Shown here piece after piece: positions 1 to 64,000 of a stretch of DNA of 64,000 bases. The stretch covers positions 352,001 through 416,000 of the forward strand of contig CAWBKB010000005.1 of assembly GCA_963789265.1 (NCBI GenBank). Reading direction: 5' to 3'. How positions within the stretch are numbered: the stretch's first letter is position 1; every line of letters begins with the position of its first letter. This DNA is from an uncultured delta proteobacterium. GTDB lineage: Bacteria > Desulfobacterota > Desulfomonilia > Desulfomonilales > Desulfomonilaceae. A program made the translations under genes and the position numbers. The notes below the pieces were generated by a model, which was not told where the DNA came from, made no database searches, and saw only the letters and a program-made list of their open reading frames with translations.

Positions 1-840
1 TTGGCGTTCATCGCATGCATGCTGATTATTGCGGGCCAACTTGGGGATCACTGTTTCGCTCAAGACAAAAACGGCCTGAAAATATTGGGATCAAAATATG
101 TGGCCTTTACGTTGATGGATTTGGCGAAGGCCTACATGGATCACCAGCCCAATGTCTCGATCAAGGTTGAAAGTGCCGACTCCTGGGAAGGATTCCATTC
201 GTTCATGAAACAGAACTCCGATGCTCTCGCGGTCTTCGGACAGTTGGATCAAGATCGGATGGATGAAGCAAAAGGGAAAGGCGTAGCCCTGACGGAAAGG
301 ATCATTGGTTGGGGTGCCGTAGCCATAATTACGCACCCGAAGAATCCCGTTAATAAGCTTACGATTGATCAGCTCAAGAAGATCTTCACGGAAGACTATA
401 AGAATTGGAAGCAAGTGGGCGGCCCCGATCTGCCTATCGTAGTAATCAGCAGAGATGAAGCGACTTCAGGAACTGAACAGCTTTTTAGTGACCTCGTGCT
501 CGATGGAATGCCGGTGGGACAGCAAACTAAACGCCTCATGTCCTACGACATAGTGCGCGCGGTCTTGAAGCAGCCCGGCTCAATTGCTGATGCCCGTTAT
601 ACAGAGGCGATTCGGGGCAGGATTAGAGGAATGGTGAAGATCCTTTCACTGTGCAAAGATGAAAACAGTCCGGCGGTGATGCCGACAGCGGAAACATTGC
701 AAAACCGCACCTATCCTCTATCTGCTCCGATGTCTGTTTATTACGATTCGAAACACTATTCCGGGGTCCTGCAAGCATTCACGGAATTCTGTTCAAGGCG
801 AGGATTGGGCAAACGGTTCGCAGAATCTTTGCCCAAATAG
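1..840 (+). CDS. PstS-family phosphate/anion-binding periplasmic protein (start may lie before window)
   Basis: PBP motifs AIITHPKNPVNKLTIDQLKKIF, NWKQVGGPD, SRDEATSGT, TYPLS; hydrophobic N-terminus. Confidence 0.8.
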   Translation: MAFIACMLIIAGQLGDHCFAQDKNGLKILGSKYVAFTLMDLAKAYMDHQPNVSIKVESADSWEGFHSFMKQNSDALAVFGQLDQDRMDEAKGKGVALTERIIGWGAVAIITHPKNPVNKLTIDQLKKIFTEDYKNWKQVGGPDLPIVVISRDEATSGTEQLFSDLVLDGMPVGQQTKRLMSYDIVRAVLKQPGSIADARYTEAIRGRIRGMVKILSLCKDENSPAVMPTAETLQNRTYPLSAPMSVYYDSKHYSGVLQAFTEFCSRRGLGKRFAESLPK

Positions 841-1089
841 CGCAAGCTCTTTCGTACCAGCTCTTGAAATAGGCCCTTTCTTTGAGGTGGACCCCTCTGT
901 GGGGAGCTCTGGAAGCCGTGATATCATTAGATAGGTGACGTTCACTCCGGCGGGGTGGGGTCACCCATTAGAGGGCCAAGGCGGGGCAGCCGCAACAACT
1001 CCGAGTGCAACATACCAGGGAAGAGGTCAGGGTGTCCGTGCTACGATTTTGACCAGTTGTCCGGTTGTCAGACAGCCTATTAAACGCGC

Positions 1090-1552
1090 CTACTCGTAAT
1101 ACCCGGCCCCAATATACAAATTTTCGCCCGGAACCCTCATAATGTAGGCTCGTTTGCGCGAAGGCTTTTTCTCGCCCGGCCTGGGCCACCAGTACGTTAT
1201 CCAACCTTTGCCCGGACCATTTGCGATCTCCTGCATTTTGACAAAGAGCAGGGTTCCCTTGCCGTCTTTGAACTTGCTGAGATCCTTTCCCCACAATCTC
1301 CTTGGCCTTGTATGGATGGGCCAGCGAAGTCACTTTGTCTAGGGACCCCGCAAACAGGTAGAGATCACCCTTGATGAACGGGCCCTTCGAGTCTCCGGTG
1401 GCCTTCAAGGTGGCTTGCACCCCTTTTGCCTTAACCATGTTTACGCCTGCCTGCACAAGCGCTTTCACTTCCGCGGCTTTGTCTGCCCTTGCGGGCCCCA
1501 CCAACAGCAGCCCGACAAGTAATATAGACCCTATCACTGCGAACTTCTTCAC
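1090..1552 (-). CDS. Secreted single Cache-domain protein, split by one frameshift at ~1290
   Basis: Signal peptide and GPFIKGDLYLF..AHPY in frame 1; GKDLSKFKDGKG..GKGWITYWWPRPG..IGAGYYE in frame 2; removing one G from a GGGG run joins them. Confidence 0.8.
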
Positions 1553-1680
1553 AAGACTCTGCCTTCCGAATTTTTGTCATGCGCCTCACAACAACTGCGA
1601 GGAATGGTTTTTCTCGCCCCGAAAAAGCCGTGCATGCCACCTCACCCCCCTAGCGAGGCAAGGTCTATGGCTCCATTCGG

Positions 1681-4281
1681 CTATGACCTGTAAATCTTCA
1701 CTCTGGCACAAACATCCAATTGGCCCGACAAGGTATCCATATTATCCCAATCGAATGCCATCAAGGCGTTTGCGTTTGCTCCCTTTCCTCTAGCTATTTG
1801 CTTAGCTCGCGCCCACTGGCCGAATATGCCGAGTATCCCTACCACTTGGGGATGAACACATTCCGTTACTCTCACCGTGCCCTTTACCTTTCCGACTCTT
1901 GATTCAACCCAGATGACGTCCCCGTCTTGAATCTCCTTCTTTCTTGCAGTTTCGGTGTTGACAAGGATTTTCTGGTCCATCGGGTTACGTTTGCACACAT
2001 CATCGATCCATGGGTTGTCGGCGCCAAGCGAGTGGTAATTAAGAGCTATTTTGCTCGTAGACAAGAACAGGTCATACTCCTTTCCATCCTCTTCGTGCGC
2101 CCCGCAAGGATGCCATTCGGGCAGGGGATGATAATGCGAGACGTCCCACCAGTCCAGTCCTAATTCGCGGGTCACTTCCTCTACTTTCTTGCCGGCATCG
2201 ATAAAATGTTCAAAGTAGACCGGCAGCCTTTTCCCCTCTACCGGGCACGAACCATGATAAGATTCTTCAATCGTCTTTTCCCCGAGTATAAGGGCCGGCT
2301 CCTTGGCGGTAAACGTGTCCGGTGTGATCTCCTTTCCCGCCACAAGTGCCGTCATCTTGGCCATTCTCATGGCTATGTCTCCGATTGTAGGCTTGTCACC
2401 CGGTTGGAGCGCAAGAAATTCGATCATGCCAAGACCTGTGCGTCTATTGATTCTATTGTTGAGTTCATCCAGAATCCCTAAGCGTTCCGCAATATCAATA
2501 AGCGTCTGATTCCAGCACTGAACTCCGGGTGGCGGGTCCACTACGGGCTGACTTATCTGGAAGTACCAGTCCCCCGGTCCCGGTTTTACGAATCCCATGG
2601 GCAAATTGGAAGGAAACAACCAATACCTTTCCAAATCGTGTGCTTCCGGGAGGACGACATCGGCGAATTCCAAAGTCTCATCGATCTTCGTTCCAAACCC
2701 AAGGATGAATTCCATATTGAGTAGAGCTTGGGCCGTCTTTTTGGGCTCCGTGGTAGTTGCAACTGGATTGGTCCGGGAGATGATCAGTACTTTCGGCTTG
2801 TACGGAAGTTTGAACCTTTCAGGGTCGGCAAGCACGAACGTCGTGATGCTTGTGATGTAGCCGGACAGAGGAAACAGACTCCTGTAATCCACTGTTGCGG
2901 GAGGGGCGATCTCTCTGGCAGGGTAAGGCTTAAGAAAGCAGGAATAGGAGCCTTCTCCGCCTGACATCAGCTCAATCGCATTGTTGGATCGAAGACCGTC
3001 TTCGGATTTGACAACGTCCCATAAACCCGAAGGCCCTTTTGGATTGGTTCCCAGAACCCCTCCCACGACGTTGATGTTACCCACTATTATGTTTAGAAGC
3101 TGTAAAGAATGGCAGCTAAAGAAAGAGTTCCTGTGCTGATTTACACCCTTTTTGAATTCAACGCCGGCAGGCCTGTACGGAAGCCGGTGTCCCGCGATCG
3201 TTATGGTGCTCCCTATTTGAGCTGCTTTTCCGAACTCCATCGCGATTCGGGAAATGGTTTTTGCAGGCACTGTAGTAATCTTTGAGACCCGATCGAGATC
3301 ATAATTCTCTTCTATATGCTCTTTGATCAAGTCAAAAGCCGGCCTGCATTTAACATCACCTACGGTGTAGGTGCCCTCTATAGCATAGTCTCCGATGCTC
3401 TCATCGTCATAATCTCTCGGCTCCCCGTTAACGGAATCCCAAACCAAAGGCTTGCCGCTTTTCATGCTCCTTACGTAGTGTCCATTTTCGCCGATCAGAT
3501 ACGGGGAGTTTGTGGCTTTCTTGAGGTATTCTCGATCGTATATGCCCAGATCATTGATTAAGACGTTCAACATTCCTAAAGCCATGGCCCCGTCTGTTCC
3601 AGGGAGGATTGGAATCCATTCGTCTGCCTTGGCGGCCGCATGGCCGCAGATGGGATCTATAACCACCAGCTTTGCTCCGCGCCTCCGGGCATTGGCCATA
3701 TCCCTGGCATTGGCCAAAGGATTATTGTTTACGCCGTGCCCGAGTTGCGACCCCCAAAGCACTATGTAGTTGCAATAATCGAGGTCAATTTCCATATTTA
3801 CCGAGCCCACGGTAAGCTCGCAGAGAGTGTGAAGGCCGTTGCCGCATGAAACCGTGAAGTATTCGCAGTTTGGAGTACCGAATGCACCTCCGAATGCATG
3901 CGCTATGTTAGCGTTGTGCAGATCGAAATGGCCGATGACGAGTTCTCTCGGATCTTCCTCCCTGATTTTCTGAAGTTTTTCAACAATTATGTCCATGGCT
4001 TCTTCGCGGCTGATTTCAACCCATTTCGGGTCGACTCCTATCCCCTTTTGAGGGTTGGTCCTCTTGAGCGGTTTCGTTATCCGGTTAGGACTGTACAGTT
4101 CTACTAGTCTGGCTATCCCTTTTCCGCAGATCTTTCCGCGAGAGCTGGTCACCTTCGGCTCGCCTCTGATTTCAACGACCTTGCCACCCTTTGCCCTTGC
4201 CTGGATCGCGCAGGCATTGAAGCAACCGCTGCACGTTGTCGGGATCCATTCCCCTTCCTTGCTGATTTCAGGATCTAGCAT
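1681..4281 (-). CDS. Mo-bisPGD oxidoreductase catalytic subunit (DMSO reductase family, PadB-like), no Tat signal
   Basis: CSGCFNAC..CGKG 4Fe-4S motif, TKPLKRTNPQKGIGVDPKW, CGNGLH, ADEWIPILPGTDGAMALG, ADVVLP, C-terminal molydop-binding domain; RBS AAGGAGG before ATG 4281. Confidence 0.9.
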   Translation of the reverse strand: MLDPEISKEGEWIPTTCSGCFNACAIQARAKGGKVVEIRGEPKVTSSRGKICGKGIARLVELYSPNRITKPLKRTNPQKGIGVDPKWVEISREEAMDIIVEKLQKIREEDPRELVIGHFDLHNANIAHAFGGAFGTPNCEYFTVSCGNGLHTLCELTVGSVNMEIDLDYCNYIVLWGSQLGHGVNNNPLANARDMANARRRGAKLVVIDPICGHAAAKADEWIPILPGTDGAMALGMLNVLINDLGIYDREYLKKATNSPYLIGENGHYVRSMKSGKPLVWDSVNGEPRDYDDESIGDYAIEGTYTVGDVKCRPAFDLIKEHIEENYDLDRVSKITTVPAKTISRIAMEFGKAAQIGSTITIAGHRLPYRPAGVEFKKGVNQHRNSFFSCHSLQLLNIIVGNINVVGGVLGTNPKGPSGLWDVVKSEDGLRSNNAIELMSGGEGSYSCFLKPYPAREIAPPATVDYRSLFPLSGYITSITTFVLADPERFKLPYKPKVLIISRTNPVATTTEPKKTAQALLNMEFILGFGTKIDETLEFADVVLPEAHDLERYWLFPSNLPMGFVKPGPGDWYFQISQPVVDPPPGVQCWNQTLIDIAERLGILDELNNRINRRTGLGMIEFLALQPGDKPTIGDIAMRMAKMTALVAGKEITPDTFTAKEPALILGEKTIEESYHGSCPVEGKRLPVYFEHFIDAGKKVEEVTRELGLDWWDVSHYHPLPEWHPCGAHEEDGKEYDLFLSTSKIALNYHSLGADNPWIDDVCKRNPMDQKILVNTETARKKEIQDGDVIWVESRVGKVKGTVRVTECVHPQVVGILGIFGQWARAKQIARGKGANANALMAFDWDNMDTLSGQLDVCARVKIYRS

Positions 4282-4336
4282 TGGTGCCTCCTTTTTTGTT
4301 TCTGTTTGGTAGATTCGAGAGTTGCTTTCGAGTAGA

Positions 4337-4546
4337 TCAGAGTTGCGCAAGATCCTGGGAAATCGCCTCGATTGTCTGCTGCGTAATACGGCCTCCAGAG
4401 AAGGGTATGATCTGGGCGAGCGTCATGCCCATTGCCAATTTTATCCGGGGGTCGGTCAACAATTCCGGGCAGTGCCTTTCGAGGACTGCCTTACCGCGTT
4501 CGTCGTCCAAAAGTGCCGAAATCTTCGATTCAACTGTGAGCGCCAT
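4337..4546 (-). CDS. Small hypothetical protein (69 aa) within the operon
   Basis: RBS AAAGGAGAGG, co-oriented, protein-like composition. Confidence 0.65.
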   Translation of the reverse strand: MALTVESKISALLDDERGKAVLERHCPELLTDPRIKLAMGMTLAQIIPFSGGRITQQTIEAISQDLAQL

Positions 4547-4638
4547 TTGTCCTCTCCTTTTTGTTAAATCATTGGGTTATTGGCCGTTACGGTTTTGTGG
4601 AAGGAATTGCCCCAGCGGTTGTACGAAACGAGCCCCTC

Positions 4639-5505
4639 TTACTGTTCGGATCTGTACTTTTGTTCCAGTTCCGTGTAGTAGGGAGCCTTCAGCCAGCTAT
4701 TCAACTGCTGAAAAGACATTGTCAACGCCTGGAAATCCCTTTGGCGACCGGTATCTTTGAGCCGCCCGACCTCCTCGTTGCAGGCTGTGATAGCTGCTGC
4801 TATGCACACCGCCGGAAGAATCACCAGCGCATATCCCATAGCTTTCAGCTCTTCCATGGAAAGATTTGGCGTCAAAGGAGCCATGTTGATCAGAAGCGGT
4901 TTCCCTCTCACTAGTCTTGGTATCTCTTCCATCTGCTCGCGTGTTTGCGGCGCTTCGACAAAAAGGATGTCCGCCCCGGCTTCGCCGTACTTTCGTGTAC
5001 GCTCGACCGCATCATCGAAACCGTTGCAGGCCAGGGAATCCGTACGGGCGATAATCAAAAAGTCAGAGCTTTGCCTGCTATCGACCGCGGCTTTGATCTT
5101 GGCGACCATGTCCTCAGCTCCTATCACTTTCTTGCCGCTCATGTGGCCGCATCTTTTCGGCCATTCCTGGTCTTCTATGTGAATGGCCGCGGCTCCGGCT
5201 TTTTCGTACTCTCGTACCGTGCGGACCATGTTCATAGGGTTGCCGTACCCGGTATCGGCATCGGCTATAAGAGGAATGTTCACCGCGTCGGCAATGCGTG
5301 CCGCATTCTGAACCATCTCCGTCATAGTTGCGAACCCCAGGTCGGGCAGACCGAGCATTGAGACGGAAGTGCCGTAGCCACTCATGTACAGGGCAGAAAA
5401 TCCGTGTGCCTCAACGATCTTTGCCGTCAGAGCATCATAGACTCCCGGTGCGACGACGAAACCTTCTTTTGCGAGCAATTCCTTCAGATTCTTCTTTGCA
5501 CTCAT
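4639..5505 (-). CDS. Isocitrate lyase/PEP mutase family C-C lyase (methylisocitrate/dimethylmalate lyase-like)
   Basis: APGVYDALTA, DADTGYG, HIEDQ..PKRCGH, IIARTD, FVEAP motifs. Confidence 0.9.
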   Translation of the reverse strand: MSAKKNLKELLAKEGFVVAPGVYDALTAKIVEAHGFSALYMSGYGTSVSMLGLPDLGFATMTEMVQNAARIADAVNIPLIADADTGYGNPMNMVRTVREYEKAGAAAIHIEDQEWPKRCGHMSGKKVIGAEDMVAKIKAAVDSRQSSDFLIIARTDSLACNGFDDAVERTRKYGEAGADILFVEAPQTREQMEEIPRLVRGKPLLINMAPLTPNLSMEELKAMGYALVILPAVCIAAAITACNEEVGRLKDTGRQRDFQALTMSFQQLNSWLKAPYYTELEQKYRSEQ

Positions 5506-5521
5506 CAATCATCCTCCCCAG

Positions 5522-6382
5522 TTATTCGTAGGCTCGCGGCGCAAGACGCAGTGACGGAAGCTGCTCGGGATCATGCCCGTAGATAACGCGAATATCCGGA
5601 AAACGGGTCAGCAGGGCCTTGAGTTGTTTGACGCTCTCCATTGCGCTCGCATAGTGGCCTATCGGAGGCAGCTCTTCTTCCAGGTTGCTCTTCCGGTGGG
5701 CGGCGTCGAAAGTCAGCAGAATCGGGCTTTGGGAATCATTCAAAAGGATCGACACGTGCCCCGGAGAATGCCCGGCCGTGCGAATGACAAATACAGAGCC
5801 GTCATTGAAGAAATCCGATACCGCGCCCAGCGGATGGATTGACAGGGGAAAGTCCAACGGACGGATATCGAAGCCGGCCAGATGCGCTCCTATATATCCT
5901 TTGAACAAACTGAAGCGGGATCGAGCTGTATCCATCTCAGAGCGATCGATATAGACCTTGACTCCCGGCTGCCCCTTGAATAGGGGGAGTCCGCTGGAAT
6001 GATCGAGATGCAGATGGGACAAGACTATATTTCGGATGTTGCTCACGGAGAGATTCATCAACTTCAACTGGCTGGCAACGTCCTTGCCTTTCTCCACCCT
6101 CGTCTTGACGATTCTTCCCAGAAGCGCTCCGAAATTCCCGCGTTTGCGCTCGGAAAAGCTCGGATGTAGCCCGGTGTCGAGCAGCAAATATCCTTGTTCG
6201 GGATGTTCGACCAGGTATGAGAAAACAGGATTGAATCTAGTATCTTTAGGTCTTGACTTAAAGCGGGGATCCTTTTTGTTGACATGGATGTTCCCGCTCA
6301 TATGCACATAACCGGTGTGCATAACGTAAAGCTTCAAGGGTACCCTTCGTTTGAAGTACTCATTCCAGCTTTTCAAGGTCAC
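5522..6382 (-). CDS. MBL-fold metallo-hydrolase, AHL-lactonase-like
   Basis: LLDTG, SHLHLDH, GHSPGH, DAAH, GHDP motifs. Confidence 0.85.
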   Translation of the reverse strand: MTLKSWNEYFKRRVPLKLYVMHTGYVHMSGNIHVNKKDPRFKSRPKDTRFNPVFSYLVEHPEQGYLLLDTGLHPSFSERKRGNFGALLGRIVKTRVEKGKDVASQLKLMNLSVSNIRNIVLSHLHLDHSSGLPLFKGQPGVKVYIDRSEMDTARSRFSLFKGYIGAHLAGFDIRPLDFPLSIHPLGAVSDFFNDGSVFVIRTAGHSPGHVSILLNDSQSPILLTFDAAHRKSNLEEELPPIGHYASAMESVKQLKALLTRFPDIRVIYGHDPEQLPSLRLAPRAYE

Positions 6383-6506
6383 CTCCTCAACGTCGCCCGG
6401 TGCCCTGGAACGGCCGCCGATCTTTTCGATCGATGCGATGCCATCCCTCCAAAGAGGTTTCTCTCACGGGACCCCCAATCGGGGCCTGAATTCGTTTGGC
6501 GAAACC

Positions 6507-6998
6507 TCAATTGATTACTTCTTTCAAATATTCGAGTATTCCTCCCCTATCGAGTATTTGTTGCACCTCTTCGGACAGTGGCTCCCGTTGAAGATGCACA
6601 CTCGTGGTCAGGTTTTCGAGCTTGAATTCCTTTATCAATACCTGCCCTCTATGACCCTCTTCGAATATCTTCCGGGCTCCCTTGCAGGTCAGAACCGGCA
6701 GTCCGATAGCGATTGCGTTCCTGAAGAAGATTCGTCCGAATGACTCAGCCACCACGCATCCGATACCCGCCTGTTTTAGGGCGGATGGAGCATGTTCTCT
6801 CCTCGAGCCGCAGCCGAAGTTCTTTCCTGCGACAATAATGTCTCCTCGCTTCACTTCTGCGGCGAAGTTCGGCTTAACACTCTCGAGGACGTGTGAAACC
6901 ACTTGCTCCAAAGGAAGATCCAAATATTCTCCGGGCACAATGAGGTCAGTATCGACGTCATCTCCGAACACCCAAACCTTTCCCCGTATTATTTCCAC
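6507..6998 (-). CDS. LeuD/DmdB-like hydratase small subunit
   Basis: [36 protein letters not shown]. Confidence 0.9.
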
Positions 6999-7008
6999 TT
7001 AAACCTCC

Positions 7009-8262
7009 CTAGATTTCTCTGGGATCTGTGATGCATCCATGAACGGCGGATGCAGCTACCGTCGCCGGCGAGGCTAGAAAGATCTCAGCCATGTCGCTTC
7101 CCATGCGGCCTTTGAAATTTCTGTTGGTACTGGATATGCATCTTTCTCCAGGGGCCAGAATTCCCATGTGCCCTCCGAAGCACGGGCCGCACCCGGGATT
7201 CAGAATAATTCCCCCTGAATCGATGAGCGTAGCGAGAGTTCCGTCATCCAGGGCCTGGCGATATACTTCCCACGACGCGGGGACGACCAGAAGACGAGTG
7301 CCCGAGTGAACCCTTCTTCCCTTTATGAGTTTGGCGGCAAGCTGGAGATCCTCCAGGCGGCCGTTGGTACACGACCCAAGTACGGCCTGTTGAATCTCTA
7401 TCGTTTCCAGATGAGACACCGGCTTTACATTGTTTACCGAATGGGGAAGAGACACCTGAGGCTCGATCTCCGAAAGATCGATCGTGTAAACTTCCGAAAC
7501 TGCTGCGTCTTCTTCATGAGCAAAGCATTCCAGTTCGTTTCCCGTCCGCTCGCGAAGGTAGTCAAGGGTGGTCTTGTCAGGAGCAAAAATGCCGAATTTC
7601 GCTCCAATTTCGACGGACATATTGCTAATTGTGAGGCGGCTGGCCAGGCTCATCTGCTCAACCGCGGGGCCCATGAATTCAACGGACTTGTACTGGGCCA
7701 TATCGGTCGAATAGTCTCCCGCGATCTTTAGAATCACATCCTTGGATGTAACCGGGAAGGACATGTTTCCCGAAAGGATGAATCGAATAGTTTCCGGAAC
7801 TCGAAACCACAGGCTGCCCGTTGCAAGTACATAGGCCATTTCGGAGACGCCTATGCCACAAGCGGCTGCTCCTAGTGCGCCGTAGGTGCAGGTATGGGAA
7901 TCAGTGCCGACGACCAATTCTCCTGGAAGCACGTGGCCTTTTTCTATCATGACCTGATGAGCAATCCCGGCGTTATGCTCATAAAACTTATTGATCCCGT
8001 ACTTCTTTACGCTCGCCCTGACCAACTGGTGGATGGCAGCGGCTCGCTGGGTCGGAGCTGGAACATAGTGATCCAGAACCACAACGATTCGATCGGGATC
8101 GCTGACTTTGGTCACACCAGCGGAAGCGAGCATTGAAGCAACCAAAGCAAAGGCTTCATGGCTGATGATTTTGTCTATTTTGGCAGTCACATATTCTCCG
8201 GGACTGACTTTCTCCCTGCCGGATGCTCTCGCCAGGATCTTTTCTGCAATGGTCTCTGGCAT
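7009..8262 (-). CDS. LeuC/DmdA-like 4Fe-4S hydratase large subunit
   Basis: GTDSHTCTYGALG, GSCTNGR, PGCGPCFG, STNRNFKGRMG. Confidence 0.92.
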   Translation of the reverse strand: MPETIAEKILARASGREKVSPGEYVTAKIDKIISHEAFALVASMLASAGVTKVSDPDRIVVVLDHYVPAPTQRAAAIHQLVRASVKKYGINKFYEHNAGIAHQVMIEKGHVLPGELVVGTDSHTCTYGALGAAACGIGVSEMAYVLATGSLWFRVPETIRFILSGNMSFPVTSKDVILKIAGDYSTDMAQYKSVEFMGPAVEQMSLASRLTISNMSVEIGAKFGIFAPDKTTLDYLRERTGNELECFAHEEDAAVSEVYTIDLSEIEPQVSLPHSVNNVKPVSHLETIEIQQAVLGSCTNGRLEDLQLAAKLIKGRRVHSGTRLLVVPASWEVYRQALDDGTLATLIDSGGIILNPGCGPCFGGHMGILAPGERCISSTNRNFKGRMGSDMAEIFLASPATVAASAVHGCITDPREI

Positions 8263-8295
8263 AGATTGGTTTCCTCTTGGTTAAAAGTTTGTGAA

Positions 8296-8901
8296 TCAGC
8301 GGACGTAGTAAACTGAAGGATCGGTTCCTTTTGTCTGAAGAAGTTGATAACCATGCCGTCTCTTTATCAGTATGGATATCTCGCTTTCAGGATCACTCAA
8401 ATCTCCGAACACCCTGCAACTGGTGGGGCATACTTCCACACAGGCCGGCACTTCTCCCTTCTTGAGCCTGTCAGCGCAAAAATTACACTTCTGAACTACG
8501 CCCTTCAGGCCTCTCAACTCCGCGACATCATGGGGAAGCGGTGTGTCCGGAAAATAAAAGAGCTCTTCTTTGACATAGCTTCTGGCATCATACGGGCATG
8601 CCGGTATGCACGCCCTGCATCCTATGCATTTGTCGTAGTCGATAAGGACCAGTCCGTCTTCGGCTATGTGGGTGGCCCCGGTCGGGCAGACTCTTTCACA
8701 CGGAGGATCGGCACAATGATTGCAAAGCATCGGCACGAAAAGCCTTGTTACGTTTGGGTATTTGCCGGATTCCTTTTCCAGGACCTTGCACCAGAAGACA
8801 CCGGGCTGGGTGCCGTGCGCCGCCTTGCATGCCATGGTACAAGCATTGCACGAAATGCAGAGCCTCAGATCAATAACCATGCCGTATCTCATCATTTTCA
8901 C
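8296..8901 (-). CDS. 4x[4Fe-4S] electron-transfer subunit (DmsB/PadC-like)
   Basis: CISCNACTMAC, CNHCADPPCERVCP, CIGCRACIPACP, KCNFC..PACVEVCP. Confidence 0.92.
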   Translation of the reverse strand: MKMMRYGMVIDLRLCISCNACTMACKAAHGTQPGVFWCKVLEKESGKYPNVTRLFVPMLCNHCADPPCERVCPTGATHIAEDGLVLIDYDKCIGCRACIPACPYDARSYVKEELFYFPDTPLPHDVAELRGLKGVVQKCNFCADRLKKGEVPACVEVCPTSCRVFGDLSDPESEISILIKRRHGYQLLQTKGTDPSVYYVR

Positions 8902-8937
8902 GACCTCCTGCTTGTCATGCCGTCATCTCAGCGGAAG

Positions 8938-9803
8938 CTACCCGATTACCGGCTCATAAACGCCTGCTCTAAGAATGGCCAGCCTGGAGCAATAATCCCC
9001 TATAAGCCTCGATACCATCGCGATGAAAAAGGTTGTAGATGAAGCAGCATAGCCAGCGGCCCCGGCGGCCAATGCTGCCGGTAGAACTACTGCCAGAGGA
9101 ACGAAAATCCCCAACAGGACGGCACCCCCGAGGTGGAGCGGTATTAATCTGCCTTTTGTGAGCAACCTCACAGATTCGCGCGCCGCACTTGAGGATCTGG
9201 ATAGCACCATGACGTGGATTATCAGCAAGAAAAGAGTGCCGAAAAGCAAGATCAGATCGAGTGTGATGGGGTTGAAGGGTTTGACGACCGTGCTACCGCC
9301 AACCGAGAGGAGAAACAGCAACACCGAGGTGCCCGTGGTCAATGAATGGAAGAGAAACAGCAATGGGATAAGCGGGGTATTCCAAAATGGTATAGATGAC
9401 ATTGAGGAAACTACACAAAGCCCGTATAGATAACGGTCAGGAAGGCCAAGATGGCAAGCACTGTCCGAAATACGGGGGCAAAGGACGAGTTCCTGACGGA
9501 AGGAAAAAAGACATATAGAATTCCAAGTATACACAAGCAGCCGATAAACACGGATCCGCGGCTGATCCAGGCGCTGTTTGTCCCCGCCAGTGCCTTCCAC
9601 GATCTCATGGGGTTTCCGAGATCCAGAATCAGCGCAGCCACCCCCAGCAATACCATAATAAGGCCTGCGAGTAGCCCAAGTCTAAAATCGCATAGCAGTG
9701 AGAGTAGAAGCGTTGCCGCCCCGGCGCCTTCAAGAGTGAAATTGGCGGCAACGAGCAGATCGAATTCCTTGTTTGCTCTAAAACCAACCACGAATTCATT
9801 CAT
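8938..9803 (-). CDS. NrfD/DmsC-like membrane anchor, frameshift at ~9412
   Basis: DLGNPMRSW..SAWISRG (frame 1) and SIPFWNTPL (frame 2); multiple TM helices; adjacent to FeS subunit. Confidence 0.8.
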
Positions 9804-9920
9804 AGCCGGAGTCCTCCCTTCCCTAGTTTAAACTCTTCACGAGATCCGTTTTATCCGGGCATACAGTTCTCCATACGCAGTGTTGTCTCTCGACTTGGAG
9901 GGCAGATGTCTGACTAAAAA

Positions 9921-9945
9921 TATACTGGCGGTATACTATTGTCAA
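9921..9945 (-). promoter_or_regulatory. Sigma70-like promoter with overlapping palindromic operator
   Basis: Minus strand TTGACA-17-TATTTT; palindrome TATAC-N5-GTATA at 9921-9935. Confidence 0.65.
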
Positions 9946-10035
9946 GGGATTTTTTGCTGCCGATAATCATTTATGATGTGCTCAAAAATAGACATCATGC
10001 CGATAGGAAGTCGATGTCACTCATTGTGAGCTTGA

Positions 10036-10051
10036 TACACTGGTAGTATAC
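10036..10051. promoter_or_regulatory. Second operator copy
   Basis: TACACTGGTAGTATAC matches the 9921 and 11167 sites. Confidence 0.5.
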
Positions 10052-10343
10052 TCAATAATGCCTGGTACGCACCCGCCGTGACTTCGGCATGCGCACATCT
10101 GCCTATTCCCCGGAATCGCATCCCGCAGCGCTCATACGGACCGGCAAAATCGACAGCGGATCGACTCAAAGGACACGTTGGACACGTAATCACAGACACG
10201 TCCGACACCTTTCCCCCCTCTTGCTCGCATTCCCGGACGTATGCCTTGTCTCCCCCTCACGGCAGGCTGGATGAGTCCATCCAGTGCCTTCGACATTCAG
10301 GCGGTCGTAGCTGCTGTGCCTGTTTTCATCGGGGGGTCCTTTC

Positions 10344-11042
10344 TTACACCGTAGCCGGATTATGAAACTTGCCATGTTCGGGCGAGTCCACCGGAGACGA
10401 GACGTTTTCTTGAGCCGGAGGACTTAGAAAAATCCCTTTCGAAATCAGTTGCAAAAACAGCTCATACAGGCCTTGGACCTCAACTCTCGCAATGTTGAGC
10501 TTGGCCTCTTTGTTTGTGTGAAATATGATCCCTTTTACATAGGCAGACATTGTATGGACGAGCAACTCTGGGTCGCACTTAACGATCAGGCCCTGATCCT
10601 GCCCTTGCTTGACGATCTTGGTGGCCGTTTCTATCATATCTCTGTTCCACAGACATATGCTCTGCGTCAGTTCCTGCGGTAGCTCGCCGTCGAATTCCTG
10701 GGAATCCAGGGTCCAGAAAAGGCGCATGAAAGACTGGTTATCCCGCGTAAAACAGAACTGAGTATCCATAATTCGAAGTATTTTTTCATCCGGCGGCAAG
10801 TCTTTGTGAGAGATCGTCAGGATCTGCTTGTGGAGCTTCTGAAGATAGTCTTCGAACATTTGAATGAAGAGAGCAAGTTTTGATGGGTAATAGCTGTAGA
10901 CGGTCCTCTTTGTGACTCCGGCATTCCTCGCTATTTCGTTTACAGTGATCGATCCGTATGGCTTATTTAAAAAAATCTCTTCGGCAGCCCTGATGATTGC
11001 CAACTGCTTCAGTTTCTTGTTGTATTCCTTCTTGGTGTTCAT
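10344..11042 (-). CDS. TetR/AcrR-family regulator
   Basis: IIRAAEEIF..YGSITVNEIARNAGVTKRTVYSYYPSK HTH; likely start ATG 11042. Confidence 0.92.
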   Translation of the reverse strand: MNTKKEYNKKLKQLAIIRAAEEIFLNKPYGSITVNEIARNAGVTKRTVYSYYPSKLALFIQMFEDYLQKLHKQILTISHKDLPPDEKILRIMDTQFCFTRDNQSFMRLFWTLDSQEFDGELPQELTQSICLWNRDMIETATKIVKQGQDQGLIVKCDPELLVHTMSAYVKGIIFHTNKEAKLNIARVEVQGLYELFLQLISKGIFLSPPAQENVSSPVDSPEHGKFHNPATV

Positions 11043-11166
11043 CGAAATCTCCCGACCGGGCGAAACCAAAATTCCTTTGCCGGCCCGACTTGTTGAACGT
11101 AATATAAAGGGATCGAGTCGGATGCTTTCACCTAAGAAGACAGCCGGCTTATCGAACCCAACTTCT

Positions 11167-11194
11167 AGTATACTCGTAGTATACTTTATGTCAA
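11167..11194 (-). promoter_or_regulatory. tetR promoter with perfect operator
   Basis: AGTATACT-CGT-AGTATACT (11167-11185); minus strand TTGACA-16-TATACT. Confidence 0.7.
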
Positions 11195-11245
11195 CTCCAC
11201 CTTTGCGCCTGCGGCGGCATTGATTTGGGAGCAACCTCGAAAGCC

Positions 11246-11559
11246 ATGGTGGAATCGAGATCGGCCAGTCCGGCCGACAAGGGATTTATAACGGGAAAGG
11301 AGCTCGAACAAGGATTCTACGGTTTGTGTCAGCGATTCAGCGCCTGATCAAGGAGAAGAAACTCCGGTGCATCCAAATCAAGAAAGGAACGAGGGTGTTT
11401 ACCGAGTAGCTTATTGACGAGTTCTTTCGGCGGGAATCTGGACTTGCGATTTATAGAGGCCCCGTGGGCACCAATGCCTTGGGTCCCCATCCCAATCGAA
11501 ACCCCATGTCCATTGAGGACGCTAGCGAATTCATAAATAAGATGTTGCGAGAATCTTGA
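11246..11559 (+). pseudogene. Decayed excisionase-like HTH gene
   Basis: AIQRLIKEKKLRCIQIKKGTRVFTE*LIDEF resembles the Xis at 31379-31702; one frameshift and an in-frame TAG at 11407. Confidence 0.45.
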
Positions 11560-11661
11560 GCTTCAAGAAGGGGCAGCGAAAGCCATTTCATTGAACTTTG
11601 AGGAGATGCGACGTGTCTCCGAATAGAGAAACCCTCGGAATACATATCCGAAAGGGGCTAT

Positions 11662-11870
11662 TTAGGGACAGAACTCATAATTGAAAAGCTCGATATCGGG
11701 AGCAAAGGTCTTTCTCACGAGCGCAATGCTTTTCTCGCTGTAGAATTTTTGGTATCGCTTGCTTTTGGAAACATTCAGCTTCGGCAGCGTGGCGGAAATG
11801 CCCAAACGAGCACAAATGTGTTGAAAGTCTACCTCCAAATTTTCGAACCGGACCACAAAATCTACTAGGC
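11662..11870 (-). pseudogene. C-terminal fragment of a sulfotransferase family 2 protein
   Basis: VRFENLEVDF..LPKLNVS..YQKFY..FAPDIELFNYEF; N-terminus absent. Confidence 0.6.
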
Positions 11871-11900
11871 CTGACTATACCATTGCCGGTCTTGACGATT

Positions 11901-12167
11901 CTACTGGGGGGCCGGCTCGGTCCATCGGAACACGCGCCGACCCTCCTTGTCCTTAAAAACCCCGCATAGAATTAGTATCAGATCGACCAATGTCCATATC
12001 GACAACCCTCCGAGAGTGAACACCATCAGGATGCCGGTTCCGATTTTCCCCACGTAAAACCTGTGGGCTCCGAATATCCCAACTAGACCGCACAACAGCG
12101 CGGCTACCAGCCTCGACTTGGGTGAGATTTGAGCGCTGTTCACGTTCTCCGTTTCAGATTCATTCAT
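11901..12167 (-). CDS. TM2-domain membrane protein
   Basis: KSRLVAALLC..GIFGAHRFYVGKIGTG..TLGGL.IW.LVDLI. Confidence 0.9.
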   Translation of the reverse strand: MNESETENVNSAQISPKSRLVAALLCGLVGIFGAHRFYVGKIGTGILMVFTLGGLSIWTLVDLILILCGVFKDKEGRRVFRWTEPAPQ

Positions 12168-12859
12168 TTGCCCGTCCCCTCTACGCTGACCATTTTTCAT
12201 AGCCATGCCGCGTAATTAATGATCATTGTATACAAATAATATGCCTGACCGCGACGTCAAGCAACTATCCCGCAGTCCATTTAGTTGACTCTGAGACTCT
12301 GAAAAGCCAAATCTGAAATAAAGAAAATAGGCATGACCCCATTCATGCAATGGGTCGTTGACCTGAAAACAGAGGCACCGATGACGCATTATGGTTACTC
12401 TCCCTGAATTCCGGGATGGTACGACAACGAGGGGACCAGGGGAGTCGATTCCCCTGAATATGGAATTAGTTCCATAGAAGCCTTTACTGTTCCTTCCCAG
12501 TTTTTCGCCTCGCCCGATCACCTGCCCGGCAGTCACGGCTCCACCGATAATGGTTGTGGCAGCGAATATAGGTGGCACCATAAGTTCTGATCCTGTCCAA
12601 TGGCCGTAAACCAAACACCCGTAGAGCCGATATCCTGGCCGGGCCTAATCAGTTGACTTGTTTGTGCCCTATTTTTCACTCACGTAGGTTCGGTGAATTG
12701 GCAACTATGAACCAGATCAATGAGTTTTGGCATGAATCTGGCATTTCCCATTGACTGTGCCCAGCAACAAGAGGGCCGGAACGGGCCAAGATTGCAAAGG
12801 TAAAGGACTCTTTGAATGCAAGTGTTCAGTGGTCGAACAGCATGCACCGTCCCGCGAGA

Positions 12860-13034
12860 CGCGGAATGCGCAGAGCACTCGGAGAAAATATATTGGCTTG
12901 TTTGGCACCACATGAGTCAACCTAGCGCACCCTTGGCAGGCACTGCGCTCACTCTCACAGGCCGCAATTCGCGGTGCCTCATCAGATAGGCACGTAGAAA
13001 AATAGAATTCTCCGCGGTCTCTGCGCTCTCCGCG
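12860..13034. repeat. Inverted pair of ~26 bp REP-like units
   Basis: CGCGGAATGCGCAGAGCACTCGGAGA (12860-12885) vs reverse complement of 13009-13034, CGCGGAGAGCGCAGAGACCGCGGAGA. Confidence 0.55.
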
Positions 13035-13101
13035 GTGAACTATCGCTTTTGAATTTTGGAGAGGCTGTCGATAGGATCTTGGATTCGGGAGTTTACCGAA
13101 G

Positions 13102-13395
13102 ATGCTGAAATACAAATGTTTGCTATGCGGAATAGAATGGGGTGATTCTCAGGCCACGGAAGCTGATATTTCACATGGCTACTGTCCCGCATGCATACGA
13201 ACGAGATACACGCAGAGAATTCACGAGGCACAACTAAGAGCCGGTTACTCTGATTGTTTTAACAGGGGTTACAATGACTGTTCGGAAGGGAGTTGCCGCT
13301 ATCGGGCCGCATGCCAGGAGGATTCGGTGGCTAGCTGGAAGAAGAGGCTACTTCAAGCGGTTCATAGTCGGGAAACTGAGGTTCATGGTCTGTAG
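13102..13395 (+). CDS. Small Cys-rich putative metal-binding protein
   Basis: CxxC..SHGYCPAC plus four more Cys; RBS GGGAG. Confidence 0.7.
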   Translation: MLKYKCLLCGIEWGDSQATEADISHGYCPACIRTRYTQRIHEAQLRAGYSDCFNRGYNDCSEGSCRYRAACQEDSVASWKKRLLQAVHSRETEVHGL

Positions 13396-13860
13396 AACGG
13401 CAGCCATACTGATAATACTGAACCTCTGCCCTTTTGCTATTGCAGGTGATAGTTCCTATTGTCTATTTGGCCATGCGCCTTATCCTCCGGCTCAGGAGGC
13501 GGTACAAACTATGCCGGGATTGGGAATGTTTGTTTACGGCGATTGCTCTGCTTCTCATCCCCCATGCAGAGTGTGGCATAAGAGTTACCAAATTCGGTTG
13601 GCTGTGGGATCAGGTTATAAGGTGAAGCAATAGCGGCAGGAGTTGATTGCCTGTTGCTTTCCTGCTTCAGGAATCACTCAGGATTGATTGCACGAGACCG
13701 GCGCGGGTTTGTCGGCAAAAAAGCGCTCACCGCCTATTATTGGTTTTCGTAAGTACGGTCGCGAATTTTCCCGGTAACGCTTGCTTTCCTGCGGAATGCG
13801 GGAAAGCAAGCTTCTTCCGGACCGATTTCCTAACATCATCGTTTTGGCAAGAAGCAGTAC

Positions 13861-15606
13861 TTAGTGACCCAATATTTGCGACTCTTCTGCTTCGGCCTCT
13901 TTCTCACCCATTATATTTTCCAGACTTAAACGCCGATCAATTCTCCCCACAAGGGATTCAAGCCTGTCCATACGGAGTAAGTCTCTGACATGACCCTGTG
14001 CACCTACCAATTTCAGTTTAATCTCCTCCGAGGACAATTCCTCATACAGATTACGCAGCATTTGAGCGCCTTCAAGATCGACATGGTTCGAAGTTGACAA
14101 ATCAAACACTACAAGTTCAACTGGAGGATCCTGTGCTCTAACGTGCTCAAGAATATCATTAAAGATATTTCCCACATTGAAATACAAGAGGTCTCCCTCT
14201 ACTCGACACGCAAGAAGGCCCGGAACAGTTTGGTTTTCCGGATGTCGATCAATTCCGCCGAATTCATCGGTTCCCGGAATGCGTCCGAGAATTGTTACCG
14301 TGGGGTGCGCTACCCGACGAACCAGCATCAGAAGCGACACGACCGCGGCTACGAGAACGCCCTTCAAAATCCCGAGAACCAAAACCGCTACCACCGTGAC
14401 AATCGCTACGACGAATTCCGGCTTACTTACCCGCCTCAAATGATTCAACTCGTGAAAGTTGACCAGACTCTTGGCAGCAACCAAAATCATCGCGGCCAGA
14501 ACTGGTTGCGGCAGATTGCGAAACAACCCGGCGAGAAACAACAGTACCAGCCCGCATGCAGAACAGGCCACCAGCATGGACACCGGAGTCTTTGCGCCTG
14601 CGTGCTCATTTACCGTTGACTGGGACAGGCCAACTGCCACGGGAAATCCCTGACCGAGTCCTACCGCCAAATTAGCTGCACCTGCGGCTAGAAGCTCCTG
14701 CCGCGAGTCTATCGAATAGTGATGTTTTGACGCAAACGTACGAATCATGGAAATCCCTTCCACATAGGCCAGCAGAAAGCAGCCGAACGCAATCGGTATA
14801 AGGTCTTCAATGTCGCTTAGACTCAGTGAAGGGAGACCAAAGTGTGGAAAACCCTGAGGCACGGTGCCGATTATTTGGACCCCGTAATCGGAAAGTTTCG
14901 TCAATGACATTACAATAATGGACAGCGCCACAACGATCAAAGGAACTATTCCTTTAGACAGGATTCGCTGCCCGATTAATATTAGAATCAGCGCTCCCAC
15001 GCCTACCGCCAGCGCTGCGAGGTTGGTATTGCCCAAGTTTTGACCTAGGTGATACATACGTTCAAAAAAATTGTAGCCTACCCCTTTGATTCCCATGATT
15101 TTCGGCAACTGAGTGGACGCTATCACGAGAGCTGCACCCAGCCTGAATCCACTGAGAATCGTCTCGGAAATGAAGCTGACGACATCACTCAAACGCAGCA
15201 CCCACGCGAAAAAACCTATGATTCCTGTCAATATGGCTGTAAACGCAGCCATTTCGGCATATCGAGTGGCATCTTGGATTCCCATTGCTCCTAAAGAAAA
15301 CCCGATCATTATTGAAACAGTGGCGCTTGCCGCAACAGCGGCGTGCCGCGAAGTAGTGAAAAAACTATAAATCAATCCGGCTATCAGGAAGGCGTACAGA
15401 CCGTGTTGCGGAGCGAGTCCCGCAAGCGAAGAATTGACGAGTGCTTCAGGAATGGAATAAGCCGCGAGTGCCAATCCGGCTATCAGGTCGAATCTCAACC
15501 ATGACTTCCTGTATGAGGGAAGCCATTCCAAAATGGGCAGGACTGATTTGAGCCAGCCTGTGCCGGAATCGGCAGTAGAATCCTCGCTGTCCGGTACAGC
15601 AGCCAT
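13861..15606 (-). CDS. SulP-family anion transporter with STAS domain
   Basis: DLIAGLALA..IPE, many TM segments, C-terminal STAS (LLYFNV, VVFDLS). Confidence 0.92.
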   Translation of the reverse strand: MAAVPDSEDSTADSGTGWLKSVLPILEWLPSYRKSWLRFDLIAGLALAAYSIPEALVNSSLAGLAPQHGLYAFLIAGLIYSFFTTSRHAAVAASATVSIMIGFSLGAMGIQDATRYAEMAAFTAILTGIIGFFAWVLRLSDVVSFISETILSGFRLGAALVIASTQLPKIMGIKGVGYNFFERMYHLGQNLGNTNLAALAVGVGALILILIGQRILSKGIVPLIVVALSIIVMSLTKLSDYGVQIIGTVPQGFPHFGLPSLSLSDIEDLIPIAFGCFLLAYVEGISMIRTFASKHHYSIDSRQELLAAGAANLAVGLGQGFPVAVGLSQSTVNEHAGAKTPVSMLVACSACGLVLLFLAGLFRNLPQPVLAAMILVAAKSLVNFHELNHLRRVSKPEFVVAIVTVVAVLVLGILKGVLVAAVVSLLMLVRRVAHPTVTILGRIPGTDEFGGIDRHPENQTVPGLLACRVEGDLLYFNVGNIFNDILEHVRAQDPPVELVVFDLSTSNHVDLEGAQMLRNLYEELSSEEIKLKLVGAQGHVRDLLRMDRLESLVGRIDRRLSLENIMGEKEAEAEESQILGH

Positions 15607-16019
15607 TTTGATACCCCCATACGGGCAGTTCCGATGCCCGAGACGGGATCGGAAACATGAATCTGAACCACGAATCCGTTGACAGACGGATTACCGGGAA
15701 ATATTTTTCCAATTTCTCCCTACCATCGAGAAAATGCTACCACAAGCCTGATACGATTTATAGCGGTTCACTAAAATCCCATCCGAATGGTTCGTGTTTT
15801 TGGCTCTTCGCGTAAGTGCGTACCTGACTTGACCACTGAAAGAGGACAAGATTTCCGGCTGTAATTGCGGACGCCTCTCATAGATGATAGCCCACAACGT
15901 GAATTCCTGAGCGCCATACTGGCTGCTTAAATCCTTCGGATCTATCTTGCATCTAACATCATTAGATGACTTGTCTCAAGAGCGGGTGCAACCATCCGCA
16001 GCATAAGGAGGAAAGTCAA

Positions 16020-16310
16020 ATGCCCAGAAAATGGTCTATTATGGCGTTTGTGGTAAGCGGGGTAGTAGCTGCTTTGATTGCGGCGACTGCGGGTCCCGCT
16101 CTGGCGGGCGGGTCGTGTGCATCTTCGTACAGGGCATGTACGGTGAGTTGCCAAGGTGACAATCAATGCGTGCATAATTGTATTAACGCATACGCATCGT
16201 GCAACGCCCAACAAGGTATTACTCTGGGTCCGCCCAAAAACCAACCAACCTGGCACCTCCAACAAAGGTCAAAGATGGGCTGGCCTCCCGGAAAGCCCTT
16301 CGGCAGATAA
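16020..16310 (+). CDS. Small secreted protein with a 6-Cys domain
   Basis: RBS AAGGAGG, signal peptide ending PALA, CxxxxxxCxxxCxxxxxCxxxCxxxxxxC. Confidence 0.7.
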   Translation: MPRKWSIMAFVVSGVVAALIAATAGPALAGGSCASSYRACTVSCQGDNQCVHNCINAYASCNAQQGITLGPPKNQPTWHLQQRSKMGWPPGKPFGR

Positions 16311-16483
16311 GCAACCTGTCAGTGGTGGGTTGCAACCGGTAGCTGGAGTCGGCATCAATCAACCTGGCGACGGCAGTGGCTCCGGCACTACGAAGTTCCA
16401 CGGCTCTCACGTCGGCCACGGGAAACACTTATGTAAGGGCTCTTGTTTCTTCAGCCAAGGTACGCACTTATGCGAAGAACCAG

Positions 16484-16511
16484 AAAAAAGGCCCTGCTGC
16501 TTACAGGGCCT
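16484..16511 (-). terminator. Intrinsic terminator-like hairpin
   Basis: AGGCCCTG-N7-CAGGGCCT followed by a T-run on the minus strand. Confidence 0.6.
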
Positions 16512-16524
16512 CGCTCTTGGTCTC

Positions 16525-16548
16525 TGGTAGGCGCGAGAGGCATTGAAC
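16525..16548 (-). repeat. Degenerate tRNA-Val 3'-end copy (att-like)
   Basis: TGGTAGGCGCGAGAGGCATTGAAC vs TGGTAGGCGGGAGAGGATTTGAAC at 30005 (21/24 identical). Confidence 0.7.
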
Positions 16549-16555
16549 GTCGTTC

Positions 16556-16908
16556 TCACTGAATTGAATTCTTGAGACCAGTGCGCAGGATTTCGATTAC
16601 CGCCTCAATGATTGACTTGAGCGAGGAGAATTCAGAGTCGCAACTTGCGATACAATAAGATCCTGATTGGCTGTGAGGAGCTTCCCTGCCCGGGCATAAC
16701 TGGTGACGCGAAGAGAGCCACGATCAAAACTATTATCAGTTATTTCAAGTGAATGAACATCTCCATAAGGGTTGCTCGTAACCTGACACAAGATCCAGTC
16801 ACCACGGCCGGAATTTGCAAGAACAACCGCGGGCCGCAGCTTCGCCTGTGATAGATCCGAAAAGGGAAAGGGGACAAGCACTACCGCTCCTGCTGTAGGT
16901 GTGACCAC
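16556..16908 (-). CDS. PemK/MazF-family toxin, frameshift near 16628
   Basis: GAVVLVPFPFSDLSQAKLRPAVVLA..LCQVTS; C-terminus LKSIIEAVIEILRTG continues in another frame. Confidence 0.85.
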
Positions 16909-17102
16909 GTCAAGTCTTCCTCCGGGCGGTTCCAATCCTTGGCCAATGCCGCTTCACTGAGTAGAGCCGTTTCATTTACCTGTGCTATAGGTGCGTCTTC
17001 GAGTATGGTTACGAGGGCACGTCGCGTGGAGCCTAGTTTTACAGGTTCCAAGAGTGTGACATTCCCTTGTTCGTCAATTGTGGCCTCAACGGTTCGAATC
17101 AT
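16881..17102 (-). CDS. Putative antitoxin
   Basis: 73 aa, overlaps toxin start, C-terminal LSEAALAKDWNRPEED motif typical of MazF partners. Confidence 0.75.
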   Translation of the reverse strand: MIRTVEATIDEQGNVTLLEPVKLGSTRRALVTILEDAPIAQVNETALLSEAALAKDWNRPEEDLTWSHLQQER

Positions 17103-17271
17103 TTGCTGACCTCCATTCCTATAATGTACGACTCCCGTTTGGTCCGTCGAGAAAAGATTTGGACCTATGCTATAATTCGGGGACACCATATGCAATTCGA
17201 GCTACAATCCGCGAATTAGGTAAGGTGTACTCAGATCCCTTTGATCCCATTGACAGAAAATACTGAGGGTT

Positions 17272-17360
17272 GGGGTCAGGCGAGCTCTTGGCTCATGTCC
17301 GAGAATCGCTGGGCCGTAAATGAAGGCTGCGTGAAATGAGCCAAGAGTAGACTTGACCCC
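17272..17360. repeat. REP-like inverted doublet
   Basis: GGGGTCAGGCGAGCTCTTGGCTCAT ... ATGAGCCAAGAGTAGACTTGACCCC. Confidence 0.6.
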
Positions 17361-17379
17361 TTTTCTTTTCGAATAACAC

Positions 17380-18684
17380 TTACTTGGCTCTGCGCGGCGC
17401 GACTATGAATACCAGAAACACCCCTGCAACCACCATGGCTGCCACCGCATAGAGTCCCGCGTCTAAACTCTTGGTCACGTCCTTGACGTACCCTAACATG
17501 GACGGGGCTACGAAGCCGCTCAGATTGCCAATGGAGTTCACCAGAGCAATTCCGCCCGCAGCCGCAGTCCCGCCAAGAATTGCGGTGGGCACGCTCCAGA
17601 AGATGGATATACAAGACATGATGCCCACCATACCCGCGGTCGCTGCAAGTACCGCCAGCCACGTGCTACCACTAAATATGGCGCTAAGCGCGAGACCGGA
17701 GGCGGCAACGATACCGAAGGCCAGCGAGTGCCAGCGTCGCTCGAGATTTCTATCTGAACTGCGGCCCGCCCATAACATTCCCACTATGGCAAGCGCATTA
17801 GGGATCGCGATCAGCAAGCCGACAGTAAGAGTACTCTTTACTCCGGTACTCTTGATCATTTGGGGAAGCCAGAAGCTGAAAACGTACAAGCCTGCCAGTA
17901 AGAAAAAGTACACCAAACAGAAGACCCATACCCTCCATTCTTTAAAACCATCCCGCAAGGAGTGTATGGTTTTTTCTTTCTTCTCCAACTCAATGTTATG
18001 CTGAAGTACTTTCTTCTCGTCCTCGGTGAGCCATTTGGACGCTGCAATACTGTCATCCAGGTACCACAGTGCCACTACGCCAAGAATCACCGAAGGTAGC
18101 CCCTCCAGGAGGAACAACCATTGCCAACCGGTTAACGCGGACGTGCCCGAAAGAGTCTCCATAATCCAACCGGACAAAGGGCCGCCAATGACTCCCGAAA
18201 CAGGATTTGCAGTTAGGAACATGGCGTATATGTGAGCACGCTTGGTCGGCGGGTACCAATACGTCAGGTAGAGTATAATACCCGGAAAGAAGCCTGCTTC
18301 CATGAAACCTAAAAGAAAGCGGCATACATAGAACGAGTTCGCTGAGTAAGAAAGCAAGGTCAAGGCGGACACAACGCCCCAGCTAATCATAATGCGTCCG
18401 ATCCATCGCCGTGGACCGAATTTTTCAAGAAGGAGGTTACTGGGGATCTCAAAAATGAAATATCCGATAAAGAAGATTCCGGCGGCCAATCCGTAAACCG
18501 TGTCGCTGAACCCGAGCTGCTGCTGCATCTGCAGCTTTGCAAAACCCACGTTCACTCGATCCAAATAGCAAATGACGTAACCCACGAACAGGAACGGTAT
18601 CAGACGCCAGGTCACTTTGGAATACGCCGACTCTTCCGTCGCGGCAGTAGGAATGGCTACCGCCTCAGTCCTTGAAGTTTGCAT
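17380..18684 (-). CDS. MFS transporter, ACS family (TtuB-like organic/sugar-acid permease)
   Basis: YLDRVNVGFAKLQM, FEIPSN, EAGFFPGIILYLTYWYP, GWQWLFLLEGLP. Confidence 0.92.
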   Translation of the reverse strand: MQTSRTEAVAIPTAATEESAYSKVTWRLIPFLFVGYVICYLDRVNVGFAKLQMQQQLGFSDTVYGLAAGIFFIGYFIFEIPSNLLLEKFGPRRWIGRIMISWGVVSALTLLSYSANSFYVCRFLLGFMEAGFFPGIILYLTYWYPPTKRAHIYAMFLTANPVSGVIGGPLSGWIMETLSGTSALTGWQWLFLLEGLPSVILGVVALWYLDDSIAASKWLTEDEKKVLQHNIELEKKEKTIHSLRDGFKEWRVWVFCLVYFFLLAGLYVFSFWLPQMIKSTGVKSTLTVGLLIAIPNALAIVGMLWAGRSSDRNLERRWHSLAFGIVAASGLALSAIFSGSTWLAVLAATAGMVGIMSCISIFWSVPTAILGGTAAAGGIALVNSIGNLSGFVAPSMLGYVKDVTKSLDAGLYAVAAMVVAGVFLVFIVAPRRAK

Positions 18685-18794
18685 TTGACTATCCCCTACT
18701 CGCGAAATGTTTAGTGGCAATCACTCCATTGCTTGGGGTACACCGTCTTCTGCAAATGCGGCTCATAGAAAAGATGGCAAATTCAAGAAGACTC

Positions 18795-20404
18795 GGGTGC
18801 CGCTACTTTCTGTCAGGAGTTATGCGGCACGCGGTAGTTCTTGATCCCGGATCTCGGGAGAGTTTGTATCTTCGATGCCGTAGAGGCGTCGCCTCTCCGA
18901 TCTTCGTCTATAATTCCAAAAGAGATCCCAGTCGTTGTTGATGTGAACGGCCCTCAGGTGGATCATGCTTTCCGCTCCATGGATCGTCCAACTCATCCCC
19001 GTGAGTTCCAATCTGTCGTTGATGAGGTTGCGACATGCTCCTTCAATGACCCCGCTGCCGATGGGATAGCCTTTTGCCAAGCAGATTTCGTACCGCATGT
19101 GCTTGCGGTTTCGTTGGAGATACCCGATGACTTGTTCGATGCAATGTTTCTTGGCGCCGGAGAGTTCCTGCTTGGTTAGCATCTGCTTGAGCCCGCCGAT
19201 AAGCCTGCCGGCCCTGCCGCCCAGGAGCATTCTCAATCTCTCCGTCACGAATTCTCTGGCTTGCGGGCTGCCCTCGTCATAAAAGCAAAGAGCGGCTTTC
19301 CCCAAGTGTTCCAGGACGTGAAAGATGTCCAGCACGAAAAAGGCTGCAGGAAAATATGCGCATACCAGTGCCCAGAGAGAACGCTCTCCGTCCAGGATAC
19401 AGACCAGCTCGTTACCTTTCGGCAATCGCTGTTCGACAGCCTTCTTCAGGCGGGCCACCGTCTTTTCCGAACCATCGGTGAGGCTGCCCCACGTAAGCTT
19501 GTCCTGGGGTTTGGGCCTGGAATCGAAACTACCCTCGTCCGATACCTCACGGACAATGTCGTCCTCCGTGCGGACGTAACGTGGAGTGACGTAGGTGGAG
19601 ATCACGGTTGCCATCTTCTTCTTTCCGGGCTTGTCGGGATCAACGGAGACCCTCTCGGGACCGGCCCCGCCTTCCTGGGGCTTACGAATAACCACCCCCT
19701 TCTTGTCTACGGTAGCGACCGTTACCACAGCATCCGGACAAAGATCCGGCGGGGCCTTCTCTGCGTAGTATCGATCCACCTCGTCGCAGACGTCTCCCAC
19801 AATGCTCTCCAGTGAACGAATTGGCATCCTTACGGGAAAGAAGGAACGAAAAATCTCCTCCGCATCCTCGTAGCTCATCGAAACCGCAAGCCGGGAAGAG
19901 AACTCCTGAACCAGGTATGAATAGCCTCTCTCAGGCAAGTTGATCTCTCCATCCAAAGGAAAGACTCCCGGTGAGCCGGTTGCGTGATAGTAGGCTCTCC
20001 GGATGGATATCGTTCCAAAGATGGACCGATATGCACATCCCCTGTCACGAACATATGGCAATCGATGGCCCTGGGGTTCGATGATCTCCTTGCCGGCATA
20101 TCCGGTCCCCTTTTCAGACACAAATTCTTCAAGAGCCGCTTTCCCGACCGCCATCACCATGGGAAGAAGCTGCCTTTCTACTTCCCCGATTTCCATTCCT
20201 TGCGCTGACTCTCGCACAAAGGCGAGAATCTCATTGACCAGCGAGATTATGTTCGGTATTCCTTGTTCCATATCCGGTCCTCCCCAGCGGATACATCGTT
20301 CGCCAAACGTCATGTACCCCATAAGAGGACCGGAAACCACTCCTTTCTCCGTGCTATCTACTCGTTTTTACTTGAGCCACTCATGACAAGAAATCGCGGC
20401 ACCC
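18795..20404 (-). mobile_element. Intact ISKra4-family insertion sequence (1610 bp)
   Basis: Imperfect TIRs GGGTGCCGCTACTTTCTGTCA / GGGTGCCGCGATTTCTTGTCA; 9-bp target duplication AGAAGACTC (18786-18794, 20405-20413). Confidence 0.9.
18820..20271 (-). CDS. ISKra4-family DDE transposase
   Basis: DKKGV, ILDGE, LDIFHVLEHL, GYPIGSGVIEGACR..DRLELTGMSW. Confidence 0.9.
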   Translation of the reverse strand: MEQGIPNIISLVNEILAFVRESAQGMEIGEVERQLLPMVMAVGKAALEEFVSEKGTGYAGKEIIEPQGHRLPYVRDRGCAYRSIFGTISIRRAYYHATGSPGVFPLDGEINLPERGYSYLVQEFSSRLAVSMSYEDAEEIFRSFFPVRMPIRSLESIVGDVCDEVDRYYAEKAPPDLCPDAVVTVATVDKKGVVIRKPQEGGAGPERVSVDPDKPGKKKMATVISTYVTPRYVRTEDDIVREVSDEGSFDSRPKPQDKLTWGSLTDGSEKTVARLKKAVEQRLPKGNELVCILDGERSLWALVCAYFPAAFFVLDIFHVLEHLGKAALCFYDEGSPQAREFVTERLRMLLGGRAGRLIGGLKQMLTKQELSGAKKHCIEQVIGYLQRNRKHMRYEICLAKGYPIGSGVIEGACRNLINDRLELTGMSWTIHGAESMIHLRAVHINNDWDLFWNYRRRSERRRLYGIEDTNSPEIRDQELPRAA

Positions 20405-20471
20405 AGAAGACTCGTTTGAGTCCATCCATTCTAAGGCGAGAATGAACAGGACCTCCTGCCTCCGGCGCTAT

Positions 20472-20730
20472 TTATGTGGTTATCCCGTCACACCAGATAC
20501 CCATCTCGAAGTACTTGGATTTCCGTATTTGTTCTCAGTTCGCCGTTGGCCATCCTAAGTAGCGGATCGAGCAAATCTTTTGTTAGTTTCTCCATGCTCG
20601 TCCCACTGAACAAAACCCTTGCATCGAAGACCGCCCATTTCCGTTTTCTGGCGAAGATGTCGGTGTTGGTGGCGATCCAGAGAATGGAAGCCGCAAAGCC
20701 CCCCGGCGTGCCGAGACCGGTGGTGAACAT
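20472..20730 (-). pseudogene. Duplicated 3' fragment of uxaA
   Basis: FTTGLGTPGGFAA..ANGELRTNTE..FEMGIWCDGITT* parallels the end of the 23263 gene. Confidence 0.85.
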
Positions 20731-20798
20731 CCTGCTCTGATTGGGAGCAAAATCCCCAGTCTTCAGTTGAAAACTGGGGGATTGACCCAATTAATTTA

Positions 20799-21809
20799 TT
20801 ACTGAATAGCAATAGTATCCGACGGTGAACCAGTAGCACCCTCTAAAGGAACTGGCACAAAAATCAACAAGAACTCATAAACATGGTCTTTTGCAAGTTC
20901 CTGCAAATCCAAATTCTGTAGCTGCCCGATTCCATTGACACATTCCATATAACTATGTGCCGGAAAAGGATAATCAGGATCTTCTCCTGGGACAGCATCT
21001 ATCGCCGGCCATGTATCTGCTCCTACAAGACCAACATTCTTTTTAGCAAGATACTTGAGAGCTTCAATTCCTACACCAGGACATCCCTCATTGAAAGTTT
21101 TTGCATCATCCCAATGTTCAATCCACCCGGTGTTAAACAGAACCGCATCCCCTTCTCCAATGGGAGCAATCTTCGCTTTTTTAATACACTGTTCGATATC
21201 CTTAACAGTAATGATCTCACCTTTTTTCATCGACTTAACGCCTTTTAGTCCTGCTGCATCTATTAAAACTCCTCTAGTTATGCAGGGCCCTTGTTTTTCC
21301 ACACCCAGGTGTTTCAGACCGTGCGCATTCTCTGCAGAATTTTCAGCCAGTGGATGCCCATTGTACCACCTGAAAACACCCTTACTATCCCTCAAGCCAA
21401 TATGGCCGAGACCATCATATTGGGTTCCCACTTGTCCAATTTCTCCAACCACAAATTCATCATTCCATACAATTCCCTGTTTTCCATACGGACCTCCCGT
21501 GGGTATCCCGGGGATTACAAGGCTATAGACGCGCCCCCAAGGAAGCGGCATTTTACGATTATAAAATTTCGAAAGCCTATATATTTTCCCTGTCTTTACC
21601 ACTTTAAGAGCAGCCTTGACTCTTTCCGGAGTTATTAGGTTAAAAGAACCTTTCTCATCACCAGCGCCCCATTTAGAAGGCCACCATTTTTCTGGTATTA
21701 AACCTTCTCCCGGTCCGGCATGGCAAATTTTGATATTTTGTATCCCAATAAGATATAGTGCTGCTAAAGCAACTACAAGAATAGTTATCCCTCTCTTTTT
21801 GCTCTTCAT
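20799..21809 (-). CDS. Cyclase-family (kynurenine formamidase-like) metal hydrolase with signal peptide
   Basis: GTQYDGLGH, TRGVLID, LFNTGW, VGADTW, LEGATGSP. Confidence 0.88.
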   Translation of the reverse strand: MKSKKRGITILVVALAALYLIGIQNIKICHAGPGEGLIPEKWWPSKWGAGDEKGSFNLITPERVKAALKVVKTGKIYRLSKFYNRKMPLPWGRVYSLVIPGIPTGGPYGKQGIVWNDEFVVGEIGQVGTQYDGLGHIGLRDSKGVFRWYNGHPLAENSAENAHGLKHLGVEKQGPCITRGVLIDAAGLKGVKSMKKGEIITVKDIEQCIKKAKIAPIGEGDAVLFNTGWIEHWDDAKTFNEGCPGVGIEALKYLAKKNVGLVGADTWPAIDAVPGEDPDYPFPAHSYMECVNGIGQLQNLDLQELAKDHVYEFLLIFVPVPLEGATGSPSDTIAIQ

Positions 21810-21903
21810 GATGACACCCCCCTAAAATTCTTGTTAATGTTTATGTTACATGGTTTCCGTACCTACGCCCTGAAGATTCGCTCAATACTTTAAGGGAAAG
21901 TAG

Positions 21904-23078
21904 TTATACCGGGAGTTTCTGCCCTAAATGGCTTTCCCAACTGTTATTTTCACCTCCCTTCTGTCTGGCTGATGCTGGAATCGGTTTGGCGGCAAACTGC
22001 ACTTCCTCGATGGAAGGTACCAACCACCTCGATACCCTTCATGCTTCCAAGGCCTTTCTCGTGGGCCTTTCTAATATGACCGATTGCGGCAGCGTCAAAT
22101 CCCATAATAGTACTACCCACCGCATCAACAGCAACATAATCCAGACCTGCTACGATGGTATTCAGTGGTTTTGCATCTACCATGAGAGGCCCCAAGCCCT
22201 CACCGGCATAAATCCCGGTCACAATCCCGAAATGGGATTTGATCCGTTCCTTGACAATCGATGTCAGGTCAACGATCACATCCGCGATATTGGAATGGGG
22301 CAGTCCGGACTTATAGCTCCCGTAAACTTTATTCGCCGGAAAGCCGATAAAGTTCTTCATGGTCATGGTGGTTCCGCCCCACATGTGGGTTTTCATAGGG
22401 GCAACGCTGACCATTACATTGGCCTTATCAACAAGATCGAATATCGCATATTGAGGAAGGGCCAATCCCGTGGGGGGCTTCATCATCTTATAAGGGGTGC
22501 CGTCTAGATAGAGAATCTTTACGGCTGGATCCTTCAGTGCGGCAACTCCTTTTTCATAACCGGTCTCCTGGAAAAAACTGTGGCAGTTACTGGCGTTGCT
22601 CTCAGCAATGATGACTGTCTTGGCGCCCTGTTGCCTGGCTATTTTTGCTGTGGCGATAACCACCCGGGGGTCGCTGATTGTTGCCAAGGCGCGCGGGGTA
22701 GAATAATTACTCACGAGAAAGAAACCAAGATGCGGTGTCTGTACCTACGTTGGGTTTGATGAGAACAGTGTCCCCCGCCTTCACAGGGAGCCCGCCGGCA
22801 AGTTCACAGGCCTTTCTCACCATTCTTTCGATCTCGGCCATACTTTCAGGTGTCCAACTGACCTCCATCAATCCCAATCTTTGCTTCGATTTTGCCGTGT
22901 TATCTCCCCAGACAGTCATGTCAAAGTTACAGGCTGACCCCACATCCATGTCGCTTTTTACAATAGCGACAGCCGTTTTTGTCCTAGCCTTGAGTATTCC
23001 TGGCACACCACTCAAAGCTGCGGCCCCTGCGATTGCCGCCGAGGTCTTAATAAAATCTCTTCTTTTCATGTCTTCCAT
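21904..23078 (-). CDS. Tat-exported DUF362-family protein, two frameshifts (~22725, ~22015)
   Basis: KRRDFIK Tat motif; GDTVLIKPN, SDPRVV, MKTH..TMTMKNFIG, GEGLGP, DYVAVDAV. Confidence 0.8.
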
Positions 23079-23262
23079 GACGCTCCCCCTTCGTGGTTTG
23101 CTGATGTACATCGAGACAAATAAGCCGCCGATCCATCATCCGCTATGTTCATTTCCAAGACAAATAAAAGGCCTGCTCACCTCCTTTCTGTATAATGATT
23201 AATAATGTGCCACCATATTTGTGGTTTTAATGCCTGAAACCATCAGCAGCCATGAAAGATTT

Positions 23263-24772
23263 TCAAGTCGTAATTCCATCCCGCCAGATACCCATTTCGA
23301 AGAACTTGTTCACTTCCGTATTGGTTCGTACTTCACCGTTAGCGACCTTCAGTATCAGGTCCAGCAAATCTTCCGTCAGCGTTTCCATACCCGTTCCGCT
23401 AAGCAGCACACCCGCGTCGAAATCGTTCCATTTCTTTTTACGTTTATAAATGTCGCTGTTGGTGGTCACTCGAAGCACCGGTGCCGCAAACCCGCCCGGT
23501 GTACCGCGCCCCGTTGTAAAGAGAATCAGCGTGCAGCCCGCGGCGACCTGACCGGTAATGCTCACCAGGTCATGCCCCGGCGCTTCAAAAAGATTCAGGC
23601 CAGGAACTGCTAACCTCCTGCCGAAGCGAACGACACCGGCCACCTTGGATTTACCCCCTTTTTCCGTACATCCCAGGGACTTTTCTTCCAGCGTGGAAAG
23701 CCCGCCCGCGTAATTTCCTGTGGTAGGATTTTTGCTGACATCGATGCCATATTTTTTATAATAGGCTTTGAAGTCAGTGATCAGCTTGACAATATCGTTA
23801 AATACTTTTTCATCGACCGCCCGATCCATTAGAATCTGCTCGGCGCCGAACATCTCCGGTACTTCCGTCATCACCGATGAACCACCCTGGGCGGTCAAGA
23901 TGTCGGTAATCTGTCCCACCAGCGGATTCGCGGTCAGACCGGAAAAACCGTCCGATCCTGCACAGTTGGTGCCGATAATTAGTTTAGATATCGGAACAGA
24001 TTCTCTTTGATAGGTAAGGGCGCGGACGTGCAGTTCCCGCAATAGCTTCAGCGATGTTTCGAATTCGTCTTCGACGTCCTGGCAAACGATAAACTTGACG
24101 CGTGTCGGGTCAAAATCTCCCAGGCTGGGTTTGAAGGATTCCACGTCATTAATCTCGCATCCTAGACCGACAAAAAGAAACGCCTCCCGCATTGGGGTTT
24201 TTAGACAATCCGGAAAGGATTGATCGGGTATACGATAAATTAAGACCGTCCTCGGCACATCCGCATTCATGGGTAAACGGGATGAAACCGTCGAAATTAG
24301 CAGATGCTGGCATCTCCGTATTTGCCGTGGCGGCCAGTTTTTCTATGGTGCCGTTGACACAAAATACAGTGGGAATAATGTAGACATAGTTTCGGATTCC
24401 CACGCCACCGTCATCGCGCTTGTAGCCATTAAATGTTAATTCCCTCAAAATTAATGGATTTGTAGCGGGAGAGCGTTCCGGATGGTATTGATAGGATACG
24501 GACTCTGTGATGGCGGATTTTATATTATGAATGTGGACCCATTCTCCTTCTCTGATATCCTGGATCGCATAACCGATAGGATAACCGTACTTGTAAACGA
24601 TCTCGCCCTTTTTGATTTCCTTTAAGGCAATCTTGTGGGGAACGGAGATATCGTTCATCACGGTGATGCTTCTTCCTTTAATATTTATGGTCTGTCCTTT
24701 AGCAAGCTGTCTGACAGCCACTGCAACGGGGTCTTTTTCATCAATGACAATCACGTCTTTGGTTAACTGCAT
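23263..24772 (-). CDS. uxaA: UxaA-family (altronate/galactarate-type) dehydratase with SAF domain, frameshift at ~24180
   Basis: HKIAL..KYGYPIG..GEWVHIHN, GIRNY, GLGCE, CAGSDGFSGLTANP, LEEKSLG, FTTGRGTP; one extra T breaks the frame. Confidence 0.85.
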
Positions 24773-24857
24773 GTTAAGCACCTTTATTTCCACTCGGAAA
24801 ATGGATTATTTGTCACATCTCGACCAAGGATCAACAAGGCGTCACTTGGCCGCCTTT

Positions 24858-25736
24858 TTAGGGTCGGCATCTATTCAGCAAGCGCTGCCAGTCATCATCT
24901 ACCTGCCTTTGAAAGTGCTGATAGTCGCTGGCTAACATTTTGTTGAACCGGCCTTGATGTTTTAGATAAGTATCCACACTTACCTTGTCAGGCATGGGGC
25001 TTAACTGCCAGACGTCCCCGTCCGATACCTCATAAAGCGGAAATACGCGGCTTTTAACGGCCTCCCTGACAACCTCAACAGTCAACTCAGGGGCATGCCG
25101 CCAGCCGGTTGGGCAAGAAGCAAACAAATGAATGAAGCGCGAGCCTTTGATTCCTTTGGCTTTTTTGAGCTTGCCTTTTAGGTCCTCCGGTGCGCCGATG
25201 CTGGCGGTCGCCGCGTAGGGAATGCGGTGCGCCGCCATGATTTCTACTATGTTTTTCTTCTTCTGGGCCTTCAGGGCCGTAGCAGGTGTGGTGGTGGTCC
25301 ACGCGCCGGCCGGTGTAGCTGAGGAGCGTTGGATACCTGTATTCATGTAGGCTTCATTGTCGTAGCAGATGAAAAGGATATCATCGTTTCGCTCCACTGC
25401 GCCGGAAAGTGCCTGTAAGCCTATGTCAAAGGTGCCGCCATCACCCGCCCAGGCCAGTACGGTTGTATGGTCATTACCCAGAATACTCAGACCGGCCTTG
25501 ATACCGGCGGCGATGGCCGCGGTGGATCCAAAAGCGACCGACATGACCGGCACGGTCAGGCAGGTGTAAGGGTAAATACCAATCAGGGTGGACCAGCATC
25601 CGGCCGGCATCACTACAATCGTATCCTCACCCAGGGCCGAAAGCGTCTGCCGCATGGCTAAGGTTGCACCGCAGCCGGGGCATGCGTAGTGACCGGGAGT
25701 GAACAGATCTCTTTTTTGCCGGACGAGTTCATTCAT
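24858..25736 (-). CDS. 2-oxoacid:ferredoxin oxidoreductase beta subunit
   Basis: ACPGCG, AGDGGTFDIG, YDNEAYMNTGIQRS, CPTGW. Confidence 0.92.
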   Translation of the reverse strand: MNELVRQKRDLFTPGHYACPGCGATLAMRQTLSALGEDTIVVMPAGCWSTLIGIYPYTCLTVPVMSVAFGSTAAIAAGIKAGLSILGNDHTTVLAWAGDGGTFDIGLQALSGAVERNDDILFICYDNEAYMNTGIQRSSATPAGAWTTTTPATALKAQKKKNIVEIMAAHRIPYAATASIGAPEDLKGKLKKAKGIKGSRFIHLFASCPTGWRHAPELTVEVVREAVKSRVFPLYEVSDGDVWQLSPMPDKVSVDTYLKHQGRFNKMLASDYQHFQRQVDDDWQRLLNRCRP

Positions 25737-26896
25737 GGCAGCACCTCCGCCCAGTAGGTCTTCCCGGCACGGACTGCGTTTCCGTCTCCGGAAATCGCCT
25801 GCCGCACCAGAGGAGCAATGGTTTCCACGGAGACATCATTTCCTCCAACGCCGGCAATAAAGCCGGTCAATTTCCTGTCCCCATGGCGGTCAAACAGGCC
25901 CGCCTTGACCTCCTGGGCCACGATGCCCTCAGCGCCGAAAGAGACATCACGATCAATGGTAATTAGATGTTTGACGTTTGCAATCGCTCTTTTAAATCCT
26001 TCAAGCGGGAACGGTCGAATCATCGAAAGCCGAATGCAGCCGGCCATCAAGCCTTCCTCCCGTAAACGGTCCACTGCCAGCCGCATGGTGCCGGAGCCCG
26101 TACCGATACCAATGATGCACAGTTCGGCATCTTGGGTTTGATAGGCTTCCACGGCTGGGTGAGAGCGGTTAAAATGGCGAAAAAATTCTGCCGCCTTCTG
26201 GTCCCAAAGCTTTTCCAGCGCAAGAGTGTCACGATGCCGTTTGTATTTGATGGAAGTAAACAAGTCTGTTCCGCATACGTTGCCAAATGTTTTTGGGTCA
26301 TCCACATTCAGCTTACTCGACGGCTGATAAGGAGGAAGAAAAGCGTCCACCTTCTCCTGATCCGGCACATCCAGTACCTCGGAGGTGTGGGTCAAATAGA
26401 ACCCGTCCATATTGACCATAATCGGCAAGAGGGCCTTCTCGGCGACGCGATAGGCAATTAAAATGGCGTCAAGCACATCCTGGGCATCGGCGCAATAATA
26501 TTGGATCCACCCAGTGTCGCGCTGGGATAGCGAATCGGTGTGGTCACAGTACAGATTCCAGGGGGGGCCCAGCGCACGGTTGCAATTGACCATCACGACC
26601 GGGACCCGCGCCCCGGAAGCATAATGGAGCATTTCATGCATGTAGGCCAGGCCATGCGAAGAACTCGCCGTAAAGGCCCTGGCACCGGTCATGGAAGCCC
26701 CGATGCAACTGGCCAAGGCCGAGTGCTCCGACTCGACCGGCATGTAATTGGCCTTCAGTTCGCCACTGCCGATCATATCCGCCAAGTTCTCAACAATCAC
26801 GGTCTGAGGGGTGATCGGATAAGCCGATATCACTTGAACCCGTGCCAGCTTTGCGGCCAGGGCAGCGGCTTCTGTCCCCATCAAAACTTTTTTCAC
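25733..26896 (-). CDS. 2-oxoacid:ferredoxin oxidoreductase alpha subunit
   Basis: AYPITPQT, VESEHSA, NRALGPPW, DGFYLTH. Confidence 0.92.
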   Translation of the reverse strand: MKKVLMGTEAAALAAKLARVQVISAYPITPQTVIVENLADMIGSGELKANYMPVESEHSALASCIGASMTGARAFTASSSHGLAYMHEMLHYASGARVPVVMVNCNRALGPPWNLYCDHTDSLSQRDTGWIQYYCADAQDVLDAILIAYRVAEKALLPIMVNMDGFYLTHTSEVLDVPDQEKVDAFLPPYQPSSKLNVDDPKTFGNVCGTDLFTSIKYKRHRDTLALEKLWDQKAAEFFRHFNRSHPAVEAYQTQDAELCIIGIGTGSGTMRLAVDRLREEGLMAGCIRLSMIRPFPLEGFKRAIANVKHLITIDRDVSFGAEGIVAQEVKAGLFDRHGDRKLTGFIAGVGGNDVSVETIAPLVRQAISGDGNAVRAGKTYWAEVLP

Positions 26897-28107
26897 GAGC
26901 TTCTTTCCTCCATCGTAATAACCCCCCGAGGGCATTCATAGGCGCAGATGCCGCAGCCCTTGCAGTGATCCAGGTCAACCACTACGGAGGTTTCGTGCTC
27001 ATCCGGCCGGATGCTGGCGTCGGGACAAAACGAGACACACTCCAAGCACAGGTTGCAGGTTCCGCAGGACAGGCAGCGCTGCGCTTCCTGCAGAACCCGT
27101 TCTCGGTCCCATACCTCCTCTCGCTTGGTTTTTGCCTCTGGGGCCACGTCAGATACCAGCAAGCGCTCAATCTTTACGTCTCGCACTTTCACCGGCTGCC
27201 GGGGTGGATCGGGATTCGGTTGTGCGAGGCCTTGTTGCCCAGAAGGCATGACAAGACAACCGAATGCCTTCTGGGCCGTTAGACGACCCATGGCAATGTA
27301 ATGGGCAATCATTCGCGGTTTGAAGGGGGTCAGGTTTTTCGGCAAAATTGGAGCGATGATGTCGCCGCTTACACTTGAGTCATCAAAAGGATCAAAAGCA
27401 ACCGCTCTGGCAGGAATGGTAAACTTTTCTGAAATGCAGGTCGGATCCAAAATCGCCAGGTCAGCCTTTGACAGCTGCTCGCCAGGTGCATCGAAATCGA
27501 TTACAGCACCGGGTTCAAGTTTTATGTCGGCCAGAAGGATCAGGCGCTTGATCTCGTCGTCCAGAACCTGCGGCTCGATTTTTTCCGGTGAAAGATCAAG
27601 AAGCGCTCCCCCCACCCGATCGCCCGGATCCATGATAACGACCTGACATCCCCCCAAACTCAAAAAAAATGCACAGGACAGGCCAAGCGGACCGGAACCG
27701 ATGACCATCACCCGTCGATCTGTTGTTTTACTTCTCTCAATCTTTACCTTTGTGCCGATGTCCGCCAGAAACTGCTCGATCTTCTGAATCGATAGTGCTT
27801 GATCGATTTTTTTCCGAACGCATTTTGTCTCACAAGGGTGATAGCAGAGACGCCCGGTCAGGCCTGGCAACGGGTTATGCGACAGCAGGAGAGCGAGACC
27901 TCTTTGAACGTTCCCATTTCTTAGGACACTCAGATAGCTGGAGATCGGAATACCGGCTGGGCAGTTATGGCTGCAGGGCGCCAGTTTGTTCCTGACTAGC
28001 GGTGTTAGATAACGCCAGTCACCGGTGTCGTTCCAAGCCATGGTCCCAATGGTGGACGGCATTGTCGGAAGTTCCGACAGACTTTGAATTATTTTCTCAG
28101 GCTGCAT
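26893..28107 (-). CDS. GltD/DsrL-like FeS flavoprotein fused to a delta-type ferredoxin
   Basis: TGDWRY..PCSHNCPAG, GRLCYHPCETKC, IGSGPLG, RCLSCGTCNLCLECVSFCP, CKGCGICAYECP. Confidence 0.8.
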   Translation of the reverse strand: MQPEKIIQSLSELPTMPSTIGTMAWNDTGDWRYLTPLVRNKLAPCSHNCPAGIPISSYLSVLRNGNVQRGLALLLSHNPLPGLTGRLCYHPCETKCVRKKIDQALSIQKIEQFLADIGTKVKIERSKTTDRRVMVIGSGPLGLSCAFFLSLGGCQVVIMDPGDRVGGALLDLSPEKIEPQVLDDEIKRLILLADIKLEPGAVIDFDAPGEQLSKADLAILDPTCISEKFTIPARAVAFDPFDDSSVSGDIIAPILPKNLTPFKPRMIAHYIAMGRLTAQKAFGCLVMPSGQQGLAQPNPDPPRQPVKVRDVKIERLLVSDVAPEAKTKREEVWDRERVLQEAQRCLSCGTCNLCLECVSFCPDASIRPDEHETSVVVDLDHCKGCGICAYECPRGVITMEERSS

Positions 28108-28684
28108 CAACATCTTCCGATATACCGAATACTTCATGATATGCCGCTGCGGCAGCAGCCATGTTCTGTTTAGGATTAACTGGTACGCCTGTTTCTATGG
28201 CTTCCAGCAGGTTTGAAAGCGTAAGGTCACCTGTGATCCGCGCATAAGCACCGAGGATGACGGTGTTTATGATCGGGGCCATCTTTGAGCCCAAGCCGTA
28301 TTGAAGCGCTATTTTGGCGGCATCCACACCAGCCACTCGAAAGGAACCTTCTGTGGTGATCTGGTTTTCATGTTCCCTGCAACTGAGCAGGATCAGCGCC
28401 CCCGGTTCAGCGCCTTGAGCAATGTCCACTTTACGCAGAAGAGAAGAATCGAGAACGATTATCGACGACGGGTGTTTGATCTCTCCCCGTTCAACAATAG
28501 GTGCGTTGTCCAGCCTCACAAACGCGGAAACAGTCGCGCCCTTTCGCTCCATACCGAAAGAGGGAAAAGCCTGAACGTAGAGCCCCTGTTTGAAATAGGC
28601 ATTCGCTAGAATCCTTGAAGCGACAACAGCGCCCTGCCCACCTCTTCCATAGAACCGAATACCAACCATCACAAGATCCTTCAC
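28097..28684 (-). CDS. 2-oxoacid:ferredoxin oxidoreductase gamma subunit
   Basis: IRFYGRGGQGAV, FPSFGMERKGA, INTVILGA. Confidence 0.92.
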   Translation of the reverse strand: MKDLVMVGIRFYGRGGQGAVVASRILANAYFKQGLYVQAFPSFGMERKGATVSAFVRLDNAPIVERGEIKHPSSIIVLDSSLLRKVDIAQGAEPGALILLSCREHENQITTEGSFRVAGVDAAKIALQYGLGSKMAPIINTVILGAYARITGDLTLSNLLEAIETGVPVNPKQNMAAAAAAYHEVFGISEDVDAA

Positions 28685-29508
28685 TTCGTAGACATAAGTC
28701 GTTCCGGCTCAAGCTGGCAAAGAGATTCCGAAATTTGTCCAGCTGTTCTTGAGACCATCTTCATGAAATCAACACTCTTGTCTTCGGTTACCCGATTCTT
28801 TGGCGCTGATATGCTGATCGCCGCAACACATTCACCTTTGGCATTGACTATAGGCGCAGCAACGCAATAAACGCCGGTAATAGTTTCCTCATCATCTATG
28901 GCCACTTTTCTGATCCTGATTTGTTCGATTTCTTGAGTGAGAGCGTCAACTGAGTCCAGCGAACGTTCAGTAGATTTTTTGAGAGCGTTTTTTCGTGCGT
29001 AGATTCGTCTAATGTCATCGTCTGTATGGTATGACAACATTACCTTTCCTGTTGCGGCACAGTGAGCGGGAAATCGTGCGCCAAGCGGCGCTGAGATCCG
29101 CAACATCTCTTCGGACTCCAACCTGAATATGTAATGGATTTCGTTGTATTCGAGTACAGCCGCATTAACCGTCTCTCCGCAAATGGCACTCAGATCTCGA
29201 AGAAAGGGCACCATAACCGAGCGAAGGAATCTATCTCTCCTGGCCAGTGTTCCGATTTCCAGCGTCCGTAGTCCAAGACTGTACAATTTGGTGTCATTAT
29301 GCTGTTGCACATATCTTCGGACTTTCAGGGTGTTGAGGATTCGGTGAACCGTTCCCTTCCCAAGTGCAAGCTTATGGCTGATCTCTGTGACCGAGATAGC
29401 CCGGTCTTGGTCGATCAATAGATCCAGAACTGACAACGCCTTTTCCAATGATGTAACTCCGTAGTTGACCTTGGGACTTGATTGATACTTCGAGTTTTCG
29501 TCCGCCAC
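28681..29508 (-). CDS. IclR-family regulator
   Basis: SLEKALSVL..KGTVHRIL HTH; HCAATGK; GVYCVAAPI. Confidence 0.92.
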   Translation of the reverse strand: MADENSKYQSSPKVNYGVTSLEKALSVLDLLIDQDRAISVTEISHKLALGKGTVHRILNTLKVRRYVQQHNDTKLYSLGLRTLEIGTLARRDRFLRSVMVPFLRDLSAICGETVNAAVLEYNEIHYIFRLESEEMLRISAPLGARFPAHCAATGKVMLSYHTDDDIRRIYARKNALKKSTERSLDSVDALTQEIEQIRIRKVAIDDEETITGVYCVAAPIVNAKGECVAAISISAPKNRVTEDKSVDFMKMVSRTAGQISESLCQLEPERLMSTK

Positions 29509-29536
29509 GCTGATGTCTGAGCCTCCCTTACTGATT

Positions 29537-29631
29537 GTTTCGTATCTTACAACACAAGGCTACGATATAGAACCGTGACGGTCAAGCAAAAATGTTTCAT
29601 ACTCGACAAATAAGTTCTCGTATACGGAACA
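29537..29631 (-). promoter_or_regulatory. Promoter with three IclR-like operator repeats
   Basis: Minus strand TTGACC-17-TAGCCT; TGTTTCGTATCTTACAACA, TGTTTCATACTCGACAA, GTTCTCGTATACGGAAC. Confidence 0.55.
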
Positions 29632-29835
29632 CGTCCTGCTTTTCGGGCATACTCCCGCTCGGAATAACCGGTATCCGTCGAATTCTCTCAGGCAGCGATA
29701 AGAGTGAGGCTTAGGCCACCAGAGTTACAACGTGAATGAGTGTCTGATGAATTGTTTGGCGGTGAAAAAAAGAAGATCAGCACTGAATAGACGCTAACAC
29801 CGTCTGATTCAAGGATAGAAAAGGCAAGGGGTGAA

Positions 29836-29860
29836 GGGGTCAAGTCTCCTCTTGACTCAT
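29836..29860. repeat. REP-like unit, inverted copy of 17336-17360
   Basis: GGGGTCAAGTCTCCTCTTGACTCAT, 23/25 identical to the reverse complement of 17336-17360. Confidence 0.65.
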
Positions 29861-29962
29861 GTTGGACATTCGGCAGATGGGTACGTCGGGTCCTTTAGGC
29901 ACCAAGCTAGCAGGCGCAACGAACGAGTCCATGGGCGGATGACAAAATTCCCATTTCAATAA

Positions 29963-29993
29963 AAGAAAGGCCATCCAGTGAACGGCCTTTCTT
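29963..29993 (-). terminator. tRNA terminator
   Basis: AAGAAAGGCC-N11-GGCCTTTCTT just downstream of the tRNA. Confidence 0.7.
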
Positions 29994-30004
29994 CCTGTTG
30001 TTCT

Positions 30005-30079
30005 TGGTAGGCGGGAGAGGATTTGAACCTCCGACCCCTGCCGTGTGAAGGCAGTGCTCTCCCCCTGAGCTACCCGCCC
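30005..30079 (-). tRNA. tRNA-Val (anticodon CAC)
   Basis: GGGCGGGTAGCTCAG..CTGCC-TTCACAC-GGCAG..GGTTCAAATCC..CCCGCCTACCA cloverleaf with encoded CCA. Confidence 0.97.
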
Positions 30080-30092
30080 AGTAGTTTCAAAA

Positions 30093-31388
30093 CTACACTT
30101 CTATTGCCTCTTTTGTCAAGGGGTTAGTCTCACGCGAAAGTGATTTTTTTGCCTTCCGCTCAGATTTTGCGTACTCCTTGCGTACCTTTTCCTTATCACG
30201 TTCCAACAACACCTCTTCGACAAAATCCAACTCTGTCCAGCCGTTGTCAAAGGTCATTTCATCCGCGGCTTTTAGGAGTTGTTCATCTGATGCCCTAATA
30301 TAGCGGTCTTCAACAGACCTCTGAGATGAATGACCGACAATGAGATTCCTGATCGTATAGTCCATACCTGACCGCTGGGCGTTGGTTTTCCAAGAGTGCC
30401 GAATATCTCTAATCTGTAGTCCTTCGAGCCCAGACAATTCCACAGCCCGTGACCACGCCTTACGAATCATAAAACGGTCAATCGGCTTTCCTTGGTAAGT
30501 GCCGCAATGATTTTTGTATTGACCCGAATAAGTGAAAACAAGACCCGTAGCACGGATGACGTTTTCGCTATCTTCCCTACGAATCGACTCAAACAAGTCC
30601 ATAATCTCTTTTCTCAGAGGCACTCGTTTGGGTTGTAGTCTCAGCCTCTTGGCACTCTTGCCCTCTTTGGTAGCATTTGGGGGTAATATAACCATCCGAC
30701 GCTCGGGCTTAAACATCTCCCATTTCACATTCACCACCTCGCCGAACCTCATCCCCGTGTAGTACATCACAGTAACTATGTCCTTGAGCCACGATGAGTG
30801 CTGTAACAGGAGCCTGAAATCCTTCCAAGAGACGTAATTGTCCCGCTGCGTTTCGGGTAGCCGGCCAATCATCCGGCAGGGATTAAAGTCAAGATTTTCT
30901 AATTCCACCTGAACCCGAAATATTCCTGACAGCGCTGAGAGCTCTCTGTTGACCGTAGCATTCTGAACCTTCTCCAAGCGAGATTTACGATACTGCTTTA
31001 TCTGGGGGACCTTGATTTCGACGAGGGGGCACCCACTGCCAAAGTATTCGACCAGACGGTCAATGGCATAAACGTTCCTCTCTCGCCCATGCTTTTCGTC
31101 TGCATCCAGATATGCCTTAATCGCTTTCACGAGGGTCAACTCCTCCTCGGGTACAGGAACCTGAAGTTCGGGTGGCAACCTCCATCCCTTGTTTTTAAAA
31201 GTACGCAAAACAAAGTCCAGTTCCTCTGGGTTAAGATGGTCAAAACGGTAAATCCTGAAAGCAGTTCTCACGGCTTTGTCTATTCGCTTGGCCGCGGTCT
31301 CATTTCGAGCGGTCGTCACCGTCCTGATTGGATGTCCTTGCCATTTGAAGTATACATAGAACCGCTCTCCTATTCTCATTACTGCCAC
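30093..31388 (-). CDS. Tyrosine recombinase/integrase
   Basis: ATVNRELSAL, YYTGMRFGEV, RDIRHSW, IVGHS, DRYI; ends 13 bp before the tRNA 5' end. Confidence 0.92.
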   Translation of the reverse strand: MAVMRIGERFYVYFKWQGHPIRTVTTARNETAAKRIDKAVRTAFRIYRFDHLNPEELDFVLRTFKNKGWRLPPELQVPVPEEELTLVKAIKAYLDADEKHGRERNVYAIDRLVEYFGSGCPLVEIKVPQIKQYRKSRLEKVQNATVNRELSALSGIFRVQVELENLDFNPCRMIGRLPETQRDNYVSWKDFRLLLQHSSWLKDIVTVMYYTGMRFGEVVNVKWEMFKPERRMVILPPNATKEGKSAKRLRLQPKRVPLRKEIMDLFESIRREDSENVIRATGLVFTYSGQYKNHCGTYQGKPIDRFMIRKAWSRAVELSGLEGLQIRDIRHSWKTNAQRSGMDYTIRNLIVGHSSQRSVEDRYIRASDEQLLKAADEMTFDNGWTELDFVEEVLLERDKEKVRKEYAKSERKAKKSLSRETNPLTKEAIEV

Positions 31389-31702
31389 GACAAGACCTCC
31401 TTACGAAGGTCGCTCCACAATTCCCCTGAAGTTTTCTTATCGCCTCCCTTCTTGGTTTTTAGGCTGGTCATCTTGTAACCAGCGCCTATGTGATTCACGG
31501 GTGGGGATTCTACCTTAAAAGTCTTGCCGGCCACAAATCTATTAAGCGCCTCGGCGGTAAAAAGAACCACCTTGGCGGAAATCCTAACACATTCAATTTT
31601 GCCTTCTCGTGCCCATCTCAATATCGTTCTCTTCGTGATTTTCAGCTTTGACGCGGCTTTATCTGCGCTCAACAGCTCCTTTCCTGTTTCCTTGTTTATC
31701 AT
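31379..31702 (-). CDS. Excisionase-like HTH DNA-binding protein
   Basis: LLSADKAASKLKITKRTILRWAREGKI; overlaps integrase start. Confidence 0.85.
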   Translation of the reverse strand: MINKETGKELLSADKAASKLKITKRTILRWAREGKIECVRISAKVVLFTAEALNRFVAGKTFKVESPPVNHIGAGYKMTSLKTKKGGDKKTSGELWSDLRKEVLSWQ

Positions 31703-31882
31703 TCATCCTGTCCTCCACAATAAAACCGGCTGCTAATGCAGCTTCGTTGCGGGACTACACCCGCCTTGTGCCCCAATGCCAGTACTGTAGGTGTAGCAGC
31801 TCAGGGCAGTGCGCCGGGAATGCGATTCGATGAAAGAGCCTCACCTCATAATGGTGTCGAGCCCTCCCTATCGCATATCCAT

Positions 31883-32710
31883 TCAGCACTTAACCCACAC
31901 AGATTCAGTGCGGGCTTGTTTTTTCTTGCCCGACCCGTTCGTAGCAGAGCAGGCTACAACGTTACACGGGACCTTAAAATCATGCCTTTCCCATCCTGCT
32001 TTTTCCAATGGCTTGTATATGGGATTGGCGTAACCAGACAGCATGAACTTCCCCTCTAAGCCCAGGAGAAGCTCGACCAGGTCTCCGTGATCCTGATCAG
32101 TCATCTCATGGCAATAGTCTTTGGTTGTCTTCCGAGTTGAATGTACATAAGGCGGATCGAGGTAAAAGAACGTGTTCGGAGTATCATATCGCTTAATGAC
32201 CGTGCGAAAGTCCTCATGATCAACCTGTACGGTCTGCAGGCGCTCGTGTATCTCAGGTAACCGGTCGATTGCTGACAGATAAGCACTCACAAGCTGCGCC
32301 ATACCCTTTCTTCCCTCCCTGATGGAATAGCTGAAACTCTGCCCAACCGCACTGTAGCTCATCCTCATTGTAATAAACCAACGATGCGCCTTATGCACAT
32401 CGTCCGAAGTCTCCTTCCACGTGTCTCTGAAACGAAAGAACTCCTCACGGCTGTACGGCGTGAGAGAAATAAGCCGGACTAGTTCTTGCCACTTATTATC
32501 GTCCCTCAATACCCGGAAGAAATTCACGATGCCTGAATCAAGGTCGTTTATCACTTCAACCGGAGAAACATCCTTTGCGAAAAACAAGGCAGCCGATCCT
32601 GCGAAGACTTCCACATATGTCTGATGTTCAGGAACCAAGGGTAATAATTTGTTGAGAAGCGGGGTTTTGCCTCCATACCTTTTCAGAGGCGATTTCAATT
32701 TTCCTTGCAT
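31883..32710 (-). CDS. Dam/D12-class N6-adenine DNA methyltransferase
   Basis: RYGGK, YVEVFAGSAA, EVINDLD, FFYLDPPY. Confidence 0.92.
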   Translation of the reverse strand: MQGKLKSPLKRYGGKTPLLNKLLPLVPEHQTYVEVFAGSAALFFAKDVSPVEVINDLDSGIVNFFRVLRDDNKWQELVRLISLTPYSREEFFRFRDTWKETSDDVHKAHRWFITMRMSYSAVGQSFSYSIREGRKGMAQLVSAYLSAIDRLPEIHERLQTVQVDHEDFRTVIKRYDTPNTFFYLDPPYVHSTRKTTKDYCHEMTDQDHGDLVELLLGLEGKFMLSGYANPIYKPLEKAGWERHDFKVPCNVVACSATNGSGKKKQARTESVWVKC

Positions 32711-32976
32711 AATTCCTCCACAAGGGGAGGAACACGAAAATAATTCAGTCATCTATTCAAGCAAGCATTGTCGTTATCCTTTCATGTAAGTCAGTATCTT
32801 AAGTCCAGGTCAAATCTGTGTTTCGTGTCCTTCCTTTTTTGATTTTGTTGTTTTTTGATTGGAGCCTCAGTACGTGGGGCTCGGTGTTGATAGCCTGAGG
32901 AATCCCGCCTAGCGGGTTGCCCCCGAGGCGCTGAGTTAGGAAAGGTCTCTGGAACTCCCTTTATACCGCCTTCTCA

Positions 32977-33828
32977 TCAATCTTCGTTTCCTGCATCATA
33001 CTCATCCTCATCCACATCGAAATTGCTCAGGGACTGGAGATACATGTCGATTGCCAGTTCCACATGATATTGAATTGATTCGCCCAAGTCCCTCAGCGCC
33101 CTGTAGTGTTCCGGCGCAAGGGTGACGGTCATATCATCCGTAGGCTCGGACTGGGAATCTTCTGATACAAACGTTTCCTCACTTGTATTTTCAGAGTCCA
33201 GGGACGGTGCTTTTAAAGATTTCTCGGAGGCTTTTGCAGCCTTCCGTTTCTTCTGCGTCTCCTCATACCCCTTGTTCACGCTCATCTCACCGTTCTTAAC
33301 GGCATCTACTGTCTCTGAATCACCGTGATCCATAATCGTTCGCATCCTCTCCGTCTTACGGGAACTGGTTCCCAGTAATTTTGCAGTTGACTCTGAGGAT
33401 TTCCCGGCAGCACCGTTTGGCGCTCCGGCAAATTTTCCGTCTTCATTCCGTTGGGGCACATAACGATCATCGATGATCTCCATGTAAGAAAAGAGTTCCG
33501 CATCGGTCAGTTGGCGACGATGGCACTGGAGCTGGATTGCATGCTCTATGGCTGCCGCTTCGTCATCATAATAGTATTCGTAGACAGGGACTTCCTTGAT
33601 TCCGGCATTTTTGGCGGCTTGCAAGCGGGTGTGCCCGTCAATGCAGACCAGCTCATCCTGTCCTTCCCATTTGGCTACTACGATCGGCTGGGATTCATCG
33701 TACTTCCAATCCCTCATATCCTCTTCGATTATGGTCAATAATTCGGGTCGTATCGGAAACAGGGCTTCGAAGCTCTTGTGTGTCTGTATTTCTGCTGGAT
33801 TCATCGTCTCGATTGTTATTTCGTTCAT
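32977..33828 (-). CDS. ParB/Srx N-terminal-domain protein with HTH
   Basis: PIVV..IDGHTRLQAA, HRRQLT, TAKLLGTSSRKTER. Confidence 0.8.
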   Translation of the reverse strand: MNEITIETMNPAEIQTHKSFEALFPIRPELLTIIEEDMRDWKYDESQPIVVAKWEGQDELVCIDGHTRLQAAKNAGIKEVPVYEYYYDDEAAAIEHAIQLQCHRRQLTDAELFSYMEIIDDRYVPQRNEDGKFAGAPNGAAGKSSESTAKLLGTSSRKTERMRTIMDHGDSETVDAVKNGEMSVNKGYEETQKKRKAAKASEKSLKAPSLDSENTSEETFVSEDSQSEPTDDMTVTLAPEHYRALRDLGESIQYHVELAIDMYLQSLSNFDVDEDEYDAGNED

Positions 33829-33841
33829 CGTACTCACCTTA

Positions 33842-34165
33842 TTAATTTGATTTTGCCGCTCTATCATCTCGGACTTGCGCCCGGCGGCATTCAAAAAGCG
33901 GAGAGTTGGCTGGTACTTTGAGTAGCCATTCGAGGTAACGGTCGCCGTCGAATATTTCCAAGGTGCGCTCCAAGTAATCTGCCGCTCTGTTTACTTTTTT
34001 GGAGATGGACTCCAGATTCTTTTCTATGGAAGCAGTTTTATCAGGAGTCCCCATTCCGAAACCCGTTTCCACAAACAAATCTATGAGGTCGTCTATTCTC
34101 ATGGATGTTTCTCTTAAATTTCCCAGTAGTTCTTCAACTCGGGACATTGCCTTACGTGTCGCCAT
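33842..34165 (-). CDS. Hypothetical protein (107 aa)
   Basis: RBS AAAGGAG; first gene of the leftward element operon. Confidence 0.6.
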   Translation of the reverse strand: MATRKAMSRVEELLGNLRETSMRIDDLIDLFVETGFGMGTPDKTASIEKNLESISKKVNRAADYLERTLEIFDGDRYLEWLLKVPANSPLFECRRAQVRDDRAAKSN

Positions 34166-34631
34166 TTTTCTCCTTTAAGTGCAGCGCTTAACCTGTGTTG
34201 CGGTTTCGTTGCCTGGTTGAGCAGACAAACAGATCTAGCCTCAAATGCAGCTAGAGCCGCCGTCTGCAAGTTAGATTGGCAAAAGCTTATCTATGGAATA
34301 ATCGGTAGTGACCGCCCGGCATGGGTCGGTCTTATGGCAAGAAAGAATCTAAAGACTATGAAGAATATCTGGTTGTTAAGATGCCACTTTATTAAATTAT
34401 GCGCTCCAGACCACACTCAATTCTTAGGGTTCCGTCCGGAGCATCGGCTTCGCAATTTTTACTTCCTATATAATATATAGTACACAAATCCATCTCTACT
34501 TGCATTTTCTTAATGGCTGCCAGAGCCTGTTACTGGACAATGCCCTGAAATAACAAGATATCTTTTCTTAAGTTTTTGCCGTCCGAATACCCCGTCCGAC
34601 GAGCTCTCCCGACGCATCGGGAGAGTTAAAT

Positions 34632-34860
34632 TCAAAACAGAATTGCATCAATTGTCCTGAACAGCTTTCCCCCGCTGGATTCGATCCAATATAGTACCTG
34701 CAAATTAATTGGAATCCCGTCAAAGTCTCCACTATTGCGGAAGTCTGTTCTCAAGCCAGAGCATTTCTTGCCCAGTGGGGCAGCAAATCCGATTTCGCTC
34801 ACAGCGCCTGAATCTAATTCGATGCCGTCCAGCACTTCCCAGGACAATATCGGAGTCACA
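34632..34860 (-). pseudogene. Nucleoside 2-deoxyribosyltransferase-like fragment
   Basis: SDIVLG/VLDGIELDSGAVSEIGFA..LRTDFR; N-terminus missing. Confidence 0.7.
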
Positions 34861-34884
34861 TGTTGCCTCTACTGGACCATTCAA

Positions 34885-36069
34885 TCAGAAAGGAATTTCA
34901 CAACTTCCGCCAACTGTCCAGAGTTCTTGGCGTATGCTGAGGGTTTCAGGGGTGTTTTGAGAGTAATTCGCCGCCCCCCAGTAAGCCGGGTTGGATGGAC
35001 CATAGATATTCCCCAGCGTCTGATATTCGAGGCATGATCCAGACATCGTGGCATAAGAATAACGACCTTCCAACTGAATGGTGAAAAGACTCCCCAAATA
35101 AGTCCGATAACGGAAATCCACATCCAGGCCCCACCTGTTATGGCCGGTAATATCTGTGGATTGTGAACCCCAAATTCCCGGGGCAAAATGCGCGAACGGA
35201 TCAAGATAAGCGCCATTCCATGAAAATTGATAGTTTCCGAACAAATAGGGATAAAAATGTGTGTCAAAAAACCATTCAAAGCCGGAACTGCTGGTATCCG
35301 ACAAGCGGAATCCTATAAATGGGCCATTCCAAGTAATCCTCTGATACATGTCAAACTTGGTGGCGCTCGTCAGAGCGGTATTAGCCTATGCGGGTGTCCA
35401 ACCCACCTGTCCGGGAAAGACAGGAAATAAATTGGGAGGAGTGTCAGCGGAGTACGGGTCTATCACACTCTTGATCCAAAGCCATTTGTAGCCCACAAGC
35501 AAGTCCAGCGACGACAAAATGGGTAGTTTGCCGCACAAATCAAAAGCCCAGTAGCGATTTCTGTCATTTAGACTTATTAATCCTACTTCATTATTACCCA
35601 AGGCCAGAACGCCCAGAGCTGCCCGATATAGAATAGATAGATTCGCCGCATCGGTGTACTGCTTGAATCGGGTGCAAGAGCCAACGTTTGCTTCCACGCC
35701 GAACGTAAGGAATTCGGTTTGTGGCGTGCCTATTCCAATGACTCCGGACAAGTAGGCGTCTCTTAGATCCGTCTTTCTGTTGTGGACGAATGAGCTGAAG
35801 TCTTGATGATGTAAAATGTTATGTTGTCCGAGGCCGACGGTATCTTCGACGCGTATGTTCCCCCACCCGTAAAACATACCCACCCGGGCACTGGTTAACC
35901 CTATGCCCCTAAGAAATTCAAAGTAGTTGTTGGAAACTGCCCCAAATTTACCGAATCCGAACGAAGGAAGCAAATTCTGGCAAAATGCTGTCCCTCCTGC
36001 AACCAGTATGATAGTTCCGGCTGCGCAGACCCCAGCGAGCAGCCGCAGCACCCTCGCCTTGGCATCCAT
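34885..36069 (-). pseudogene. Putative outer-membrane beta-barrel protein with an in-frame TAG at 35386-35388
   Basis: The two ORFs share a frame; signal peptide, aromatic alternating strands, C-terminal Phe (CEIPF). Confidence 0.6.
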
Positions 36070-36338
36070 ACCCTACCCCAAATTCAAAAAACAGTGATCA
36101 CAGGACAGAACCCGCATCCCGCAGACGGCGTTCTAACGCGCTGTGAAACCGGCAAATAAATTGTCATTCCGATTTCGGGGTATTATATAGCAGCGGCAAT
36201 AGCCGTCAACAATTTCTTGGGGCACCTAGAATTCGGCTTTAGCTTTGCCGCATTTGAGATTCTCGGACCTGAGGCCGGCTCGGAGATCGCATCTTTGACC
36301 CCTAATATGAATCAGAAACACGCTTATTTGAAAACTGA

Positions 36339-37424
36339 CTAGTGTCCTGTCCCATTAATAAGTTTGCATATTTTCTCGACCTTTCTAAGGATTGAATCCG
36401 CTGTGGCCGTCCACACGAAAGGTCGTGCGTCTTGGTTATAGTTCTTCACGAAGTCTTCAATGCGTTCAACGAGTTGTTTGGTACCTGTAAAGGACCCTCG
36501 AACTATGGCCGGCTGGGAGATTACCCCAAACCATCGTTCGACCTGATTAAGCCAGGATGCATACGTAGGTGTGTAATGAACGGAAAATCTAGGGTGGCTG
36601 GCGAGCCAGTTTTTGACCTTGTGGTGCTTGTGAGTGCAGTAGTTGTCTACAATAAGGTGCACGTTGAGGTCAGCCGGTACGTTTTTGTCCACCCGTTTGA
36701 GGAAACTAAGGAACTCCTGATGCCTGTGTCGCTGTTTACACTCTGTGATCACTTGCCCGGTTGCCACGTCCAAAGCTGTAAAGAGCGTGGTGGTGCCATG
36801 GCGAAGGTAGTCATGGGTGACTCCGTCCACATACCCGAGCCCCAAAGGCAACACAGGTTGACTACGCTCCAGAGCCTGGATCTGGGTCTTCTCGTCCACA
36901 GACAGTACCAGGGCCTTGTCCGGTGGATTCAGGTACAGTCCCACAATATCCCGAACTTTTTCTACAAACTGAGGGTCCGTAGAAAGCTTAAACGATTTAG
37001 TGAGATGCGGCTTAATACCAAAAAGATCCATATACCTTTGCACCGCACTCTTGGAGATTCCGGTCGAGCGCTCCAGACTTCTCATAGTCCATCGATTCCC
37101 TTGCGTCGGAGCGGTCTCCAGGACTGTTTGCAGCAATTGCGCTACCTTCTCGTCGTCATGATCCCTGGGCCGTCCCGGACGTTGCTCCCCATACAGCCCC
37201 GCAAGTCCCTGCTCGAGAAAACGCCTTCGCCAATGGGTTACCGTGCCACCGGATATCCCCAAACGCTGGGCAATAGACGTGTTCGATTCTCCTTCGGACG
37301 AGGCCAGAATGATTTGCGCCCTACGGACAACCCCGTGCCGCGACGTTCGAGATCTGGTCAAATTCTGCAACTCTTTACGCTCCAAATCCGAAAGGACGAT
37401 TTCCTGTTTCTTGGGACGCCCCAT
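36339..37424 (-). CDS. IS630 transposase
   Basis: VDEKTQIQAL, HDYLRHGT, IVDNYCTHK, SWLNQVERWF. Confidence 0.95.
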   Translation of the reverse strand: MGRPKKQEIVLSDLERKELQNLTRSRTSRHGVVRRAQIILASSEGESNTSIAQRLGISGGTVTHWRRRFLEQGLAGLYGEQRPGRPRDHDDEKVAQLLQTVLETAPTQGNRWTMRSLERSTGISKSAVQRYMDLFGIKPHLTKSFKLSTDPQFVEKVRDIVGLYLNPPDKALVLSVDEKTQIQALERSQPVLPLGLGYVDGVTHDYLRHGTTTLFTALDVATGQVITECKQRHRHQEFLSFLKRVDKNVPADLNVHLIVDNYCTHKHHKVKNWLASHPRFSVHYTPTYASWLNQVERWFGVISQPAIVRGSFTGTKQLVERIEDFVKNYNQDARPFVWTATADSILRKVEKICKLINGTGH

Positions 37425-37512
37425 AAGCTTTCGTGCCTCCCTCAGTGATGAGTGGGCACGAATGTAGCAGAAGTCCCTCGCTTTCGTGAGTTATTTGTGG
37501 GACAGGACACTA
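36340..37512 (-). mobile_element. IS630-family insertion sequence
   Basis: TIRs TAGTGTCCTGTCCCA / TGGGACAGGACACTA with TA duplication; inserted in the TAG stop of the IHF gene. Confidence 0.92.
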
Positions 37513-37794
37513 GCCTTCATTCATGGCACTTTTAAACCGGGGCGAGTACTTCCACGTAACAACCCTGCGGGCATTCAACAGCATGGGCTCGCCAGTTTGG
37601 GGGTTCCTGCCACGACGAGCCCTCTTATCCTTCACAGACCATTTCCCGAAGCGAGAGATCATAACCTCATCCCCAGCGACAAGCTGTGCCTTCATGATAC
37701 CGAGGAGTTTTTCTAAGATCTCTTCCGCTTCCCCCTTCAGGAAACCGCAATCACCGGCGATTTTCTTTGCTATATGTGCCTTGGCAAATGTCAT
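37510..37794 (-). CDS. Integration host factor alpha-like protein
   Basis: ISRFGKWSVKDKRARRGRNPQTGE. Confidence 0.88.
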   Translation of the reverse strand: MTFAKAHIAKKIAGDCGFLKGEAEEILEKLLGIMKAQLVAGDEVMISRFGKWSVKDKRARRGRNPQTGEPMLLNARRVVTWKYSPRFKSAMNEG

Positions 37795-38223
37795 GACAAC
37801 CTCCCCAAATTTCATTTTAAGTGGCATAGAGGGTTTAGAATAGCAGAAATGTGACCTTAAAGGCAATGATATCAGGATATTCTTACAAGCAGACTCGTGA
37901 TGATCATGACAGAGCACTCGGACACGGTCAGTCGGAGTGGACAACTTATCAAAACCACCCTGTCCAGCTCACCGCCACGCTGGTTTACGGTTATCGAATG
38001 CATTTTCTCCGGGCGAATGAAATACGGGACTTCTCACGGTACTGTAGCTTGCCTTCTCGCGTTCTCAGAACCCCATACGCGAACGTTCCTGGTTTTGAAC
38101 AACTTAGCATACTCCTAACCAGAAAATCGCGGAGAATCGTTCTGAGGTGCCTTCTGATTCGCGTCTCGCGGACGACTCGGGTCTGTGATAAACTGCCGGG
38201 AACACCTGATCGAGAGTTGCCCT

Positions 38224-38845
38224 ATGAGTGACGAACAAGACCTAAATTCCCAGCGCACGCGAATAATGGAAATCTGGCACGAGTACGGTCAGACCTTTAA
38301 TGCCTTCGTGCCCGAGGAACAACCATTTCCTGAGGAATGGGAACCAGATTTGCCGGCACCGGATGAAAAAGGTCGTCTCAGCCCGTAGGCCCTTAAGCAC
38401 TGGGAACAGCTCTTTCCTACAAAAGAATTCCTCCGCCAGCGCTATGCAGAGCACCACATTCTGGGAGGGCCTTCTCTGAACTTTGACTGTTTGGTCCCCA
38501 AATTCCAGAGGCGCATGGTCAACCGTGTAGCCGAAGACGAGTATGGAAATCCCTTGCATATCCCCGTTCGGGATTGCCACGAATGGTATGATTCGGCTTT
38601 ACGGATCGGTATATTTCAATGGCAAGTCGGTTTTTCTTGCCGTTCTGTACTGTGCCAGCGCAAGTGGTGCAAGCTCCATCGAGATAACCCCGCCCGTATT
38701 TCCGCGAGCCGCTTGGCGGGGAGGATTAATTCCGAGATCCTCAAGAGGAATCGTGCTCTTTCAACTGAGGAACAACAAGCACTTGTCAACGAAAACCTAG
38801 CGCAGGAATACATTGATCACTTTCATAGCCGGTATCCCGCCGTGA
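38224..38845 (+). pseudogene. Internally deleted initiator::polA fusion relic
   Basis: 5' part paralogous to the 46482 gene (TAG at 38386 where the paralog has CAG); from ~38700 paralogous to the PolA segment ISPAGLCGKVN..YIDGFHSRY. Confidence 0.85.
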
Positions 38846-39148
38846 GAGGGCACTGCCGCCATAAACAATATCAAGAGCTTGCGAAAAAACCCCAGACATT
38901 TCGAGCCCTGTTGATCCCTTTCGGTCCTTTTCGGTCCCTCACGGTCCCTGAAAATGTTAACACCATGTTAACAAGGAACCTGGCAACTCCCACTCGCGAC
39001 CTCCGGCGTGACAGGGCGTGGCCCTCCGTAGTAAAATCAACAACATATCCAGGAACCCGAGTCATCTCGTCCCCAGGGGAGCAATCCGGATTGAAGTCTA
39101 GAATTCTACGTGATTCTTATGCCAAAAAAACCCTCGTATAGCGACAAA

Positions 39149-40313
39149 TCAGGCACTGACATACAGTTTCGTTAATACGAACTCTCTGTGCCCGAGGGCC
39201 TCGGCGGCCGTCAATCGCCCGTTTGCAGTCCGAACGATCATTTCAAGTAGCTTGTCTCCCGCCTGATCCAAAGTCATCTCACCCCGGAGAATGGCGGAAA
39301 CGTCCAGATCGATATGTTCACTCATAGGTACTGCATGTGAGAGGGTTAGCGGACAATTTTATCACGGGGAGAATAGGATTCCCTATGATGTTTCCCTGTC
39401 CGGTGGGGAACAGATGTACCACGGCACCGGATGCAGCCCACAGGGTGACGGCTTCTGCAGCAGCAGAAGAGGTATCCATATACCATAATCCTTTGCCCTT
39501 CGGGGCCTCGGCAGGCTTGAGCACCCCTACGTACCGTGCCTTCTTGCCGATCTTCTGGAGGTTTCCGAAAGCCTTCTCTTCTATGGTCGTCAGGCCTCCC
39601 CGGATATTCCCCTTGGTGGGCTGTGAACCTGACAGATCATCGGTCTTGAACTTCACGATAATGTCGTCGTAGGCATTCCAAACTCTCATGAATTCCTCGC
39701 CCACTTCGGGCGTGGCGGCACGTTCTTTACAAACGTGCTCTGCACCGGTAATCTCCGATGTCTCGCCAAAGCAGGTGGTCGCGCCCATATCTACAAGCTT
39801 GTCTATGGCATTCCCCACCGTGGGATTCGAGGCAAGTCCGGAAGTTGTATCCGATTCGCCGCACTTGACCGAGACATATAGCTCGTTGAGATGGCAGTCA
39901 GTTTTCGGCAGTTCCGTAGCCCAGTGGACGTATTCTTTGGCCTGACGTGAAGCTGCGGCAATCGTGGTGATATCGCCACTGCGTTCAATGGAGAAACCCT
40001 TAACGGGTTTACCAGTTTTTGCTATGCCCTGGACTATACGATCCGTCCATTCAGGCTCGATACCGATTACTACCACTGCAGCAACGTTCGGGTTTGAGCC
40101 GGTTCCTATAATCGTCCTGAAGAACAGTTCGAGATCCTCACCGAATTGCAGACGGCCATATGCGTGAGGAAGGGCCAGTGTACCTTTTATGTTGCTTGCC
40201 ACTGCTTCACATGCCGCATTGGACAAATCGTCCAGAGGCAGAATCACAACATGGTTACGGACACCGACACGCCCGTTTTCTCGACGATAACCTGAAATTT
40301 TTGGTTTATCCAT
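39149..40313 (-). CDS. suyB: Sulfolactate sulfo-lyase beta subunit-like, frameshift at ~39327
   Basis: [44 protein letters not shown]-terminus [26 protein letters not shown] in the next frame. Confidence 0.8.
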
Positions 40314-40315
40314 TG

Positions 40316-40594
40316 CTACCACCTCTTTGTTCTGAGATTCTGAGTGTGAACGTGTTCGCCCGCTCGAATATCCGTTGTAACTACGCCAATGTCATGACCG
40401 TATTTGATTACGGTATCACCGGCTTTAAAATCTTTGAGGGCGATTTTGTGCCCAAGCGGGATGGGGTTCAAAACCTTGACTTGAAGAATCTCTTGAGAAT
40501 CCATAAATAATCCCTCGGCGTTCTCACCGGCATTCATATCCATGGTGACCACACCAACGGAATCGGATTTCTCATGCACCAGAAAATTTATCAT
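40316..40594 (-). CDS. suyA: Sulfolactate sulfo-lyase alpha subunit-like (SAF domain)
   Basis: [42 protein letters not shown]. Confidence 0.8.
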
Positions 40595-40829
40595 CTTTTC
40601 TCCTCTTATGTTCCGGACTGAATGGCTCGGATACATAAACAGACCGAATCTATTCAGTCCCGGTGATAAAAAACGTGGTATTCGCTTCCGGCACTATGGC
40701 GACACGAGGACGTCCCGGAAAATTGTTGATCCAATCGTGTATTGTTTGAGACGGCGAAACCGCCCGCAACTGACACTTTCTTAGTATTTTTGCTTGCAGC
40801 TCCGATGCTATCGCCACTTCAAAGCTGTC

Positions 40830-41714
40830 CTATACTTCTATGCCCAATTTACGCATCCAGGCTTTGATCTTGTCTTCCTGGCCTCCGGCCAGGGCTATCG
40901 GTTCGGCGACGGTCGGTCCGCAGACACCTTGAAGGTGAAGGCCGAACTTAATGACTGCTGCAGCCATGCCGAAACTGCCTATCAACGGGATGTAAGACGC
41001 CCGTTTTTGCAAAATAATCGCTTCGTCGTGACGTCCTTGCATGAACGCATCATAGACAGCGGTGCAGGCTTTGGGCGCCAAGCTGCATCCGGCATAAATT
41101 CCTCCTTTTGCGCCATGGATATATCCCGCCAGGCCTAAAGCAGGATTACCAATCATCACGTCAAAATCCATCCCGGAGGTCACTTCAAGATACCGCTGCA
41201 GATTAATAAAATCACCGCAGCTGTCCTTAATACCGATAATTTTGGGATGAGCCGCAAGTTTTTCAACAGTTTCTGGCGCAATTGGTGTCTTTGTCATTTG
41301 GGGAAAATTGTACATTGTGACCGGTTTCTTCGAGACATCGGCAATAGATAGATAGTATCGCGTAATGGAAGCTTGATCCAAAGGGAAATAATATGGAATG
41401 GCCACAAGAACCCAGTCTGCCTTGGTTTTCTCGGCCGCCTTCACCTGTTCAAGCGTCCTTTGAGTACCGGGCTCACCACAGCCGATCAATACCGGAACTT
41501 TACCATTTACTTCATCCAGCGCTGTTTCGATGGCATCCTGCCGCATTGATTCGGTCATTGCAGGAAATTCTCCGGTGCTTCCCAAAACTACGATGCCGTG
41601 CACACCTCCTTTCAAACAATACTGTACCACGTTGCGCAACCCCGCCTTATCTACTTTTTCGTCAGTGGTCAAAGGCGTCACCATTGCCGGATATACTCCT
41701 TTTAACCCCAACAC
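40830..41714 (-). CDS. DHDPS/N-acetylneuraminate lyase family aldolase
   Basis: GVYPAMVTP, LGSTGE, YNFPQMT, IGIKDS. Confidence 0.9.
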   Translation of the reverse strand: MLGLKGVYPAMVTPLTTDEKVDKAGLRNVVQYCLKGGVHGIVVLGSTGEFPAMTESMRQDAIETALDEVNGKVPVLIGCGEPGTQRTLEQVKAAEKTKADWVLVAIPYYFPLDQASITRYYLSIADVSKKPVTMYNFPQMTKTPIAPETVEKLAAHPKIIGIKDSCGDFINLQRYLEVTSGMDFDVMIGNPALGLAGYIHGAKGGIYAGCSLAPKACTAVYDAFMQGRHDEAIILQKRASYIPLIGSFGMAAAVIKFGLHLQGVCGPTVAEPIALAGGQEDKIKAWMRKLGIEV

Positions 41715-41746
41715 ACATTCTCCTTCCTACAATGAAATGACGATGG

Positions 41747-42560
41747 GCCTATCTGGATGACTCGTCTTACCCCAATAGGTTGTGGGGCAGTCGTTTATTG
41801 ATCCCACCCCGGATTTGGTGAGAGTTTTGTACAGGCCCCTTGATAAGTCCCTGTCAGCCAACGTTTCAACAGAGAAGCCACTCGGCTCACCCTGGGCAGA
41901 AGGTTGTCTCCCATATCCACTCTCTTGCGTATCTTCTTATGGCGATAACCATGTACCGCTCGCGGTGAGTAACCTGACCAGCCATCAGTTTGTACCGCGC
42001 TTTCTGGCTCCACACACTGTTCTATGGCCGGAAAGAGACTTGAAGAGAGTGCATCGGCTACCCGAAGAAGCCGAATACGTCTGATCCTCCGGCCGTCCTG
42101 TTCTGCAGCTATCAGGACCAAAGCCTTGACACCAGCTTCTCGAACGTAAGTCCCTTTCACGCCGCCCACGTATATCTCGTCATCCTCTGTTGTTCCCGAT
42201 AGACGGTCTCGTCCCGGGCGAACCATCGCACGTCGAAGTTTGTGCAGCCCTGGCCACGCCGTTTCGTAGCTCCCCAGCCCCAGGGACCACTTTCAGGTCC
42301 AAGGCGCTCATATCCTGCTTCTGGGTTGTCACATACCACATTGCGCGGAATCATAGTGGCAGAGACTTCTTTGTGTCCTGGAAAACCGTGCCAACCAGGC
42401 GTGGGATGGTTTCCAGAAGCCCGAAATGTTTGCCGTGTCTGCTCCCACAAGATCGGACAGAGACAGAAACGTTGTCCTGTTACCGATAAAGCCTGTAGTT
42501 CCCAATTTCTGAGGGCGCCAGAGGCGTCTTGCTAAGATTCCTTTGAAAAATGCAGCATGC
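41747..42560 (-). mobile_element. Degenerate IS1595-family element
   Basis: DEIYVGG, QTDGWSGY, LPRVSRVASLLKRWLTGTYQGA; several frameshifts. Confidence 0.8.
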
Positions 42561-42649
42561 ATCCCTCATCATTGGGACCCATTGGTTTTCAGGGGAAGGC
42601 CAAAGGTGCCAAAACAGTGCCGCAAGGATTTCGCCTTCGTCCCCTTTCC

Positions 42650-43153
42650 CTAGCCGTCGTCCCGCACGCGCCGCCCATAATAAAAATGTCCTGTTTCTTC
42701 ACCATCGAAATCAGCGACCCGAGGCATGTAACCCCATTTTTCAAAGCCCATTTTGTCCAGTAGCTTCAGGCTGGCTGCATTACGTTCCAGGACAATCGCA
42801 AAAAGATTCTTAATCCCGAGTCCAGGACAAGTCACTATCGCATGCCCGACTAAGGCGTTTGCCACGCCCTTCCGATCATATTCTAGTGCAACGTAACAAC
42901 TGATTTCCGCTGTGGATCGGAGCGCGGCACGACCAGGCCGATAAGGACTCAGGCTGCACCACCCCGCAATTTGTTCATTCACTTCCGCTATAAAAATCGG
43001 ATAGTTCTCGGGACTGTGTTCCAGAAACCAATTGGTTCGCTGTTCAACTTGCACTGGCAGTGTATCCGCCGTAGAACATTGCGATGGAATGGACTGGTTG
43101 TAGATGTCCACAATAGTGGGGAGGTCTTCAATTTGAGCCAATCGAATTATCAT
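42650..43153 (-). CDS. GNAT acetyltransferase (phosphinothricin acetyltransferase-like)
   Basis: DLPTIVDIYN, GWCSLSPYR, TAEIS, NAASLKL..GFEKWG. Confidence 0.9.
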   Translation of the reverse strand: MIIRLAQIEDLPTIVDIYNQSIPSQCSTADTLPVQVEQRTNWFLEHSPENYPIFIAEVNEQIAGWCSLSPYRPGRAALRSTAEISCYVALEYDRKGVANALVGHAIVTCPGLGIKNLFAIVLERNAASLKLLDKMGFEKWGYMPRVADFDGEETGHFYYGRRVRDDG

Positions 43154-43278
43154 ACGCTACACTCGCCGACCAAAGCTTGTCGATTGTCCCCGTCGGGGAA
43201 CGGGAGAACACCCTCGTCTTTAGGCGAAGATTGCAATAGGTCCGCAGTGCTGAAAACGTTGGACTGGTCACATATTCT

Positions 43279-43421
43279 CCGGAATTATGCGGCGGTCTTG
43301 TCATTCTGGGGCCTGTGCCCTGGAATCCTCTCTCCGCAGTGTCCCCCTTACACCGGAAAAGACCCAGATTGGCCCCTCAAGAAACAGGAGGATGGCAAAA
43401 TCGTCGTCACGTTCCCGAAAA
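43279..43421 (-). repeat. ~140 bp dispersed repeat, copy D
   Basis: Reverse complement TTTTCGGGAACGTGACGACG...ACCGCCGCATAATTCCGG. Confidence 0.7.
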
Positions 43422-43521
43422 CGTCTGATTTGCCACGTTTATGAGCGTACCTCACCCCAAACGACTGCGTCAAACAGTTTTCAGGTACGTACTCGTTAAG
43501 CGAATAGCCCCTTTTCCATCT

Positions 43522-44451
43522 TTATACTTTGCCATCCTGATCTCCCTCTCCCATGCGCCGGGCACTGTGAGTTTCCACTAGGAAGACCGCAAGCGTGGAG
43601 GCAGCACCAACAGCCAGTTTTGCATGTCTCGATTCGAGGCCTTTGCTTCTTGCCTCCTTTCCATGACCCGTACCATACTGGTTTCGCAACTCTGCAATCC
43701 CCTTAGTAATTGACGCAAGATTGCTCAGCAGGCGTTTGATTGTTTCCGAAGCTTTTGTTCGATCAGGAATATCTTCAGGCGTCAACTTGAGGTGTTTGGT
43801 CGTTAATTTTACCAACTGTGGCAGATCTGCGCTATCGGGTACCGGAACCTCGCACTCAGTCAATATGGTCTTGCAGCAGGACTCCACCAACTCCTTCGAG
43901 GTTCCAATGGCAAGTGCAGGATCGCTCTCCACGGCCGTTTCCATTCGAGTGATCTGCTGGGATACGTGAGCTGAGTCGGCGACTAACGCAGCCGCACTAA
44001 CTGCTGCGAGTCCCGGGGTCGTTACAACGCCTATATAGCGGCCCACGAAGACTGGCTTCCTCGAAAGCCGCATTTTTTCTATGATCTGAAAACCATCGCT
44101 CTTGAGGTGACCGTTGTACATCTGAACAAGCCTTTCCGCCTCTTCAACGTCCGGCCTCACGATCGGATGGACGGTTTCGCAAAGAAACCGTAGAACGGTC
44201 TCATCTTCGCAGCCCAGCAGATTGAACCGGCCATCGTAAAAAATCCAATCACTCTGCCAGTCATCGTTGTTGATCGTGTGTTGGACAATGTCTCCGTAAG
44301 CATTGTGGAACCGGTGATCACGGGAAGGAAGACTTTTCAGATCAAAAAGCCGCGACAAGAATTCAAGACCCTCAAGCCGACCGGCCCAGTGGCTTCCACT
44401 CAGAGACAGTGCGTCAAAGATGTCACGTCTGGTAACCTCACTGATCTTCAT
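43522..44451 (-). CDS. Abortive-infection protein (AbiJ-NTD3 + Abi_C/HEPN)
   Basis: ISEVTRRDIFD..GRLE..FLSRLFDL..FLCETVHPIVRPD; C-terminal LRNQYGTGHG..RHAKLAV. Confidence 0.85.
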   Translation of the reverse strand: MKISEVTRRDIFDALSLSGSHWAGRLEGLEFLSRLFDLKSLPSRDHRFHNAYGDIVQHTINNDDWQSDWIFYDGRFNLLGCEDETVLRFLCETVHPIVRPDVEEAERLVQMYNGHLKSDGFQIIEKMRLSRKPVFVGRYIGVVTTPGLAAVSAAALVADSAHVSQQITRMETAVESDPALAIGTSKELVESCCKTILTECEVPVPDSADLPQLVKLTTKHLKLTPEDIPDRTKASETIKRLLSNLASITKGIAELRNQYGTGHGKEARSKGLESRHAKLAVGAASTLAVFLVETHSARRMGEGDQDGKV

Positions 44452-44769
44452 TTTTTCACTCGCATGCGAGAGAGAGGCGTTGCCGTTTCCATGGACCAGA
44501 AGCCTTGCCTAATGCTGTCGGCGGTTATATCCCAGACCTTGAGGCGGCGCAAGCCACACTTTGGCCGCGGTATCTGGTCGCTCCGTGTCCAAGAATGCGA
44601 AAACTACAATGCGGACCAGGTGAGCGGCTGTCCGCGTGGATAATTCCTAACAAATATGATAGCGTAGGGTCCATGCCTGATACCACTGGGTGACTGCAGG
44701 CCTTGGCCTGTCATGTGAGCAAGTCTAGAACATGTTGGTCAGAAATTGGGGCTTGAGGAGCTTAGTACG

Positions 44770-45795
44770 ATGCGAGTTAGATTTTCTGTTGGAGAATTGG
44801 CCAACATCTTGAGCGAAACCGTGGGGTTCAAATCTGGATTGGCGCTGACTAGATCCGCATTGTTTGAATTAGTCGCAGGCGAGTCGGCTTACGCCAATCA
44901 GCTTGATTTGCCTGCTTACGAAACGATTGTCATGCGAGGAGAGGAATTTGACGAAATATATTACTTGGTTCTCTACAAATTAGGGGTAACAGATTCACCG
45001 ACCCCGACATCTCCCTTGGATTTCAATCTCTTTACGAGGTACAAAGATAAACCAAAGGAACTGGAAACGTTTTTGGGGGTGCAACGAATTTATGCAGAGG
45101 TCGCACGCGAGGAAATACATAAAGTCGAACTGACAGGAGAGGGGTCACTAGATCCAACAGAGTTCATTAAACGCTCTGCAAATAAGTTCGGGTCCCTGGG
45201 ACTTGAAATGGCCATGGAAACTATTCAAGGAGTGAACCACCATCTCAATCTTCATCCATTTTCGTCATTGCGCCGGGTCGAATGGAAAGAAATCCGAGAC
45301 TTGGAAGATCTATTCCTGAGCGAGAATATTCGTGCCGAACAGGGCAAATTTTTTGATCAGAGATTCATTGATTTTCTCAACCGAAATTTCGAGCAAATCG
45401 ACAATATCAATTGGCGCCAGTTTGAGGCATTGACGGCTGAATTCTTTGACCGGCTCGGCTATGATGTTGAGTTAGGCCCCGGACGGGACGATGAAGGAAT
45501 TGACGCTAGGGTTTGGGACAAGGGAATCAGCACTGGCGGGCCACCGCTTATAGTCATCCAATGCAAGAGACAAAAAGCCAAGGTTGAAAAGGTTGTAGTG
45601 AAGGCGCTTTGGGCAGACCTTAGTGCTGAACAAGCGAACTCAGGACTTATCGTTACAACGTCAGCACTTTCACCAGGCAGCGTAAAAACATGTCGAGCTA
45701 GAGGATACCCGATTGAGCAAGCAAATCGAAATAATTTAAGGAAATGGCTAGACCAATTGAGGACCCCTTGGTTTGGTGCCTTCATGGACGAGTGA
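44770..45795 (+). CDS. Mrr-like restriction endonuclease
   Basis: WRQFEALTAEFF..GYDVELGPGRDDEGIDA..IQCKR..GLIVTTS. Confidence 0.85.
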   Translation: MRVRFSVGELANILSETVGFKSGLALTRSALFELVAGESAYANQLDLPAYETIVMRGEEFDEIYYLVLYKLGVTDSPTPTSPLDFNLFTRYKDKPKELETFLGVQRIYAEVAREEIHKVELTGEGSLDPTEFIKRSANKFGSLGLEMAMETIQGVNHHLNLHPFSSLRRVEWKEIRDLEDLFLSENIRAEQGKFFDQRFIDFLNRNFEQIDNINWRQFEALTAEFFDRLGYDVELGPGRDDEGIDARVWDKGISTGGPPLIVIQCKRQKAKVEKVVVKALWADLSAEQANSGLIVTTSALSPGSVKTCRARGYPIEQANRNNLRKWLDQLRTPWFGAFMDE

Positions 45796-45999
45796 AGATA
45801 TATCGACTCGAATCAGGAAACGTCTCATGCAAGGCCCGTCCTCGTACCGTGTCAGAAGGGCTCGGTATGTTTGCGAGGTAGTCATGGCCGGGTACCGAGG
45901 ACAATCCTGCATTAGGAGGTCATACGCCAGGTCCTACACCTGTGATTGAAATCCCTAAAGTTCCCCCAACTCGCTCATGGTTCGGACTTGTTACCAAGA

Positions 46000-46253
46000 G
46001 AATCTCGCGGACTATTCAAGGAATTGATGACAGATTCTGCTCGCCGGTTCCTTGTGCTATATGAAAAGCCGAGGCAGCCGAGGTAGCCAAATTGGAAAGG
46101 ATTGACCAAATCGCTGAACAAGCCGGCCTTGTGACTGCATGGCATTACGGGCAGCAATTCCGAATATTTGTTCCTGCCCAAGAGCCTGCGCCGTCCACCT
46201 GGGAACCTCACGTGTGGGAATTTGACGAGAAAAGATCTACGGCAGTTCTGTGA
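46000..46253 (+). pseudogene. Decayed third copy of the initiator gene 5' end and promoter
   Basis: WHYGQQFRIFVPAQEPAPSTWEP..FDEK matches WHEYGKNFSAFVPEEQPFPEIWEP..DDK; shared GAATCTCGCGG and TTGTGCTA upstream. Confidence 0.65.
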
Positions 46254-46481
46254 CACATTCAGTAACCAACCTCCGAAAGCTAGCTCAACGCATTTTTCCT
46301 CCAAATCTTCGAAAAACGGCCATGCTAAGACATACCCCAATCCGTAACGTCGCTCAGAATCCATTCTAGATCCCTTATGGGACGAATCTCGCGGCCGATT
46401 ACGCCCACAGAAAACACGGTTCCTCAGCATGCCTTGCTTGTGCTAAAGTGAGCGACAACTATTCAAGTGTCGGGCGCCGCA

Positions 46482-47537
46482 ATGAACTCAGAGGAAGATC
46501 CCAAAGACACGGACGATCAAAGAGACGACTTGCTCAAGCAGTGGCACGAGTATGGGAAGAACTTTTCCGCCTTCGTGCCCGAGGAACAGCCTTTTCCCGA
46601 GATCTGGGAACCTGAAATTCCCGAGGCTGATGACAAGGGCCGCCTTCATATCCAGGCGCTAAAGCACTGGCAGCACCTGTTCCCCACTAGGGATTTCCTA
46701 CGCGACAGATATGAGCAATACCATATCTTGGAAGGCCCTTCTCTCCAGTTTGATTGTCTGGTTCCTAAATTTCAAAACCGCATGTATTACCGGGTCGTGG
46801 AAGATGAGTACGGCAATCCCTTGCATATTCCTGTCAAAGATACCCCTGAATGGTATCACTCCGCCCTGCGGATTGGAATATTTCAATGGCAGGTCGGGTT
46901 TTCGTGCCGCTCCGTGTTGTGCCAACGCAAATGGTGCAAACTCAATTTGGATAACCCGCAACGGATGAGCCCGATAGATATATACAGTCTGATTGATCTC
47001 TTCGAGGCTCGCGGGCCGGGCCAAGCCATGTCCATAGTGTCAAAATGGTTTGGCGTGAAGCTCAAGCGTCCTGGATCCAAAGGAACTGCTCAGGTCCAGG
47101 GTTATAGGCACTCGGTGTCAAAGCAGGCAGTATATGACCTATTTTCCCGATACGCCAGCATGAGACACTAACATGTTGAGGGTTTCATCAAGGAGGCGGT
47201 GGACCTGATAAAGGGTTCCCAGTTGGTACCCTGGCACGGGCGACTCTTTAATGCTGAATATGCTTTCTTAAGCAAAAAAGTAGTCAGCAACCTCTACCGT
47301 ATCAAGAGTCCCGCGGCCAAGGCTTATCTTTGGTTGCTCATACAGCAGGAGGAGACATCCCGAAACACCAGGGTCAAATTCAGTGCTACGGATGCGCAGT
47401 TGGCACAAGGGCTGGGAGTAAGCAAGACCACGGCGACAAAATACCGGGAGCAATTGCAAGGGTTGGGGCTGTTGAAGGCCCAAGCGGAAAGGGTCGGCAA
47501 AGTAGTTGAGATCAGGATCAAAAGTGCGAAATACTAG
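46482..47537 (+). CDS. Putative replication initiator (Cys-rich primase-ZBD-like region + C-terminal winged HTH) with an in-frame TAA at 47169-47171
   Basis: ORFs 46467 and 47199 share a frame; FSCRSVLC..PIDIY..AMSIVSKWFGVKL; KAYLWL..TDAQLAQGLGVSKTTATKYREQLQGLGLL. Confidence 0.6.
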
Positions 47538-47756
47538 GCCCCTACTTCAACTTGGCGGTGTCGAGGTCTTTTTGTAGGCGGGTACTACAAAATCCCTCTT
47601 CACATACCAATTATTAGTTATGCTAGATATCTTCATAGCTGATAGCCTTCGCTCTGTGGTGCCCTTAGTCCCTCCCGCCTCAGTTGCCCTGGTGATACCT
47701 CACCCTCTCTGAAAGACTATATATATGACTTAGCTTATCAATACGAGTATTTCTGA

Positions 47757-49427
47757 ATGAATGTCCCAGAGCTTAAATCCTTACTTACGCATAACAAAGA
47801 GCCTATAGCCGTAACAGCTCCTTTGATCTTACAAAATACTGCACTTATTGGCTTATACACTTCAGTTGGAGACTCTTACTGTGCAGAACTGCCTACCAGT
47901 GAGCTGAAACAAATAGGAGAATTACTGTACCAGCCTAAACGCTTTCCGATCACAGTCCACGGCTTAAAACGTATTTGGGAGTTCCTTGACCTTAACACCG
48001 ACGAGCTGGATCTCAAGCTCATTACTGATACTAAGCTCCTAGCGTACCTGCTCGATCCTGACGCCGGCGAGACTAACGGATTGACGCTTACGCATTTGGC
48101 TTATCAGTATTTGGGAGAGGAATACCCGCATATTGCCAGTGAAGTACAGGATAAGGGCGTGCTCAAAGCTTTAAGAAAGAGCCTGATGCGGGATGCCCAA
48201 GCAATCTGGTCCCTTGGTAAAGAGCTGCCACAACATATGTCCAAGGATCTGCTCAGGGTGTATCACCACCTGGAGCTGCCTTTAGTGGTCGGTACTGGAC
48301 CGTATGCGGAGAGTCGGAATAGGAGTTGATGGCGCTGCGGCTGTACAAAGTCAGAAGCCGCATTGTTAAAGAAATTGCCGAACTGGAACAGCGGATTACT
48401 GGCGGCGAGAAGCCTAACCTTATGTCTCCTTCTGAGGTATTCCAGTTGTTAATGAGACGCGGGGTCCGCTTTAAGAGTGAGTTCGTGTACGCTGTGCATA
48501 AGGTAATGACGCCTGCACTGGAGGAAATTAGCCACGTCTATCCTGTTGTTCAGGACTTACTCAATTGGCGAAGCAGAGTTACGGATTTGGCTTTTCTCCA
48601 CAAAGCTGCCGGTCAGATTCGGGTCCATCCTATTTGGCAGCAAACTCGTGCCGGGACTTCCCGCATTTATGCCCGTGATCCTGCAGGTACAGAATGTGAG
48701 TCGAGCTCTTCGTGAAAACATATTAGTTCCGGCTCCGGGAAAGGTACTCGTGAAAGCGGACTACTCACAGGCACAGCTACGGATTCTGGCGCACCTGTCC
48801 GGAGATCCTGCTCTGATTGATCTGTACCAACGAGGAGGAGATGCCCATGCTGAGACGGCTAAAATCCTGGACATTGACCGTGATGCTGCTAAAGAGGTGA
48901 ATTTCGGTATCTGTTTCGGCATCTCACCGGCAGGCTTGTGCGGCAAGGTCAATGCCGTCATAGCCAAAAAGAATCGTTCATTGGCCGTGGGAGAGCAAAC
49001 GCCATTGATCGACGAAGGGACAGCTCAAGCTTACATTGACGGCTTTCATTCACGGTATAGCGGTGTGCAGGACTTTTTCGAGAAGGAATGGAGGAAACTG
49101 AAAGCCCTTCCCATGGAGCGTCGTTCGGTGAAAAGTCTCCTGGGCAGAATCAGGCGATTTGATACCCGAGCGAATCCGGCTACCCAGCGGAGCTTTAGAG
49201 TGACTTGGCCGCAGCAAATAGAAGCTGATCTGATAAAGACGGCCATGGTACGCCTTGATTGTATTTTTACGAAGCGCAAGACGGGAGCACGAATTGTGAT
49301 GATGATCCATGATGCCTTGTGGGTCGAGGCACCGCACGCAGAAGCTGAACAGGTGAGGCACCTGCTAAGAAAAATGATGACCGCGATAGGCAAACTCAAG
49401 GTTCCTCTGGAAGTGGACCTCAAGTAA
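47757..49427 (+). CDS. Divergent stand-alone family A DNA polymerase (exo-like + pol domains, no 5' nuclease), three +1 frameshifts
   Basis: DTKLLAYLLDP, LELPL..VLDRMRRVGIGVD, motif A ADYSQAQLRILAHLSGD, motif B RDAAKEVNFGICFG, motif C IHDAL; extra bases at ~48291, ~48348, ~48686. Confidence 0.88.
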
Positions 49428-49860
49428 CCACCTTCAAGCCTCTGTCGATATCCCGCTTAGGGTGCCTTTTTGAGATAATTCGCTTTGTTTGATCTTCACC
49501 CGCTCTTGCCATTGATCTTCCAGTACCGAAGCTGATTTGTAATTTTTCCACCGATACAGAATAGGTGCGTCTCTCGATGGTGAACCGAAAGGGTACGGCG
49601 AAGATCTTCCTATGACGCGCGTTTCTCGCGCAACCAGAACGCCGTAGACGCGCGGAGGCAATTTACGGATACTCTGCCATACCCCGAATTAGAAAATCGC
49701 GCATTTCGCGGCTCAGGTGGCCTATAAGCGATGTCTTCTTTTGCTGGTTATCGAGGCTGTTCAGCAAGGGTCTAGCGAACCCGGCTTACCGTGCACCCAG
49801 AAAAATTAGATTGACCGTGGCCTGAGCAGTAAGGTACTTTCAAGAACCGATATAAGAGCC

Positions 49861-49997
49861 CTTTTCAGCAACATGACGGTTTTGCCTCGGTTGGGTTTTG
49901 TGGAAGGAGATAAGGGGCCTTCTCGGGACCCAGGGAGCCCCTGGCCCCTCATTGGCACCAAGACGCCCGAAATGGCAAGACCGCCGCATAATTCAGG
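49861..49997 (+). repeat. ~140 bp dispersed repeat, copy A
   Basis: TTTTCAGCAACATGACGG..GGAAGGAGATAAGGGGCCTT..CCGCATAATTCAGG. Confidence 0.75.
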
Positions 49998-50316
49998 ACT
50001 TCCCTGATAAAAGACTTTGAAATGGGATACTGATAAGGTTCGGCGGAGGCGGTCATGAGTAAGCCCTCTCAGACTTCCGGTGATCAGTGCTGGGCTATTG
50101 TGTGCAAATTTGGGATGGAGAGATTCGAGCCATTCTCGAAATTTACCCGACTGGCGGCTGGCTATCACCCCACGGAATCTGACTGTAGGCAAATATACAG
50201 GGAAATGGAAGTCCAAATTAATGAGCAAGACAATGAAGGATACCAAGAAAACAGTTCACCAGGTACGATCTGTGCCAAGTCCCCGGACTTGCACAGTGAG
50301 CGAGGCAAAGGATCAA

Positions 50317-51078
50317 ATGAACGGTTCAAATCTGGTAGAGGTGTACGACTCCCAGAGCGATAGGTACCGGCACGCCTTCCAGGTTTTTCTCGACCACACC
50401 GATCAGAAAGCCCGAGCTAAAGTTTGGCTGGATAGCTTGGTGCAGACCCTGCCGACCAAGGGTGTCTTCATCGATGTCGGCGCTGGTAACTTCGAAATCA
50501 CCGCCTGGTTCATCGACAGGTTCCAGCACACAATCGGAATTGAGCCGAACGCTTTCTTGTGCGACGAATTCCTCCGAAGGTGTCCGACAGCCGAAGTGAT
50601 CCCTCAAACTATTCTCGAGGCCCGGCCCGAAGTCCTGGGCGACCTAGTTCTTTGCTCCCATGTATTCTATTATATTCATCGATCAGAGTGGGTGCGGCAT
50701 TTACAAAAGCTGGTATCGTGGTTGTCTCCTGTCGGAGTCCTCGTGGTCGTACTGCAGAACCATCAGACGGACTGCATGGAGATGCTGGATCATTTTTTCG
50801 GTGAGCGATTCGACTTGCTTGCATTGGCCAAGGAATTTCAAGCCACGACGGGAGGCCGCTATCAAGTTAACATCGAGACTGTCCCGGCGTACGTGACCAG
50901 CGAGGACTTTGAAGCGGCATATATGATAGCTGAGTTCATTCTTAACGACCTACCAATACGCCATGCACCCTCCCGCACTGCTCTCGATGAATATGTGCGA
51001 GAGCACTTTGCTGAGCCCAATGGCGGATTTCGTTTTTCTTGCCATCAGGATTTCTTGCAGATTAGGCCCAGTGCGTGA
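50317..51078 (+). CDS. Class I SAM-dependent methyltransferase
   Basis: FIDVGAGN, IGIEPN, DLVLCSHVFYY, LSPVG. Confidence 0.85.
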   Translation: MNGSNLVEVYDSQSDRYRHAFQVFLDHTDQKARAKVWLDSLVQTLPTKGVFIDVGAGNFEITAWFIDRFQHTIGIEPNAFLCDEFLRRCPTAEVIPQTILEARPEVLGDLVLCSHVFYYIHRSEWVRHLQKLVSWLSPVGVLVVVLQNHQTDCMEMLDHFFGERFDLLALAKEFQATTGGRYQVNIETVPAYVTSEDFEAAYMIAEFILNDLPIRHAPSRTALDEYVREHFAEPNGGFRFSCHQDFLQIRPSA

Positions 51079-51320
51079 GTCGATACGTGAAATGTGTCGC
51101 CGGCTGGCTTCTTTTCACTTCTTGAATTGGGGCCGCGGGGCAGACAGGGAGATGACGGACACCCAAAGGGATGGTATGCTGGAAAACGGCCTGAAATGAG
51201 GTATCTTATGCACTGATGAACCAACCCGTCTACGTTGAGCTGATTGCAAGAACTAGAAAGGCCTTCTGAGTCGGATTCCGGTCTAATTTCCGGGTCCGTA
51301 CAAAAGCAGGAAGAATGTAG

Positions 51321-51465
51321 CTTTTTCAGCAACGTGACGGCGGTCTTGCCTCTATCGGGTCTTGTGGGAGGAGATACGGGGCCTTTTCGAGGTTACGGGA
51401 TCAATCCCTTGATCGGTCATCTGCCCCATGACACCCAAAATAGCTGGACCCCCGCATAATTCCGG
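51321..51465 (+). repeat. ~140 bp dispersed repeat, copy B
   Basis: TTTTCAGCAACGTGACGG..GGGAGGAGATACGGGGCCTTTTCGAGGT..CCGCATAATTCCGG. Confidence 0.75.
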
Positions 51466-51497
51466 TCAAGACGATATCGGATTCAAGGAGGAAATCT

Positions 51498-52055
51498 ATG
51501 AAACTGAGTTCCGCATGGTGTGGGTTAATAATATGCGGCCTTCTGGCAATTGTGCCTGCCAAAAGTGCGGCTCAGGCGCAAGGCCTACCGCTACCCCAAC
51601 CTGAGTCTATAACGGTTGATCGGTCGCTTTCTGAGGCAGATGCTGCGCAAATGATTAAAACGGCACGTTTGTTCTATGCGTTCTGGGATACAGGAAACGC
51701 GGAGTACGTCGCCGCCGCGGTGGACAGCGATTTCCGTGACAATACGCTGCCGGAAGGACGACCTCAAGGCCCCAAAGGCTTGCTTGACGCTTCGCAGACT
51801 TTTCGACGTGCCGTACCCGACCTCCATTGCAAGATCGAAGACCTGCTGGTAAGCGGCGATAAAGTCACCGCGCGGCTGACATTTACAGGCACTAACAAAG
51901 GTGAGTTCATGGGCCACTCTGCGACCGGCAAGCCTGTGAGGTTCTTTGCAATCAACATACTGCGTATTCGAAGAGGAACCATTGTTGAGGAATGGCATCT
52001 CGAAGACGACCTGACCTTGTTGGAACAACTAGGTGTCGTTTCCTTGAAGAAGTAG
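51498..52055 (+). CDS. Secreted SnoaL-like ester cyclase family protein
   Basis: Signal peptide; FRRAVPDL..GDKV.ARLTFTGT..TGKPV..IVEEWHLED. Confidence 0.88.
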   Translation: MKLSSAWCGLIICGLLAIVPAKSAAQAQGLPLPQPESITVDRSLSEADAAQMIKTARLFYAFWDTGNAEYVAAAVDSDFRDNTLPEGRPQGPKGLLDASQTFRRAVPDLHCKIEDLLVSGDKVTARLTFTGTNKGEFMGHSATGKPVRFFAINILRIRRGTIVEEWHLEDDLTLLEQLGVVSLKK

Positions 52056-53688
52056 GAGGAGCCGGTCACGGATCGCCGCGCATTCTTGCAGACGAGCATC
52101 TTAACCGCGGCGGCGGATGTCGTAATCATCGCCGCCAGAACTTCCCGGCCAAGACGAATTCGAAATGATCTCTTTTTATATAGTACACAAATTCATCTTT
52201 ACCTTGTTCACACGTAATTACAATATGCTGCAATTTAAGGGGGCTCGTTTTTCGCCTATATTATATTTTAAACTGGGGAGAATTATAATTAAAATCACGT
52301 TGACAAAAATAAACTAATAAGGGCGGAGTTATTTTTATAGGGTGCTTGGGGCGGCCAAGGAGAAGAATTCGCAAAATGATGACGGCGGTCTTCACGGCTT
52401 CATAATTTCCGCATCTGAAGCTGCTATTTTGAATGTCACTGTTCATGTACCGATTCCATTTGCCATCTCCGCCCGAATACCCGGGTATCATTCGCGTCTG
52501 GCTCGTACACCGCATGAAATCCCTCGGCATCCGCAAGTGATTACCACCTATTGACCAGGCAGAGATCCGTGGAAATCGCATACGATAAGAGCATATTATT
52601 TCTGTGGTTTTTTTGTTAATGGCATCCGGTATGGGATTTTCACACGGTTTTCCAGTCATTGCACCTCTCCTCGTTTCCTCGTCCGCAATCCACGCACCTC
52701 CTCAATCCATTGATTTAGCTGAGCAATGATAGCCACACATTGGAACATGTTCTTTTGGCACGTCTCATGCATAGAGGCGGAACAGCGAAGTTTGACATCG
52801 AAGTTATTACAGATTGGAGAACAAGCCGCTCCTTGCACTGGATGCGACTACGGTTGGATAGGGGCTACGAGCCATGATGATGGCGGAAAGGGATGAGAGG
52901 AGGTAGGTCTCTTTTCATCCCGCGTCCGAAACTCTCACTCAACAGAAACGTATGTCGTCTTTGTTTGACAATGACTAAACCCACAGCAACCCTTTATAGC
53001 AAGTGTCTATAATTCGGTCCTCTACGTTATCCTCGGAGAATTACTGCCTTTTGAGGATTCTGCCGGGCACAAAAACATGACTTTGCGGGTGGACTTTCTT
53101 GTCTTGCAGTACCTTTAGCCAACATAAGGACCGATTTGTCAATCCACGGTTGACATTAGAGGGAGGCAAGGAACCTCCAGAAACAATTCAGTTAAGAGGG
53201 GGCGGAACGATTCCGGTCTGGTATACCCCGGTTCATCACGCGGGAGCCAAACGACCGGGGGCGTGCCCTATGTAACGTTGTGCACTCGGGTTGGGTCGTG
53301 GAATCACTAGTCAAACTGATCACAGCAGCCTGCCAGTTCCTGGATGCCGACTTTGATTTGGATCTATTCTGGGAATGGCAGCAAACCTTTACAGTCAGTC
53401 TCGTTTGCCTGCTGGCTCTAGCCCATTCCTATGCTTCCGGCTACGGTCCCCGGGCTCATCTCGGTAACCTCTGTTTGCCCTACCTTGAACGGCTCCCTTT
53501 CCCATCATACAAGCCCCTTGACGATGCCGTTTGCTTTCGATCCTACTCTTTGAAGATCCTCACCATAGGCAAGCGATCAATTGCCCCTGCCAGCCTGGCC
53601 TTCTGTATGAACTGCTGAGAATTTCCGCGCATTGCTTAGGAATTTCCCCTTGTTAAACCTCAATCACATTTGAAAGGAGAAAGAAACT

Positions 53689-54015
53689 ATGCCTCTGTAC
53701 ATGACACAATTTTCTTACACTAATGAAGGTTGGGCCGCCCAAGTAAAGAATCCGGCCGACCGGAGCGCCGTCCTTAAAGCTCTAATCGAGAAGTTTGGAG
53801 GTCGTATGATCGCTATGTACTATTGCCTAGGCGAATACGATGGAGTGGCTATTTCCGAGCTCCCTGACCATGCGGACGCGATGGCTATGCTCCTCACTGT
53901 TATTGCCGCTGGTCACCTCAAAGAGATCAAGACGACCGTGCTCTATGACGTGAAGCAGGGCATGGAAGCTATGGCGAAGGCAGGCAAGATGACGTATCAA
54001 GCGCCGTCCAAATGA
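53689..54015 (+). CDS. GYD-domain protein
   Basis: MPLYMTQFSYT..GG...YYCLGEYDGV. Confidence 0.88.
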   Translation: MPLYMTQFSYTNEGWAAQVKNPADRSAVLKALIEKFGGRMIAMYYCLGEYDGVAISELPDHADAMAMLLTVIAAGHLKEIKTTVLYDVKQGMEAMAKAGKMTYQAPSK

Positions 54016-54099
54016 AATTCATTTTCGCAGAATATTTCTTCGGCAGACCGATATTACGCGACAATTCATACCAGCTATGCGACTAAAGGAGGGCAAACC

Positions 54100-54393
54100 A
54101 TGTACGCAAGGGTAGTCACAGTTCAGATTCAGCCCGGCAGGATAGGTGAAGCGATTGACATCTATGGGGATTCCATCGTGCCTGCGGCCAAGCAGCAAAA
54201 GGGATTCGAAAGCGCTTCTCTGCTGGCAGACTGGAACACAGGAAAAGGCATATCGGTCACAGTGTGGGAGACGGAAACCGACATGACTGCTGGGGAGGCC
54301 AGCGGTTACCTTCGGGAGGCGCTTGGCAGGACCACCCCCACCTTGGCGGCACCGCCCGTCACGGAGCACTACGAGGTGAGTGTCCAAGGATAG
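54100..54393 (+). CDS. Antibiotic biosynthesis monooxygenase (ABM)-like protein
   Basis: MYARV..QPG..QQKGF..GKGISVTVWET..EHYEV. Confidence 0.8.
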   Translation: MYARVVTVQIQPGRIGEAIDIYGDSIVPAAKQQKGFESASLLADWNTGKGISVTVWETETDMTAGEASGYLREALGRTTPTLAAPPVTEHYEVSVQG

Positions 54394-54476
54394 CTGCACG
54401 CGGGAGGCTCGCCCTACAAACGCTGACGCCTCCCCGCGAGACAAGTTAAGACCTTAGTTTAAAAGGAGAATACAGG

Positions 54477-54620
54477 CTTTTTCATCAAGCTGACGACGGT
54501 TTTGTATTTGTCAGGTCTGGTGGGAGGAGATACGGGGTCTTTTCGAGGTCAGAGAAACCATCACTCACCCTTTACTGGCAATAATACGCACAACATAGCA
54601 ATAACGCCGCATAATTATGG
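54477..54620 (+). repeat. ~140 bp dispersed repeat, copy C
   Basis: TTTTCATCAAGCTGACGACGG..GGGAGGAGATACGGGGTCTTTTCGAGGT..CCGCATAATTATGG. Confidence 0.75.
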
Positions 54621-54656
54621 GTACAGAAACAGGTATCCAGGAAAAGAGAAGTTGCA

Positions 54657-56318
54657 ATGAACATTGTGCAAGGATTCCCAGCTACGTCTCAAGACGGTTA
54701 CCAACTCAATGTCACCAACATCATCAGGCAGGCAGCCCGAAGCTTCGGCGGTCAGGAAATCATAAGCCGAAAGCATGATGGGACTCTCTTCCGCTACACG
54801 TACAAGGATGCCTGGGACCGTGTGGGCCGCCTAGCCAACGCTCTAACCAGACTCGGGGTTGGCATCGGCGATCGAGTGGGAGTATTGGCCTGGAACACCC
54901 ATGAGAACTATGAAATTTATTTCGGCGTTCCCGGACTGGGTGCGGTTATGCTCCTCCTCAACCTCCGACTGACCCATCAAGACTTGGCCTACGTGGTCAA
55001 CCACTCCGGAGCCTCCCTGATCGTCGTCGATGAACTCCTGGTACCCATCGCTACGGCCATCGCCCCTCTGTGCCCTCAGGTCAAAGGATATGTAGTCATA
55101 ACATCCAAGAAGATCGATGAGTTCAATGACCAGCTTCTAAATGCATGCTCCTACGAGGAAATCCTGGCTCAGGCTTCACCGATCTATGATTGGCCCAACC
55201 TTGATGAGAAATCGGCGTACGCTGCGTGCTATACCACCGGTACCACCGGCAAACCCAAAGGAGTTTACTATTCTCATCGAAATGTTTATTTGCATAGCTG
55301 TGCCATAGCTTTGAACTCTGAGATGAGCATGCGGGATTGCCACCTCCAAATTGTGCCTATGTTCCACGCCTTGGGCTGGGGCACGATCCAGGCAGCTACA
55401 ATGGTCGGCGCCAGACAGGTTTTTTCCGGCATGTACACCCTGGACAAGCTCGGCACCCTGGCCGAGCTGTTCGTCAAAGAGAAAGTGACCGTGAGTGCGG
55501 GAGCGCCGGCCATATTCATGCCCTTCCTCGAATACATTCGGACCCTTGACGCGAAACCTGACCTGAGTGGAGTGAGGCTCGTGTCCGGGGCGACGGAACC
55601 GCCCGTGGCAACTATGAAGGGGTTTGCCGAACTGACGGGGGCGGAGATCATCCATGCGTACGGCGCTACTGAAACCACCCCCCTGGTCACGATCAACCGG
55701 CTTAAACCTTGGAATGAGGGTAACCTCACTGAAGAAAAAAAGTGGGATCAGAAGAGAAAGCAGGGCTATTGCGTGGTAGGTTTGGACCTGAAGATAGTCG
55801 ACCCAACGGGTAAGGAAGTCCCACCAGACGGTCAGAGTTCTGGTGAAGTCCTCGTTCGGGGGCCGTGGATCGCTGGTTGTTATCATAGTGCACCGGGCCC
55901 GGAAGTCCAGTTCACGGAGGACGGCTATTGGCGCAGTGGGGACGTGGGCACTATTGACGCGGAAGGGTATGTGAAGATCATAGATCGGATCAAAGATGTT
56001 ATCAAAAGCGGAGGTGAGTGGATTTCTTCGGTAGACATGGAGAACGAAATCATCTCGCATCCTGCGGTACTGGACGCGGCAGTGGTGGGCGTGGCTCACC
56101 CCAAATGGGAGGAGCGCCCGCTGGCTCTCGTGGTCCTGCGAAAGGAGCTGGAGGCAAAGATGGACGCGGAGGAGATTCGTAATCACCTCAGCAAGAAATT
56201 CGCCAAGTGGCAGCTTCCGGATAAGGTCCTGTTCGTTGATTCCATTCCCAAGACCAGCGTGGGCAAGACCAACAAGAAGGCGATCCGGGCAGAGCACAAA
56301 GACATCTATACTGCGTAG
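54657..56318 (+). CDS. Medium/long-chain fatty acid-CoA ligase (AlkK/DmdB-like)
   Basis: YTTGTTGKPKGV, YGATET, DRIKDVIKSGGEWISS, PKTSVGK. Confidence 0.92.
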   Translation: MNIVQGFPATSQDGYQLNVTNIIRQAARSFGGQEIISRKHDGTLFRYTYKDAWDRVGRLANALTRLGVGIGDRVGVLAWNTHENYEIYFGVPGLGAVMLLLNLRLTHQDLAYVVNHSGASLIVVDELLVPIATAIAPLCPQVKGYVVITSKKIDEFNDQLLNACSYEEILAQASPIYDWPNLDEKSAYAACYTTGTTGKPKGVYYSHRNVYLHSCAIALNSEMSMRDCHLQIVPMFHALGWGTIQAATMVGARQVFSGMYTLDKLGTLAELFVKEKVTVSAGAPAIFMPFLEYIRTLDAKPDLSGVRLVSGATEPPVATMKGFAELTGAEIIHAYGATETTPLVTINRLKPWNEGNLTEEKKWDQKRKQGYCVVGLDLKIVDPTGKEVPPDGQSSGEVLVRGPWIAGCYHSAPGPEVQFTEDGYWRSGDVGTIDAEGYVKIIDRIKDVIKSGGEWISSVDMENEIISHPAVLDAAVVGVAHPKWEERPLALVVLRKELEAKMDAEEIRNHLSKKFAKWQLPDKVLFVDSIPKTSVGKTNKKAIRAEHKDIYTA

Positions 56319-56883
56319 TCTTCCCGAAGATACGGAGCGACGTTGGGCGACTGACCAGCCCCCCACATAGCAGGGTAACCGACAGCGAAGTTCCCAGGGC
56401 ATTGCCACACCTGGTTTCTTGCAGCGGTGATGTCACCTGCCGTTGATCGATGAGGATTGTGATGTTCCGTCTGCGTGCGAAAGTTCCAGTTAAGAGGGGT
56501 GTGGCTGACATCTCGGCCGGTCCGGGTGATGAGGAAAGTGACGAAAAGCTCAACAGTGCTTTTGTCCCACGATGGGTCGAGACAGAGCGGACATGAGGGT
56601 TACTTCCTCATCCACCCTCTGACGAGGCAGGATTCATCCATGTAGGTTGTCCCCGGAGTGTCGATCGATGAAAGTGGGACGGGGCAATCCCCTCCGGGAG
56701 CGCGATTGCGGTCGAGAACGAGTCAGAGACGATTTAATGGGTGTCTGTCGCCCTCTTGGCTGAAATTCGCTCGCCAAGAAATCGTCCGTAATCGTTGCTG
56801 ATGAAGCCGGCTTTCGGGAGTGAAGAATTCCTGGGGAGGTGTGATTGATCGAAGTGGGGTTGTCTTTAGTGTGTGGAACCACT

Positions 56884-56939
56884 GGCGGTGTCTGCACCAA
56901 TTGCAGACGGACTTCTCTGTCGATAGCACCACCCTTCAG
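56884..56939 (+). repeat. ~55 bp hairpin-containing repeat, copy 1
   Basis: GGCGGTGTCTGCACCAATTGCAGACGGACTTC..CGATAGCACC. Confidence 0.6.
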
Positions 56940-57197
56940 GAACGGATCAGCAGGAAAGTTTCAGATTGACTGGCTAGAGCGCTGTGAATTACGCTCAAGA
57001 TCCGAAACCGACTTACTTTTGTATTCATGTCACGACGGCTTTGCCTACACCGGACCTTGCGTGAGACCGGATACCTATGGATCCGGGGCATCACATCTAG
57101 TGACCGGTCTTTGGGGCAAGGACCCCATAAGGAACGAGATCTCGGTATGATTTCCGACAACGAGAACACTCACAAGAGAGGAAGCGACCAAGAAACA

Positions 57198-58034
57198 ATG
57201 GATAATCAAGAGCGGACAGCAATGATCAGGACGACATTCGACACGGTTGCCGAGGGATATGATAGCCGGACGCTGCGGTTTTTCCAGGAAAGCGCGAGAC
57301 ACCTGACCACGTGCCTTGATCTGACAGGTCGTGAACAGGTGTTGGACGTTGCAACAGGGACTGGGATAGTAGCAATACAGTTAGCCCAGCATTTGCCCGA
57401 CGGCCAAGTCACGGGCATCGACCTTTCGGGCGGGATGCTTGCCCAAGCCAAGAAGAAGTCTGAAGCACGGAAACTTCATAACGTCAGTTTCAACGAAATG
57501 GATATGCAGTCAATAGGTTTTCCCAACAACCATTTTGATGCGGCTGTCTGCGGTTTCGGCATCTTTTTTGTGGAAGACATGGAGTCCCAACTCAAGCACA
57601 TTTCGGAAAAGACAAAACCAGGCGGCCAGGTTGTCATTTCGTGCTTCTATGAAAATTCCTTCTCCCCTCTCGTCGATATGTTTCTCAGCCGCATCCGGAA
57701 GTACGGGGTTGCAACGCCACCATTGCCTTGGAAAAGAATCGCTACAGAAGATAAATGCGCGGCATTGTATCAGGATGCCGGTTTGGTAGACGTTCGCGTT
57801 ATCAGAAAAGACCTAGGATACTATTTGAGCAATGTCCAGGAATGGTGGGACGTGATCTGGTGGGCCGGCTTTCGCCATTTCGTGAGCCAGCTCTCCCCCT
57901 CACTTCTGGAGGCATTCCGGGCCGAGCACTTGAGAGAAGCGGAACCACTGGCTACAAGAGACGGAATCTGGCTGAACGTGAACGTCCTCTACGCAACTGG
58001 CACGAAACCGCAGCATGGGGCTTCGTGCCATTGA
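57198..58034 (+). CDS. Class I SAM-dependent methyltransferase (UbiE-like)
   Basis: VLDVATGTG, GIDLSGGML, FDAAVCGFGIFF, KPGG. Confidence 0.9.
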   Translation: MDNQERTAMIRTTFDTVAEGYDSRTLRFFQESARHLTTCLDLTGREQVLDVATGTGIVAIQLAQHLPDGQVTGIDLSGGMLAQAKKKSEARKLHNVSFNEMDMQSIGFPNNHFDAAVCGFGIFFVEDMESQLKHISEKTKPGGQVVISCFYENSFSPLVDMFLSRIRKYGVATPPLPWKRIATEDKCAALYQDAGLVDVRVIRKDLGYYLSNVQEWWDVIWWAGFRHFVSQLSPSLLEAFRAEHLREAEPLATRDGIWLNVNVLYATGTKPQHGASCH

Positions 58035-58073
58035 TCGGAGCAGGAAGCCTCCGTTTGGAGGTGTAGGGGCATC

Positions 58074-58133
58074 GGCGCTGTCTACAACAGTTGCAGACGG
58101 ACTTCGCCTGCGATACCACCGTCCATTCTTCAG
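58074..58133 (+). repeat. ~55 bp hairpin-containing repeat, copy 2
   Basis: GGCGCTGTCTACAACAGTTGCAGACGGACTTC..CGATACCACC. Confidence 0.6.
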
Positions 58134-58569
58134 CTTAGAATTAGCATCGAAGATTTTCATTGACGAAGGACTTGAGGTGAGTCACGTTCAAGACTACTGA
58201 AGACTAGGTTTTTTTTGCCAACTTGACTCCTTTTTTGCCTCTCTCGGACCTTGTGGAGGGCCGAACGAAGAAAGCGAAGAAAGGGGTCGGGTATTGAAAT
58301 TTGATATCCACGCGAACCGCTTATGCCTTTTATTGAGGCCGTCCGCTTTCACCTGGGGAAAAGTGGATATGCTGCCTTTTCGAGTCCGTTCTTGGCCGTC
58401 CGCGAGGCCGAAACGCGAATCCCCGATGAAAGGCCTCTCGGCGCATATTGCCGCGGTTCAACACATGGTAGCAGACCTCAGCGACAGAAACCCGTGCCGC
58501 TCTCGGCATGAACTCGTGTTACTACAATAGCTTGCCGGAACTACAGAAAAGAGGAATGTCCCCTTTTTT

Positions 58570-59092
58570 CTAGGAATGTCGCACTGCTTGCCGCCTTTTC
58601 GCGATTAGCATCCTTCCTATTGCGACGGCACAAAAACCGAAAAATGCGATGGAAGCTATTCCTATGAGCCAATTTTTGGGATCTGCAGCAAGGATGAAGA
58701 TTCCTGCCACGACAAACAAGGCCGAGCAAACTTCAAGTGCCCAGAGTCCAAATTTACTGTGCTGAAGAGCTTGACCAACGAGGGCCTCATTAACCGTGAG
58801 TCTCTCGTCTGTTCGGTCCAGGTGACGACATTGAGTCGTAAACCCAAAGTGCGTAAGGTACTAGAAGAAAGGGCAAAATAATAAAATCTCCAAGAGGGCC
58901 CATAAAAAGAATCGAGCCGAAGATGAGCAACAGAGACACTATTAGGTAAATCTTTACGCTTTTGCGTAATCTCTCAAAATCCTTCTCCGAAGAAATAGTA
59001 TATCCTCGGCCGAGGGCGCCCAAAGGGAAGAATAACTTGCGACCATCGTCGGTTGTCTTAAAGGAACTACTGGCGAGAGCATCGAAATACCC
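58570..59092 (-). pseudogene. Membrane protein, frameshift at ~58841, no clear start codon
   Basis: GYFDALASSSFKT..FFPLGALGRGY with two TMs; two more TMs in the next frame ending at TAG 58570. Confidence 0.55.
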
Positions 59093-59585
59093 TGCCGAGC
59101 CGATCTCGACCGAACAGAGAAGAATCAAATCCGCCTGTCGCAAACGCTAAGGACGGGACTCGACGCCGTAACCATCTTATTTTACTGACTCGCCACCGTG
59201 GCGACCGCTGACATGAAAAGCGCATTCTTGTCGATCCTGCCCGTCCGATCGCCTACGGGAATGCTTAAATGGGGTCAAATAAAGATAATCACTTTCACTC
59301 TGTTTCAGTGGGGCTTCATCCGGAACACGAGAACCAAATTTTGGCGCATGCTCTTCAAAGCGTTCATGCAACTTGATAAGAGGCGATTGTTTTTGTTTAT
59401 TCGTTCATGCATAGCTTTGGAACATTACGTTGACCTAGAGCAGGAAATCATAACAATGCTGGGACCTGTATAACGCGCTTGGCAGGCCATCGTTTACCAC
59501 TCCTCGGAATGATAGCATGACAGCCTAGTACAAACGCTTGCAGGGTGGCGTACAATGTTCGGACTCGCAATGTGGCGGCGCCGCA

Positions 59586-60971
59586 CTACTGAAAACCCGC
59601 GGCATGAAAGACTGTTTTCACAAAGACCTCAGCGAAACCGTAGCATTCCTCGTTAGTCAACAGGTCTGCGGTGGAAGAGATTATTAGGTGCAGCTGTCTT
59701 CGATAAATGAATACGATCAGATTTATGTAGGCAGTGCCCGCCGGCTTGTAAGCCGTGCCGTGAAAGTCAATAATGTCCGAATCGCCGATTCTTTCTAAAC
59801 TGGAACCCGCACCCATTTTTTCATCCTTGAAGTCCGGCCAGACAACTCCCAGGTAGCCCACTGCGACGGAATACCTTTGGAAGTCCATGAAGAGCCGGGC
59901 AGCCTTGCGCCGAATCCCGATGGGAAACAAAGAAAAGAACTTGGCTCCCCTAGCTATGGATTTGCGAAGGCTCAAATCAACCTGTCTGCCAAGCTGTTTG
60001 TTCCGCTCTCGGGCCACTGAACCAACAAATTCATGATAATCGTTTCTCTGGTCAGGATCGGAGTTGAAAAAGATGGCGGAGCTGTAGTTCTGTTCCTCTG
60101 AGCCTCCAAATCTTTCCCTCATGTTGACCGTAACAACACTAGAGATGTATCCCGGCGCCATTTGTCGCTCCGCGTTCCATGCATCCAGGGCCACGTTTGC
60201 GCATGCCACCAGGTGATCGACCACGTGAAGCCCATCCTTCGAGAAGTTTTTGAGAATTCGGCCGGTTTCATCGACGGAAATTACTTTCTCCACATGCCAT
60301 TCTCTGAGGTCGTTCCTGTGGCCGTTTCCGTGGGGCTTTTGCGGCTTCCTTTTGCGGTCTGCCAGGTCTCTTTTTAGCTGGGAAAAGATGCCTTTCCACC
60401 CGGATTTCTTGGGAGTGGAAGCCCGCTTCTTCGCGGTAGATAGCACGTAAGGACTGCTAGTCCACGAAGGCGCTTTTCCGGTGATCCTCGCATGGTACTG
60501 CCCAAATACTTCGGTAATGACTCGCATCGCCATTGCCGCATCACCGGCCACATGGTGGGCAACAAACGCCAGGACGCGACGCTCTTCGCCAATACCGAGG
60601 ATATGAATTTCCAGAGGGGGGAGGCCCCAAAGATCCCATTGTCGGTCGAATCGGGTGGTCAGGTGAGACACGACAGCTTCGAAGGTGGTTCCCGCCCTGC
60701 CTGAAATAGCTAATGGCGCCGAGAAGATGGGGATCTTCATGTCAGGCTTGTATTCCCTGGTCAAGTAAAATGTCCAGCCCTCGTGGATCTCCCGCAGGAC
60801 GCTTTTGTAATTGGGGTAAATCGAGACGGCTTCATTCACGGAAGATTTGAAGACATCTTCGTCAAACCTGCCTTTCGTTTCTATGGCCACTAAAAGGATG
60901 TTCTTCGTATTGCCGCAGCTGGTCAGAGCCATGATATCTGAAATAATATCAACAGGTGCTTTGTTCAGCAT
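59586..60971 (-). CDS. Stand-alone condensation-domain/CoA-dependent acyltransferase
   Basis: HHxxxD motif (AHHVAGDA), VTVNMR. Confidence 0.75.
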   Translation of the reverse strand: MLNKAPVDIISDIMALTSCGNTKNILLVAIETKGRFDEDVFKSSVNEAVSIYPNYKSVLREIHEGWTFYLTREYKPDMKIPIFSAPLAISGRAGTTFEAVVSHLTTRFDRQWDLWGLPPLEIHILGIGEERRVLAFVAHHVAGDAAMAMRVITEVFGQYHARITGKAPSWTSSPYVLSTAKKRASTPKKSGWKGIFSQLKRDLADRKRKPQKPHGNGHRNDLREWHVEKVISVDETGRILKNFSKDGLHVVDHLVACANVALDAWNAERQMAPGYISSVVTVNMRERFGGSEEQNYSSAIFFNSDPDQRNDYHEFVGSVARERNKQLGRQVDLSLRKSIARGAKFFSLFPIGIRRKAARLFMDFQRYSVAVGYLGVVWPDFKDEKMGAGSSLERIGDSDIIDFHGTAYKPAGTAYINLIVFIYRRQLHLIISSTADLLTNEECYGFAEVFVKTVFHAAGFQ

Positions 60972-61302
60972 GATGATTCGCAACCTTGCAGGAATATGTG
61001 AATGCAATCACTTTTTACCCGGACGCGGAGTCAAGTCAATGGCAAAGATTCCGGGATCCGGATAACTGTCCGCTGATGGTTGATACTTCAACCTTTTGGG
61101 GACAATGCGCATCAGTTTTATCCAGGTATTTTACGCTTCTTGGAACCAAATTACCACTCATGACTGGCCAATATCGTCACCTATTTAATGAATGTACAGG
61201 GAATTTGTGTCAGTTGCCCCTGTGGGGAAATTATGGGCAAATGGACAATTAACTTATGGATCATGCCCTCAGCTCCGCAAATGTTACTGTGAAGGTTGAA
61301 AG

Positions 61303-62479
61303 TCACTTGTAACGTGATCCATGCCATCGGATGCCAGTGTGAAACACGAGGGCCGCGAGGGCGCTCAAAGACACGAATGCACCCATGAGAAAACCCAGGG
61401 GTGCGGCAAGACCATATATCCAGTAGCCCTTCTCCCGTCTTATAAAGGCAATCTGAAGGATCGACACGATCCCTACTGTAACCGCCGTGAGCAAGAAGAG
61501 TACCTGTGATTGTTAGCGTCGCTTGGGTGAGGCAAAATGCGCTGGAAATACCGAACAATACGTAAGTCATTAAGAGTGCAAGATTATTTGCGGTCATACG
61601 GAGCATTGTCGAGACGCTACGTTCATGCCCGCCGTAATAGACCCGCTTCCAGAAGCTAAATAATTGTAATAGATTGTTGAAAGGTTCCAGTTGCACGAGG
61701 TTACTTCCTCGCAAAACCGTCAGCTTCATCCCCTGGCCTTTCACCGTCTTGGCCAAGGCTATGTCTTCGGTAATCTCATTCCTCAACCGATGCCAAGTTC
61801 CAATTATTTCATAGGCTTTCCTTGTGATCATGAGAAAAGACCCTGATGCCATGGCAGCCGGTTTGACCGGGTTATTAACGTCTTTGAGAGGATGATAATG
61901 CAAAAGTCCTAAGGCCAGGATCGGGAATATTGCATCAGCAATAAATCCCCTTTTGGTGAAACCGGGCAAAAGGCTCAGGAGGTCAAGACTTCTGCTTGAC
62001 ATATAGCTCAGAGCAGTACACAGGGCGTTAGGATTCAAGAAAGAATCTGCATCGGTGAAAACCAAAATCTCTCCTGAGGCAATATTTGCCCCGAGAAACA
62101 TAGCGTGGGTCTTACCTGTCCATCCAACGGGGAGTTCGTCGACCGACATCATCTTAATTCTTGCATCCGCCCTGGCAAGTTCCTCCATTAATTGCAGGGT
62201 ATTGTCCCGGCTACGGTCATTGACAAGAATGAGTTCGAAGCGGCAGTTCTTGGAGGCCAGAATCCGACTTGCCGATTCTTTGATGCAGTGACATTCGTCT
62301 TTGGCAGGGATTACCACACTTATGAGTGGTTTTAGATCATTGCCATCCTGAGATGTACATGAGGCAGGAATCAGTTCCATTTCGAGGAACATGGGAAAGG
62401 TGAGACTCTTCCGGATCAATTTGATCAAAACCATGAGAGTGAAGCAAACTGCGACTGTTGCAGCCCACTCAATTTCCAT
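61303..62479 (-). CDS. GT2 glycosyltransferase (HpnB/CrtQ-like), frameshift at ~61503
   Basis: ISVVIPAKDE, VNDRSRD, GWTGKTHA, FTDAD, TEDIALA; C-terminal GIRWHGSRY in the next frame. Confidence 0.85.
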
Positions 62480-62985
62480 TCGGTTAACCCCCGACAATGA
62501 ACCATCCCAAACGGGACCAGCCGTGATTAATGCCAGGACAGTCCGTTCCAAGTTTGGCCTGTCAAGGAGATTTTGGTCTCTTCCTATTTCCATGCCACCT
62601 GGTCTCGTAGTGCCCGATATCTTTCTTCATGGGTCGCGGACTCAAGACTATCACGACTTGGGACCTTACCCTCAGCAATCCAGCGGGCAGAGGCAATCTG
62701 CAACAACCCTGAAGCTTCGTGTAATCAATTCTGATGGTTTTCCACATCTTACCCAAGGGAGAGCTACGGCATTTTTCCAACATTTCTATCGCACCTCAGC
62801 CTGTGAGCCCTAAAAGCCCTCCTTCTCCATATCTGAGAGGGTAAATCCTTGGAGGATTGACCTGATCAAAAGACTTGGAGGTGTGCACACGAATACAGCA
62901 GAGCATCACTCGGGCTGCGGTCGAGATCCTCGACAGAGATTCGATCGAATTAAGCGCACCGCCCGGAATACGTCGAATATCTGTG

Positions 62986-63471
62986 CTACTCATCGTCTGG
63001 AAATGAAAACCGTATCTTGAGCTTCGTTTGATCTGCGGCCGTTATTTTACTCACCCGTGCATCGAGGACAGACCTATTTTCAAGGACCTTCCCCAGAAAT
63101 CCGCTCGCATCTATTTTGGATTGTTCTCCTTCGACGAGGAGATCGAGTGTAATTATAGAGAGCGGGGAGGTCGGCGCCGGGGTAAGTTCGGCAGGCTCGG
63201 GGACGGGTTTAGCAGCCTTTGCCGTTGTTGCTGTTTTTCTCGGTCTTAGAGGTTCGGGGACTGCTGTTGGTTTTGGAGAGCGGGCCTTGCTCGAATAGAC
63301 TCCTTTCTGCAGCCGCGCAATAAGACCTGCTTTAAAAAGCTTGCCCAAAGCTGCATTCGTTCCTTTGTTGTTCGAGCCTATGGCACGAGCAATTGCCGAT
63401 ACGGAGAACGTGTCGCCGGGTTTATTGTCCAGTTCCTTCAGGATTTTCTCTCTTATGTCCATCATTTTCAT
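62986..63471 (-). CDS. Winged-HTH protein with Pro/Ala/Lys-rich linker
   Basis: SVSAIARAIG..TNAALGKLFKAGLIARLQKGVY. Confidence 0.7.
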   Translation of the reverse strand: MKMMDIREKILKELDNKPGDTFSVSAIARAIGSNNKGTNAALGKLFKAGLIARLQKGVYSSKARSPKPTAVPEPLRPRKTATTAKAAKPVPEPAELTPAPTSPLSIITLDLLVEGEQSKIDASGFLGKVLENRSVLDARVSKITAADQTKLKIRFSFPDDE

Positions 63472-63854
63472 TTCTCTTGCCTCGCCATTACCTCGTCACT
63501 AGTTTCTTGAAACGAGCGATACAATAAGGTGCTGCCACCCATAAATCAAGCATTATTGGCACATAGGGCCGTTGTGTGTGCCAGGAGAACGGTGAACCTC
63601 CTCACGGTAATAATCCGGTGTTCTACATTTCACGGTAAGTGGGTCTCTATTGAGGGGAATGGCCGGATCAAAAGAAATGCCTCATAAGCTTGAGCTTTGC
63701 CATGAAGCGCTCATATCATCAACCAGGCCGAGGAATAGAATTGATCGTCCTTTCCGCTTTCTTCTTCTGTTCTTTCCCCTTCTTAAAATTGAGGGGTTAG
63801 TGGGGCAATCATGAAGGGAATAGAAGACGCATGTGCGGAAAGGAGGAGCCGACA

Positions 63855-63953
63855 ATGAAGCGAGCAGTGGTCAACTTCTTGTTCGCGTTGCTGGTGGCTG
63901 CGGCAGAGATATTTATAGAAACAACGAAGAAATCAAAAAAGGCGCGTAAGTGA
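63855..63953 (+). CDS. 32-aa hydrophobic peptide with basic C-terminus
   Basis: MKRAVVNFLFALLVAAAEIFIETTKKSKKARK; SD AAAGGAGG; downstream hairpin GGCCCC-GCAA-GGGGTC. Confidence 0.6.
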   Translation: MKRAVVNFLFALLVAAAEIFIETTKKSKKARK

Positions 63954-64000
63954 ACACCCGAGCGGCCCCGCAAGGGGTCGTGGGGTGAACCCTGCCGCCG

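Follow-up and report, generated by a model that had tools for sequence, protein, structure and literature searches.

Mobile elements that carry their own DNA polymerase, among them pipolins, casposons and SCCmec, have been a repeated source of new ways of starting DNA synthesis. Modules built on an A-family polymerase and carried by integrative elements are already in print, namely TV-Pol (PMC2579912) and, in the available portions of two further reports, CcPol-MP (PMC7581432) and the PolA-SSB pairs (PMC10061031). As described in those portions, CcPol-MP combines an A-family polymerase with a DNA-binding partner, and the two together act as the primase of an integrative element (PMC7581432; PMC10061031). 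The 64,000-nucleotide stretch of DNA analysed here (the window) contains at 46467-49427 a pair of genes, copy A, that invites comparison with these systems: an initiator-like gene followed by a stand-alone family A DNA polymerase (PolA). On balance we favour the interpretation, with some reserve as to the function, which we infer, that copy A is a decayed two-gene replication module of small integrative elements of the CcPol-MP kind. The element family is also found on a plasmid, and its hosts are Desulfomonilaceae, Syntrophaceae and related Thermodesulfobacteriota. The pair is not described in the literature searched on Desulfomonile tiedjei plasmid polymerases, on RTasPolA or on the A-family polymerases of integrase-bearing islands. 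The term "undescribed", applied to this replicon in a sequence-only reading of the window, is therefore apt for the PolA clade and its partner, but not for the general idea of an A-family polymerase module on integrative elements, which has been published.

The initiator-like gene of copy A (46467-47537, plus strand) has ~356 codons, is 89% identical to P0001, and runs in one frame whose sole in-frame stop is a TAA at 47169-47171, a position occupied by Gln in homologues. It has 91 homologues with a best E of 4e-139, far above chance, and its C-terminal helix-turn-helix (HTH) is matched by Pfam HTH_Crp_2 at E 8e-4, under the curated cut-off. In the intergenic region (47538-47756, plus strand) a terminator-like hairpin at 47551-47565 is followed by an ATACC[AT][AT] site from 47604, and this site lies 3' of the initiator-like stop codon, in register, in 11/11 loci with readable sequence. 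A search for a consensus RNA structure in the initiator/PolA intergenic region gave none, and a tRNA was the sole match in an Rfam search, which found no RNA element between the two genes. PolA (47757-49427, plus strand) has ~555 codons interrupted by frame changes near 48287-48289, 48353-48357 and 48688-48690; its last piece matches PF00476 (Pfam, E 5e-44), and there is no 5' nuclease. Because of the in-frame TAA the initiator-like gene is a pseudogene here, and so is PolA because of its three frameshifts. The sequence-only reading had recognised a ~350-codon gene with a Cys-rich segment and C-terminal HTH ahead of a ~555-codon PolA lacking a 5' nuclease, and both descriptions stand, the Cys-rich segment containing four conserved Cys; the frameshifts, which it mentioned uncounted, number three in PolA in addition to the TAA in the initiator-like gene.

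A second remnant, copy B (38248-38847, plus strand), retains of the pair initiator residues 8-159, interrupted by an in-frame stop, and, fused to them, PolA residues 384-426; it is 73% identical to copy A at the nucleotide level across 417 nt. Since the fusion of the two genes came about by internal deletion, initiator and PolA were already neighbours in a second, divergent copy. A third small remnant, corresponding to the initiator N-terminus (residues 13-48), occupies 46128-46232 on the plus strand within a degenerate ~385 bp duplication upstream of copy A. On the minus strand, tRNA-Val(CAC) (30005-30079) abuts the gene of a tyrosine integrase (30093-31388) that is 51% identical to the integrase of locus L011, whose element has the same pair. 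There follow an excisionase-like HTH_17 protein (31379-31702; 53% identical to its L011 counterpart), a D12-class N6-adenine DNA methyltransferase (31883-32752), a ParB-like protein (32977-33894) whose homologues precede the pair in L004 and L011, an IS630-type transposase inserted in the element (36339-37424), and an HU/IHF-family DNA-binding protein (37510-37944) that adjoins copy B, all of them likewise on the minus strand. The genes and the tRNA-Val with which copy A had been grouped are thus present, but the integrase/Xis/Dam/ParB/HU block is contiguous with copy B and lies 15 kb from copy A. Between this block and copy A are sugar-acid metabolism genes, IS fragments, a GNAT gene, and two genes of defence-type cargo just upstream of copy A, one AbiJ-like (43522-44451, minus strand) and one encoding an Mrr-like nuclease (44746-45795, plus strand). 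No capsid, conjugation, helicase or primase domain was detected among 51 window ORFs scanned against Pfam (within 1-28000, ORFs of at least 170 aa only), as had been supposed from the sequence. The idea of a working replicon in the window fails: both copies are dead, the integrase goes with the deleted copy B, and the module works nowhere in the window now. Taken by itself, the window records, in its two decayed copies, an old hot spot of integration at tRNA-Val.

The association of the two genes is also seen in other loci. PolA lies directly 3' of the initiator-like gene in 7/13 fetched loci (L002, L004-L009) and follows it after inserted DNA in two more, L011 and, as remnants, L001, in agreement with the earlier proposal that the two genes form a linked module; the remaining four (L003, where the gene is full length, L010, L012 and L013) contain the initiator-like gene or fragments of it without PolA. 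Over 12 loci and the window the recurring genes are only the initiator-like gene, PolA, the integrase, the ParB-like gene and host kinases, and no ORF downstream of PolA is kept. The gene order in L008 is tRNA-Asn, tyrosine integrase, initiator, PolA, small unknown ORFs and a host kinase. L011 has integrase, Xis, ParB-like gene, initiator, an IS and TIR insertion, and PolA, the same order as in the window, and L012 combines tRNA-Pro with an integrase. L009, which belongs to the same MAG as L001, reads 5'-truncated comM-like gene, large serine recombinase, initiator, PolA; the truncation beside the recombinase suggests comM as an integration target, and the missing 5' part is absent from the downstream ORFs. 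No recombinase was found in the scanned flanks of L001, L002, L005 and L006. Virion, conjugation and primase domains were absent from L001 (from position 4768), L002-L006, L008, L009, L011 and L012, and no helicase domain lies beside the pair in L002, L006, L008, L009 or L011; the helicases in L005 and on the plasmid pDESTI.01 belong to separate clusters. The predicted linkage to recombinases is accordingly borne out by integrases at tRNA-Asn and tRNA-Pro and by one serine recombinase, in loci that contain neither virion nor conjugation genes. Short-word BLAST of the tRNA regions revealed no convincing att repeats or element ends in L008, L012 or the window, including at its tRNA-Val, and mobility is for this reason judged from context only.

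The setting of the pair in L002, amid ordinary host genes and with no recombinase in view, would suit an auxiliary repair polymerase domesticated by the host, comparable to the auxiliary APEX or CHEAP PolA enzymes, accompanied by its own regulator of transcription and without a role in element replication. Exonuclease-dead auxiliary PolA enzymes that do not replace Pol I are a known bacterial pattern, according to the part of the source available (PMC10201439). Such domestication appears very improbable when set against the varied recombinases and tRNA genes, the divergent copies per genome, the occurrence on a plasmid and the frequent decay, all of them marks of a mobile element, and against the large conserved extra domain of the partner with its four invariant Cys.

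The cultured strain D. tiedjei DSM 6799 carries an intact pair as genes DESTI_RS28135 and DESTI_RS28140 of plasmid pDESTI.01 and apparently another on the chromosome (P0070, P0180). The pairs of L002 and L008 are likewise intact. The plasmid order is tyrosine recombinase, hypothetical gene, initiator, PolA. A second initiator-like gene on pDESTI.01 (8880-10085), which matches HTH_36 and, at E 1.6e-6, PHROG initiators, adjoins ParA, and the cumulative GC-skew minimum of the plasmid falls at ~9-10 kb, by this second gene and away from the pair. The presence of the pair on pDESTI.01 is consequently no proof of replicon function, and the pair there could be no more than an integrated element.

The intact PolA members are 545-580 aa long, match PF00476 at E 1e-52 to 6e-61, and align with Pol I models only from model position ~370 onward. 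Their closest solved relatives are the Klenow, Taq and Bst fragments (E ~1e-37), with the whole polymerase domain aligned. Motifs A, B and C, both catalytic Asp (kept in 82/82 aligned members) and the PF00476 match identify the enzyme as a family A, Pol I-like polymerase. Motif B retains its K, N and F invariantly, and Y766 is replaced by Phe in most members. The active site is distinguished by the loss of two carboxylates that canonical Pol I keeps. At the position of Klenow E710, the steric-gate Glu that keeps ribonucleotides out in Pol I, Gln is found in 82/82 aligned members, and the residue that follows the motif C Asp (E883) is Ala in 61, Ser in 17 and Cys in 4, so that HD[A/S/C] is seen in 82/82. 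The steric-gate Gln is confined to 21 of 149 representatives and references, and these 21 belong to a single clade. Neither a 5' nuclease nor a Pfam-recognisable 3'-5' exonuclease was found in PolA. The family reads V/L-T-A-P in the strand that would correspond to the one with DxE in proofreading enzymes.

In the tree, 22 rows of the PolA family form a single clade (SH-aLRT 97) beside canonical Pol I of 850-950 aa. The T7 and actinophage (Barnstormer) polymerases are distant from it, and two polymerases from fecal phage contigs are placed inside Pol I. A search of 50,697 phage records yielded 2405 matching records, none of them sharing more than 30% identity with PolA; the supposition that PolA is separate from phage polymerases is upheld, its clade being a distinct one next to cellular Pol I. 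Canonical bacterial Pol I is rejected as an identity for PolA, which has no N-terminal 5'-3' nuclease, a Gln in the gate and HD[A/S/C] in place of HDE. A phage family A polymerase, whether T7-like, D29-like, SPO2-like or of another type, is rejected by the low identity, the distance in the tree, the V/L-T-A-P strand and the lack of virion genes; the available part of one survey states that phage PolAs all keep the exonuclease (PMC10201439). TV-Pol, whose divergent domain falls outside PF00476 and is coupled to a D5-like helicase or to an N-terminal module that is all helical, can be set aside given the whole Klenow-like alignment, PF00476 scores up to 6e-61 and the lack of a D5-like helicase. 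With PolA apart from the phage enzymes and linked to the initiator-like gene and to recombinases, the proposal of an integrative replication module is not overturned on either count.

Defence genes are frequent neighbours of the pair. They include, besides the AbiJ-like and Mrr-like genes of the window, Type ISP restriction-modification in L005, TIR in L011, HicAB in L006, and AbiE with BREX-like ATPases on pDESTI.01. The PADLOC model PDLC03816 RTasPolA (DRT) also matches PolA at E 1e-34. Both observations would be expected if the pair were anti-phage or anti-plasmid defence cargo, composed of a polymerase effector and a DNA-sensing winged-helix partner. The PADLOC score of 118 bits is, however, about half that of the NCBIfam Pol I models (254 bits), and the match therefore reflects general PolA homology; RTasPolA itself is rejected on this score and by the lack of any reverse transcriptase domain in the scanned loci. 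The partner has no PADLOC match in two of three members and only a marginal HTH match in the third (E 0.001-0.004). Moreover, in L008 and L009 the pair stands directly beside the recombinase and comprises the sole sizeable genes of the island, which is a core position and not that of cargo. We regard a defence function as improbable.

The partner protein is predicted at high confidence (pLDDT 87) to fold into helices, two beta hairpins and winged helices. Its C-terminal winged helix weakly resembles those of replication initiators. The matches, all weak and confined to the last ~90 residues, are to phrog_270 (E 2e-5 and 6e-4), to phrog_186 and phrog_678 (E ~2e-3 to 6e-3), to DnaD-like and O-like families, in 15/64 members to Pfam HTH_36 (best E 2.9e-4), and, as the top Foldseek matches, to the DNA-binding domain of the staphylococcal RepA initiator, at an E of 0.03. 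Any winged helix would give scores like these. A profile search of PDB sequences returned marginal HTH matches only (E 0.56 or worse), and no fused forms of the partner were found among proteins of 665-2000 aa, which is weak evidence. An AEP or ColE2-Rep primase-initiator is rejected for the partner, as none is among the Foldseek PDB or Pfam matches of the whole protein or the N-terminal model. Four Cys (C92, C142, C147 and C152 in P0001 numbering) are invariant in 64/64 sequences, spaced as C, ~50 residues, C-x4-C-x4-C.

These Cys enter into the reading first proposed from the sequence, a sharper sub-case of the replication-module explanation, in which the pair would be an origin-specific primase-polymerase: the Cys region would form a primase-type zinc ribbon holding the template in the way that MP holds it for CcPol, and PolA would synthesise the initial dinucleotide and elongate from it. 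In the ESM Atlas, partner residues 80-200 score 0.93 against clusters with PF08273 Zn_Ribbon_Prim (100% of members) and PF01807 Zn_ribbon_DnaG, and residues 1-250 score 0.87 against the PF08273 and PF01807 families; only 124-134 of 256 features are held in common with these primase zinc-ribbon clusters, under the 170 usual for true family members. The best fold match in BFVD is annotated as the N-terminal domain of the T7 Gp4 primase/helicase and is weak (E 0.33, TM 0.25), and the predicted N-terminal fold, searched with Foldseek against the PDB, matches no solved structure (best E 2.2). No Pfam zinc ribbon appears in any of 64 members at E up to 1. With single sequences as templates hhalign gave probabilities of 0.3% for E. 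coli DnaG (residues 1-131) and 0.2% for T7 gp4 (residues 1-265), and at that sensitivity profile comparison lends no support to a zinc ribbon. Known primase ribbons have a CxxC or CxH knuckle pattern, which the spacing in the partner does not resemble. The likeness of the Cys region to a primase zinc ribbon is only a lead. Also in favour are the absence of a primase gene from every scanned locus and the invariant gate Gln, given that CcPol keeps E710 and uses dNTPs only in the account available (PMC7581432). We consider this origin-specific form of priming possible but rather doubtful.

For the replication module in its broader form we envisage the following sequence of events. A site-specific recombinase would put the element in and take it out, in most cases a tyrosine integrase working at tRNA genes and in one locus a large serine recombinase instead. 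With the winged helix at its C-terminus the ~350-aa partner would bind element DNA, possibly at the ATACC site conserved immediately 3' of its own gene, and through contact with the polymerase would pass opened or single-stranded template to the Klenow-like PolA of the element. PolA may then begin DNA synthesis on the excised circle, with the helicase and the remaining replisome presumably drawn from the host. The lack of a 5' nuclease and of a recognisable proofreading motif, together with the altered sugar pocket, fits a role in initiation or priming over one in repair. An extension of this scheme, which we put forward tentatively and hold to be on the unlikely side, is a third, independently evolved A-family primase-polymerase, in which a PolA without the sugar gate and the second motif C carboxylate cooperates with an origin-binding partner harbouring a cryptic primase-like zinc module, and the two initiate replication on an excised circle of 5-10 kb although the element encodes neither primase nor helicase. 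If true, these elements would rank with the smallest known integrative replicons that prime themselves and would be the first outside the Bacillota to be built on PolA. Since cultured D. tiedjei DSM 6799 has an intact pair, priming by a Pol I derivative, the role of the Gln gate and replication of the island after excision are all testable.

Comparison with described systems places the pair near several of them. Pipolins are likewise integrative or plasmid elements at tRNA genes with their own DNA polymerase and defence genes, but in the available text their polymerase is a primer-independent family B enzyme with no equivalent partner gene, whereas the enzyme here is family A (PMC11551731, PMC7385651). 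TV-Pol shares an A-superfamily polymerase accompanied by a lambda-type integrase, resolvase or transposase, integration hot spots with restriction-modification genes, and proposed priming and extension; its domain is minimal, has diverged strongly and is frequently associated with D5-like helicases, in contrast to the bona fide Klenow-like Pol I found here (PMC2579912). Canonical Pol I (Klenow, Taq, Bst) is the nearest group by sequence and tree and has the catalytic residues of motifs A, B and C in common with PolA, which differs in having no 5' nuclease, in its linkage to a partner and a recombinase, and in the changes at E710, E883 and Y766. With CcPol-MP and PolA-SSB, as portrayed in the available portions of their reports, the pair shares an A-family polymerase that derives from Pol I and has no 5' nuclease, an integrative element with a recombinase beside the module, restriction and defence cargo, and a small-to-medium DNA-binding partner, predicted here, of no earlier known family. 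As far as those portions extend, CcPol keeps the steric-gate Glu where Gln stands here, the exonuclease-like N-terminal domain, truncated in CcPol-MP/PolA-SSB, has its full length here, a Cch-type (Cch/MCM-like) helicase is adjacent in their operon but none is adjacent here, and the recombinase here is, unlike theirs, mostly a tyrosine integrase at tRNA genes. Their partner is an OB fold encoded downstream, whereas the one described here is encoded upstream, has ~350 aa and is predicted to combine a helical/beta region with a winged helix. The published set, in the same portions, comes entirely from Bacillota, and the PolA clade carries the A-family version, with a different partner, into anaerobic Thermodesulfobacteriota.

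An initiator-like gene of ~356 codons (the partner) followed by a family A DNA polymerase gene (PolA), the pair proposed in the sequence-only reading, is borne out by translation and Pfam, with both lengths about as stated, and both genes of this copy (copy A) are pseudogenes as assembled. Frame-by-frame translation of the partner at 46467-47537 gives a single reading frame whose sole break is a TAA at 47169-47171, a position that is Gln in the consensus of an alignment with 16 full-length homologues. The polymerase at 47757-49427 is in pieces, the last of which matches PF00476 at E 5e-44 and the middle one at E 3e-5, and tblastn with an intact relative as query resolves it into four segments in three frames, indicating three frameshifts near 48287-48289, 48353-48357 and 48688-48690. 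Assembly error is a possible source of these shifts, since a host-type altronate dehydratase at 23263-24793 is also split mid-domain, within GD_AH_second, by a frameshift. A nonsense substitution and three shifts within ~400 bp nevertheless look more like decay, and the replication module is extinct within the window. Immediately 5′ of the copy A partner is a ~385 bp degenerate direct duplication (46000-46445), inside which tblastn finds a third partner remnant, N-terminus only, at 46128-46232.

A second remnant of the pair (copy B, 38248-38847) emerged from a repeat search of the window, where 38275-38690 is 73% identical to 46542-46957. By tblastn, partner residues 8-159, containing an in-frame stop, abut PolA residues 384-426 at 38698-38847, the product of a ~2 kb internal deletion that fused partner and PolA. 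The order leading up to copy B is tRNA-Val, tyrosine integrase, HTH_17 excisionase-like gene, D12 methyltransferase, ParB-like gene, IS630 transposase and HU/IHF-like gene. The same order recurs in a locus outside the window, L011, as integrase (51% identical), Xis (53%), ParB-like (35%), initiator and PolA. Given this shared order and the position of copy B directly after it, the integrase block belongs with copy B. Copy A lies 7.6 kb farther on, beyond an altronate-dehydratase paralogue, a DHDPS-family gene, an IS1595 fragment, a GNAT gene, AbiJ and an Mrr-like nuclease. Placement of the pair beside an integrase, Xis, Dam-like, ParB and IHF block at tRNA-Val therefore holds for copy B and not for copy A, of which it had been claimed. 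Among the 51 window ORFs scanned, Pfam identified no domain of capsid, conjugation, helicase or primase type, in agreement with the earlier impression, and a sequence search found no tRNA repeat throughout the window.

Several other features of the window were observed. The altronate/galactarate dehydratase paralogue (39318-40636) has its SAF domain separated from the remainder of the protein. A ~90-nt repeat occurs three times (49856-49945, 51320-51409 and 54476-54565; 60-79% identity), each time roughly 90-135 nt upstream of a plus-strand ORF (50080, 51498 and 54657), and may act as a common leader or regulatory element; another pair of repeats, 60 nt long, is at 56871-56930 and 58061-58120. 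Clearly outside the tRNA-Val island and amid metabolic genes of the host, a 506-aa ORF (18820-20340) weakly matches UPF0236 (E 8e-7), a transposase-like family.

A genome scan for the partner returned 13 loci (L001-L013) from Desulfomonilaceae, Syntrophaceae, 'delta proteobacterium', Thermodesulfobacteriota and unclassified MAGs. PolA directly follows the partner in L002 and L004-L009; in L011 an IS with a DDE_Tnp_1_4 transposase and a TIR-domain gene lie between them (5891-8924), and in L001 PolA remnants are separated from the partner by ~4 kb of ORFs without family. PolA is absent from L003, which has a full-length partner, and from L010, L012 and L013, which have partner fragments. Recombinases lie upstream of the pair in divergent orientation in L008, L009, L011 and L012. 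These are tyrosine integrases 20 bp from tRNA-Asn (L008), adjoining tRNA-Pro (L012) and at the contig end (L011), and in L009 a large serine recombinase beside a comM-like Mg-chelatase gene (6783-7718) without its 5′/N-terminal third. The comM-like gene ends ~500 nt from the recombinase, which is what insertion of an element into comM would give; the ORFs downstream did not include the absent 5′ part. The suggested linkage of homologues to an integrase at tRNA genes is seen in L008 and L012, is replaced by a serine recombinase in L009, and does not extend to the scanned flanks of L001 (from position 4768), L002, L005 and L006, which contain no recombinase; the Pfam locus scans covered L001-L006, L008, L009, L011 and L012. 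The L008 and L009 islands, whose ends were not located, appear to consist of little more than a recombinase and the pair, plus some small ORFs without family. L005 carries a ResIII/SNF2-type helicase, a DUF6094 methyltransferase and a PD-(D/E)XK nuclease downstream of the pair (15549-20352), and upstream a Type ISP restriction-modification enzyme interrupted by a piece of a transposase.

The sole close match in the plasmid collection is pDESTI.01 of Desulfomonile tiedjei DSM 6799 (26,923 bp, circular), which carries in order a tyrosine recombinase, a hypothetical gene, and then the partner and PolA, each 50% identical. PolA is followed by 1.5 kb of non-coding DNA rich in repeats, then by a PD-(D/E)XK nuclease, RNase HI (4670-5113), AbiE, ParA and others; direct and inverted repeats around GATATC and CGTATCG cluster immediately after the PolA gene (1-620). 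A 401-aa HTH_36 protein next to ParA (8880-10085) matches the same PHROG initiator families as the partner, and the GC-skew minimum lies near its gene. With this second initiator-like gene near the skew minimum, pDESTI.01 demonstrates extrachromosomal travel of the pair and not plasmid replication by it. Two homologue representatives, P0070 and P0180, lie on a 6.5-Mb contig, which points to a chromosomal copy in D. tiedjei.

A search with the 234-aa N-terminal fragment of the partner yielded 91 homologues among 143 candidates (E down to 4e-139), mostly of 340-372 aa and unnamed, the named ones being from Thermodesulfobacteriota and D. tiedjei. An alignment of 64 full-length sequences has 24 invariant columns, among them C92, C142, C147 and C152 (P0001 numbering). 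Pfam sees the C-terminal HTH only (HTH_Crp_2 in 39/64, HTH_36 in 15/64; below curated cut-offs for member 1), and the last ~90 residues match PHROG replication-initiator families (phrog_270, E 2e-5). An AlphaFold2 model of the whole partner (64-row alignment; pLDDT 87.2, pTM 0.57) retrieved only winged-helix proteins from the PDB with Foldseek (E >= 0.03), led by the staphylococcal RepA initiator DNA-binding domain (4pql, 5kbj, 4pt7). The N-terminal 234 residues modelled alone (pLDDT 84.3, pTM 0.70) gave no PDB fold match by Foldseek (best E 2.2), and a profile search of PDB sequences found nothing for the partner. That the pair is a primase, starting synthesis, is at the level of a lead. The ESM Atlas offers leads towards zinc-ribbon families of primases, scoring 0.87 with residues 1-250 and 0.93 with residues 80-200 (124-134 of 256 features in common), and the best BFVD match of the N-terminal model is a protein annotated T7 Gp4 primase/helicase N-terminal, weak at E 0.33 and TM 0.25. 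Against this reading, when the family profile was compared by hhalign, the probability was 0.3% for E. coli DnaG residues 1-131 and 0.2% for T7 gp4 residues 1-265. The phage collection contained no partner match at all, and no longer fused forms were found, which is weak evidence.

The first ~90 nt past the partner stop codon are 75-86% conserved between several loci, and an alignment of 12 loci shows an invariant ATACC followed by AT-rich sequence. ATACC[AT][AT] is in register in 11/11 loci with readable sequence, and its density is 0.56 per kb across the regions examined (both strands, conserved sites included). No shared RNA structure was found around the site, which may serve as the promoter of PolA, as an operator or as part of an origin.

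In a profile search against 1.84 billion representatives, ~28 PolA family members scored between 830 and ~316 bits, above a long plateau of 850-950-aa proteins matching from ~residue 350-440, the canonical Pol I pattern. The tree (IQ-TREE quick search, LG+G4, SH-aLRT support only; 82 rows, 472 columns) was built from representatives of at least 480 aa, comprising 22 family rows, all 22 short non-family rows, every third of 101 long ones (34 in, 67 out) and 4 phage rows. Instead of grouping with ordinary phage polymerases, the 22 family rows fall together on one side of a branch with support 97, and the best identity among 2405 matching phage records is <= 30%. The pDESTI.01 PolA is nested within this clade and P0263 is sister to the clade (support 97), with Gln, Ser and Phe states in common; two fecal phage-contig polymerases fall among canonical Pol I, and T7 and Microbacterium phage Barnstormer polymerases are on long, distant branches whose mutual join is unreliable.

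The closest solved structures to the intact L002 PolA (544 aa) are the Klenow, Taq and Bst large fragments (E ~1e-37), with Pol theta and the apicoplast polymerase ranking behind. NCBIfam Pol I models match PolA only from ~position 370, so the 5′ nuclease is missing, and Pfam finds no 3′-5′ exonuclease family in any intact member. A conserved V/L-T-A-P strand near the N-terminus presumably lies about where proofreading enzymes have the DxE motif. All 82 family sequences keep both catalytic Asp together with Lys, Asn and Phe of motif B, and 82/82 have Gln at the equivalent of Klenow E710, the steric gate. At the Y766 position 77 have Phe and 5 have Tyr, and the motif C Asp is followed by Ala in 61, Ser in 17 and Cys in 4. 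In T7 RNA polymerase the residue following that Asp is Ser. Of 149 aligned sequences 21 carry the gate Gln, every one in the family clade. At the clade base, P0232 and P0236 (600-618 aa) keep the gate Glu with motif C already HDA or HDG, a hint that the two active-site changes arose stepwise.

In sum, the evidence favours the pair being the core module of small integrative elements, because it is tightly paired, adjoins different recombinases at different targets, occurs in multiple diverged, decaying copies per genome, conserves its active site and comes without virion or transfer genes. A defence module or a repair module fits less well. Literature searches found no account of the partner-PolA pair, and none of the 19 PolA clusters listed by Czernecki et al. 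(2023; PMC10201439) fits it, as compared by description. The most economical role for this core module would be replicating the excised element, following the precedents of CcPol-MP, PolA-SSB pairs and TV-Pol elements (PMC7581432, PMC10061031 and PMC2579912) and of pipolins. PolA-SSB pairs, in the survey of Rice 2023 (PMC10061031), turned up in Bacillota alone, always with an OB-fold partner and usually with a helicase. CcPol, the polymerase of the SCCmec primase, retains E710, one of two residues that act against ribonucleotides in E. coli Pol I (PMC7581432), whereas the present family has Gln.

Follow-up and report, generated by a model that had tools for sequence, protein, structure and literature searches.

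A decayed gene pair from a Desulfomonilaceae genome points to a mobile clade of family A DNA polymerases with a substituted active site

We favour, on balance, the view that a polymerase gene and the partner gene upstream of it are the decayed remains of one copy of a two-gene module for replicating a mobile element, a module that would define an undescribed clade of family A DNA polymerases. The pair lies in a 64,000-nucleotide stretch of DNA from an uncultured member of the Desulfomonilaceae (contig CAWBKB010000005.1, positions 352,001 to 416,000), referred to below as the window. The glutamate of motif A and its tyrosine partner have been treated as invariant in family A, and textbooks attribute sugar and base selection to them. 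In the clade described here, a natural one, both of these residues have been replaced, and the motif C glutamate as well, under purifying selection. The clade represents a natural experiment on the limits of active-site remodelling in Pol I and may yield enzymes able to use ribonucleotides or RNA primers. Experiments on the family are feasible, as the pair resides on a 26.9-kb plasmid of the cultured strain Desulfomonile tiedjei DSM 6799; the window's own copy, a dead remnant, is of lesser weight.

The gene pair of the window

A PolA-like gene occupies positions 47757 to 49427 of the forward strand (the strand of all features below unless stated otherwise), at full length and with three single-nucleotide insertions. 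Its C-terminal piece matches the Pfam DNA_pol_A profile (PF00476) with 151.2 bits against a cut-off of 34.3. The three polymerase motifs are altered in the way that the preliminary description of this DNA had read them. Motif A (48759 to 48782) reads DYSQAQLR, with alanine in place of isoleucine and glutamine in place of the steric-gate glutamate (codon CAG, 48774-48776). Motif B on the O helix (RDAAKEVNFGICFG, 48879 to 48920; residues R-D-A-A-K-E-V-N-F-G-I-C-F-G) retains its arginine, lysine and first phenylalanine, and carries phenylalanine at the position of the tyrosine. Motif C (49305 to 49322) reads IHDALW, with alanine for the glutamate that follows the aspartate. The catalytic aspartates of motifs A and C and the arginine and lysine of motif B are all present, again as first described.

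The preliminary description overlooked that the gene is not a single open frame. Three single-nucleotide insertions take the reading frame along the path 0>1>2>0, with frame 0 at 47757-~48290, frame 1 at 48292-~48341, frame 2 at ~48344-48685 and frame 0 again at 48687-49427. The four pieces cover residues 1-555 of an intact 556-aa orthologue without gaps, at 83-88% identity. With locus L013 as reference (L numbers denote loci outside the window), the first insertion is a G at 48291, which shifts frame 0 to frame 1; the second is a T at 48342, which shifts frame 1 to frame 2; and the third, an A or G of ambiguous placement at 48685-48686, restores frame 0 from frame 2. All three stand immediately 5' of a GTAC (at 48292, 48343 and 48687, respectively).

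The partner gene (46467 to 47537) is split by an in-frame TAA at 47169-47171 into pieces that correspond to residues 4-225 and 227-347 of P0270. The stop codon stands at a position held by glutamine in the two closest orthologues shown, which is also the majority residue in an alignment of 40 sequences (SMRH-stop-HVEGF in the window, MRHQHVESF in an orthologue, consensus MRxQHV). Because of the three +1 frameshifts and this nonsense codon, the window copy is inactive as assembled: the polymerase gene is a pseudogene, and the active enzyme proposed in the preliminary description is not encoded here.

Since all three insertions adjoin GTAC, the frameshifts could be assembly errors, in which case the window copy may be intact except for the stop codon in the partner gene. 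In the polymerase copies of the window and of locus L009, single-base insertions were found only beside GTAC. A general artefact at GTAC was considered and rejected. Deletion of the base before GTAC extended the spanning ORF by at least 60 codons at 6 of 166 sites in the window, versus 45 of 1000 random positions, and none of 79 GTAC sites within 24 uninterrupted ORFs breaks the frame. Programmed frameshifting and stop-codon recoding were likewise set aside as explanations of the +1 shifts, three in number, and of the TAA: in the closest relatives the gene is single-frame, and the glutamine position has CAA or CAG.

The two genes are separated by a spacer of ~220 nt (47538 to 47756), in which an alignment of 7 sequences reveals a conserved block (ACT.CAACTT ... 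CATACC) with AT-rich sequence after it. Spacers of comparable length are found at L001, L005, L006, L009 and L012, and a promoter, an operator and an origin are all possible functions of this region.

A conserved signature of a separate clade

The L-numbered loci were found partly with altered-motif patterns and are a biased sample; the signature counts therefore rest on separate homologue sets. For full-length relatives we used an alignment of 87 sequences, made up of family matches of 535-620 aa and 10 clade members obtained with phmmer. Glutamine occupies the steric-gate position of motif A in all 87, together with alanine for isoleucine in 76. In motif B, 81 sequences have phenylalanine for tyrosine and 6 have tyrosine, and position B3 is phenylalanine in 86. 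The residue after the motif C aspartate is alanine in 61 sequences, serine in 21, cysteine in 4, glycine in 1 and glutamate in none. The catalytic aspartates (87/87 at both sites), the motif B lysine (87/87) and the motif B arginine (85/87) are conserved throughout or nearly so.

The preliminary description had named clade conservation and dN/dS as the checks on these changes. Close and distant homologues carry Q/F/A and not the canonical E/Y/E, and glutamine, phenylalanine and alanine or serine are fixed in intact relatives down to ~35% identity. Values of dN/dS range from 0.085 to 0.186 in the 10 of 21 intact pairs for which dS could be computed, and the comparison of the window copy with L013 gives 0.19; both indicate purifying selection.

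The clade is also delimited by searches and phylogeny. Among 1.84 billion representatives searched with phmmer, only 20 proteins match at E<=1e-30, and the matches beyond those 20 are canonical Pol I of ~900 aa with DYSQIELR and VHDE. In a tree of 128 sequences the clade stands apart, and each of its 14 members has the glutamine. More than 100 distinct family sequences are listed, and their hosts are the Desulfomonilaceae and relatives. Intact relatives score 198-207 bits against PF00476, and the polymerase matches in a phage collection are at 31% identity or less. Because close and distant homologues share Q/F/A and are under purifying selection, we conclude from these alignments that the triad is a selected signature of a separate clade, and neither chance nor decay. 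We regard the clade as an undescribed family of family A polymerases. Desulfomonile-type enzymes are unmentioned in the main texts on APEX and CHEAP polymerases (PMC10201439, PMC12926913), although the supplementary sets of those papers may contain the clade.

Polymerase architecture and the predicted complex

The family polymerases are ~560 aa long and have no 5' nuclease domain. Among solved relatives the best match is the Bst Pol I large fragment (E 1.4e-37, residues 91-556 aligned), followed by Klenow and Taq, and the alignment to Bst residues 96-571 spans a full Klenow-like architecture. The C-terminus is ~8 residues short, as judged from the end of the Bst alignment, and two 6-residue deletions lie after the helix preceding the TGR strand and after the (P)xxQN motif. 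The equivalents of His H734, Gln Q849 and Arg R668 and R841 are retained in the clade and are all invariant or nearly so. In the alignment with solved Pol I, the family has another residue in place of a template-contacting asparagine, presumably N845 of the E. coli enzyme.

In an alignment with 12 canonical Pol I sequences, the N-terminal domain corresponds to the 3'-5' exonuclease domain. Threonine and proline stand in place of D and E in Exo I, glycine and isoleucine in place of N and D in Exo II, and in Exo III the tyrosine is replaced and the last aspartate retained, which leaves four of the five catalytic residues changed. In the window the remnants read IAVTAPL (for ..D.E..; 47805 to 47825) and HGLKRIWE (for.N.K.D..; 47958 to 47981), and Pfam detects no exonuclease domain. 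These replacements leave the domain catalytically dead and fit a loss of proofreading. The lack of an Exo I DxE had been noted from the sequence at the outset and holds, and the probable loss of proofreading proposed with it is favoured by the alignment.

In relatives the partner is a single ORF of ~348 aa, always upstream of the polymerase gene, with a predicted N-terminal docking helix, a cluster of four cysteines and a C-terminal winged helix. We found 106 homologues and aligned 40, in which Cys88, Cys138, Cys143 and Cys148 are invariant; both the partner and the polymerase genes are under purifying selection. The AF2 model of the partner has a mean pLDDT of 85. Its fold has no match at E<=0.001 in the PDB (best E 0.027, winged helix only) or in BFVD, and its N-terminal 240 residues matched no known fold. 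The winged helix gives weak Pfam HTH matches and a match to the PHROG 'replication initiation protein' (2.1e-5), and in BFVD it weakly resembles lambda O and replication initiators (E 2e-3 to 2e-2). The phage collection contains no match to the partner. A lead from the Atlas to a primase zinc ribbon (0.86, ~100 shared features) was rejected, as Pfam recognised such a domain in 0 of 40 members at E up to 5.

The preliminary description had linked the upstream protein to the polymerase, and a predicted complex of the two now supports that link. The ipSAE values are 0.87, 0.86 and 0.85, and the best of three controls gave 0.00; at least 86% of contacts are common to the runs, and the partner has pLDDT of at least 80. 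The benchmark mark for ipSAE is reached by 116 of 157 solved complexes and by 2 of 215 mismatched pairs, counts that hold only roughly here because our own alignments were used. The interface is predicted between polymerase residues 16-22, 64-72 and 103-142 and partner residues 10-38, 59-63 and 81-83. In the numbering of the L001 orthologue, residues 16-22 correspond to the Exo I remnant and 64-72 to the Exo II remnant, both of which would lie on the docking surface. The N-terminal helix of the partner and the strand that follows it are thus predicted to dock into the former exonuclease cleft.

Mobile genomic context

The pair is present on the Desulfomonile tiedjei plasmid pDESTI.01 (NC_018026.1, 26.9 kb), where the polymerase motifs read DYSQAQLR, KEINFAICFG and IHDALW. 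The two proteins are annotated there at 23910-24956 and 25204-26913, and 1.5 kb of non-coding sequence lies beyond the polymerase gene. The plasmid further carries rnhA, parA and a tyrosine recombinase, and a 401-aa HTH_36 protein is encoded next to parA. Because this HTH_36 protein could be the plasmid's initiator, the pair is not the sole replication candidate on pDESTI.01.

In several chromosomes the pair adjoins tyrosine-integrase genes or fragments and tRNA-Val. In the window it lies in a degraded island, together with AbiJ and Mrr-like genes and fragments of IS elements. A second, heavily degraded copy of the cassette at 38065-38975 consists of an N-terminal portion of the partner gene and, joined to it, a short stretch around PolA motif B (blastn to L001, L016, L002 and L006). 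Its repeats D1 and D4 are 73-75% identical to 46542-46953, and 3' of it lies a sequence that in L006 adjoins a tRNA-Val fragment. On the reverse strand, a tRNA-Val(CAC) and a neighbouring gene for a 431-aa tyrosine integrase occupy 30005 to 31388. Homologous integrase fragments occur at L013 and L023, where they are fused to truncated PolA, and at L024, where they stand beside tRNA-Val; tRNA-Val or fragments of it are found near the copies in the window, L006, L023 and L024. The island also encodes a ParB-like protein (32977 to 33894, reverse strand), homologues of which adjoin the cassette at L005, L008 and L016. Over the window and 25 loci taken together, an integrase, tRNA-Val or ParB-like marker accompanies the cassette in only 8 of 26 cases. 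Rfam identified only tRNA-Val in the whole window. A partial tRNA copy near 38836-38860 was examined as an island border and rejected; it is too diverged for att sites to be defined.

Many genomes contain several copies of the cassette, and many copies are truncated. L008 and L009, from the same genome, have a 5.1-kb segment in common at 98.7% identity. An all-against-all BLASTP comparison of 347 ORFs (1e-6) yielded no conserved third gene, the selected neighbours that were scanned include no helicase adjoining the pair, and the cassette encodes no OB-fold protein.

Functional interpretation

In our favoured reading, that of a two-gene replication module, the heterodimer would carry out the replication of a plasmid or an integrative element. 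The winged helix of the partner, which most resembles those of phage and plasmid initiators, and the partner's cysteine cluster would bring the polymerase to an origin or template, where the polymerase would start and extend DNA synthesis without proofreading. The start could be made either de novo, in the manner of CCPol-MP, or from an RNA or R-loop primer.

In A-family polymerases the motif A glutamate and the motif B tyrosine are described as universally conserved and hydrogen-bonded to each other, and Klenow E710Q is reported to be a mutator with a low incorporation rate, with Y766F near wild type (PMC3715850). The family described here is without this conserved pair, having glutamine in 87/87 and phenylalanine in 81/87. 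The Q/F/A triad would remove two carboxylates and the Glu-Tyr hydrogen bond near the incoming sugar and the primer end, and for that reason loosened sugar and base selection would be expected. Since Klenow E710Q incorporates slowly, the family enzyme could also be slow or otherwise specialised. A more far-reaching version, which we regard as a long shot, is that the clade has moved past the sugar barrier and is a third independent solution to priming. Together with its cysteine-cluster and winged-helix subunit, it would begin chains at defined template sites, either de novo with ribonucleotides or a nucleotide mixture or from an R-loop. It would go on to copy small plasmids and islands with no need of a classical Rep, primase or helicase, and the insertions at GTAC would be a trace of error-prone initiation or copying at a favoured site.

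The pair could instead be an anti-phage defence module, in which the polymerase makes a product harmful to phage or cell under the control of a partner that acts as sensor or binds DNA, as in reverse-transcriptase defence. The surroundings lend this some appeal, since AbiJ and an Mrr-like nuclease are encoded beside the window copy, a Type ISP restriction domain lies near L012 and a 'GT4-conflict' glycosyltransferase near L013, and pDESTI.01 carries AbiE and BrxC/D-like genes; defence genes, however, cluster on mobile elements regardless. PADLOC has a PolA model tied to DRT systems, RTasPolA, but we rejected that assignment as generic: family members reach 101-124 bits, and 83-140 bits are obtained for unrelated PolAs from outside the clade, canonical Pol I of ~900 aa among them. 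No PADLOC model recognises the partner, and no reverse transcriptase or effector was noticed beside the pair among the selected neighbours scanned. Defence is thus unlikely in our estimation, even though Rice raises the possibility for PolA-SSB pairs (PMC10061031).

A cellular damage-tolerance or mutagenic repair polymerase of the APEX (PolA2) kind, with the partner as regulator or targeting factor, would be consistent with the dead exonuclease domain and with the mutator phenotype of Klenow E710Q (PMC3715850). APEX enzymes moreover are PolAs with an inactive exonuclease that coexist with Pol I (PMC10201439, PMC12926913). Location on plasmids and islands, multiple copies per genome and frequent decay are nevertheless unlike a housekeeping gene, the B3 residue is phenylalanine in 86/87 where APEX and CHEAP are reported to have leucine, and the family is not actinobacterial; we consider such a role improbable.

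It is improbable to a similar degree that the protein is a pseudo-enzyme, no longer an efficient catalyst and chiefly a scaffold that binds DNA on behalf of the partner. The absence of the motif C glutamate and of the template-contacting asparagine (presumably N845) would suit such a scaffold, as would the slowness of Klenow E710Q. On the other hand, both aspartates, the O-helix arginine and lysine and the equivalents of H734, Q849, R668 and R841 are invariant or nearly so, which is hard to explain without catalysis.

The view that decay or read error has produced the altered motifs, in a dying gene with a canonical E/Y/E ancestor, can practically be dismissed: the three frameshifts, the partner stop codon and the many truncated relatives would agree with it, but the same residues are fixed in intact relatives to ~35% identity at dN/dS of 0.09-0.19, the window copy itself gives 0.19 against L013, and the signature recurs on the plasmid of a cultured organism.

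Comparison with known systems

To our knowledge, APEX polymerases have no partner. Like the family described here, APEX (PolA2) and CHEAP enzymes are extra PolAs that exist beside Pol I and are described as having no 5' nuclease, and the exonuclease domain of APEX is likewise inactivated (Czernecki et al. 2023, PMC10201439; NAR 2026, PMC12926913). APEX is reported from Actinobacteria only, and B3 is given as leucine in both APEX and CHEAPs (PMC10201439), in contrast to phenylalanine in this family.

TV-Pol (Iyer, Abhiman and Aravind 2008, PMC2579912) is also described as related to family A, mobile, and predicted to prime and extend. It is presented there as a minimal core, detected by profiles only and typically linked or fused to D5-like helicases. 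The present family, in contrast, is a clear relative of Pol I in which thumb, fingers and an exonuclease-like domain are all present, and no helicase accompanies it.

Canonical Pol I enzymes (Klenow, Bst, Taq) share ~40-45% identity with the family in the polymerase domain. The NCBIfam Pol I equivalogs TIGR00593 and NF004397 score the family at 232 and 249 bits, where cut-offs of 600 and 720 apply, with the match starting at profile position 357-378.

The closest parallels are with CCPol-MP of SCCmec, which works with Cch2, and with the PolA-SSB pairs of Bacillota (Bebel et al. 2020; Rice 2023), which are likewise derived from Pol I and carried by mobile elements. In CCPol-MP, an A-family polymerase holds its partner on an exonuclease remnant and is reported to have primase activity (PMC7581432, PMC10061031). 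Here too a recombinase is found nearby, and the protein of a neighbouring gene is predicted to bind the exonuclease remnant and would supply DNA binding. The polymerases of these systems are described as shortened beside the last thumb helix (PMC10061031); the 6-residue deletion at the end of the helix before the TGR strand may be comparable. The differences are also clear. The partner of CCPol-MP is a small OB-fold SSB encoded downstream, whereas the partner here is a 348-aa protein encoded upstream, with a cysteine cluster and a winged helix. The exonuclease domain of CCPol is truncated, while that of the present family is of whole length but dead. The CCPol-MP-Cch2 module includes a helicase and the pair here has no helicase gene, and the hosts are Bacillota in the one case and Desulfomonilaceae in the other. 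Finally, CCPol is reported to retain the steric-gate glutamate and a phenylalanine (PMC7581432), where this family has glutamine. Because CCPol primes with both of these residues in place against ribonucleotides, the change to glutamine is not needed for priming. The docking of a DNA-binding subunit in a dead proofreading cleft, as predicted here, parallels CCPol-MP with an unrelated partner and, if true, would mean that Pol I has been converted by mobile elements on more than one occasion into an initiation enzyme of two subunits.

Active-site motifs and state of the window copy

The three polymerase motifs within 48750-49330 read exactly as the preliminary description gave them. On the plus strand, translation yields motif A as DYSQAQLR (48759-48782, with the Gln codon CAG at 48774-48776), motif B as RDAAKEVNFGICFG (48879-48920), and motif C as IHDALW (49305-49322). 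Also as described, the polymerase keeps both catalytic Asp residues and the Arg and Lys of motif B, and its C-terminal piece matches the Pfam DNA_pol_A domain with 151 bits (cut-off 34.3). Pfam gave no match to an exonuclease domain in the N-terminal 180 residues, and the absence of a visible Exo I DxE was borne out by alignment with 12 canonical Pol I sequences: T and P stand at the Exo I Asp and Glu, G and I occupy the places of Exo II Asn and Asp, and the Exo III Tyr is also substituted, which leaves the final Asp as the sole exonuclease residue kept.

The same description had taken the enzyme to be active, but the window copy is broken as assembled. ORF listing and translations place the gene not in one ORF but in four plus-strand pieces, starting at 47757 (frame 0), 48292 (frame 1), ~48344 (frame 2), and 48687 (back in frame 0, to a stop at 49427), which tile residues 1-178, 179-192, 196-309, and 310-555 of P0152, an intact 556-aa orthologue, at 83-88% identity. 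Comparison with the closest DNA relative, at the related locus L013 (90% identity across 1.1 kb), shows no indels other than three 1-base insertions in the window copy, at positions 48291, 48342, and 48685/6. Upstream, ORFs at 46467-47171 and 47199-47537 correspond to a single ~348-aa partner gene in relatives, and an in-frame TAA (47169-47171) stands where the two closest orthologues shown carry Gln. With three frameshifts and this stop codon, both genes of the window pair are, to judge from their sequence, inactivated as assembled. The dN/dS between the window copy and L013 is 0.19, so its decay is recent, or there is none if the insertions are errors.

All three insertions lie directly 5' of GTAC, and the frameshift (~5426) that separates the L009 polymerase from its 98.7% identical sister at L008 is likewise one base added beside GTAC. 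Insertions are present at 3 of 10 GTAC sites in the window polymerase gene versus 0 of 79 in 24 uninterrupted ORFs (Fisher p=0.001). Across the window as a whole, insertions at GTAC are not in excess, and the motif is absent from the shift zone in the frameshifts of L005 (second copy), L023, and L024. The insertions could be a consensus error tied to the motif and confined to a multi-copy gene, or real scars.

Conservation of the altered residues

A scan of one genome per species, which used search patterns derived in part from the altered motifs and was not relied on for counts, identified 25 related loci, all but a few of them in Desulfomonilaceae-like MAGs. The M2 and C pieces share a frame in 8 of these loci (L001, L003-L006, L008, L011, L012), and 6 carry a near full-length polymerase ORF (L001, L003, L005, L006, L008, L012). 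An unbiased phmmer search of 1.84 billion representatives returned 17,179 matches at E<=0.001 and 20 at E<=1e-30; the top matches outside the clade are canonical Pol I proteins of ~900 aa with ~40-45% identity, DYSQIELR, and VHDE. When the intact L001 protein served as query in a second search, 120 clusters were listed. The listed hits of 535-620 aa, shorter fragments being excluded, were aligned with 10 clade members from phmmer, giving 87 sequences.

Motif A carries Gln in all 87 sequences, preceded by Ala in 76, and motif B carries Phe in 81 and Tyr in 6. The residue after the motif C Asp is Ala (61), Ser (21), Cys (4), or Gly (1), and never Glu. Asp is found in 87/87 at both catalytic positions and Lys in 87/87, with Arg in 85/87. 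Intact copies have dN/dS values of 0.085-0.186 in the 10 of 21 pairs with unsaturated dS. The homologue alignment and dN/dS estimate that the preliminary description called for thus find Q/F/A to be clade-conserved, and these counts together with the low dN/dS refute the alternative that the changes are decay. The interpretation offered in that description holds in part for the family, and fails for the window copy as assembled.

A tree of 128 sequences sets the clade apart, with Gln in all 14 of its included members; outside the clade, Gln occurs in three short or fused PolAs (P0019, P0092, L022). The last, from a Hydrogenedentes MAG (L022 20-2494), is an 824-aa protein in which a Toprim-like region and an exonuclease whose Exo I is an intact DVE are fused to PolA; it combines DYSQAQLR and motif B Phe with a canonical VHDE, so motif A Gln is also found outside the clade in a primase-linked PolA. 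P0091 is a Pol I of canonical length (899 aa) in which motif C reads IHDALVFE and motif B has Phe, with motif A Glu retained; the motif C change is therefore not exclusive to the clade.

Genomic context of the cassette

Several signs point to mobile DNA as the context of the cassette. The most telling is pDESTI.01 (NC_018026.1), a 26.9-kb circular plasmid of Desulfomonile tiedjei DSM 6799, on which the two genes lie side by side and the polymerase motifs are DYSQAQLR, KEINFAICFG, and IHDALW; a chromosomal copy (P0238, on a 6.5-Mb contig) is also present in D. tiedjei. Across loci there is no conserved neighbour beyond the two genes, and the flanks vary. Many loci hold fragments only, and two loci of one genome have 5.1 kb in common at 98.7% identity. 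The window tyrosine integrase gene (30093-31388) adjoins tRNA-Val (30005-30079); in L013 and L023 its homologues come straight after truncated polymerase genes, and in L024 they lie by tRNA-Val. Homologues of the ParB-like gene of the window island (32977-33894) lie beside the pair in L005, L008, and L016, and a second, badly degraded cassette copy is found at 38065-38975. No clade members were found in the phage collection.

The stretch 30005-38975 is probably an element integrated at tRNA-Val. It holds the integrase and ParB-like genes, a D12-class N6-adenine DNA methyltransferase (31883-32752), an IS630-type transposase (36339-37424), and an HU-like gene (37510-37944), with the degraded cassette at its far end. 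A truncated paralogue (39318-40322) of the altronate/galactarate dehydratase at 23263-24270 and an IS1595-type transposase fragment (41795-42226) suggest decay of the DNA that separates the two cassettes. Intact genes for an AbiJ-type abortive infection protein (minus strand) and an Mrr-like restriction nuclease (plus strand) occupy 43522-45795, directly upstream of the dead cassette. A dispersed intergenic repeat of ~150 nt, without an Rfam match, occurs at 49856-49997, 51320-51465, and 54476-54620, inverted at 42433-42492 and 43278-43310, and also in L020 and L014.

Just past the polymerase stop lies a conserved non-coding element of ~290 nt with a GC-rich palindromic core (49452-49740). L001, L003, L008, and L009 carry the element as well, at 0.8-2.8 kb downstream of the polymerase gene, and it may represent an origin, a dispersed repeat, or a small minus-strand gene (49434-49661). 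On pDESTI.01, ~1.5 kb after the polymerase gene (26914-26923 and 1-1506) is without an annotated gene and is a candidate origin region; positions 1486-1608 resemble a stretch downstream of the L009 polymerase.

Partner protein and predicted complex

We found 106 homologues of the partner, almost all of ~348 aa and unnamed. Cys88, Cys138, Cys143, and Cys148 are invariant in 40 aligned sequences. The AF2 model of the partner has a mean pLDDT of 85, and fold searches gave weak matches confined to the C-terminal winged helix: the best PDB match has E 0.027, with plasmid initiator domains among the matches, and the named BFVD matches include lambda O-like and other replication initiators (E 0.002-0.02). 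Residues 272-337 match the PHROG 'replication initiation protein' (2.1e-5). For residues 1-245, primase zinc ribbons are among the nearest Atlas neighbours (0.86), which we treat as a lead only; Pfam gave no match to a primase zinc ribbon in the partner.

Prediction of the partner-polymerase complex gave ipSAE values of 0.87, 0.86, and 0.85, against 0.00 for the best of three controls, with at least 86% of contacts common to the runs and a partner pLDDT of at least 80. Of 157 solved complexes, 116 attain the ipSAE mark, as do 2 of 215 mismatched pairs; because our own alignments were used, these counts are only approximate. The predicted interface comprises partner residues 10-38, 59-63, and 81-83, and polymerase residues 16-22, 64-72, and 103-142, the latter set including the Exo I and Exo II remnants. 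Modelling, as distinct from measurement, thus supports binding of the partner to the polymerase.

Proposed function

We propose that the pair acts as the enzyme that replicates a plasmid or integrative element. The partner would dock onto the dead proofreading domain, its winged helix and Cys cluster would deliver the polymerase to an origin or template, and the polymerase would initiate and extend synthesis without proofreading. The start might use an RNA or R-loop primer, an option brought to mind by the RNase HI gene of pDESTI.01; ColE1-type replication uses RNase H and Pol I. Other genes of this plasmid encode ParA, a tyrosine recombinase, AbiE, and BrxC/D-like proteins, and a 401-aa HTH_36 protein that could be the plasmid's own initiator, which counts against exclusivity of the pair. 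Alternatively, the start might be de novo, as PMC7581432 reports for CCPol-MP.

Around the nucleotide sugar and primer end, the triad of changes in motifs A, B, and C would take away two carboxylates as well as the Glu-Tyr hydrogen bond. In T7 RNA polymerase, Ser follows the motif C Asp and no motif A Glu is known. Klenow E710 reportedly has a role against ribonucleotides. PMC3715850 describes E710Q in Klenow as a mutator that binds dNTPs weakly and incorporates them at a low rate, and Y766F as close to the wild type.

A defence role of the pair is possible given the company it keeps, but the PADLOC match is generic, and among the neighbours that were scanned we noticed neither a reverse transcriptase nor an effector next to the pair. 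That the family is a pseudo-enzyme is hard to square with its invariant catalytic and DNA-contact residues. A cellular, APEX-like translesion role is at odds with a distribution that is mobile, multi-copy, and decaying, and with the Phe at position B3.

Relation to known PolA polymerases

Among solved structures, the family is closest to the Bst Pol I large fragment (E 1.4e-37, residues 91-556), with Klenow and Taq next. Against NCBIfam Pol I models the family scores 232-249 bits (cut-offs 600-720), and by this comparison lacks the 5' nuclease domain. Two 6-residue deletions relative to canonical Pol I are found in 12/12 aligned members, at the end of the helix preceding the TGR strand and after the (P)xxQN motif. 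Rice (PMC10061031) reports a shorter last thumb helix in primase-competent PolAs and T7 RNA polymerase, to which the deletion before the TGR strand may correspond.

Databases name clade proteins 'DNA polymerase' or 'DNA polymerase I', and the literature searched yielded no description of the clade. The main text of PMC10201439 (19 PolA clusters) is without 'Desulfo' or 'Deltaproteobacteria', and that of PMC12926913 (PolA1, PolA2, PolA3, PolA1-like) is likewise without the clade; either supplement may include such sequences. CCPol keeps the motif A Glu where the clade has Gln (PMC7581432), so the Gln change is not required for priming, and the substrate specificity of the clade polymerase is therefore something we infer. 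We class the family with the mobile-element PolAs that act with a docking partner.
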